Assembly: GCF_044789845.1 (NCBI RefSeq)
Contig: NZ_CP085252.1
Location: forward strand, 224,684 to 248,683
Length of the DNA stretch: 24,000 nucleotides
Origin: Jeotgalibacillus malaysiensis
Lineage (GTDB): Bacteria; Bacillota; Bacilli; Bacillales; Jeotgalibacillaceae
Direction of reading: 5' to 3'
Both the position numbers and the translations under genes were made by a program. Shown here one piece after another: positions 1-24,000 of the stretch. Each line of letters opens with the position of its first letter. Positions within the stretch are counted from its first letter, which is position 1. The notes under the pieces were generated by a model. It worked only from the letters and a program-made list of their open reading frames with translations, searched no databases and had not been told where the DNA came from.

Positions 1-1314
1 TTCTTTTTCATTTATCTGTTTGTTCAACACATTATAATCAGTTACAGCTGGGACCCCTTTTGTTAATGTTCCTGTTTTATCGAATGCAATAGCCTTTAAG
101 GCGCCCATTTCTTCTAAATACACTCCGCCTTTTACAAGGACCCCTTTTTTCGCAGCATTCCCAATCGCTGAAACAATAGAAATCGGAGTCGATATGACCA
201 ATGCACAAGGACAACCAACAACTAGAACAGCTAATCCTTGATAAACCCATGTTTCCCAACTGCCATCAAAGAATAAAGGAGGGACTATAGCAACTAATGC
301 TGCAATGATCATAATAATCGGTGTGTAATATTTTGCGAATTTATCAACAAATGCTTGCGAAGGAGCACGTTCCCCTTGTGCTTCCTCTACAAGATGAATA
401 ATTTTAGAAATTGTTGTATCTTCTACAAGTTTCGTTATTTCTACTTCAAGTAATCCTTCTTCATTTAAGGTACCTGCAAATACTTCATTATCAACCGTTT
501 TCTCGACAGGGACTGATTCACCTGTAATAGCTGCTTGGTTAACGGCAGAGTACCCACTTACAACTACACCATCCATCGCAATCTTTTGACCAGGTTTTAC
601 AATCATGATATCCCCAACAGCAATATCATCAACATGAATCATTATTTCTTGTCCATTACGTCTAACAAGTGCCTCTTTAGGAGCGATATCCATTAATGAA
701 CGAATCGATTGTCTTGCTCTATCCATAGAGAATCGCTCAAGTGCTTCACTGATTGCAAAGAGAATAACAACAATGGCAACTTCTGCCCATTCTCCAATAA
801 TAGCACCACCTATAACAGCCACTGTCATAAGGGTTTTCATATCAAATTCAAAACGTAGTAAGTTTTGCAAACCAACTTTAAAAAGTGATAATCCTCCGAT
901 AAACATGGATGCTAAAAACAATAAGGTAGTAACAATGTTCTCTTCTCCATTCACATACGAGGAAAGATAACCAAAGGCAATCAATAAGGAAGCATAAAGT
1001 AGAGTACTATGCTTTTTATAAAACGGCACTTTATCTTCTTTCGTATCTTCTTTTACCTCTTGTGATGCTTGGCGAGCAGATTTTTCAGGTGTCACTTTGA
1101 GATTCTCAAATGCACCTGCTTTTTCTAGTTCTTCTATCGTTGCATTACCATAAACAGCAATTTTAGATGCACCAAAATTTACTTTTGCATCCTCAACTCC
1201 AGATAGCTGTTTTACATTTTTTTCGAATTTACCCGCGCAGTTTGCGCAAGTAAAACCTTGTACACGATAGGCCTTCATTTCTTGTTCAGATGTTATTGCC
1301 TTTTGATCAGACAT
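1..1314 (-). CDS. cadA: Cadmium/zinc-translocating P-type ATPase CadA, N-terminal 438 codons (C-terminus lies beyond the left window edge)
   Basis: Minus-strand frame is open from nt 1 to the ATG at 1314-1312. Translation begins [35 protein letters not shown] (HMA domain with CxxC). It continues through [21 protein letters not shown] (CPC membrane metal site) and [10 protein letters not shown] (DKTGT phosphorylation motif). It is collinear with S. aureus pI258 CadA as I recall it. It is absent from the ORF track because it has no stop inside the window. Confidence 0.95.
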
Positions 1315-1675
1315 TGACATTCACTTCTTTCTTATGTTCTAGTACAATCATCATTATTTGTCTAATATGTTCATCGTCTAACGAATAAAACGCTAGTTTT
1401 CCTTCTTTTCTATATCTTACAATCCCCTGCTTATGAAGGGTCCTTAAATGATGAGAAGCATTTGCCACCGTAATACCAATAATATTTGCTATATCACACA
1501 CACATAACTCTTCATCTTGACACAAAGCATAGGTAATCTTTGCCCTATTTTCATCCGCAATTGCTTTTAACATTTGGGCAACACTAACAATATCGATTGT
1601 TTTTAAATCACCTTGTATTCGATTGACCTTTTCCTCGTCATAACAAAAAATTTCACAAGTATCTTTCTTATTCAC
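1307..1675 (-). CDS. cadC: ArsR/SmtB-family Cd/Pb/Zn-responsive repressor CadC
   Basis: 122-aa ORF with N-terminal Cys (CEIFC), CVCDIANI metal-site region and the [12 protein letters not shown] winged-helix recognition helix. Its stop overlaps the cadA start (ATGTCTGA, 8-nt overlap), as in classical cadCA operons. Confidence 0.95.
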
Positions 1676-1690
1676 ATTATCACCCCATTG

Positions 1691-1758
1691 ATATTCAAAT
1701 GTTCACTTGAATATAGTATATACCTTCCCTTGGTTAATATTCAAGTGAATATTTGAAT
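1691..1758 (-). promoter_or_regulatory. cad promoter with two CadC-type operator dyads
   Basis: On the minus strand: -35 TTGAAT (1744-1739), 18-nt spacer, -10 TATACT (1720-1715). Dyad 1 is ATATTCAAATGTTCACTTGAATAT (1691-1714), between the -10 and the cadC start. Dyad 2 is ATATTCAAGTGAATATTTGAAT (1737-1758) and overlaps the -35. Dyad 2 is close to the reverse complement of dyad 1, and both resemble the TTCAAATA..TATTTGAA cad operator I recall from pI258. Confidence 0.6.
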
Positions 1759-1787
1759 GAAAAACATAAAATGATTTTTCTAATAGT

Positions 1788-1920
1788 AATTCCCATTAAC
1801 GAACGTTTTAGGGATTTTTTTGCACGCTTATATTTACATAGTTTTGAACTGTTTACCATTCCCTAAACTATTCCCTTTAACTTATTCCCTAAAATTGACG
1901 GTACCCCCGTATTAGGGAAT
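1788..1920. promoter_or_regulatory. Putative res (resolution) region for the adjacent serine resolvase
   Basis: A 30-bp dyad AATTCCCATTAACGAACGTTTTAGGGATT (1788-1817) sits here. Three direct ATTCCCT(A/T)(A/T)A repeats start at 1858, 1870 and 1884, with an inverted copy TTAGGGAAT at 1912-1920. The region lies just upstream of tnpR, the usual position of res subsites I-III in Tn3-family elements. Confidence 0.5.
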
Positions 1921-1944
1921 AATTAATTTCAGGAGGGGAATAGA

Positions 1945-2499
1945 ATGGGGAAAATTTTTGGATATGCTCGAGTTTCTACTCAAGATCAAAATTTAGAATT
2001 ACAAATGGATGCCTTACAAAAAGCTGGTGCAGCTGTTATCTACAAGGAAAAAATGACGGGCACAAAAAAAGAGCGTTTAGAATTAGAGCAACTCTTAAAA
2101 GCAATAAGTGAAGGAGATACAGTGGTTGTCTATAAACTAGATCGTATCTCAAGATCTACCAAGCACTTAATTGAATTAGCAGAAACCTTTGAGGAAAGAA
2201 AAGTGAATTTTGTTTCTATAAGTGACAACATTGATACGTCAACTGCAATGGGACGTTTTTTCTTCCGTACCATGGCAAGTATTGCTGAGTTAGAACGGGA
2301 TATCATCAGTGAACGTACTAAAGCAGGGTTACAATCTGCAAGAATTAGAGGTAGAAATGGCGGAAGACCAATTAAGGATCCAAAATTAGTAGAACGAGCA
2401 TTAAAACTACATGCTTCTAAGGAGTACAGTATAAAAGAGATTTCAGATATGACTGGTGTTAGTAAATCTGTGTTGTATCGAGCTATAGAACGTATATAG
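1945..2499 (+). CDS. tnpR: Serine recombinase, resolvase/invertase family (TnpR)
   Basis: 184 aa. The N-terminus GYARVSTQDQ carries the catalytic Ser motif, with VVYKLDRISRS and a C-terminal HTH (ISDMTGVSKSVLYRAI). RBS AGGAGGGG lies 7 nt upstream. Confidence 0.9.
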   Translation: MGKIFGYARVSTQDQNLELQMDALQKAGAAVIYKEKMTGTKKERLELEQLLKAISEGDTVVVYKLDRISRSTKHLIELAETFEERKVNFVSISDNIDTSTAMGRFFFRTMASIAELERDIISERTKAGLQSARIRGRNGGRPIKDPKLVERALKLHASKEYSIKEISDMTGVSKSVLYRAIERI

Positions 2500-2520
2500 A
2501 AATGAACAGGAGGCATTATC

Positions 2521-5443
2521 TTGTATTTGAGAGCAAGAGAACTACTTACACCTGAACAACGTATAGATTTCATGACAATTCCAGCTGATATTAGCGAGTG
2601 GGAAATAGCTACCTCCTACACTTTATCACCACATGATTTAGAAGTGATTAAACGTCGAAGACGAGACTATAATCGACTTGGATTTGCCGTTCAGTTATGT
2701 CTGTTTCGCTTTCCGGGATGGACATTATCGGATATTAAAGAAATACCTAAGACAGTTTTACTGTTTATTGCCAATCAAATTAAGGTTGACCCCTTAGAAT
2801 TTCAATCATATGCCGAACGGGAACAAACTAAGCATGAACATATGGTTGAAATTCGGAAAGAATATGGTTATAGGAACTTCTCAACAAGAGAATATCGTAA
2901 CATCTCTTCTTCTTTACTAAGCCATGCAATGGAAAATGAGAACTCAATGTATTTGATTAGGACGGCTATCGAAGAAATGAGGAAGCGAAAAAATTATTCT
3001 TCCAGCTATGTCGACTATTGAACGTCTGGTTTGGCAAACACGTCATCGAGCTGAACAAAAAATATATAAGATATTATCGCGGTCTCTATCCTCTTTGCAA
3101 AAGGAAAGTTTGATCCTAATGACGGAGTCTACTCTGGATAGTGGAAAAACACCTCTTGCTTGGTTAAAAGAAATCCCAGGACAATCTTCACCTGATGCCT
3201 TCTTAAAAGTCATTGAACGATTAGAGTATGTGAAAAAACTTGAGTTATCTATTGATTGTAATGACATACACCCGAACAGGCTTCTTCAATTGTCGCGTTT
3301 AGGTGCGCGATATGAACCTCATTCCTTCCGAAGATTTAATGAGACTAAAAAATATGCCATTCTTGTGGCTTATCTCTTAAATCTCAGTCAAGACTTAATT
3401 GATCAAGCCATTGGAATCCACGATCGCCAAATTATGATCTTGCAGTCAAAGGGCCGTAAGGCCCAAGAAGAAATGCAGAGACAAAACGGTAAAACAATTA
3501 ATGAAAAAATCATACAGTTTGCTGACATCGGTGCTGCACTAATAAAGGCAAGAAATGAAGGATTGGATCCGTTTACTACATTGGAAACCGTCATGTCCTG
3601 GGAGAAAATGATTGCATCGGTGGAAGAGGCAAAACAATTATCACGTCCTATCGACTATGATTATTTAGATCTTTTAGAAAGACGATTTTTTTATCTTCGA
3701 AAATATACGCCTACCTTACTTAAATCACTAAAATTTCAATCGACCCAATCAGCAAAACCATTGATAGAAGCACTAGATATTATTAAAAATATGAATGATT
3801 CAGGTAAACGAAAAGTTCCAGAAGGAGCTCCTCTTGGATTTGTCTCTAACCGGTGGCAGAAACACGTATATGACGAGGATGGAAGTATCAATCGACATTA
3901 TTATGAAATGGCAGCATTAACTGAATTACAAAATCATATTCGATCTGGAGATGTATCTGTTCGAGGCAGTAAACAACATAAAGATTTTGAAGAGTATCTA
4001 ATTCCAAAAGAAGAATGGTTAGAAACTGGATTACATCATAATCGCCTTGCTGTAGGCAGTTCTGCTGAAGAATATTTGACCGAAAGAATGGATTCTCTTC
4101 GAAAACGGCTGCAAGCTATGTCCGATAACGTTGATGAACTAGAGGGTGTCAGTATAAATAAGGGGAAAATTCGCATTGACCGTCTTGAAAAGGATACTCC
4201 AGAAGAAGCCAAGACGTTTAGTTCATCCCTATACAGCATGTTGCCACGGATAAAACTAACAGATCTGCTAATGGAAGTTGCAAGTTGGACAGGTTTTGAT
4301 GAACAATTTATTCATGCTTCTTCAAGCCGTCCTCCCAAAGGAGAGGAAAAGTCGATCTTATTAGCCACGATAATGGCGCTGGGTACAAATATTGGCTTAA
4401 CAAAGATGGCAGATGCTACACCCGGAATTACCTATCACCAAATGGCTCATGCTTCTCAGTGGCGTCTTTATGATGATGCGATGAATAAAGCTCAGGCAAC
4501 ACTTGTGAATTTCCATCATCAGCTTGCTTTATCTTCATATTGGGGAGATGGAAGTACTTCCTCTTCAGATGGTATGAGAGTACAAGTTGGCGTGTCTTCT
4601 CTACATGCAGAATCAAATCCTCATTATGGTTCTGGTAAAGGAGCTACGATTTATCGCTTTACAAGTGATCAGTTTTCTTCTTACTACACAAAAGTCATTA
4701 ATACCAACGCTCGTGACGCAGTTCATGTGATAGATGGGTTGCTGCATCATGAATCTGAATTGAATATTGAAGAACATTATACAGACACGGCTGGTTATAC
4801 CGATCAAGTTTTTGGACTGAGCCATCTACTTGGTTTTCGTTTTGCACCTCGCCTTCGAGATCTGTCTGATACTCGACTATATGTAATAGAAAAACCTGGT
4901 GAGTTTCCAACAATAGAAAAATTAATACGAGGGCGTATTAATACAAAGGTTATTCTAGAAAACTATGATGATGTTTTACGTCTAGCCCACTCCATTCGGG
5001 AAGGGAAAGTTTCTGGTTCACTCATTATGGGAAAGTTGGGGGCCTATTCAAGGCAAAATCGTTTGGCTACAGCACTCCGTGAAATGGGTAGAATTGAAAA
5101 AACAATCTTCATATTAGACTATATTTCAAATGAAGCAATACGTCGTCGAATTCAACGAGGGTTAAACAAAGGGGAGTCTATGAATGCCTTAGCACGAGCC
5201 TTATTTTTTGGAAAACGAGGTGAACTAAGGGATAGAGCGTTACAAGACCAGCTTCAACGTGCAAGTGCATTAAATATCATCATTAATGCTATCACTGTAT
5301 GGAATACAGTTTATCTCACAGAAGCAACAAAAGTTCTAAGTGAAAAAGGGATACTACGAGAGCAAATGATAAAACATATTTCACCATTAGGATGGGAACA
5401 CATTAATTTCTTAGGAGAGTATACTTTTGACATAAAAAAATGA
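2521..5443 (+). pseudogene. tnpA: Tn3-family transposase TnpA split by a +1 frameshift in an A6 run (2988-2993)
   Basis: ORF 2521-3021 (DUF4158-like N-terminus, TTG start 7 nt after AGGAGG) and ORF 3008-5443 together give about 977 aa, the normal Tn3 TnpA length. Removing one A from CGAAAAAAT restores ...EEMRKRKIILPAMSTIERLVW..., the conserved IILP..T.ERLV junction. The C-terminal part carries the DDE region. Confidence 0.85.
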
Positions 5444-5536
5444 CAGGACTCAACTCTTTAAGACCATTAGATCGATAAACTCCAGAGCCGGTACCCTTAG
5501 AGTAAAGGATATCGGTTTTTATATGGTAAATAATGT

Positions 5537-5575
5537 CTTAAAGTGGGTTTTGTGTCAAAATGTTGGCGGTACTCC
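5537..5575 (-). repeat. Tn3-family terminal inverted repeat (right end)
   Basis: The minus strand reads GGAGTACCGCCAACATTTTGACACAAAACCCACTTTAAG. It has the GGGG-type outer end and TAAG inner end. It is very close to the Tn4430 IR as I recall it (GGGGTACCGCCAGCATTTCGGAAAAAAACCACGCTAAG). It lies 94 nt after the tnpA stop, oriented inward. Confidence 0.75.
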
Positions 5576-5728
5576 ATTATGATCTAAATAATGACCATAT
5601 CATACTGAGATTTTCATAAAATACAAACTCAGTTCTGCTAATGAATTCATTTTGTTAAAAGTCAAAGAAATGCTACCATTCCTCCGCCAAATATGCATAT
5701 TTATGAGTTAAGGTGAAAGCAAATACTA

Positions 5729-7249
5729 ATGAAAGAAGGGATTGAGATAATGCAAAAAAAATTGCTAAAAGGAACCTTATCTATTTTAGCTGCAATAATC
5801 TTATCGGCTTGCACAGGTGATAGTGGGGGAATGAACTCTAGTATGATGATGGATAATGAAGATAATCCTGATCAAGGTATGGATCAGGATGGTATGAATG
5901 AAATGATGGATCATGGGGAGGTACCTTCACTTGCATCTTCTGAAGGAGTAAATGAGTTGGTGATTCCTCCATTATTAGAAAAGCAAAAAGGAAAAAACTA
6001 TGATTATGAAGTGACGGCACAAGAAGGGATCACTGAATTTTTCGAAGGAATCTCAACTGAGACTTACGGATATAATGGTGATTTGCTTGGTCCCACACTG
6101 AAAATAGAAGAAGGAGAGAGTGTGAATGTTAAAATTACAAATGACTTAAATGAACCAACTACATTTCATTGGCATGGTTTGGAAGTTGCCAGTAAAATAG
6201 ATGGTGGACCCAGTGATGAAATTCAACCAGGAGAAAGCCGGATCATTACATTAGAAGCTGATCAACCAGCTGCTACATTATGGTATCACCCACATGTTCA
6301 TGAAATGACTGCTGAACAAGTATTTAGAGGACTCTCAGGAATGTTAATCATTGACAATTCCATTAATTCAGATTTGGAGATTCCAAACGAATATGGGGTT
6401 AACGATATTCCGCTTATTTTTCAAGACCGTCTTTTTGACGAAGATAAGCAATTAGATTACGACAATCTCATGAATGTAGACGGCACTTTGGGTGACGTTT
6501 CCATGGTGAACGGAACAATCAATCCAAAGATGACTGTCACAGAACCTATTATGCGATTTCGTTTATTAAATGGATCAAATGCACGTAATTATACATTTCG
6601 CTTAAGTAATGGTGATAATTTCACTCAAATTGCCTCTGACGGCAGCTTACTCGATGAGCCAGTTGACCGTAAAGAACTTACACTCGCTGCTTCGGAGCGT
6701 GCTGAAATTCTTATAGATTTTTCGAAATTAACTGAAGAGGAATCACTTTCTATCATTAATGAAGAAGGTGTAGTGCTACTCCCATTTGATGTGAAAGATA
6801 CTGATTCAACAGCGGGCTCTATTAAAACATGGACCACTGATGAGCCGTTTTTGACAGATGAGGAGAAAGAAATGCCTGTTACTAAAAACATTGAATTATT
6901 TGGAATGATGGATATGGTATCTATTAACGGAAAAAAATTCGATGCTGATCGTATTGATTTGCGTCAGGAGCAGGGCGTGACAGAAGTGTGGGAAATTTAT
7001 AATAAACCGGATATGATGGGTGGTATGGTACATCCATTCCACATTCATGGTACCCAGTTCAAAGTAATTTCCCGTGACGGTGAAGAAGTGGAAGAAAGTG
7101 AACAAGGCTTTAAAGATAGTGTTGCAGTTGAACCTGGTGAAAGAGTAAAATTGCTCGTCACTTTTCCTGAAAAAGGGGTTTACGTATTCCATTGCCATAT
7201 TTTAGAACATGAAGATAATGGCATGATGGGACAGATTGAAGTGTATTAA
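5729..7249 (+). CDS. Multicopper oxidase (CueO/laccase-like), lipoprotein with Met/His/Asp-rich N-terminal linker
   Basis: All four MCO copper motifs are present: FHWHGLEV, WYHPHVH, HPFHIHG and HCHILEHEDNGMMG. A signal peptide with lipobox ILSAC is present. The true start may be ATG 5750 (MQKKLL...). Confidence 0.9.
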   Translation: MKEGIEIMQKKLLKGTLSILAAIILSACTGDSGGMNSSMMMDNEDNPDQGMDQDGMNEMMDHGEVPSLASSEGVNELVIPPLLEKQKGKNYDYEVTAQEGITEFFEGISTETYGYNGDLLGPTLKIEEGESVNVKITNDLNEPTTFHWHGLEVASKIDGGPSDEIQPGESRIITLEADQPAATLWYHPHVHEMTAEQVFRGLSGMLIIDNSINSDLEIPNEYGVNDIPLIFQDRLFDEDKQLDYDNLMNVDGTLGDVSMVNGTINPKMTVTEPIMRFRLLNGSNARNYTFRLSNGDNFTQIASDGSLLDEPVDRKELTLAASERAEILIDFSKLTEEESLSIINEEGVVLLPFDVKDTDSTAGSIKTWTTDEPFLTDEEKEMPVTKNIELFGMMDMVSINGKKFDADRIDLRQEQGVTEVWEIYNKPDMMGGMVHPFHIHGTQFKVISRDGEEVEESEQGFKDSVAVEPGERVKLLVTFPEKGVYVFHCHILEHEDNGMMGQIEVY

Positions 7250-7275
7250 GCAGAAAACTCAATATAGTACAAAGA

Positions 7276-7309
7276 GTCTCCAAAGGTTAAGTTTTCACCT
7301 TTTGGAGAC
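7276..7309 (+). terminator. Probable intrinsic terminator after the oxidase gene
   Basis: GTCTCCAAAGG...CCTTTTGGAGAC hairpin (one bulged T) followed by a T-rich stretch. Confidence 0.5.
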
Positions 7310-7430
7310 CCTTTGGATTATTTGCTTTATTATGCCTTGAAAACCTTACATTTAATTAATCAAAAAAGTTGGCTTATCATCGAGGCAGAGGCTAACTTAT
7401 TTTTTGATTGTGCGAAGTTTGGGTAATAAT

Positions 7431-7476
7431 AAAAAGCTTGCAGTGTCCCATCAATTATGAGCACTGCAAGCTTATT
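7431..7476 (-). terminator. Intrinsic terminator (works in both directions) after the DUF1541 gene
   Basis: Perfect AGCTTGCAGTG / CACTGCAAGCT stem flanked by an A-run on the left and a T-rich run on the right, 9 nt past the stop of the minus-strand gene. Confidence 0.7.
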
Positions 7477-7484
7477 TATTTCAT

Positions 7485-8123
7485 TTATTCCGGCTCTTTT
7501 AACTCTTCCTCTGTAATCCATTTATGATTAGTCACTTCATCTCCGTTTTCTAAAGTAAAGTCAACCATATAAACAGTTGTCTCCTCGGCAGTATCAATTT
7601 CAGCCGTTGCACCTTCCATACCTTCCATGTGTGAAGCTTCTACCTTTACTTCATCACCTTTTTGGTAAGACTCTTCCTGTCTGTCAGAAATTTCTTCATG
7701 AATAACCCATTTATGATCTTCTACTCTATCTCCACCATCGGTTGGGTCATAAGAAATACTATAAGCTACAGTGTCATAGGCTCCTACAACTGTAGCTTCT
7801 GCACCCTCCATGCCTTCCATATGTGATGCAGTGATTATTGCTGTGTCACCAGCCTCAAACTTCGGTGCCTCGGCCTCTTGCAGACCTTCAGGAATTTCAC
7901 CTGAACCGGACATATCCATACCTGAATGGTCCATCTCCTCGGTAGAATCGCTTTGTTCTGAAGAATTATCTTCGTCCATTGATTCCATTTCATTTTCAGT
8001 TTCTTCGGTCTCAGAATCATTCACTGCGCCAGATTCTGCTCCTTCATTATCTGCACAGGCAAATAAAATTGTACTTGCTGCCAGTGAAAATGTACCTATC
8101 ATCAGTCTTTTACTCAATGCCAC
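7485..8123 (-). CDS. YdhK/CopL-like lipoprotein with two DUF1541 domains and an acidic Met/His-rich linker
   Basis: GTG start 7 nt after GGGAGGT, with lipobox LFAC. Two repeats are present: ASHMEGMEGAEATVVGAY...HKWVIHEE and ASHMEGMEGATAEIDTAE...HKWITEEE. This tandem DUF1541 architecture matches B. subtilis YdhK and S. aureus CopL, a Cu-binding lipoprotein. Confidence 0.8.
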   Translation of the reverse strand: MALSKRLMIGTFSLAASTILFACADNEGAESGAVNDSETEETENEMESMDEDNSSEQSDSTEEMDHSGMDMSGSGEIPEGLQEAEAPKFEAGDTAIITASHMEGMEGAEATVVGAYDTVAYSISYDPTDGGDRVEDHKWVIHEEISDRQEESYQKGDEVKVEASHMEGMEGATAEIDTAEETTVYMVDFTLENGDEVTNHKWITEEELKEPE

Positions 8124-8150
8124 TAATATAACCTCCCAATATCGTTATAT

Positions 8151-8167
8151 AAATGGGATACCCATTT
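8151..8167. promoter_or_regulatory. Perfect 7-3-7 palindrome AAATGGG-ATA-CCCATTT, candidate operator
   Basis: It lies 28-44 nt upstream of the GTG start of the DUF1541 lipoprotein gene, inside its presumed promoter region. Confidence 0.3.
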
Positions 8168-8258
8168 TTTGTGCAGAAATGATGGAGGATTGAAAATAAA
8201 ATTAAAATTTTTTTGTGATAAAACACATTATAAACAAGGAGGCTATGTCGATGTAATT

Positions 8259-9203
8259 TCAATTGACTTGGAAAATACCTTCCATTCCTTGTTCCTTATG
8301 GTTTGGTAATGAGCAAAAGAAGGGAACTTGAGTAGCTTTTTTTGCAATTAATTGGACCGATTTCGATTCACCAGGTTTCAAATGTATATGTACTTTATTT
8401 GAATTAGTTCCATGATTATGTGTATTACTTAAGTTATTAAGGATTTCTATTGTATTATTTTCAAATTGAAGGTCATGATCGATTGTTCCGGTGTTAGTCA
8501 GTACTATCTCAGTTAAAGAGCCCTTTTGCAATTGTATCTTTGAAGGATAGTAAGTATATTCGTTCATTTTCACCTCTACTTTTTCTGATATGCTGGATTG
8601 TGGTTCTTTTGTGGTATGATTTTCAGATAAAATTTGATTGTTATTTACATGGGGGTGGCTTTTAATTTCATTTATAAAAAATAAAGGTCCAGTCATTTCA
8701 ACTATAAAAAACAAAATTATAAATATGACCCCTGCTTTTAATGGGTTAGAGACAGCATTTATCAATAATTTTCTAGTGCTATTTACTTCATCTCCGATTA
8801 ATCTAATAACCAACGCTGAAATAAAACAATGACTAAAGAATAAAATCTTTACCATAGAATCGTAATTTTCACTTTGAATCATAGATCCCAGCATAACCCC
8901 CATCATTCCGGCCATAACACCTGATAACATCCCATCCAGTAAGGCTACTTTCCCTATTCCGTTTCCAGGGATTGCTCCAACCACTAAACCGGTCATCATG
9001 CTGTAAACCGTTGCAATAAATAAGTTGTCTGAAAAATATATTCCTAAAATGGTTCCAATTATTAATCCTGTTGACATCGCCGTAGACATGGAAATCATCA
9101 TACCATTCATTTTGCTAATTGTTTTATGGGTATACATTAAAGCAACAATCGTTCCATACAATATAAATGACAGGGCAATAATCACGAGCAATCCTACATT
9201 CAA
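8259..9203 (-). CDS. Polytopic Met-rich membrane domain fused to a C-terminal cupredoxin (type-1 Cu) domain
   Basis: About 180 aa of Gly/Met-rich transmembrane segments (GMLSGVMAGMMGVMLGSM) come first. The C-terminal beta-rich domain carries type-1 Cu ligands: H in TIDHDL and FFCSLPNHKEQGMEG (C-x4-H-x4-M), the F.C..P.H...GM.G cupredoxin signature. Confidence 0.75.
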   Translation of the reverse strand: MNVGLLVIIALSFILYGTIVALMYTHKTISKMNGMMISMSTAMSTGLIIGTILGIYFSDNLFIATVYSMMTGLVVGAIPGNGIGKVALLDGMLSGVMAGMMGVMLGSMIQSENYDSMVKILFFSHCFISALVIRLIGDEVNSTRKLLINAVSNPLKAGVIFIILFFIVEMTGPLFFINEIKSHPHVNNNQILSENHTTKEPQSSISEKVEVKMNEYTYYPSKIQLQKGSLTEIVLTNTGTIDHDLQFENNTIEILNNLSNTHNHGTNSNKVHIHLKPGESKSVQLIAKKATQVPFFCSLPNHKEQGMEGIFQVN

Positions 9204-9274
9204 TAGATCTAATTCCTTCCTGTATTTAATTTTTTGGTTAATTTATTTTTATCATATGTAAAAAACACCTTTAC

Positions 9275-9291
9275 ATACCTAGTATGGGTAT
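9275..9291. promoter_or_regulatory. CsoR-type operator-like dyad ATACCTAGTATGGGTAT
   Basis: ATACC-N7-GGTAT lies about 70 nt upstream of the start (9203) of the cupredoxin-fusion gene. It resembles the ATACC...GGGGTAT CsoR operators recalled for Firmicutes copZA promoters. Confidence 0.35.
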
Positions 9292-9545
9292 ATTATTATA
9301 TTTATAATAGGTTCCAATAATTGATCAAATAATCTCTTACAATAAAGAGTGTGCTTTTTCGCTAACGAAATTTAGTTTGGTAATAAAAGGTTTTCGACAT
9401 GAGCTAAACTGAATTGAATAATAAACGCGTTAGATCTAGAAGATAATTGAAAAAGTATGTATTTGTTGAATTGTATACAGTAGATTTGTAATAACGGTTC
9501 AGAAGTGATTATTTGAAAAAATTATAATGGCGAGGAGGATATAAA

Positions 9546-9755
9546 ATGGAGAGTGTATCACTAAAAGTTACAGGTATGTCTTGTCAGAATTGTGTAAAAT
9601 CTATTGAAAAAAACCTTGGTGAGATGCAGGGTGTTGAGAAAGTTTCTGTTTCACTTCAAGAAAACATTGTCAATGTAAACTATAATGAAGATGAGGTTTC
9701 TTTAGATCAAATGCAAGTTGTAATAGAAGATCAAGGTTACGAAGTTAATAAATAG
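9546..9755 (+). CDS. copZ: Copper chaperone CopZ (HMA domain)
   Basis: 69 aa with the GMSCQNC (MxCxxC) motif. RBS GAGGAGG lies 6-7 nt upstream. Confidence 0.9.
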   Translation: MESVSLKVTGMSCQNCVKSIEKNLGEMQGVEKVSVSLQENIVNVNYNEDEVSLDQMQVVIEDQGYEVNK

Positions 9756-9790
9756 TATCTTAGAATTTGTTCGAGCCCGTTAGAATAACA

Positions 9791-9839
9791 AAATAGTCCA
9801 CAAGGAGCAATTGCTACTTGTAGACTATTTTGTTTTTTT
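9791..9839 (+). terminator. Intrinsic terminator after copZ
   Basis: AAATAGTCCACAAG...CTTGTAGACTATTT long hairpin (one mismatch, with an inner AGCAATTGCT palindrome) followed by TGTTTTTTT. Confidence 0.8.
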
Positions 9840-9934
9840 GTGAGAGAATGCATCATTTCTCGATAAATTTACTCTATTATGTTCATGTGATTGAACCAGA
9901 ATGAATGACTATATTTATAAAGGAGATGATGATT

Positions 9935-10183
9935 ATGATGAATGGCTCTGGCATGATGGCGGGTGGAATGTGGCTCGGTATACTGCTTGTTGGTTTGGTG
10001 GTCATACTTGTGATATTCGCATTTTTTAAACTGCTTAATTCTAGAATAGACGGTGATTCCGCTAAGCATCAAAATGAAGGAGATTTTTCTTTGATCATCC
10101 TCAATGAAAGGTTAGCGAAGGGTGAGATACAAGTAGAAGAATACAATCATCTGAAAGGTATAATCCTTAAGTCAGAAAAATAA
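9935..10183 (+). CDS. Small membrane protein with C-terminal SHOCT domain
   Basis: Preferred start is ATG 9935, 9 nt after AGGAG. It has one TM helix (MWLGILLVGLVVILVIFAFF). The C-terminus LNERLAKGEIQVEEYNHLKGIL matches the SHOCT pattern (L..R.A.GEI...EY...K..L). Confidence 0.7.
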   Translation: MMNGSGMMAGGMWLGILLVGLVVILVIFAFFKLLNSRIDGDSAKHQNEGDFSLIILNERLAKGEIQVEEYNHLKGIILKSEK

Positions 10184-10270
10184 AAAAATAAAAGTATTTT
10201 AGAAATATTGCTGAAATATTGAACAAATTCAGCATTGACAATCACAGTAAGCAAAGTTGGGTGAAATGCA

Positions 10271-11005
10271 GTGAATGATTTGTTTTGGCAAGTCAGTAAT
10301 ACTTTCAGTGAACCATTTTTTGAACTGTTCCATCAGGCGCAAAGCTTTCCGATCATTGCTGCTTTTTTTCTTGGTATTGTCGGTGCATTGGCACCCTGTC
10401 AGTTCACAGGTAATCTGGGGGCTATCGCAATATATGGTAATCGTTCAATTCAGAACAAAATCGCGTGGACTGAGGTTTATTTTTTTATAGTCGGTAAAAT
10501 CTTTGTATTCTCACTCCTTGGTTTTGTTGTCTGGCAGTTTGGAAATGAAATCGAACAAAGCCTGATTACTTACTTTCCATGGCTCAGAAGGATCGTCGGA
10601 CCAATATTAATTGTCATTGGATTATTTTTGTTAGGCATCTTTAAATCACGTTTGGGAGTTCAATTCATAAGACTTCCAGAAAGGTGGTTTAAAAGGGGGA
10701 AGTTAGGTGCTTTTTTAATGGGTGTTAGCTTTTCTCTTGGGTTTTGTCCAACAATGTTCGTTTTATTTTTTGTCACGCTGCTGCCATATTCATTTACTGT
10801 TAGTTACGGCTTTATATTGCCTGCCATATTCTCAGTGGGAACATCACTTCCATTGTTGATTGCGTTATTTTTATTATGGTTTTTTGACATTGAGAATAGA
10901 AACTTAAAAAAGAATGGGAGAAAAATCGGAAACTACGTACAGAAAGCTGCTGGGATATTTATCATTTTTTTGGGGATAATCGATATCGCTACTTACTGGG
11001 TGTGA
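10271..11005 (+). CDS. DsbD/CcdA-superfamily (DsbD_2-like) polytopic membrane protein
   Basis: 244 aa with about 6 TM segments. One conserved Cys sits in each half (GALAPCQF and LGFCPTMF), as in CcdA/DsbD-type thiol-disulfide transporters. GTG start with a weak RBS. The functional assignment is tentative. Confidence 0.6.
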   Translation: MNDLFWQVSNTFSEPFFELFHQAQSFPIIAAFFLGIVGALAPCQFTGNLGAIAIYGNRSIQNKIAWTEVYFFIVGKIFVFSLLGFVVWQFGNEIEQSLITYFPWLRRIVGPILIVIGLFLLGIFKSRLGVQFIRLPERWFKRGKLGAFLMGVSFSLGFCPTMFVLFFVTLLPYSFTVSYGFILPAIFSVGTSLPLLIALFLLWFFDIENRNLKKNGRKIGNYVQKAAGIFIIFLGIIDIATYWV

Positions 11006-11096
11006 CGTAAGCATCTTATGTCAATGATAAATAACCTCTCTCATAATACTTGTTTTGATCAATCTTTTTTATAAAAATTTCATTTATAATAAATTC

Positions 11097-11145
11097 AACC
11101 TCTTCATTTTAACTGATCTTTGTTTAAAATGAAGAGGTTATTTTA
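11097..11145 (+). terminator. Intrinsic terminator closing the copper island
   Basis: Perfect 16-bp stem AACCTCTTCATTTTAA / TTAAAATGAAGAGGTT followed by ATTTTATT. Confidence 0.7.
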
Positions 11146-11173
11146 TTCTGAAATCAACTTTTGTAGCATGTTT

Positions 11174-11202
11174 TTGATTAAACTTTTTTTCAAACCTACA
11201 AT
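11174..11202 (+). promoter_or_regulatory. Candidate sigma-A promoter TTGATT-17-TACAAT
   Basis: -35 at 11174-11179 and -10 at 11197-11202, about 100 nt upstream of the 407-aa ORF. Confidence 0.35.
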
Positions 11203-11245
11203 AACTTGTTAAAGAATGATAAAGTAGTTTAGATATGGAATTTCA

Positions 11246-11288
11246 ACACCCGTTCGCTTATAATTTATATAAGCGAACGGGTGTTTTT
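11246..11288 (+). terminator. Very strong terminator-like hairpin inside the 5' leader of the 407-aa gene
   Basis: Perfect 17-bp stem ACACCCGTTCGCTTATA / TATAAGCGAACGGGTGT with a 5-nt loop, then TTTT. It ends 18 nt before ATG 11306 and 5 nt before the GGAGGG RBS. Confidence 0.7.
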
Positions 11289-11305
11289 GTTTGGAGGGAT
11301 TTTCA

Positions 11306-12529
11306 ATGGAAGTATCAATTAATAATTTGGATTTTAGTAACATAGATAAAAAATTAAGCCATTTATCTAGAGAGCAAATTGTAGAGTTAATAACAGCATA
11401 TTATGATGGAGAAAAAATTAAGGATCTCTTGTCAGAATATGAAATAAAAACAACCGCATCAAATTTAGTGAAAATATTCCCTTCAGTGTTAAATAATGAG
11501 TATTGTATAAAATGTGAATCGCCTATTGTTATACATCTAGAATCTAGATCGTACTCAAATTATTTTACAAATCATCATGAATATTGTTCTAGTTGTGGAC
11601 ATCAAGAAACATCTTTTTGTAGTTGCGAATTTTGTAAAAAAGAAAGAATGGAAGCAAAAAGATTAGAGGAAGAGCGCCAAAAAAGGTTAATAGAGAAGAA
11701 AAGACAATTATTATGTGATCATTATGAAGAAGATAATTGGGAGATGATTTTAGAGACAGATTTAAGCTTAGAAGATAGACTTTATTTAGCGGTTATATTA
11801 CGAGGTGCTCTTTCAGAAAATACAAGCTATATTGAACCTCTAGAAAAAATTAAAGAGAAAATAGCACCTACAACAGAATATGAGAGAGAGATAATAAAGA
11901 CATTAACAGGTAGAAACATTTTAGTTCCTAGCTTGAAATCAAAAGTAGATGACTTTGAAATAGAGTTTGTATCAGAAGATGAAGAACAATATAAAATTGC
12001 TTACTATATCTATAAAGTTCATTATCGTTTGAATGTCATGCCAGAAGATGACGACTACGATGCTATGATTAAGCGGTTAATGTATCCTCATTTGAAAGAT
12101 GAAGAAGGTTTCAAAGATTTTTGTTACGGGATATGGAGACAAGTTGCACTTAATGAATGCTTACAGTATTTGTTATATCAAATGCATAAAGTGGGCTACA
12201 CATTTAATCCTGGGGAGAAGACGATAAAAGTTTTTGAGGAACTTTTAGAACATTTCTCAGTCTCGCAGATTTATAGCATTATTTATCGATCAGTTGCTAA
12301 CAGCACTCAAAGATATCAAGCTAGAGAAATCACAAAAATACACGCTCAGAATTCAGTCATAGCTTCATGTGAAAGTTATGGTCAACGAGCAATAGCGCAG
12401 GGGTGGAAATTAACTCATTATGCACGCTTAAGAGATTTACCGGAGACGTATATAAGCAATGTATTATTTACATCAATTATGCAAATAGCAGAACTGGGTT
12501 TTTCAGAAAAACCTACGCCAGATTTCTAA
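11306..12529 (+). CDS. Hypothetical 407-aa protein with a multi-Cys (zinc-ribbon-like) cluster; function unknown
   Basis: ATG 11306 lies 8 nt after GGAGGG (the track ORF starts at 11291). Cys cluster: C67xxC70, C94xxC97, C105xC107xxC110. A charged KRLEEERQKRLIEKKRQ helix follows, then a C-terminal region of about 280 aa with no motif I recognise. The gene is AT-rich like the neighbouring RT gene. Confidence 0.75.
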   Translation: MEVSINNLDFSNIDKKLSHLSREQIVELITAYYDGEKIKDLLSEYEIKTTASNLVKIFPSVLNNEYCIKCESPIVIHLESRSYSNYFTNHHEYCSSCGHQETSFCSCEFCKKERMEAKRLEEERQKRLIEKKRQLLCDHYEEDNWEMILETDLSLEDRLYLAVILRGALSENTSYIEPLEKIKEKIAPTTEYEREIIKTLTGRNILVPSLKSKVDDFEIEFVSEDEEQYKIAYYIYKVHYRLNVMPEDDDYDAMIKRLMYPHLKDEEGFKDFCYGIWRQVALNECLQYLLYQMHKVGYTFNPGEKTIKVFEELLEHFSVSQIYSIIYRSVANSTQRYQAREITKIHAQNSVIASCESYGQRAIAQGWKLTHYARLRDLPETYISNVLFTSIMQIAELGFSEKPTPDF

Positions 12530-12616
12530 ATGAAATGAGGAGTTCATATGGCTAAACGTCAAATAGGTTGAACTAATGCAAAAAATCTCTCGGCACATTT
12601 AGGAAGGCGAAACATC

Positions 12617-12656
12617 GGGACGTGTGTTACCCCCAACACGCGCCCCTGATTTTTAC
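12617..12656 (+). terminator. Probable terminator of the 407-aa gene
   Basis: GGGACGTGTGTT / AACACGCGCCCC stem (one mismatch, one G-U), loop ACCCCC, followed by TGATTTTT. Confidence 0.5.
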
Positions 12657-12702
12657 ATCCTTTTTTTAGTATAAAAATCTTCTGTGCGGAAATAGTTAGA
12701 TT

Positions 12703-13620
12703 TTATAAATTGTTTATTTTCGTGTTTATTGATTGAAAAGGGTTAGAACCTTCAACATAGTCAAAAGCTATTAAACATCCTTTTAATTTTGAGATTAATA
12801 ACGTGATATGTTCTGAATCTTGTTTTAACAATGCAGCTTCTAATTCATTATCTAAATCAATTATTTTTTTTCTTAATTTATTCGGAACTTTCATAGTTCT
12901 GTTTTTTAAGATAACGCCAGTTACATTAATTGGCCTATTATAGCTATGAACTGTTTTTTCGGGGTTTACTTGAAAATTATAACTCTCGATGATTCTGATG
13001 ACTTTGCTTTTAAAATGTCTTCCGATAGGCTTATTTGCAGAAAATGTAATATCATCAACATAAACTGTCATAGTAATATTTTCTTGCTTTGCATATTGGT
13101 GAATCTTATCAAACATTTGATAGTAAGATAAAATTGAAAGTAGTGCACTTGTGGGGTAGCCCTGGGGTAAATGTCTATGATTGTGATTAGGTAAAGGTTC
13201 GGTAGTGAGCAGTGTATATATTTTTGCTATGTCAGCTGGCATCTTCATTGCATTTCTAAAAAAGGAATATACATATCTTTCATTTGTAGAGGGATAAAAA
13301 TTTGTTATATCAATCATAAGAAAACATTTATGATCTATATGTGCATTAGCATTGGTTACATAACTTTTTCCTTTGACTCCACCATTAATGTAGTCTGGTA
13401 ATTTAATACTAGATAAATTTCTATTGATCTTTCTGAGGATTCGTTTATATCTGGGTTTTGGAGGGAAAATTGTTCTTTTTTTTTGACCAATTTTATCAAC
13501 GTATGATTTTGTTGAAAAATATTTGTCGATATCTTTAAGTTCATAGATTTTTATTGACAGTAATTCTGAGAGAAACTTTTTATTACTTACCTTGTATAAA
13601 AAGTGCTTTTGAATGTCCAT
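12703..13620 (-). CDS. Retron-type reverse transcriptase, stand-alone (305 aa, no fused effector domain)
   Basis: The motif series aligns with retron RTs such as Ec86. KKRTIFPPKPRYKRILRKI matches R.I..P....K..Q. GGVKGKSYVTNANAH matches NAxxH. FLMIDITNFYPS, LPQGYPTSALLS and the catalytic YVDDITFS are present, followed by NPEKT and the retron-typical VTGVIL. RBS AAAGGTGA lies upstream of ATG 13620. Confidence 0.9.
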   Translation of the reverse strand: MDIQKHFLYKVSNKKFLSELLSIKIYELKDIDKYFSTKSYVDKIGQKKRTIFPPKPRYKRILRKINRNLSSIKLPDYINGGVKGKSYVTNANAHIDHKCFLMIDITNFYPSTNERYVYSFFRNAMKMPADIAKIYTLLTTEPLPNHNHRHLPQGYPTSALLSILSYYQMFDKIHQYAKQENITMTVYVDDITFSANKPIGRHFKSKVIRIIESYNFQVNPEKTVHSYNRPINVTGVILKNRTMKVPNKLRKKIIDLDNELEAALLKQDSEHITLLISKLKGCLIAFDYVEGSNPFQSINTKINNL

Positions 13621-13645
13621 CTGATCACCTTTAGTTTAGTTAGAT

Positions 13646-13954
13646 TATAATTAAAGGTAGAGCCGAATAGTTCAAAGAACCTTAAAATTAAACTTGATAA
13701 TTTGTATAATTGAAACAAAGTCAAATTTAATAATTTTAAAAAAGGTTCAATGGAAAGGATAAATGCAAATAACTTAACCGGATAACTGTCAATTAAGTTA
13801 TAAAATTTACTACCTTTCTTTTTATTCCTATCACGTCGACTTACACGAGTATTCATATGGATGCCCCCTTAAAAGTAGTAGGCGTTATTACGCCCCCTCT
13901 GCATTACTTTAAAGGGCTTCGGAGAAATAAATCGACCAGCTCTACCTTAATTAA
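13646..13954 (-). ncRNA. Putative retron msr-msd-like non-coding RNA
   Basis: The minus-strand transcript carries a long-range inverted repeat. The 5' arm is TTAATTAAGGTAGAGC (13954-13939) and the 3' arm is GCTCTACCTTTAATTATA (13663-13646). These give 10 perfect bp plus 5 more across a 1-nt bulge, and the 3' arm ends 25 nt before the RT start, as for retron a2/a1 repeats. G residues follow the 5' arm (TGGTCG). Three internal hairpins are present: 13916-13866 (11/12-bp outer stem plus GGCGT/ACGCC inner stem), 13801-13769 (9-bp stem) and a long AT-rich hairpin at 13748-13677 (about 21 bp with bulges). Confidence 0.4.
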
Positions 13955-14137
13955 CCAAGAAACCTCTGCTTATCTTGTAGAAGTAATCTCCCAAATAACA
14001 AGCGATATCCTTCTCGGTGGTGCGCCAGTTCGTTGCCCTGAGCGCAGTTGCGCTAGGAGCCGTATTGGGCACAAATTTCCGCCTTAAAGGCAATATAAAA
14101 CCTGCAGAGTAATTTCCTGCTAAATACTCGTGGTTCT

Positions 14138-14166
14138 ATTTTAGTATACAATACTTTTTTTGGCAA
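14138..14166 (-). promoter_or_regulatory. Candidate sigma-A promoter TTGCCA-17-TAAAAT reading toward the RT locus
   Basis: -35 at 14166-14161 and -10 at 14143-14138 on the minus strand. It is the best promoter match upstream of the RT and putative ncRNA. Confidence 0.35.
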
Positions 14167-14219
14167 CTTTAGTATTTTATAAGTTAATTGGAAAGGTATG
14201 AGCTTTTTGAATTATTAGC

Positions 14220-14757
14220 TATCTAAGTGATACAGTTGTATATGTGGACGTATATTTTCATCTGCTTGTTGAAAAGCTGAAGCATTTTACAACGAATATG
14301 ATTATCCTGACAGGCGCTTTGAGCAAAGAATGAATTTTTCGAACTGAGTTCCAGAAGCTTTCCTCTATTCCTAATCATGGGGGATAGAATCATCCTTGCA
14401 ATAGGTAAGCATGCGGGTGAAGGCTTTGACAATCCAAGGCTCGATACGATCTTCCTGACAATGTCCGTCTCCTGGAAAGGCACTCTTGCACAGTATGTCG
14501 GACGCCTGTACAGAGCATACGAAGGGCAAGAGTCTGTGGAGGTTTATGAATCATTGTTCCTGTGTTGAACACAACACCCACACAATTTTACTTGTTTATA
14601 TAACCAAAATGAATTGAGTGTGATTTTATTATGACACAGGGATATTCACAAATTACTAAATGGGAAATTATAGTGATATTTTAAAGGGATATAAATCGCT
14701 TGGTTACTTGACGGTGGAGGAAGCGAAGAAAGAGAAGAAGCAAATGAAGTTGTTTTA
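14220..14757 (+). pseudogene. 3' remnant of a DEAD/DEAH (superfamily 2) helicase gene with an in-frame stop, a frameshift and a MITE insertion
   Basis: Pieces read ...VDVYFHLLVEKLKHFTTNMIILTGALSKE*, then IFRTEFQKLSSIPNHGG*. After a frame change they read DRIILAIGKHAGEGFDNPRLDTIFLTMSVSWKGTLAQYVGRLYRAYEGQESVEVYE (helicase C-terminal motifs V-VI). Past the repeat comes ...ILKGYKSLGYLTVEEAKKEKKQMKLF*. The N-terminal two-thirds of the gene are absent. Confidence 0.6.
14555..14647 (+). repeat. MITE-like repeat, type 2, copy 1
   Basis: Terminal inverted repeats are TCCTGTGT...ACACAGGGA. It is about 85% identical to 18494-18585 and has an internal terminator-like hairpin (degenerate in this copy). 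It interrupts the helicase remnant. Confidence 0.75.
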
Positions 14758-14786
14758 AATTGAAAGAGGTTTATTTGGTGAAGGGT

Positions 14787-15191
14787 CTAACTGAAGAATG
14801 AAAATGGGTGAATACGCTCAACACGCAGCCTTTTTGATATTTTGTTAGCACCGTTATCGAGTATATAGAATGAGCTTAAAAATAACCCCTCTGAGTTAAG
14901 CTTAATGGGCAAAATCACATGATCATTCAATACTTTATAAAGTTCAACAGTACCGGGTTCTTTGGGATTTTGACCTGCGTAATCAGGAAGCGAGATCATG
15001 TCGGGTATCTTCTCGTGATAAGTCATAAAGTCATCCCAATGACCTTTTTTCTTCAAATGCTTGAGTACACCGGGAGGCATATGAACTTCCAGGCTTTTGT
15101 ATTGTATTTGATAGTAATCTGTAATCGTCTGAGGTATAAATCCGACGGTTTGAGTGGTAGTAGCGTAAGGGTTTACAGAGATGATGGACAT
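14787..15191 (-). CDS. Hypothetical 134-aa protein
   Basis: Intact ORF with ATG start and GGAAGGA about 12 nt upstream. It contains LKHLKKKGHWDDF, which faintly recalls small phage/toxin-associated nuclease-fold (PBECR-type) proteins; this is unverified. A second copy of its last 12 codons occurs at 18620-18655. Confidence 0.55.
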   Translation of the reverse strand: MSIISVNPYATTTQTVGFIPQTITDYYQIQYKSLEVHMPPGVLKHLKKKGHWDDFMTYHEKIPDMISLPDYAGQNPKEPGTVELYKVLNDHVILPIKLNSEGLFLSSFYILDNGANKISKRLRVERIHPFSFFS

Positions 15192-15242
15192 TTATGCAAC
15201 GATCCTTCCTATAGAATATAAGAAGCTGCTAAGAGAGTTATT

Positions 15243-15265
15243 AAAAAAACTCCCAATAAAGGGAG
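15243..15265 (-). terminator. Intrinsic terminator of the structured small RNA
   Basis: The minus strand reads CTCCC-TTTATT-GGGAG followed by TTTTTTT. Confidence 0.65.
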
Positions 15266-15402
15266 CCTTAAATTGACACAAAGATTATCTGCAGGGCGGC
15301 AATCCTGATCTCTGGTAACTATCTCAATGATAGCGCGTGGGGAACCTTTCCCACCTCAGATAACCTCTGTGGTATTCATTAGTTTATTCAATCATTCTTG
15401 TT
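15243..15402 (-). ncRNA. Candidate structured small RNA or cis-regulatory leader (about 160 nt), family not recognised
   Basis: It is bounded by a near-consensus promoter and an intrinsic terminator. A 15-bp closing stem pairs 15371-15357 with 15291-15277 and encloses three hairpins (15354-15337, 15333-15319, 15307-15292), giving a cloverleaf-like four-way junction. The two non-Watson-Crick positions of the closing stem are G-U on the minus strand but A-C on the plus strand, which points to a minus-strand RNA. Confidence 0.45.
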
Positions 15403-15408
15403 TTATTT

Positions 15409-15437
15409 ATTATACATTAACTGTAAATGGTGGTCAA
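15409..15437 (-). promoter_or_regulatory. Near-consensus sigma-A promoter TTGACC-17-TATAAT
   Basis: -35 at 15437-15432, 17-nt spacer, -10 at 15414-15409 on the minus strand. Confidence 0.55.
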
Positions 15438-15457
15438 CTTCAGTGGTTAAGTGGTTA

Positions 15458-15603
15458 CTGTCCCTGTCCTGAACACTATTTTGACAATACAAGTCAATTG
15501 CATAAGCAAAAGTAAGAATTGAGTGAATAAAACACTTTATAGATCGTGTTTTGAATAGTTATTTATAGCTTTAAATATTTATAAATGTGTGAAGGACAGG
15601 GAG
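15458..15603 (+). repeat. MITE-like repeat, type 1, copy A (146 bp)
   Basis: TIRs are TCCCTGTCCT (15461-15470) and AGGACAGGGA (15593-15602). It is about 85-90% identical to 15873-16018 and also similar to 23387-23531. It has no coding capacity. Confidence 0.8.
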
Positions 15604-15609
15604 ACATCA

Positions 15610-15858
15610 CTATTTACCTTTATCCAATCGTCTCAAAATTATATACCCGAGGATAATTAATACTAATGTCGACAAGAGTAGTACAGCGCTTCCTGTATAG
15701 ATATTTACACCAGAGTGATCGAGTTGAGTTGCTATTTCTCCGTTTGTAATCTTGTTTATTTGAAAATAAGTGAATGGTGACAAATGAGCAATAGAATTTA
15801 GGTATTGAGTGCTTATAATATACCCAACAGCGCCAACTAACAGAGAGGTTGAAAACAC
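15610..15858 (-). pseudogene. C-terminal fragment of a membrane protein (ABC-2-type permease-like, tentative)
   Basis: 82 codons holding two hydrophobic segments and the stop. The 5' side abuts MITE copy B and the stop abuts MITE copy A. The GTG start is probably an artefact. Confidence 0.4.
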
Positions 15859-15872
15859 ACTCCACTAGACTA

Positions 15873-16018
15873 TTGTCCCTGTCCTGAGAACTATTCTGAC
15901 AATACAAGTCAATTGAATAAGCAAAAGTAAGAAGTGAGTGAAAAAAGCGCTTTACAGCTGCTATTTTGAATAGTTATTTGTAGCTGTAAATATTCATAAA
16001 TGTTTGTAGGACAGGGAG
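15873..16018 (+). repeat. MITE-like repeat, type 1, copy B (146 bp)
   Basis: TIRs at 15876-15885 and 16008-16017. It has an internal 9-bp inverted repeat TTTACAGCT / AGCTGTAAA and the same orientation as copy A. Confidence 0.8.
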
Positions 16019-16097
16019 ATATTCTATGGCAGTCAACTTGCGAAAGCTGGCTGCCATGAGCACCAAAATGGCCTAAAACAAGATAAAATTCATTTTG

Positions 16098-16140
16098 AAA
16101 AGGCGCTGATCATCTTTTGGATGATCAGCGCCTTTTATTT
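16098..16140. terminator. Strong bidirectional terminator hairpin (orphan)
   Basis: Perfect 13-bp stem GGCGCTGATCATC / GATGATCAGCGCC flanked by AAAA and TTTTATTTT. It follows only a short C-terminal gene remnant (...AVNLRKLAAMSTKMA*). Confidence 0.7.
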
Positions 16141-16295
16141 TCGTCTTCGGCTAGTTTTTGTCCCAGCCTCGTTGCTGTACTTCTAAAGCAATAAACGTAA
16201 CAAAAACAACTTAATGTAAGGGCTTGAGCGTCGAGTTGATAAAGAATTGATACATAATTTAAGGAAGGTAAAACAAACTAGAATTAAATGATTGA

Positions 16296-16700
16296 CTAAA
16301 GAATGAGTTTTTAACTTGGGAATGGTGGATATTAGTCTGTTTTTTAGTTGGATCTTGAGTTATATGGGCTAAACTCATTAAAAAAGACATTATTTTAGAA
16401 ATTTTGTTGTTTGGTACGATAATTATCATTATCATAACAACAACCTTATTAGATGTAGTTGGTTTACAATATAGGTTTTGGGATTATCCAATTGCATTCC
16501 TACCTATTATTCCTAGGTCCTATCCTTTTGATTTTTCAATGATACCTGTAGCCTACATGTTGTTATATCAATGTTTTAGAACATGGAAATTTTTCGCAAC
16601 TGCCCTAATCATTATGGCACTAACTTACGCCTTTATTGGCGAACCTTTAGATTTAGATTGGAGGAAAAAAATTTGGAAGAAGTTAATCTTGGTTTACTGA
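16296..16700 (+). pseudogene. CBO0543-family-like small membrane protein, probably disrupted
   Basis: The frame reads ...LTWEWWILVCFLVGS, then TGA (16356-16358), then VIWAKLIKKDIILEILLFGTIII...RFWDYP...MLLYQ...FIGEPL. It has an in-frame stop and no obvious start upstream. The 98-aa track ORF (TTG 16404) may still be expressed. The family call is from memory and tentative. Confidence 0.35.
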
Positions 16701-17356
16701 CGATCAAAATCATCGTAGGTTTTGTCACCTTATTTTTTATCATTATCGTAACAGGAAGAACATCCATCTATCAGTTAACCCCGTTTCACTTAGTTTTTGT
16801 GTTAGTACTTGGAGATTTTTTAGGGAGTACCATTTATGAAGATAAGGTAACGATTTTTCATTTTTTATATGCCATCGGATTGTGGACACTTCTTATGATG
16901 GGAATAGAGTTTTTGACTCTAAAAAATAAATCGACACGTTCTCTCTTATTAGGCGATCCTAACATCATCATTCGGGATGGAGTCATGGATCGAAAGTTAC
17001 TTAAGAAAAACAAATTGGATGTAAATCAAGTATTGAGTTTACTCCGTCAAAATAATGTTTTTTCAGTTAGGGAAGTCAAATACGGTATATTGGAAGCCAA
17101 TGGACAAATAAGTTTATTGTTACAATCCAAGTATAAAAACCCAGAAAAGCAAGATCTCAATCTTCCAGAAAGTCCAGTAAACCTTCCAACATCATTAATT
17201 ATAGATGGGGAAATTTTATGGGATAATTTACATGAACTCGGATTTGATCAACAGTGGTTAGATAACCAATTAACTATCAATGGATATGATAATGTAAAGC
17301 GTATACTCTACGCAGATTGGCGTGAGAGCGAAGGCATACATATAAGTCCCCAATAA
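16673..17356 (+). CDS. DUF421 / YetF-family membrane protein
   Basis: TTG start at 16673, 8 nt after GGAGG; the track ORF from 16583 is an upstream extension. It is collinear with B. subtilis YetF as I recall it: ...QLTPFHLVFVLVLGDFLG..., LLGDPNIIIRDG, KNKLDVNQVLSLLRQ, REVKYGILEANGQISLL, LIIDGEI. Confidence 0.85.
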   Translation: MEEVNLGLLTIKIIVGFVTLFFIIIVTGRTSIYQLTPFHLVFVLVLGDFLGSTIYEDKVTIFHFLYAIGLWTLLMMGIEFLTLKNKSTRSLLLGDPNIIIRDGVMDRKLLKKNKLDVNQVLSLLRQNNVFSVREVKYGILEANGQISLLLQSKYKNPEKQDLNLPESPVNLPTSLIIDGEILWDNLHELGFDQQWLDNQLTINGYDNVKRILYADWRESEGIHISPQ

Positions 17357-17364
17357 AATTTTGT

Positions 17365-17691
17365 TTAGAAAACCTCCCTGTCCTGAACACTATTCTGACA
17401 ATTTGTTTTTTCAGCCGCATCATCAATATGATAAATTTCTGCTTCACGAGTCCCATCCCCATATCCACGGATATAATGACCTTCAATTCTCTGTAATACG
17501 TGGTTTAGGTTTTCAGCATAAGGCCTATATTTATATTTCTTAAAATCCAATTTCATTTGTTCACCAGTTTCCTGGAAGAAGTAAGCCAGATTTTGAACTT
17601 CCAGATTAGAAAGGCGATATCCAATAGCTGAATAGCTATCCATCTAAGCAATGAGCAGTGCATCAGAGGTTGTCATTTTCAGCTTACTCAT
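17365..17691 (-). pseudogene. Disrupted hypothetical gene with an in-frame TAG and a 3' end replaced by a MITE fragment
   Basis: It reads MSKLKMTTSDALLIA, then TAG (17646-17644), then MDSYSAIGYRLSNLEVQNLAYFFQETGEQMKLDFKKYKYRPYAENLNHVLQRIEGHYIRGYGDG.... The tail ...NCQNSVQDREVF is encoded by repeat sequence. It faintly resembles the C-terminal domains of SocA/DarG-type antitoxins; this is unverified. Confidence 0.35.
17374..17402 (+). repeat. Type 1 MITE, left-end fragment
   Basis: CTCCCTGTCCTGAACACTATTCTGACAAT matches the first 29 nt of the type 1 repeat. It supplies the last codons and the stop of the disrupted minus-strand ORF. Confidence 0.7.
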
Positions 17692-17868
17692 CTTTCCCAC
17701 CGCCTCATTTCTAAATATACTATTATCATTTTAGCACGTTCATAAATTAATCCACCATAAAAAATCTCCTAATATATAGTTCGGCAAAACACTTTTCGCT
17801 ATACTTAATTCAATAACAATAGAGTTGCACAAGTGTTGAACCTTATCTCAATAAAGGGAGGTGACATC

Positions 17869-18411
17869 ATGTCAATAAAATTAACTGAGGTGAAAAAATC
17901 ACTAAAGGAATACGATCAAAAAGAGCTGATCAGTCTCATTGGAGAGTTGTACAAGCTCAACCCTGAGGTGAAAAACTATCTTTCAGCTAAGTTCAAGGGA
18001 GAAGAGGCTGTTGAAGTACTCTTTGAAGAAGCCCAAAAGAAAGTCAAGAATGTATTTTTCCCGGACAGAGGATTCGGCAAACTGTCTTTAGCTACTGCTA
18101 AAAAAGTCATATCGGATTTTAAGAAGCAGACTGGTGATGAGGAAAAGACGACCGAATTGATGTTTTATTATGTGAAACTCGGTACTGAATTTACTGCTAT
18201 GTATGGGGATATTGACGGAGCCTTTTATTCAAGTATGGCGAACACTTTTGCGCAGGTAGTAGAGGTGATAGATACTTCCTATGAGCGGGTGGCTTCTTAT
18301 GAAGATAGACTTCAATCTATTTTAGAGGAGGCTGCACAAGTCGGCTGGGGATATCCGGATGCGCTTAGTGAAATTTATTATGATATGGAGTTTCGCGATG
18401 AGGAAGAATGA
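17869..18411 (+). CDS. Hypothetical protein, DUF6155-like
   Basis: ATG 17869 follows AAAGGGAGGTGA. The N-terminus MSIKLTEVKKSLKEYDQKELISLIGELYKLNPEVKNYLSAKF fits my recollection of the DUF6155 family. 180 aa, acidic C-terminus. Confidence 0.55.
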   Translation: MSIKLTEVKKSLKEYDQKELISLIGELYKLNPEVKNYLSAKFKGEEAVEVLFEEAQKKVKNVFFPDRGFGKLSLATAKKVISDFKKQTGDEEKTTELMFYYVKLGTEFTAMYGDIDGAFYSSMANTFAQVVEVIDTSYERVASYEDRLQSILEEAAQVGWGYPDALSEIYYDMEFRDEEE

Positions 18412-18450
18412 AATAAGTTGTCAGTATGTTTACCTTAGGACAAAAAAACT

Positions 18451-18696
18451 CTCCCTGTCCTCAAAACTATTCTGAAAATAAAAGTTAGAAAGCTGTCCCT
18501 GTGTTGAACACAACTCCCACACAATTTTACTTGTTTATATAACAAGAATGAATTGTGTGGGATTTTTTCTGACACAGGGACATTCTATTTTGTTTTTCAG
18601 TGGTTTATATCTGATTTCAGGTGAAAAATGAAAACGGGTGATTACGTTGAACTCTCAATCTCTTATTTATTTGGGAATTATTTTTAGGACAGGGAG
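18451..18696 (+). repeat. Composite repeat: type 1 MITE ends enclosing a type 2 MITE and a gene scrap
   Basis: The type 1 left end and part of its core occupy 18451-18493. A type 2 element sits at 18494-18585. A remnant homologous to 14795-14830 lies at about 18620-18655. The type 1 right TIR AGGACAGGGAG is at 18686-18696. Confidence 0.6.
18494..18585 (+). repeat. MITE-like repeat, type 2, copy 2
   Basis: TIRs are TCCCTGTGT (18496-18504) and ACACAGGGA (18572-18580). The internal perfect hairpin CCCACACAATT...AATTGTGTGGG is followed by ATTTTTT (terminator-like). Confidence 0.75.
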
Positions 18697-18784
18697 CAAA
18701 CATACCAATGCACGGTGGCTAGTATTAAAAAGGGGGTTTTATGGATATAACTGATACGAAAAAGCAAAGAAAGGTATCGGTGCC

Positions 18785-20422
18785 ATGTTTTCATTTTCAA
18801 AAAAGAAAAAGAAAAAGCAAAAGATGAAAAGTAGGAATCAACAGGAAAACAGGCCGGATCAATCTGAAAATAAATTACCCAATAACATCGATACCTCCTT
18901 GTCCAAGAATCTTGAAACCATTAAAAAAAGAACCGGAAACAGTTCAGATATAGTCATCCGTCCTTTAAACCTCGGGCATAATCCTAAGGTTAAAACCGCT
19001 ATTGTTTATATTAAAGGGATGGTTGACCAGCAATCTGTAAACGACTTTTTAATCGAACCCATGATTAATCATCCCTCGTTACAAAAACAGCTCGTTCAAC
19101 AAGAGGTGATCGAAATGATCGCCGAAGATGTTATCGCTCTCGGAGGGATTAAAAAAGTGAGTGACTGGGACGGGTTATTTACTGAGTTAATGTCGGGCAA
19201 TACGATTGTCCTTATTGAAGGGACTAAAGAAGCTCTTAGTGCCGGTACCCAGGGCGGTCAGAGACGTTCTATCCAGGAACCGGCTACTGATATTACTATT
19301 CGCGGTCCCAAAGAAGGGTTTACTGAATCTATTGAGACAAATATAGCCATGGTTAGAAGGATTATTAATACGCCTGATTTGTGGACTGAATCCATGAAAA
19401 TCGGCAAAATGACGAAAACTGATGTTTCCATCATGTATATAAATGGCATAGCAAAGAATGAAATCATCGAAGAAGTTCGCAAACGATTAAAAAGGATTGA
19501 TATCGATGGTATCCTGGAATCCGGCTATATTGAACAGCTCATTGAAGATCAGACAAATACCACTTTTCCTACAATACACCATAAGGAGAAGCCCGATGGA
19601 ATAGCAGGAAATCTTCTCGAAGGAAGGGTTGCCATTTTTGTGAATGGGACGCCCTTTGTGCTGCTTGTGCCTGCATTATTTATTGATTTTTTTCAATCAT
19701 CTGAGGATTATTATGAACGTTTTGACATCGCAACAGCCATTCGCTTTTTACGTACCATCATTTTCTTTATATCGCTTGTTGCACCTGCGATCTACATTGC
19801 AGCTACTACCTTTCACCAGGAGATGATTCCAACAGAGTTAGCTATTATTGTCGCTGCACAGAGGGAATCCGTGCCTTTTCCCGCATTTTTCGAAGCACTC
19901 ATCATGGAAATCACTTTTGAAATTTTACGGGAAGCCGGTATCCGTATGCCTAAAGTGATGGGCTCGACGATTTCCATCGTAGGGGCACTGGTTATTGGAC
20001 AGGCTGCTATACAGGCTGGCATTGTTTCACCTGCCATGGTCATTGTCGTGTCCATTACAGCGATTGCCAGTTTCGCGACCCCTTCTTATTCAGTTGGCAT
20101 ATCCGCACGTTTAGTTAGATTTATTTATATGATCAGTGCTGCTACGTTCGGCTTTTATGGAATTATCCTGGTGTTTATCTTCCTGATTGTACACTTATGC
20201 AGCCTCCGTTCATTCGGTGTTCCGTATATGTCACCTTTTGCACCTTTTATTAAGGGTGAAGCTGGAGATACCATTTTGCGCAGACCACTTTGGGCTTACA
20301 AGAAAAGACCACAATTGATTGTCGGTCCAAATGATGTCAGTCAAGGGGAAAATCAGAAACCGCAGCCTCCCGGAACTCGCAACATGAGGAATTCTGAATT
20401 GGGAAAAGGTGAATCGAAATGA
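18785..20422 (+). CDS. Spore germination protein, GerA family A subunit
   Basis: 545 aa with a typical GerAA/GerKA layout. A soluble N-terminal domain (IVIRPL...VYIKGMVD, GNTIVLIEG, QEP..D..IRGPKEGFTE) is followed by 5-6 TM segments. Confidence 0.9.
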   Translation: MFSFSKKKKKKQKMKSRNQQENRPDQSENKLPNNIDTSLSKNLETIKKRTGNSSDIVIRPLNLGHNPKVKTAIVYIKGMVDQQSVNDFLIEPMINHPSLQKQLVQQEVIEMIAEDVIALGGIKKVSDWDGLFTELMSGNTIVLIEGTKEALSAGTQGGQRRSIQEPATDITIRGPKEGFTESIETNIAMVRRIINTPDLWTESMKIGKMTKTDVSIMYINGIAKNEIIEEVRKRLKRIDIDGILESGYIEQLIEDQTNTTFPTIHHKEKPDGIAGNLLEGRVAIFVNGTPFVLLVPALFIDFFQSSEDYYERFDIATAIRFLRTIIFFISLVAPAIYIAATTFHQEMIPTELAIIVAAQRESVPFPAFFEALIMEITFEILREAGIRMPKVMGSTISIVGALVIGQAAIQAGIVSPAMVIVVSITAIASFATPSYSVGISARLVRFIYMISAATFGFYGIILVFIFLIVHLCSLRSFGVPYMSPFAPFIKGEAGDTILRRPLWAYKKRPQLIVGPNDVSQGENQKPQPPGTRNMRNSELGKGESK

Positions 20423-21636
20423 AGTGTAAATTTGTTTTTCTTTTTTTAATGGTGACCGGCATCCTATTTGTATCTGGTTGTTGGAATCAGAAGGAGTTAA
20501 ATGATCTTGCAATCATATCTGCCATGGCGATTGATAAAAATGATGATGGCCAATACGTTAAGACGATTCAACTTATCAATCCTGGAAGCGTAGCCGGCGG
20601 ACTTCAGGGAGGCGGGGGCGGACAAAGCCCGGCTGTTACCGTTTATACTGCGACGGGAGACAGTGTAATGCAAGCCCATTTCAACGCTTCATCCAAAATC
20701 TCCCGAAGACTGTATCATGGTCATGCAAATCTGATTGTAGTCAGTGAAGAGCTCGCCAAAGAAGATGGCATTACAACGATTTTAGACGCCTTTGAACGGG
20801 ACCCGGAAATCCGCACAACTTCAAGAATTGTGGTTGCCCATGATACAAAAGCGGGAGATCTCCTTAAATCGTTGACAGCCGTTGAGAAAATTCCTGCTGA
20901 GAAAGTAAACGGCATCTTGAAAGTTACTGCACAATCAAGAGGTGAAAATGTGGAGGTTACTCTTCAGGAAGTGATTAAGTCACTTACTGCCGAAGGGATG
21001 GAACCGGTAATCAGCGGTTTTCGTATGAAAGGGGATATCGAAAAAGGAAAAAAGATGGATAATATTCAACAATCTGAACTCGATACCACCCTGGAAGCTG
21101 ACGGTCTGGCTATTTTCAAAGAAGGAAAGTTGATCGACTGGTATAAAGGTGAAATGTCCAGAGGGGTAATATGGATACTGGATAAAATTGAAGAAACTGA
21201 AGTGGAAATTGACTGGGATGGAAAGAAAAACATCATTGGATATACCGTAATCCGTCAAAAAACAAAAATCTCTGCTGATACAAAAAATGTTCTCCCTGTC
21301 ATCACGATTCACACCAATGCGGAAGGTGACATTCGTGAAGTAAGGACACCAGTTGACCTGACCGATCCTGCAATCATATTGGATTTGGAAAAGGAATTAG
21401 AAAAAGAAATCAAGAGAGAAATAGAAGAAACAATTAAGAAGACCCAGCAAAATAAAACAGACATTTTTGGATTCGGCGAAGTAGTCCATCGTTCCGATCC
21501 TGAGAAATGGAAAGAATTGAAGGGTGATTGGGACGATTCTTACTTTCCGAACTTAAATGTAAAAGTGGAAGTAGAGGTCTTTATTAGACGCAGCGGCCTA
21601 AGAACCAATTCGTATCTTTCTGATATGAAAGAATAA
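20419..21636 (+). CDS. Ger(x)C-family germination lipoprotein (C subunit)
   Basis: Lipobox LFVSGCW followed by NQKELNDLAIISAMAIDK, the canonical GerxC N-terminus. The 4-nt ATGA overlap with the A subunit indicates translational coupling. Confidence 0.9.
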   Translation: MKCKFVFLFLMVTGILFVSGCWNQKELNDLAIISAMAIDKNDDGQYVKTIQLINPGSVAGGLQGGGGGQSPAVTVYTATGDSVMQAHFNASSKISRRLYHGHANLIVVSEELAKEDGITTILDAFERDPEIRTTSRIVVAHDTKAGDLLKSLTAVEKIPAEKVNGILKVTAQSRGENVEVTLQEVIKSLTAEGMEPVISGFRMKGDIEKGKKMDNIQQSELDTTLEADGLAIFKEGKLIDWYKGEMSRGVIWILDKIEETEVEIDWDGKKNIIGYTVIRQKTKISADTKNVLPVITIHTNAEGDIREVRTPVDLTDPAIILDLEKELEKEIKREIEETIKKTQQNKTDIFGFGEVVHRSDPEKWKELKGDWDDSYFPNLNVKVEVEVFIRRSGLRTNSYLSDMKE

Positions 21637-21663
21637 GCTTGATGGAAATGGAGTGGAAATTTA

Positions 21664-22770
21664 TTGGAAAAGGCAAAAATCAGCGTGCGCCAGCTGTTCG
21701 TGCTCATTGTCTTATTTGTAATTGGCAGTTCCCTACTGGTTCCGCTCGCCATTGAAGCGAAACAGGATGCCTGGCTGGCTATTCTGATTGCATTGGCCGG
21801 CGGCTGTTGCTTATTTTTGGTATATCATGGTCTGTATTCATACTATCCGGATGTCCCACTTACTGAATACGTACAAAAAATATTGGGGAGCGTTTTGGGG
21901 AAAATACTTGCCTTTTTCTATGTGCTCTATTTCATGTATATTTCAGCAAGAGTTATGAGGGATTTTGGGGAATTGCTGGTTAAAGCCTTTTATCCGGAAA
22001 CACCACTGTTTGTCCTGAATGCATTGATGACGATCGTAGTTGTGTATGCAGTTCAAAAGGGGATAGAGGTCTTGGCCAGAACAGGTGAACTGTTCTTTGT
22101 AATCATGGTGCTGCTTGGATTCATTGGCATTATTCTAATTGCGATTGCTGGCATTATCCAGATCTCTAACCTCCAACCGGTACTTGAAGAGGGCTTACAG
22201 CCTGTTATAAAAACGTCTTTTACTACTCTGTACTTTCCATTTGGCGAAGTGATTGTATTTACTATGATTTTGCCCTTTTTGAACAGAACTGAAAAGGCGA
22301 AGAAAACTGGTTTACTTGCACTGGGATTAAGTGGCATATTATTGGCACTTGTAATGGCTGTAAATATCAGCGTTCTCGGTGTGAGTCTCGTTTCACGTTC
22401 ACACTTTCCCCTTCTTTCTACTATACAGAGCATTGAGATCGCAGGTTTTTTGGAGAGGTTGGACATTACTTTTATGCTCGCTGCGATTCTTGGGTGCTTC
22501 TTTAAGATATGTCTTTTTTTCTATGCAGCCGTGGCAGGCACTTCAAATTTGTTCAAGATCAAAGAATCTTCAAAGCTGGCTTATCCAATGGGGGTGGTCG
22601 TCTTACTACTCTCCATAACAATTGCCAGTAATTATTCAGAACATGTTCATGAAGGCCTGAAAGTTGTCCCTCTTTATGTGCATCTGCCTTTTCAAGTGCT
22701 GATTCCACTTATCCTTCTTCTAATCGCTTTTGTTAAAAACAGAAAAAAACCAAGGCAAAATGCATCCTGA
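21664..22770 (+). CDS. Germination protein B subunit (GerAB/APC-superfamily permease-like)
   Basis: 368 aa with 10 predicted TM segments. The N-terminus KISVRQLFVLIVLFVIGSS is typical of GerxB. TTG start. Confidence 0.9.
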   Translation: MEKAKISVRQLFVLIVLFVIGSSLLVPLAIEAKQDAWLAILIALAGGCCLFLVYHGLYSYYPDVPLTEYVQKILGSVLGKILAFFYVLYFMYISARVMRDFGELLVKAFYPETPLFVLNALMTIVVVYAVQKGIEVLARTGELFFVIMVLLGFIGIILIAIAGIIQISNLQPVLEEGLQPVIKTSFTTLYFPFGEVIVFTMILPFLNRTEKAKKTGLLALGLSGILLALVMAVNISVLGVSLVSRSHFPLLSTIQSIEIAGFLERLDITFMLAAILGCFFKICLFFYAAVAGTSNLFKIKESSKLAYPMGVVVLLLSITIASNYSEHVHEGLKVVPLYVHLPFQVLIPLILLLIAFVKNRKKPRQNAS

Positions 22771-22820
22771 TTAATTAATTGCGGTAAAGAAGTATTCTCT
22801 TCAGTGGAGCGTGATAAAGA

Positions 22821-23078
22821 ATGAAAATACTAGGCATTTCTATAGTGATATTGGTGTTTTTGATAGGATTTTCCTTAGTAATGGATATACTTTTAGGATT
22901 TGATTTATACACTTCAATTCATAACAACTTAAATCCTTTTCTGGTCATGGAAGTCCCTGAATTAGTTCTTTTCTTTTTCTTGATCATTTATTTACTTGCC
23001 GCCTCTGCTCGTCGCTTTTTTAAAAAAAAGAAGAAAGGAACAGATAAAGATAATAAATACCATCAATCAAAAAAATGA
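22821..23078 (+). CDS. Small two-TM membrane protein with a Lys-rich tail, unknown function
   Basis: 85-aa ORF 50 nt after the B subunit on the same strand. It has two hydrophobic helices and a weak GGAG RBS. Confidence 0.45.
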   Translation: MKILGISIVILVFLIGFSLVMDILLGFDLYTSIHNNLNPFLVMEVPELVLFFFLIIYLLAASARRFFKKKKKGTDKDNKYHQSKK

Positions 23079-23319
23079 TTTCCCGCCTTCGGACACAAGA
23101 ATAAGACGATATTTAATATTTACAAAATCGGTTCCTAAATGCTGTTAAATAATTTTGATAAACTATACTTAGGCCATTTAATTACGGGATATCACTCAGG
23201 AAGAAATTAAAGATCATATTTAGTAAACTAGTGTTATATTTCGATCTTTCTCATTTTTAAAAAATTTCTGAAGTTCTCGAAATTCCAATTGTGAGTGACG
23301 CTTCAAAGTATAAAGAGAA

Positions 23320-23366
23320 AAAAGACGGGGGTTATGCGCTGAAATAAAGCATAGCAACCGTCTTTT
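23320..23366 (+). terminator. Probable terminator
   Basis: AAAAGACGG...CCGTCTTTT stem with an inner TATGC/GCATA pairing, followed by ACTTTT. Confidence 0.45.
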
Positions 23367-23386
23367 ACTTTTGTCAGAGTGGAATT

Positions 23387-23531
23387 CTCTCTGTCTTGAA
23401 CACTATCCTGACAATACAAGTCAATCGCATAAGTGAAAGTTAGAATTAAGTGAATAAAGCAACTCTGTATATGCTATTTCAAATAGATATTTTCAGATGT
23501 AAATATTCATCAACGTGTTCATAACAGGGAG
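23387..23531 (+). repeat. MITE-like repeat, type 1, copy C (145 bp, most diverged)
   Basis: It aligns end to end with copies A and B (...CTGACAATACAAGTCAAT...TAAATATTCAT...ACAGGGAG). Its TIRs are degenerate (CTCTCTGTCTT / ATAACAGGGAG). Confidence 0.7.
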
Positions 23532-23670
23532 TTTTAAAAAAATTGCACTGCCTTACTCCTTTTAGATTTTTATCTGAAGGGGGCATTTCGTTATAAAAGG
23601 ACTTACTTCATTAAGTAGTTATGTGTAGACTGAATTTATAGTAATAATTTACATGATAGATGAAGGAGAT

Positions 23671-24000
23671 ATGATTGGATATTGTGGATTAATTTTTGGT
23701 CGTTTTAATTGCGGTCCCAGAACCAGCCGTGAGATGGTAAAGGAATTGAAGGAACTTCTTATTGCAGCTGAAATTAAACCTCCCTATATTTTAGTAGGTC
23801 ATTCATTCGGTGGAGTGAATATGCGAATGTTTGCAACTGAATATCAAAATGAGGTCTGTGGACTTGTCCTGGTTGACTCTACACCTGAAGATTATAGAGA
23901 AAGATTTCTCCCGACGATGTCACAGGAGTTTCAACAGGCGTACAACAAACAATTCGTCTATGAAGGCAATTATGTTGAATTCATGGAAAGCCTAAAGCAG
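23671..24000 (+). pseudogene. Alpha/beta-hydrolase gene, apparently 5'-truncated, running off the right edge
   Basis: The frame is open from 23671 to the window end. It reads ...PRTSREMVKELKELLIAAEIKPPYILVGHSFGGVNMRMFATEYQNEVCGLVLVDSTPED, with the nucleophile elbow GHSFGG. About 60-70 N-terminal residues normally preceding this region are missing, and the ATG lies only 2 nt after AGGAG. Confidence 0.5.

Follow-up and report, generated by a model that had tools for sequence, protein, structure and literature searches.

A candidate compact type VI retron in Jeotgalibacillus malaysiensis, with a small-protein ORF in a predicted hybrid RNA and no HTH gene

Introduction

Among described systems, the type VI retrons are closest to the locus reported here. 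For Retron-Vpa2 of Vibrio parahaemolyticus, the type VI operon order, a hybrid RNA, and a sequestered RBS have been described, together with a hypothesis built on 7-nt direct repeats (Zhang et al., bioRxiv 10.1101/2025.10.22.683967). Long-range pairing between the ncRNA and the small protein (SP) region has been reported for type VI, in which only ~78% of 158 entries have an HTH gene (Garcia-Rodriguez et al., bioRxiv 10.64898/2026.04.27.721009). In both type VI retrons studied, Vpa2 (Zhang et al.) and Sen3 (Garcia-Rodriguez et al.), HTH is needed for viability or repression, and its loss is toxic or it acts as an antitoxin; a working system without HTH therefore needs some other restraint.

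Here, we describe a locus in a 24,000-nucleotide stretch of J. malaysiensis DNA (hereafter ‘the window’). We interpret positions 12608–14222 of the minus strand as a compact, HTH-less variant of the type VI retrons with an SP and a hybrid RNA, and give this reading a probability of roughly three in four. The locus (Table 1) resembles Retron-Vpa2 in its reverse transcriptase (RT) family as judged by HMM, in a single structured transcript (predicted here) that holds msr-msd and the SP coding sequence, in stems that sequester the RBS and start region, in pairing between the leader and the distal end of the SP region, in a short direct repeat at the msd edge that recurs in the loop of the RBS helix, and in an SP that is cationic at its N-terminus and hydrophobic and helical at its C-terminus. 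It differs in having no HTH gene between SP and RT, in a longer SP (89 aa; 71–123 aa in its clade) that overlaps the RT gene or is joined to it and is unlike known SPs in sequence, in an RNA whose extreme 5′ end also pairs with SP codons 2–5, and in its host, a Gram-positive bacillus.

With the Retron-Sen3/cl2075 lineage (bioRxiv 10.64898/2026.04.27.721009), the locus shares a type VI RT, conserved long-range pairing between ncRNA and SP region, and an SP coding sequence within a conserved RNA framework. In Sen3, however, HTH is the antitoxin to an SP that is made constitutively, and the long-range pairing has its 3′ arm past the SP stop codon; our locus has no HTH, and the corresponding arm is within the SP coding sequence. 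Type IV retrons (e.g. Retron-Eco6/Ec48), whose RTs fall in clade 3 as well, follow a similar two-gene logic of RT, hydrophobic or membrane-type effector, and ncRNA, but their effector is a larger two-transmembrane protein encoded by a separate gene, whereas the small ORF here is embedded in the ncRNA transcript.

Table 1. Features of the locus, numbered from the first nucleotide of the window.
Feature	Position	Strand	Remarks
Independent mobile module, outside the retron	11207–12607	+	Conserved end beginning TGT, hairpin, 407-aa gene, tnsA stub
Hairpin	11245–11285		18 pairs, 5-nt loop, then T-run; inside the module
407-aa gene	11306–12529	+	Convergent with RT; ATG at 11306; 412 aa from TTG
tnsA 5′ stub, ~58 nt	12550–12607	+	Reads MAKRQIG, then stop
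Retron RT, 305 aa	12703–13620	−	Intact YVDD; own RBS at 13621–13632
SP ORF, 89 aa	13587–13856	−	AAGGGGG RBS 7 nt 5′ of ATG; overlaps RT start by 34 nt
SP coding 3′ part, partner of leader box	13639–13665	−	Encodes the sole conserved SP motif, S-x-L/F-x-Y
RBS strand TACTTTTAAGGGGGC	13863–13877	−	Contains SP Shine-Dalgarno sequence
Direct repeat 2 (DR2) GCAGAGG (13896–13902) and small G+C hairpin (13878–13897)	13878–13902	−	
Anti-RBS strand GCCCTTTAAAGTA	13905–13917	−	Pairs with 13863–13877, which includes the RBS
Leader box TTGGTTAATTAAGGTAGAGCTGG	13936–13958	−	Pairs with 3′ end of SP ORF (13639–13665)
Direct repeat 1 (DR1) GCAGAGG	13963–13969	−	3′ edge of msd-like region
Variable G+C-rich stem-forming region, presumed msd	13970–14075	−	Between msr hairpin and DR1
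msr-like hairpin GCC-TTTAA-GGC, then GG	14081–14091	−	Stems altered in relatives, hairpin kept
a1 box CTCTGC	14104–14109	−	Complement of DR1 and DR2
5′-terminal segment CCACGAGTATT	14123–14133	−	Pairs with SP codons 2–5 (13844–13853)
Predicted promoter-like site	14138–14166	−	TTGCCA (14166–14161), 17-nt spacer, TAAAAT (14143–14138)
Helicase remnant, 63-aa ORF	14377–14568	+	

The reverse transcriptase and the small protein

The RT carries the full motif series that a preliminary description of this DNA had listed (NAxxH, here NANAH; LPQG; YVDD; NPEKT; VTG) and matches Pfam RVT_1 at E 3.9e-17. An annotated J. malaysiensis protein is 100% identical to it, and the nearest relative in the searches run shares merely 42–45% protein identity. 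The PADLOC RT_VI profile scores it at 249 bits (E 1.3e-74), against 134 for the next family, 102 for RT_V, and 85 for RT_IV; on the same profile, canonical type VI RTs that are accompanied by HTH reach 255–269 bits and HTH-less relatives 227–231. The retron-type nature proposed earlier is thereby upheld, and the RT is a member of retron type VI, an already described anti-phage family.

The preliminary description had seen no gene co-directional with the RT, and upstream of it ~600 bp without a credible ORF. Both statements overlooked the 89-aa SP ORF, whose position is kept in relatives. Its product is cationic at the N-terminus (net +6 across the first 25 aa) and continues in hydrophobic helices; an AF2 model from the single sequence is all-helical. 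An equivalent cationic, hydrophobic ORF of 71–123 aa lies directly 5′ of the RT in 15 of 15 leaders examined from the nearest relatives (Bacilli), with a normally spaced RBS, net positive charge at the N-terminus, and hydrophobic helices; in three lineages (L019, L024, P0006) it is fused in frame with the RT. By a back-of-envelope estimate made with no tool, a chance 75-codon ORF at such AT content has a probability of ~0.002 per lineage. The SP is absent from the protein database searched, and no similarity to known SP clusters or protein families was detectable. Since Streptococcus copies compared by codon position (22/17/20 differences) give no clear sign of purifying selection, the coding status of the SP rests on ORF conservation, the RBS, and the physico-chemical pattern. 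By analogy, it is presumed to be the toxic effector.

The leader RNA

The RNA leader upstream of the SP spans ~280 nt. In a consensus scan, the promoter-like site fits 10 of 12 positions, which places a predicted transcript start near 14133; relatives have a −10-like hexamer at equal distance 5′ of the 5′ pairing segment. Folding of 13600–14200 gives z = −4.9, in agreement with the structured RNA claimed previously, and 13960–14112 gives z = −2.55. In the predicted fold, the RBS is paired and DR2 is in a loop, namely the internal loop of the RBS-sequestering helix, from where it runs into the small G+C hairpin; the a1-to-DR1 segment folded alone closes with a CUCUGC:GCAGAG stem. The 5′-terminal segment and SP codons 2–5 form a perfect 10-nt inverted repeat (duplex −16.2 kcal/mol), and the leader box forms a −26.1 kcal/mol duplex with the SP 3′ region. 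The presumption that 13970–14075 is the msd, and thus the reverse-transcription template, follows Retron-Vpa2.

The RNA pairings are conserved and covarying across relatives. We computed this from our own permutation of cognate versus non-cognate duplexes in 14 loci, plus inspection, and not from statistics of the R-scape type. Cognate pairing exceeds non-cognate pairing for the 5′ end with the SP 5′ region (p ~2e-4), the leader box with the SP 3′ region (means −19.2 versus −13.2; p ~2e-4), the anti-RBS with the RBS strand (p ~2e-4), a1 with DR1 (p ~0.002), and a1 with DR2 (p ~0.001), whereas negative controls gave p = 0.61 and 0.14. Compensatory changes between leader box and SP are exemplified by GGTAGAGC/GCTCTACC versus GGCAAGAG/CTCTTGCC, and the anti-RBS and RBS strands likewise vary in sequence with pairing retained. 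Three-way covariation links a1, DR1, and DR2 between lineages, the pairs shifting jointly from CTCTGC/GCAGAG to TCTCGC/GCGAGA (Streptococcus), CCCTGC/GCAGGG (Listeria), and CCTTGC/GCAAGG (Psychrobacillus). Both hairpins persist with altered stems: the msr-like one as GCTATT/AATAGC, GTTGG/CCAAC, GTCAA/TTGAC, and GCTTA/TAAGC, and the one after DR2 (GGGCG/CGCC here) as GGAC/GTCC, GGCT/AGCC, GGGGC/GCCCC, and GGAAGT/ACTTCC. The distance from a1 to DR1 is 102–158 nt in 14 of 15 relatives and 270 nt in L024, and the sequence between them is not conserved. The repeat-plus-hairpin layout is also found in canonical Bacteroidota type VI loci, one of which has an equivalent repeat pair (GGCAGG twice). RNAalifold recovered zero consensus pairs from MAFFT alignments because the arms are out of register there, and an Rfam search of the leader found no matching family.

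The 407-aa gene and the surroundings of the locus

The 407-aa multi-Cys ORF, convergent with the RT as previously stated, belongs to a family in which C67, C70, C94, and C97 are invariant and a cluster of H99, C105, C107, and C110 is near-invariant. The protein has no match in Pfam (including the TnsA–E and TniQ families), PADLOC, NCBIfam, or PHROG, and a fold search against the PDB returned no significant match. Its module is 90.7% identical in DNA to a Neobacillus copy (L007:5902–7301) and 89.8% identical to one in Bacillus pumilus (L009:5903–7222). These copies start 25–68 nt 3′ of glmS (in B. pumilus, TGT is 25 nt past the stop codon), and tnsA and tnsB directly follow the module in Neobacillus. 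The 407-aa gene is the one closest to the end of a truncated, Tn7-like element that targets glmS, and merely a neighbour of the retron. The TGT start, the adjoining tnsA and tnsB in Neobacillus, and the ~58 nt of tnsA in the window are what the module shares with Tn7-like transposons downstream of glmS. Canonical Tn7 is not known to carry a gene between tnsA and the right end, whereas the 407-aa gene lies between the module end and the tnsA stub. Homologues of this gene are present, too, behind a Tn554-like set of recombinases and as lone copies on plasmids.

The preliminary description had regarded the RT and 407-aa genes, with their spacer, as one AT-rich, singly acquired unit bounded by a hairpin on the left and a truncated helicase on the right. 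The helicase remnant is real: when the 63-aa ORF is extended by upstream codons to a conceptual translation of 73 aa, residues 13–68 share 64% identity with a DEAD/DEAH helicase C-terminus (E 1e-19), although Pfam yielded zero matches. The hairpin also exists, but inside the separately conserved 1.4-kb module and not as the boundary of a joint cassette. The 173-bp spacer (12530–12702) is as described; its GC content (0.393) exceeds that of the window (0.362), and of the three elements named as AT-rich, only the coding sequences of the RT (0.286) and the 407-aa protein (0.314) fall below the window value. The corresponding values are 0.267 for the SP and 0.455 for the RNA leader.

Absence of the HTH gene

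A custom HMM made from canonical HTH proteins was applied to the window and the RT-homologue loci. Neither the window nor any of the 22 nearest loci yielded an HTH gene, and in ~47 of 64 more distant loci one was placed directly 5′ of the RT. In a neighbour-joining tree, the Bacilli loci form an exclusive clade. The type VI HTH partner is truly missing, at this locus and throughout the sub-clade, and the architecture is therefore a variant not described in the literature searched. This one point favours the earlier proposal of an undescribed system; its main claim fails, the RT being of a known type.

Alternative explanations

A quite different RT class (group II intron, DRT/UG or Abi defence RT, or DGR) is the least credible alternative. 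The RVT_1 domain is common to all of these, but the RT scores 27.7 bits on the NCBIfam group II intron RT/maturase model (curated cut-off 300), 31 on Drt2 (390), and 34 on Drt3a (200), while the best 25 PADLOC matches listed are all retron RT models with RT_VI well in front; Rfam found neither intron RNA nor another family, and the protein has just 305 aa, with no maturase or additional domain. It is also very improbable that a novel two-gene defence cassette, jointly acquired, unites the RT (with RNA) and the convergent 407-aa zinc-ribbon protein as its effector, the first of two options in the preliminary description. Their adjacency across a short spacer, their shared low GC, and the uncharacterised 407-aa family, often in mobile or defence contexts (in Staphylococcus, for example, a type I R-M system follows it), would suit such a cassette. 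Yet a 407-aa homologue occurs in 0 of 86 RT-homologue loci (~4 kb of flank per side where the contig allows) and an RT in 0 of 8 loci carrying 407-aa homologues (6 kb to either side), nor is an RT annotated near three plasmid copies. The two genes are separated by the tnsA stub, and the conserved partner of the RT clade is the SP. Moreover, the module is ~90% identical in DNA across genera, with a shared left boundary, against 42–45% protein identity for the RT, and the two genes therefore have separate histories. The INDEPENDENCE of the 407-aa gene from the retron follows from these comparisons, and on the preliminary description's own terms the cassette fails because the RT falls in a described type and does not co-occur with that gene in any of the other loci searched.

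We consider it unlikely, if less so, that the locus is what decay has left of a canonical type VI retron, no longer functional after losing HTH and lying in a rearranged region with a tnsA stub on one side and a truncated helicase gene on the other. Such fragments do flank the retron on both sides, Vpa2 and Sen3 require HTH, and among relatives L026 has an apparently disrupted RT N-terminus and L027 a probable frameshift. The RT is nevertheless full length with every motif present, and the SP ORF, RBS, promoter-like site, and all RNA pairings are intact in the window; since 22 loci from at least 10 genera, forming one clade, have the HTH-less layout, this architecture is inherited and maintained, not the result of a loss at one locus. 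Somewhat less improbable, though still doubtful, is a system of RT and non-coding RNA only, the second option of the preliminary description, in which the 89-aa ORF is untranslated and looks conserved only because RNA structure is constrained. The two SP peptide motifs that are conserved best, NTRMNR at the N-terminus and SxLxY at the C-terminus, exactly overlay RNA pairing segments, no excess of third-position changes is seen, and the ORF has neither homologue nor annotation. Against this, an open frame of 71–123 codons is retained in the AT-rich DNA of every lineage although its sequence has nearly all turned over; a Shine-Dalgarno sequence stands at canonical spacing in all loci and is specifically concealed by the elaborate RNA structure; the charge and hydrophobicity pattern is kept; three lineages have in-frame SP–RT fusions; and the cationic-then-hydrophobic design recurs in SPs that proved toxic in experiments on canonical type VI retrons.

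Proposed mechanism

As a compact type VI retron, the locus would, by analogy, be transcribed, make cDNA and a toxic SP, and act in defence. The promoter-like site is predicted to drive a single structured transcript, the hybrid RNA, made up of the a1 box, the msr hairpin, the variable msd-like template, DR1 and DR2, the RBS-sequestering helix, and the SP coding sequence, both ends of which would be base-paired with the leader; the RT gene comes after the SP gene and overlaps its end. In uninfected cells, the RNA structure probably blocks SP translation, as in the Retron-Vpa2 model. Upon phage infection, again following Retron-Vpa2, cDNA (msDNA) from the msd would accumulate. Its 5′ end would be the complement of DR1 and therefore able to hybridise with DR2, an exact copy of DR1 that lies in the RBS-helix loop; the hybrid may then open this helix, so that the toxic SP is translated and infection aborted. 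Because this lineage is without an HTH repressor or antitoxin, restraint of the SP would depend on the extra RNA pairings and possibly also on the RT itself.

A type VI retron reverse transcriptase

The 305-aa reverse transcriptase (RT) of the preliminary description is a genuine ORF, in which the motifs NANAH, LPQG, YVDD, NPEKT, and VTG are all present and which matches Pfam RVT_1. The protein is 100% identical to a Jeotgalibacillus malaysiensis protein annotated ‘reverse transcriptase family protein’, and its next relatives reach only ~42-45% identity. Among PADLOC models, RT_VI matches it with 249 bits (E 1.3e-74, profile positions 3-266 of 279 covered), followed by RT_III-A (134 bits), RT_V (102 bits), and RT_IV (84.8 bits). 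On RT_VI, the fetched examples of canonical type VI RTs accompanied by an HTH gene score 255-269 bits, and the closest relatives of the window RT score 227-231 bits. These profile scores assign the RT to the type VI lineage of retron clade 3, a known type, and so displace the earlier suggestion of an undescribed RT system.

Other family assignments fare poorly by the same kind of evidence. A type IV retron, which would combine an RT_IV-type RT with a two-transmembrane effector gene, can be rejected from the RT_IV score of 84.8 bits versus 249 bits for RT_VI. Readings as a group II intron RT, a DRT (Drt2/Drt3a), or an Abi RT can be rejected because NCBIfam scores fall far under the curated cut-offs: 27.7 versus 300 for TIGR04416 (group II intron RT), 31.3 versus 390 for Drt2, and 34 versus 200 for Drt3a.

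Positions of all features discussed are collected in the following table.

Features of the window, in window coordinates
Feature	Position	Strand	Remark
Tn3-family transposon region	1307-11005		copper-resistance cargo
ArsR regulator	within 1307-11005
Resolvase	1945-2499
Transposase part, DUF4158 ORF	2521-3021
Transposase part, DDE_Tnp_Tn3 ORF	3008-5443
Multicopper oxidase	5729-7249		copper cargo
DUF1541; cupredoxin membrane protein	within 1307-11005		copper cargo
CopZ-like 69-aa ORF	9546-9755		copper cargo
DsbD_2	10271-11005		copper cargo
407-aa module	11207/9-12607		DNA identity 90.7% to Neobacillus copy, 89.8% to B. pumilus copy
Module hairpin	11245-11285		18 pairs
407-aa gene	11306-12529	+	convergent with RT
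G+C-rich imperfect hairpin	12612-12641		followed by T-runs on + strand
RT	12703-13620	-	305 aa
SP ORF	13587-13856	-	89 aa
RBS strand	13877-13863	-	pairs with anti-RBS strand
DR2 GCAGAGG	13902-13896	-	internal loop of RBS helix; small G+C hairpin next
Anti-RBS strand	13917-13905	-	pairs with RBS strand
Leader box	13958-13936	-	pairs with SP CDS 3' end (13665-13639)
DR1 GCAGAGG	13969-13963	-	3' edge of msd-like region
msd-like region	between msr-like hairpin and DR1	-	variable, G+C-rich
msr-like hairpin	14091-14081	-
a1 box CTCTGC	14109-14104	-
5' segment	14133-14123	-	perfectly complementary to SP codons 2-5 (13853-13844)
Sigma-70-like site TTGCCA, 17 nt, TAAAAT	14166-14138	-	consensus match only
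Helicase fragment	14377-14568	+	64% identical to DEAD/DEAH helicase C-terminus, E 1e-19
PBECR3 ORF	14787-15191	-	134 aa; phage Barnase/EndoU/colicin-like nuclease domain
Skipping-rope RNA (Rfam RF02924)	15284-15364	-	60.5 bits vs gathering score 36.7, E 1.8e-12

A small-protein ORF overlapping the RT gene

The RT gene had been described as lacking any co-directional neighbour and as preceded by 600 bp without a credible ORF. This is incorrect, as an 89-aa small-protein (SP) ORF lies directly upstream on the same strand, with AAGGGGG 7 nt ahead of its ATG and a 34-nt overlap with the RT start. One small ORF of 71-123 codons, ending at or inside the RT start, is present in each of the 15 leaders of related loci examined. 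The encoded proteins have a cationic N-terminus (net +5 to +11 over the first 25 residues in most) and share hydrophobic helical segments and a C-terminal S-x-L/F-x-Y motif; AF2 run on the single SP sequence predicts an all-helical protein. In three separate lineages, represented by Atopostipes (L019:3731-4795), Alkalicoccobacillus (L024:3755-5020), and Enterococcus gilvus (protein P0006), SP and RT are fused in frame. In the group comprising Listeria, Psychrobacillus, and Atopostipes, seven consecutive T stand before the RT ATG.

The canonical SPs of the ‘Large’ type VI lineage share the cationic-then-hydrophobic design. In a comparison with known SP clusters (cl2075, cl2760, cl3272, and cl3897; PADLOC SP_VI), neither the window SP nor that of one relative locus (L003) was matched by SP_VI, a model that does match a Bacteroides SP (E 3.9e-31). 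Alignment of the clade SPs against seven other canonical SPs with hhalign gave a probability of 0.5% and no detectable similarity, Pfam and PADLOC searches of the SPs gave sub-threshold noise only, and a homology search returned nothing, the window SP being missing from a database of 5.8 billion protein clusters. That the ORF is coding is supported by its conserved frame, its RBS, and its residue pattern; substitution rates give no support, and codon-position counts across the Streptococcus copies were uninformative, being confounded by an indel.

An HTH-less clade in the Bacilli

In published type VI operons, the order is ncRNA, SP (the toxin), a Cro/C1 HTH protein, and the RT (bioRxiv 10.1101/2025.10.22.683967; bioRxiv 10.64898/2026.04.27.721009). 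A Cro/C1-type HTH of 91-110 aa would thus be expected between SP and RT, and no HTH ORF is found in 13621-14222. We fetched 86 loci encoding relatives of the RT, namely the 22 nearest and 64 more distant ones. The distant loci show the canonical layout, with an SP-sized ORF followed by a ~100-aa XRE-type HTH that abuts the RT. A custom HMM built from nine HTH proteins of these loci located an HTH directly upstream of the RT in ~47 of the 64, and matched nothing in the window or in any of the 22 nearest loci.

The nearest loci come from Virgibacillus, Bacillus, Paenibacillus, Schinkia, Exiguobacterium, Psychrobacillus, Atopostipes, Alkalicoccobacillus, and Listeria, as well as from Streptococcus mitis and S. 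oralis. In a neighbour-joining tree (a rough one, with type IV and V outgroups left out), 18 unique Bacilli sequences, the window RT included, form an exclusive clade. A local loss of the HTH gene from the window can be rejected because both the HMM search and the tree show its absence to be clade-wide. An HTH has been reported in ~78% of type VI entries; the ~22% without an annotated HTH are neither described nor analysed in that study (bioRxiv 10.64898/2026.04.27.721009), and we found no mention of Bacillota type VI members in the searchable literature. As loci of this clade have no HTH and their small ORF is matched by no model, they would probably be reported as lone RTs, or missed, by rule-based defence annotation.

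Relatives of the retron have defence genes around them: a type I restriction-modification (R-M) operon in S. mitis, and an adjoining methyltransferase/ResIII pair in Schinkia. Related RTs are also carried by P2-like phages. In S. mitis and S. oralis (L004:4735-7152; also L005, L006, and L017-L023), the SP-RT pair lies inside the type I R-M locus, in the order hsdR, two small genes, SP, RT, hsdS, a 192-aa gene, and hsdM, and the RT end overlaps the hsdS start by 20 nt. A second HTH-less clade of type VI-like RTs was seen in Clostridia (L030, L042, L045, L054, L056, L057, and L065), where each locus has a single ~65-aa ORF about 230 to 30 nt upstream of the RT.

The leader RNA

A structured RNA upstream of the RT had been proposed, and the 600-nt upstream region indeed folds with z = -4.9. 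In the leader, no Rfam model reached its gathering threshold, and there was no match at E values up to 5 either. Relatives have a -10-like hexamer at the relative position matching that of the sigma-70-like site in the window. Folded by itself, the segment from a1 to the repeat DR1 closes on CUCUGC:GCAGAG; the riboregulator, likewise folded by itself, has a paired RBS and an unpaired second repeat, DR2. Order and spacing of these elements are common to 15 relatives: a1 and DR1 are 102-158 nt apart in 14 of them (270 nt in the Alkalicoccobacillus locus, L024), and DR1 and the SP ATG are 113-149 nt apart in all 15.

RNAalifold predicted no pairs from MAFFT alignments of the riboregulator, nor did a column-pair scan show a consistent diagonal, since the position of helix arms varies by 1-2 nt from one sequence to the next, which puts them out of register. 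We therefore replaced a covariance model with an anchored permutation test, in which duplex energies of anchored windows were computed for each of the 14 x 14 locus combinations, cognate combinations then being compared with non-cognate ones.

Duplex energies of leader pairings (p values are from our own statistic, which ignores kinship among loci)
Pairing	Cognate mean (kcal/mol)	Non-cognate mean (kcal/mol)	p
5' end / SP 5' region	-10.1	-6.3	~2e-4
Leader box / SP 3' region	-19.2	-13.2	~2e-4
Anti-RBS / RBS	-14.3	-10.1	~2e-4
a1 / DR1	-11.4	-9.6	~0.002
a1 / DR2	-12.3	-10.8	~0.001
Control: 5' end / SP 3' region	-7.9	-8.1	0.61
Control: a1 / SP 3' region	-5.6	-5.1	0.14

A cross-pairing outside the model, between the leader box and the SP 5' region, reached p ~0.006, so the weaker p values (such as a1/DR1 and a1/DR2) call for caution. 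The most telling part of the covariation evidence is the joint change of a1, DR1, and DR2 between lineages: CTCTGC/GCAGAG/GCAGAG in the window's group, TCTCGC/GCGAGA/GCGAGA in Streptococcus, CCCTGC/GCAGGG/GCAGGG in Listeria, and CCTTGC/GCAAGG/GCAAGG in Psychrobacillus. Canonical type VI loci of Bacteroidota have the same device, with GGCAGG occurring twice and its second copy running into a G+C hairpin just ahead of the SP start.

Taken from folds and covarying pairings, the leader would combine an ncRNA (msr-msd) with an SP ORF whose RBS is sequestered, which is the ‘hybrid RNA’ of type VI retrons. Equally typical of type VI is the conserved short direct repeat, of which one copy borders the presumed msd and the other lies in the loop of the riboregulator.

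The convergent gene and its Tn7-like module

The convergent 407-aa ORF and the 173-bp spacer separating it from the RT are as originally reported. Its homologues number 68 in Bacillota, and 35 homologues have an invariant CxxC...CxxC pair and a near-invariant second H/CxCxxC cluster. The protein belongs to no Pfam or NCBIfam family, including TnsA-E and TniQ, and has no PADLOC assignment. A confident AF2 model (pLDDT 90.5) begins with an N-terminal helical region, which is followed by a beta-rich part holding the cysteine pairs, a long helix, a mixed alpha/beta segment (residues ~150-245), and a helical C-terminal domain. Foldseek against the PDB gave nothing significant, only partial winged-helix resemblances, and a profile search of PDB sequences gave only weak zinc-ribbon matches (E >= 0.07). 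We read the alpha/beta segment as a possible winged helix, from weak PDB matches that include small winged-helix DNA-binding proteins, and recognise a putative N-terminal HTH and a putative zinc ribbon, from sequence and model.

The genomic settings of this gene vary. In Neobacillus (L007), a copy stands straight after glmS and ahead of tnsA-tnsB, identified by TnsA and TnsB Pfam domains; in B. pumilus (L009), it again stands straight after glmS. The module, 1.4 kb in length, begins 25-68 nt after glmS in these two genomes, its boundary in B. pumilus lying 25 nt past the glmS stop. A Staphylococcus copy follows a Tn554-like set (three tyrosine recombinases and DUF6262) and precedes a type I R-M system, and plasmid copies are solitary genes. 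The window, Neobacillus, and B. pumilus copies have in common a left boundary starting TGT. Identity to Neobacillus runs 78 nt beyond the 407-aa stop, into the tnsA start, and the window retains a tnsA stub (MAKRQIG, a stop, and more homologous sequence before divergence); glmS is absent from the window.

The RT and the 407-aa gene had been paired as a single cassette. Homologues of the latter occur in none of the 86 RT loci, and an RT occurs in none of the eight loci of 407-aa homologues. Together with the glmS linkage of module copies ~90% identical to that of the window, and with the tnsA stub, this speaks against the pairing: on sequence evidence, the 407-aa gene is the end-proximal gene of a truncated Tn7-like glmS-targeting element, placed beside the retron by rearrangement and not its partner. 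The locus, then, is not the undescribed two-gene system that had been proposed. The hairpin claimed as the left limit of the cassette does exist, and its role as a boundary can be rejected: it is internal to the conserved module, and its copies differ by symmetric compensatory changes (CACCCG/CGGGTG, CATCCG/CGGATG, CACTCG/CGAGTG). It is followed by a T-run and stands directly before the 407-aa RBS. Its role may be that of an RNA attenuator or of a palindromic operator to which the 407-aa protein would bind. Its centre is TATAAT-like (GCTTATAATTTATATAAGC).

A second, G+C-rich imperfect hairpin (GGGACGTGTGTT...AACACGCGCCCC) lies where homology to Neobacillus tnsA ends; it probably terminates the 407-aa transcript and was not flagged by a terminator scan. 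In Neobacillus tnsA itself (L007:7240-7300), codon 14 is followed by an in-frame TGA (MAKRQIGWTEAKIS, stop, YIKEGRGQG...), so that this Tn7-like element may be defective too.

Base composition and surroundings

The supposed AT-rich block is so only in part. The three coding sequences have a GC content of 0.27-0.31 versus 0.36 for the window, and the spacer (0.39) and RNA leader (0.455) do not conform. The beheaded helicase said to lie on the right was confirmed as a stump of ~60 aa, directly upstream of the predicted retron promoter. Together, the stump and the PBECR3 ORF beyond it suggest a decayed defence or mobile region. A skipping-rope RNA and, further right, spore-germination genes follow, and a Tn3-family transposon region with copper-resistance cargo occupies the left of the 407-aa module.

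A possible mechanism and its implications

Type VI retrons and their mechanism are already known from two recent preprints, which have only just dissected them and differ in their conclusions. In Retron-Vpa2, a single ‘hybrid RNA’ comprises both msr-msd and the SP coding sequence; there is almost no msDNA at rest, and it builds up in the presence of phage recombination or anti-RecBCD proteins, SP translation requires msDNA, and the HTH represses reverse transcription, its loss being toxic (Zhang et al., bioRxiv 10.1101/2025.10.22.683967). In Retron-Sen3, SP is made constitutively and the HTH is its antitoxin (bioRxiv 10.64898/2026.04.27.721009). The HTH is essential in both, repressing reverse transcription in one and neutralising the toxin in the other, whereas the window retron has none.

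By analogy with these retrons, we infer that the window retron would produce msDNA, encode a toxic SP, and act in anti-phage defence. Its repeats match the Vpa2 geometry, with DR1 bordering the msd-like region on its 3' side and DR2 in the RBS-helix loop. Lying at that border, DR1 would have its complement at the cDNA 5' end; we therefore propose that, as in Vpa2, cDNA would gate translation of a toxic SP, leading to abortive infection. Restraint in the HTH-less clade would have to come from elsewhere, candidates being the pairing of the transcript 5' end with the start region, the pairing of the leader box with the SP 3' end, or the RT itself, the last because of the SP-RT overlap and fusions.

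A bolder reading, to which we give a probability of about 0.4, is that the Bacilli lineage is a distinct and naturally minimal retron subtype of two genes in ~1.5 kb. Its toxin, linked to the RT by translational coupling or even by fusion, would be restrained purely by RNA, with no protein repressor or antitoxin: the transcript 5' end would occlude the start codon, the RBS would be sequestered, and a1, DR1, and DR2 would form a three-way switch that cDNA made by the retron itself opens.

The analysis removes the tempting but false pairing of RT and 407-aa gene and flags the 407-aa family as a mobile-element component. Tn7-like and other mobile elements may have in this family an end-proximal component or regulator that has gone unrecognised. 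As for the retron, a Gram-positive clade that includes S. mitis, S. oralis, Listeria, Bacillus, Virgibacillus, Exiguobacterium, and Jeotgalibacillus retains the RT, the hybrid-RNA layout, and the embedded small ORF without the HTH. This poses the testable question of how a toxin is restrained without an HTH protein, and it makes the clade a natural minimal system for probing the proposed cDNA-triggered riboregulator. The opening of the riboregulator by msDNA is so far only a hypothesis, put forward for Retron-Vpa2 (bioRxiv 10.1101/2025.10.22.683967). If the bolder reading is true, the covariation of DR1, DR2, and a1 across lineages would give that model independent evolutionary support.

Follow-up and report, generated by a model that had tools for sequence, protein, structure and literature searches.

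Canonical retrons such as Retron-Eco1 (Ec86) carry an msr-msd RNA of ~150-250 nt that contains no ORF. The a1 repeat lies at the 5' end of this RNA, directly before the priming G, and a2 lies at the 3' end of the msd. The cDNA, a 2'-5' branched msDNA, serves as an antitoxin scaffold. In type I toxin mRNAs, such as hok (fbi/tac-ucb), the Shine-Dalgarno (SD) sequence and start codon of a hydrophobic toxin are buried, the ends of the mRNA are tied together by long-range pairing, and conformers decide on translation. The trigger in these systems is 3' processing or decay of the antisense RNA.

Among retron types, Type VI is the only one whose reverse-transcribed DNA is believed to turn the toxin on rather than to hold it off. 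Type VI retrons are defined by an RT of the Type VI group of clade 3, a Cro/C1-type HTH protein (cluster 2_1, PADLOC HTH_VI, 91-110 aa) whose gene lies upstream of the RT or overlaps it, and a small accessory protein (SP) encoded upstream, with 75-79 aa in clusters 2075, 2760, and 3272 (Mestre et al. 2020, PMC7736814; PADLOC retron VI). The two studied systems, Vpa2 and Sen3, disagree on mechanism, and both depend on the HTH protein. The Vpa2 hyRNA of Vibrio parahaemolyticus (~470 nt) consists of an msr-msd arm, a stem-loop arm with the RBS and AUG, and an arm with the rest of SP. Its 3' end pairs back via inverted repeats, and 7-nt direct repeats occur in the msd and in the riboregulator loop (10.1101/2025.10.22.683967). 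In Vpa2, the msDNA maps to the first of these arms. SP translation requires the msDNA, and supplying it in trans suffices for translation; its 5' stem-loop with the repeat is essential (Zhang et al., bioRxiv 10.1101/2025.10.22.683967). Sen3 follows a post-translational logic despite a similar RNA (10.64898/2026.04.27.721009). The HTH protein is central in both systems, either repressing reverse transcription or acting as the antitoxin, and its loss is toxic (10.1101/2025.10.22.683967; 10.64898/2026.04.27.721009). About 22% of Type VI entries lack an HTH (bioRxiv 10.64898/2026.04.27.721009).

In this report, we describe a retron locus of Jeotgalibacillus malaysiensis. The window (the whole stretch of 24,000 nt that was analysed) contains an RT gene preceded by a 309-nt interval (13954-13646), which a first-pass annotation had read as an msr-msd unit. 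We consider it likely that this interval is the 3' two-thirds of a Type VI hyRNA of ~500 nt (~14131 to 13640, minus strand) that includes the SP gene; the switch is proposed by homology with Vpa2. What is new is an HTH-less Bacilli version of this known hyRNA, in which control seems to be exerted by RNA only, through four covarying helices and a three-way complementary element. The features are listed in Table 1.

Table 1. Features of the retron locus, ordered along the predicted transcript (positions are those of the window)
Feature	Positions	Strand	Sequence and remarks
Putative promoter	14166-14138	minus	TTGCCA, 17-nt spacer, TAAAAT; best sigma-70-like site in 12400-14400 (10/12 matches)
Helix Y, 5' strand	14132-14123	minus	CACGAGTATT; perfect 10-nt inverted repeat with 13853-13844, which immediately follows the SP start codon
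E5	14109-14104	minus	CTCTGC; complementary to repeat 1 and repeat 2
Small hairpin	14092-14080	minus	UGCCU-UUA-AGGCG, then GGAA/GGTA; conserved placement
Template-like (msd-like) domain	14072-13955	minus	Hairpins 14072-14020 (z = -3.1) and 14017-13955 (z = -4.2)
Repeat 1	13969-13963	minus	GCAGAGG; 3' edge of template-like domain
Long-range helix, 5' arm	13954-13939	minus	TTAATTAAGGTAGAGC; 10 perfect bp + 5 more
Helix X, 5' strand	13936-13927	minus	GTCGATTTAT; pairs with 13844-13835 (SP codons 5-8)
Hairpin 1, predicted SD-sequestering riboregulator	13916-13866	minus	Outer stem CCCTTTAAAGTA/TACTTTTAAGGG; inner hairpin 13895-13880
Repeat 2	13902-13896	minus	GCAGAGG; hairpin 1 loop
SP Shine-Dalgarno	13870-13864	minus	AAGGGGG; 7 nt upstream of ATG
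SP ORF, putative small toxin	13856-13587	minus	89 aa; SD, ATG, and conserved open frame
Helices Y and X, 3' strands	13853-13835	minus	Y, 13853-13844; X, 13844-13835; inside SP codons 2-8
Hairpin 2	13801-13769	minus	Inside SP coding sequence; -8.6 kcal/mol, z = -3.9
Hairpin 3	13748-13677	minus	Inside SP coding sequence; -15.2 kcal/mol, z = -4.6
Long-range helix, 3' arm	13663-13646	minus	GCTCTACCTTTAATTATA; inside SP codons 65-71 (GSTFNYN)
RT Shine-Dalgarno	13631-13624	minus	AAGGTGAT
Type VI retron RT	12703-13620	minus	305 aa; PADLOC RT_VI, Pfam RVT_1, motifs

The RT and its relatives

The RT matched PADLOC RT_VI at 1.3e-74 over residues 8-284 of 305, and the runner-up model was RT_III-A at 1.1e-39. 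Pfam RVT_1 matched at 3.9e-17, and the YVDD, NANAH, and VTG motifs are present. The protein is 100% identical to an annotated J. malaysiensis protein. Its Bacilli relatives matched RT_VI at 1e-66 to 1e-69. Judged by its sequence, the RT is a member of the Type VI group within retron RT clade 3.

Relatives were reached only with an RT alignment as the query. A genome scan with the single RT sequence returned no relatives, and a distant blastn search of plasmids for close DNA relatives found none. The RTs of the compared loci are only 36-45% identical. A rough NJ tree placed the Bacilli clade among HTH-bearing loci.

Among the ORFs adjoining the RT, no Pfam HTH and no PADLOC HTH_VI match was found. 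Searches by tblastn with three HTH_VI proteins gave no match in the 24-kb window or in 34 Bacilli-type loci, and the HTH was recovered from the positive controls (L017, L020, and L098). An HTH search by jackhmmer was negative for all 18 non-redundant clade members. These Bacilli loci are, as far as their sequences tell, a lineage of Type VI retrons without an HTH protein, unlike all Type VI retrons studied. Because the HTH is absent, the mechanism of Vpa2 is not transferable in full, and repression in this lineage would rest on RNA structure alone. A rule demanding both RT_VI and HTH_VI would not call the system complete. Since the SP ORF is also missing from the searched protein collection, similar systems may go unseen or be reported as a lone RT.

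The SP gene

The interval read as an msr-msd unit proved to be mainly an 89-aa ORF with its own SD, which has an equivalent in all Bacilli relatives examined. The ORF shares 34 nt with the start of the RT gene. Going by base composition, 89 codons would stay open with a chance of ~4e-4, and an ORF of 71-110 codons is found at the equivalent place in all Bacilli-clade loci examined (~20 divergent A+T-rich loci). The encoded protein has a basic N-terminus (+7 in 18 residues), a hydrophobic core (residues 26-66), and a pI of 10.6. The sole fold model, a low-confidence AlphaFold2 prediction (pLDDT 69.5), is all-helical with a single long helix. SP matched nothing in Pfam or PADLOC. A single-sequence search of the protein collection, from which SP itself is also absent, gave no match, and a profile of the clade SP ORFs matched only unnamed small proteins. 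By its size, position, and character, the protein is a candidate for the small accessory protein. By analogy with the SPs of Vpa2 and Sen3, it is probably toxic.

The long-range inverted repeat

The inverted repeat of the first-pass annotation is present on the RT strand as described, with 10 perfect bp and 5 more across a 1-nt bulge, and can be extended by 3 further pairs, wobbles included. The 3' arm does stop 25 nt short of the RT ATG at 13620; in 11 loci, this distance is 26-33 nt. For a single sequence, the significance of the 10-bp core is marginal, as 10 of 200 dinucleotide shuffles of 13600-14180 (5%) hold an equally good distant perfect helix. The inverted repeat is more than chance because, across relatives, cognate arms pair far better than non-cognate arms. 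The energies were -19.7 and -11.8 kcal/mol, respectively, for 13 loci (0/20000 permutations), and -23.1 and -17.5 for a larger set of 20 loci (0/100000 permutations). RNAduplex was noisy on long windows, and narrowed windows were used for these comparisons. In L082 and L083, the nucleotides homologous to the 3' arm lie past the SP stop codon, and the frame in which L001 reads them is not that of L083. It follows that the RNA, and not the protein, is under constraint. The proposed covariation analysis of homologous RT loci thus bore out the inverted repeat: it is a conserved, covarying helix, predicted in ~20 loci, that would close the toxin-gene part of the RNA.

Conservation and covariation of the inverted repeat, together with its fixed spacing before the RT start, would also suit the earlier model. 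In that model, the 309-nt interval is the msr-msd, the inverted repeat is a1/a2, the G after the 5' arm primes, and the A+T-rich hairpin beside the 3' arm (13748-13677) is the msd, giving a cDNA antisense to the 3' part of SP. The authors of the Vpa2 study, too, liken the corresponding helix to a1/a2 (10.1101/2025.10.22.683967). We nevertheless regard this model as very unlikely. A conserved ORF that has an SD of its own makes up the interval, and hairpins 2 and 3 are not conserved. The TGGTCG whose Gs had been taken to prime is the 5' strand of the covarying helix X. Instead of the canonical layout, with a1, a conserved priming G, and no ORF between the arms, an 89-codon ORF separates the arms and relatives have no conserved G after the 5' arm. 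With repeat 1 and the variable hairpins on its 5' side, the 5' arm would be a2-like and not a1-like in an a1/a2 geometry. The Vpa2 msDNA, which has the repeat at its 5' end, maps upstream of SP, to the first arm's long stem-loop. What stands of the a1-type reading is that this is the retron RNA of the adjacent RT and that it has a conserved, covarying helix; the reading of the interval as an msr-msd unit does not stand.

Hairpins and helices around the SP start

The three hairpins reported earlier exist on the minus strand at 13916-13866, 13801-13769, and 13748-13677. When their conservation was examined, hairpin 1 was found to covary, and hairpins 2 and 3 were not conserved in position among relatives. 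Hairpin 1 (-17.6 kcal/mol, z = -2.6 against dinucleotide shuffles) has repeat 2 in its loop and the SP SD in its 3' strand. It is not an msr stem; it pairs the SD in the layout of a Type VI riboregulator. A covariance model built from hairpin 1 detected the same element just upstream of a small ORF in 14 other loci. In the resulting alignment, 92.1% of cells were paired, against 62.7% in shuffles, and compensatory changes were seen at 14 of 17 pairs. The covariation score was 0.77 versus 0.27 (0/500 shuffles), and slid controls gave at most 0.25; the alignment was fitted to the model and so leans towards the proposed structure. A structure-blind alignment by MAFFT with RNAalifold had yielded only 4 pairs and was replaced by the window-seeded covariance model, which was rebuilt once. 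The canonical SP+HTH+RT loci L017, L019, L020, and L098 show the same order of anti-SD strand, repeat, inner hairpin, and SD strand. The Bacilli model of hairpin 1 also gave weak matches at the expected place in some canonical loci (E = 0.09-0.6).

The stem of hairpin 2 has 12 bp with wobbles, of which 9 bp are perfect. Hairpin 3, once proposed as the msd stem-loop, lies within coding sequence and lacks positional conservation. The SP coding segments of relatives tend to be structured, with z negative in 14 of 15 (range +0.2 to -4.6).

Two further helices involve the first SP codons. Helix X encloses the SD hairpin and the AUG. It is cognate-specific (-10.5 vs -7.3 kcal/mol; 13 loci, p = 4e-5) and appears in the single-sequence folds of most loci, as well as in the MFE fold of the window. 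Pairing of the leader with the early codons (helix Y) is also cognate-specific (-10.1 vs -6.4 kcal/mol; 16 loci, 0/100000 permutations). Helix Y is absent from the MFE fold and crosses both helix X and the long-range helix, so it would either belong to an alternative conformer or form a pseudoknot. Part of the helix Y 5' strand may precede the real transcription start.

RNA folding, which the first-pass annotation had suggested as a check, gave -90.9 kcal/mol (z = -5.2) for positions 13960-13621, and the MFE structure includes the long-range helix. The putative full transcript (14134-13621) folds at -152.1 kcal/mol (z = -6.95). One could still suppose that A+T-rich DNA encoding a hydrophobic peptide gives rise by chance to hairpins and a 10-bp complement that have no function at the RNA level, as would be in keeping with the 5% of shuffles noted above and with the lack of conservation of hairpins 2 and 3. 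This explanation is hardly credible. Four separate helices are cognate-specific over divergent loci, the 3' arm nucleotides are conserved outside the frame or in another frame, and the z value of the whole transcript argues against it. An alignment artefact of shared recent ancestry is unlikely at RT identities of this order.

The upstream domain

The interval is not the whole retron unit, since the promoter, the template-like hairpins, and repeat 1 lie upstream of it at 14166-13955. TTGACA/TATAAT-like boxes align at the same place in relatives, and the transcript is predicted to start near 14131. As there is a single conserved promoter, a single transcript would span the msr-msd-like domain and SP. 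The 309 nt had been remarked on as longer than typical units. The length is not an anomaly, because the whole RNA would measure ~490-510 nt, compared with ~470 nt for the Vpa2 hyRNA.

The small hairpin, followed by GG(T/A)A, recurs at the same place in relatives with different stems (GCC/GGC, GTTGG/CCAAC, and GCTATT/AATAGC); in the window, the hairpin alone is weak (z = -1.5). The template-like domain is G+C-rich relative to its surroundings. No other interval varies as much in length and sequence among relatives. In Streptococcus loci, the base of the stem is kept and the apex varies. The domain resembles the variable SL3 of Sen3 and the msd stem-loop of Vpa2 to which the msDNA maps, and, on this analogy, 14072-13955 would act as the template.

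Repeat 1 and repeat 2 are 67 nt apart. Their 6-nt core is identical within each locus and changes together between loci. The pair matches the conserved 7-nt direct repeats of Type VI hyRNAs, and canonical loci have the same layout. A third element, E5, is complementary to both. All 15 loci compared form the six core pairs between E5 and the repeat, and four of the positions show compensatory changes; the variants are CTCTGC/GCAGAG, TCTCGC/GCGAGA, CCCTGC/GCAGGG, and CCTTGC/GCAAGG. E5 was found by its complementarity, so this count leans towards the proposed structure, yet E5 lies within one aligned block of the structure-blind MAFFT alignment. E5 and repeat 1 are paired in the unconstrained MFE folds of 13 of 16 loci. 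The canonical loci L017, L019, L020, and L098 also have an E5-like complement. In the MFE fold of the window, repeat 1 is located at the base of the hairpin 14017-13955 or paired with E5, and not in an apical loop.

A proposed RNA switch

All published features of the hyRNA are found here, namely the msr-msd arm, the RBS/AUG stem-loops, the SP arm, the 3' back-pairing, and the 7-nt repeats. The 5' domain (14109-13955) would be msr-msd-like, with E5, the small hairpin, the variable template-like hairpins, and repeat 1 at its end; the remainder of the transcript would be the mRNA of the basic, hydrophobic SP. In the off state, the SD is paired in hairpin 1 with repeat 2 displayed in the loop, and this pairing is expected to shut off SP translation. 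The start-proximal codons would find their partner either in the nucleotides that follow the long-range 5' arm (helix X) or in the 5' leader (helix Y). The inverted repeat would tie the end of the SP coding sequence to the junction beside the template domain, closing the coding part as one fold. If cDNA synthesis by the RT begins at the template domain's 3' edge, the cDNA would bear the complement of repeat 1 at its 5' end. Upon phage infection, the cDNA would accumulate and this complement would pair with repeat 2 in the hairpin 1 loop. E5, which has the same sequence as the repeat 1 complement, could likewise pair with repeat 2 once it is freed from repeat 1. As one strand of each helix lies in coding sequence, ribosomes on SP would melt helices X and Y and the long-range helix, making the switch self-reinforcing.

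Beyond the assignment as a hyRNA, we tentatively suggest that the HTH-less Bacilli loci may form a monophyletic lineage that has lost the HTH regulator and works as a minimal two-gene system. It would combine an RNA-only toxin lock of four covarying helices with an E5/repeat 1/repeat 2 strand-exchange switch triggered by reverse transcription. If this is true, reverse transcription over repeat 1 would yield a DNA complement of repeat 2 and free an RNA mimic of it in E5, either of which would open the riboregulator. The riboregulator would then be protein-free and triggered by reverse transcription.

A different possibility is a mode without a translational switch, similar to that of Sen3. SP would be constitutive or would not be the effector, and the helices would contribute to RNA stability, to RT recruitment, or to the stoichiometry of RT and SP. 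The RT or cDNA would then act, for example, by sensing RecBCD status, through SP binding to the cDNA, or in SP-RT fusions. The scaffold of Sen3 is comparable, yet its SP is constitutive and controlled post-translationally. In L005, L010, and an Enterococcus gilvus protein, no stop codon separates the SP frame from the RT, which hints at a physical SP-RT link, and the 3' arm is pyrimidine-rich and generally anti-SD-like. However, the restraint in Sen3 is the HTH antitoxin, which is absent in this clade, so that a constitutive toxin would have no known restraint. The SD and start-proximal codons lie in conserved, covarying helices, and the best explanation for repeats 1 and 2 being identical within a locus is that a cDNA copy of one pairs with the other. 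We judge this mode rather unlikely and prefer the RNA switch.

Comparison with known systems

The locus is predicted to share with Vpa2 one transcript of ~470-510 nt that combines an msr-msd-like domain with the coding sequence of a small protein (toxic in Vpa2), followed by the RT. In both, the RBS and start codon are in stems, 7-nt repeats lie at the template domain and the riboregulator loop, and the 3' end pairs to the first domain. The locus differs from Vpa2 in having no HTH gene between SP and RT and in the overlap of SP with the RT start. The 3' arm lies inside the SP coding sequence here and after it in Vpa2. The repeat belongs to a GCAGAGG family, different from that of Vpa2, and repeat 1 is predicted in a closing stem with E5 instead of an apical loop. 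The host is a Gram-positive member of the Bacillales.

With the Sen3/cl2075 ncRNA (Garcia-Rodriguez et al., bioRxiv 10.64898/2026.04.27.721009), the locus shares a long-range inverted repeat around SP whose 5' arm is at the 3' edge of the candidate template stem-loop, a sequestered SP RBS, an SP coding sequence with a tendency to be structured, and a template-like stem-loop with a variable centre. In cl2075, however, IR2 lies downstream of SP's stop codon, and IR1-IR2 pairing is without statistically significant covariation, whereas the arms here are cognate-specific. Sen3 has an HTH antitoxin and constitutive ssDNA, and cl2075 is proteobacterial.

Like canonical msr-msd loci, this locus has an ncRNA directly upstream of the RT, inverted repeats around a structured template, and the RT hallmarks NAxxH, VTG, and YxDD. 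In contrast, the bracketed segment is a putative toxin mRNA, and the cDNA would be an activator by analogy with Vpa2. A small hydrophobic ORF (here a putative toxin) with a buried SD and start codon, ends joined by long-range pairing, and alternative conformers are features shared with hok-type mRNAs. The difference is that the proposed trigger is DNA reverse-transcribed from the same transcript, and that the gene is physically and evolutionarily coupled to an RT.

These results extend hyRNA-type retrons to Gram-positive bacteria. An HTH-less lineage with an unusually well-defined RNA offers a simpler system for testing the riboregulator idea, and the covarying helices and the E5/repeat 1/repeat 2 triad specify the compensatory mutations to make.

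Other observations

Searched against Rfam at permissive thresholds, the RNA had no family match (the top score was 21 bits, with the gathering score at 60). The 3' arm could alternatively pair with the RT SD region, which was rejected as a conserved feature: 10 nt are complementary at 90% in the window, but the pairing is not cognate-specific (-7.4 vs -7.2 kcal/mol, p = 0.33). A third conserved gene was looked for, and the flanking genes differed at every locus. The convergent 412-aa ORF was likewise dismissed as a retron component, having no Pfam or PADLOC match and no conservation beside relatives. The genera represented in the lineage are Jeotgalibacillus, Virgibacillus, Bacillus, Listeria, Streptococcus, Enterococcus, Exiguobacterium, and Paenibacillus.

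Reverse transcriptase and small protein gene

The 305-aa ORF is a reverse transcriptase (RT; Pfam RVT_1, 3.9e-17) that contains a YVDD motif along with NANAH and VTG, both typical of retrons, and it is 100% identical to an annotated Jeotgalibacillus malaysiensis protein. Its best PADLOC model is RT_VI (1.3e-74; runner-up 1.1e-39). Through RT alignment, 240 related loci were gathered. Those closest to the window are all from Bacilli (Virgibacillus, Bacillus, Listeria, Streptococcus, Exiguobacterium, Paenibacillus, Psychrobacillus and metagenomic relatives), and their RTs share merely 36-45% identity with the window RT. By RT type and predicted RNA architecture, the element belongs to Type VI, and it is best filed as a Gram-positive form of Type VI retron without the Cro/C1-type HTH regulator. 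No Rfam family matched it.

Features of the retron locus and its surroundings (window coordinates)
Feature	Position	Strand	Description
Skipping-rope RNA	15284-15364	-	Rfam RF02924
PBECR3 ORF	14787-15191	-	barnase/EndoU/colicin-like nuclease
63-aa ORF	14377-14568	+	…GEGFDNPRLDTIFL…GTLAQYVGRLYR…
Promoter	14166-14138	-	predicted; conserved in relatives
Helix Y	14132-14123 with 13853-13844	-	10 bp, perfect; 5' leader with sequence directly after AUG
GCAGG	14120-14116	-	
E5	14109-14104	-	CTCTGC; complement of repeats 1 and 2
Small conserved hairpin	14092-14077	-	GG(T/A)A; kept in relatives
Two G+C-rich hairpins	14072-14020, 14017-13955	-	z = -3.1, -4.2
Repeat 1	13969-13963	-	GCAGAGG; 3' end of upstream domain
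Long-range helix	13954-13939 / 13663-13646	-	TTAATTAAGGTAGAGC / GCTCTACCTTTAATTATA; 10 perfect bp plus 5 across a 1-nt bulge
Helix X	13936-13927 with 13844-13835	-	cognate pairing; 3' strand in SP codons 5-8
Hairpin 1	13916-13866	-	z = -2.6
Repeat 2	13902-13896	-	GCAGAGG in loop of hairpin 1
Inner hairpin	13895-13880	-	follows repeat 2
SP ORF	13856-13587	-	89 aa
Hairpin 2	13801-13769	-	z = -3.9
Hairpin 3	13748-13677	-	z = -4.6
RT ORF	12703-13620	-	305 aa
412-aa ORF	11291-12529	+	Cys-rich N-terminal part
Tn3/copper region	1307-11005		resolvase 1945-2499; Tn3 DDE transposase 3008-5443
DsbD_2-family protein	10271-11005		
Cupredoxin-domain membrane protein	8259-9203		
Multicopper oxidase	5729-7249		

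The first-pass annotation had read 13646-13954, an inverted repeat around three hairpins, as a retron-like msr-msd unit, possibly a variant. The repeat, the 25 nt between its 3' arm and the RT ATG (13620) and the hairpins (z against dinucleotide shuffles) were all located correctly, and the general category of a retron-like RNA was right, but the parts were misassigned, and a small ORF and an upstream domain had been missed. The ORF, SP (small protein, putative toxin), sits between the arms. Its Shine-Dalgarno (SD) sequence AAGGGGG ends 7 nt upstream of the ATG, and the chance of 89 open codons at its base composition is about 4e-4. SP has a pI of 10.6; its N-terminus is basic (+7 in 18 residues), and residues 26-66 form a hydrophobic core. 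It has no match in Pfam or PADLOC and is absent from a 5.8-billion-cluster protein collection, whereas the adjacent RT is present; apparently, the gene calls of the source genome lack it. An ORF of 71-110 codons occupies the equivalent place in each of the closest Bacilli loci. It has an SD, begins with ATG (TTG in one locus), is basic at the N-terminus and hydrophobic beyond it, and always reaches or overlaps the RT start. Because of this conserved ORF and the canonical SP-HTH-RT order of more distant loci, the interval between the arms is assigned as a Type VI SP gene and not as an msr-msd. In the related loci L005 (2231-3199) and L010 (2255-3520) and the related protein P0006 (Enterococcus gilvus, 420 aa), the small ORF is in frame with the RT with no stop between them, and annotation of the product therefore gives an RT extended by a hydrophobic N-terminal stretch. 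The extension could be a true SP-RT fusion, or the RT could start internally.

Hairpin 3, formerly proposed as the msd stem-loop, lies with hairpin 2 inside the SP coding sequence. Both are stable in the window and show no positional conservation among relatives (15 loci), which argues against the msd assignment. The z of the SP coding segment ranges from +0.2 to -4.6 in the 15 loci and is below zero in 14. Such structured segments agree with the weak structural selection on cl2075 SP coding sequences (10.64898/2026.04.27.721009).

Long-range helix

The long-range helix is present in the MFE structure of the 340-nt interval (-90.9 kcal/mol, z = -5.2) and, together with helix X, in that of 14134-13621, the putative transcript (-152.1 kcal/mol, z = -6.95). 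The 10-bp perfect core alone is marginally unusual in the single sequence (matched by 10/200 shuffles), so the case for the helix rests on relatives. When the segment 3' of repeat 1 was paired with the 100 nt that immediately precede the RT in 13 loci, cognate pairs reached -19.7 and non-cognate pairs -11.8 kcal/mol (0/20000 permutations); in 20 loci, the same pairing gave -23.1 within and -17.5 between loci (0/100000 permutations). The helix sequences vary by locus (GGTAGAGC/GCTCTACC, GGCAAGAGTTAA/TTAACTCTTGCC, TGTAGGAGCTAAT/ATTAGCTCCTGCA, AAGATATTAGAGAGAGC/GTTCTCTCTAATATCTT, GAAGAGCGGAAAT/ATTTCTGCTCTTT), and 26-33 nt separate the 3' arm from the RT ATG in 11 loci.

The 3' arm of the window codes for GSTFNYN. 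Its counterpart in L082 and L083 is found downstream of the SP stop, some 60-30 nt ahead of the RT start, and L001 and L083 carry nearly identical 3'-arm nucleotides in different reading frames. Conservation of the RNA is thus dissociated from that of the protein, and the constraint acts on the RNA. The pyrimidine-rich 3' arm is also complementary to the RT SD region (13627-13636 with 13649-13658, 10 nt, 90%). Across loci, cognate pairing of these two was no better than non-cognate (p = 0.33), and it looks like generic anti-SD character.

Predicted riboregulator of the small protein

Hairpin 1 is a predicted riboregulator of SP, with the SD within its 3' strand. A covariance model, seeded with the window and rebuilt once, located the element in 14 further loci, each time directly 5' of the small ORF. 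In the alignment, which was fitted to the model and thus favours structure, 92.1% of cells were paired versus 62.7% after shuffling, with compensatory changes in 14 of 17 pairs. The covariation score from the same model-fitted alignment was 0.77 versus 0.27 (0/500 shuffles), and slid controls gave <=0.25. Conservation and covariation upstream of related RTs hold for the inverted repeat and hairpin 1; hairpins 2 and 3 lack positional conservation.

Two further helices involve the SP start. Helix X, whose 5' strand is directly 3' of the long-range 5' arm and includes the TGGTCG of the first-pass annotation, surrounds hairpin 1 and the AUG (cognate -10.5 versus -7.3 kcal/mol, p = 4e-5). Helix Y (cognate -10.1 versus -6.4 kcal/mol, 0/100000 permutations) crosses helix X and the long-range helix, and is thus an alternative conformer or a pseudoknot. 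Taken together, the comparisons show conserved, covarying pairings predicted to bury the SD and start of SP, and a pairing predicted to tie the 3' end of the SP coding sequence to the junction beside a variable, template-like domain.

Upstream domain and repeats

The G+C-rich hairpin region is the most variable part among relatives. Repeats 1 and 2 have a 6-nt core that is identical within each locus and co-varies between loci (GCAGAG, GCGAGA, GCAGGG, GCAAGG). E5, the 5' element, is their complement throughout: six core pairs form in 15/15 loci, four positions show compensatory changes, and the E5-repeat 1 closing stem appears in the unconstrained MFE folds of 13/16 loci. E5 was found via complementarity, yet it falls in a single block of a structure-blind MAFFT alignment. 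The comparison shows a conserved predicted promoter, a conserved small ORF and a three-way matched E5/repeat set. GCAGG and E5 may form a small local hairpin, which a terminator scan listed as a stem with a T-rich tail behind it. In early transcription, this hairpin could sequester E5. Some relatives, though not all, have comparable short complements.

The more distant loci L017-L020 and L098 have the canonical order of a short SP, a 100-aa HTH (Pfam HTH_3; PADLOC HTH_VI, 1.7e-29) and the RT. Lineage-specific 7-nt direct repeats (GGGGAAC, GGGGAGC, GGAGCAA) lie ~150-500 nt upstream of the HTH in L017, L019, L020 and L098. L017 and L019 carry an E5-like GTTTCCC in the loop of the first post-promoter hairpin, and L098 and L020 an E5-like complement at a comparable position, which suggests that the triad is general to Type VI. 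Canonical loci share the riboregulator layout of the window (anti-SD strand, 7-nt repeat, inner hairpin, SD strand), and the Bacilli hairpin 1 model matches some of them weakly at the expected position (E = 0.09-0.6).

Absence of the HTH gene

The original tripartite definition of Type VI includes a Cro/C1 HTH protein beside the RT; the window element lacks it. No ORF near the RT matched an HTH in Pfam or PADLOC, and tblastn with three HTH_VI proteins found nothing in the window or 34 Bacilli-type loci while detecting the control L098. With jackhmmer, an HTH was found in 121/227 loci and in none of the Bacilli clade of the window. The 18 non-redundant RTs of this clade are monophyletic in a rough NJ tree, and the sister group is 75% HTH-positive. 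No further conserved gene accompanies the SP-RT pair among related loci. The HTH is encoded by ~78% of Type VI entries (10.64898/2026.04.27.721009, Garcia-Rodriguez et al.).

Proposed switch

The hybrid RNA (hyRNA) of Retron-Vpa2, ~470 nt, combines the msr-msd with the coding sequence of SP, a small toxic protein; SP's RBS and its start codon are within stem-loops, the 3' end pairs with the first arm, and of its 7-nt direct repeats one is in the msd and the other in the riboregulator loop (10.1101/2025.10.22.683967, Zhang et al.). SP translation requires msDNA, msDNA in trans is enough to bring it about, and the HTH protein represses reverse transcription (10.1101/2025.10.22.683967). In Retron-Sen3, an IR1-IR2 pair surrounds SP, the SP RBS is sequestered and the HTH is an antitoxin (10.64898/2026.04.27.721009).

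The window element is evidently a homologue of the Type VI hyRNA and, by analogy, would work like it. By homology with Vpa2, the RT would copy the template domain from near repeat 1. The cDNA complement of repeat 1, or released E5, would then pair with repeat 2 and open the riboregulator, and SP would be made and be toxic. From the anatomy, ribosomes on SP would unwind helices X and Y and the long-range helix.

Neighbourhood of the retron

Upstream of the retron and on the same strand are a skipping-rope RNA (60.5 bits; gathering score 36.7) and, ~90 nt downstream of that RNA, the PBECR3 ORF. They may be a further defence or toxin module of the same island. The 63-aa ORF, located between the PBECR3 gene and the retron, looks by eye like part of a helicase C-terminal domain and may be a gene remnant; it has no Pfam match at E <= 0.001. 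The 412-aa ORF, convergent with the RT, has no match in Pfam or PADLOC and is not conserved beside related RTs, so it is probably no part of the retron. The Tn3-family transposon module adjoins an ArsR-family regulator and copper-handling genes for the multicopper oxidase, the cupredoxin-domain membrane protein and the DsbD_2-family protein, and the retron lies at the edge of this Tn3/copper mobile region.
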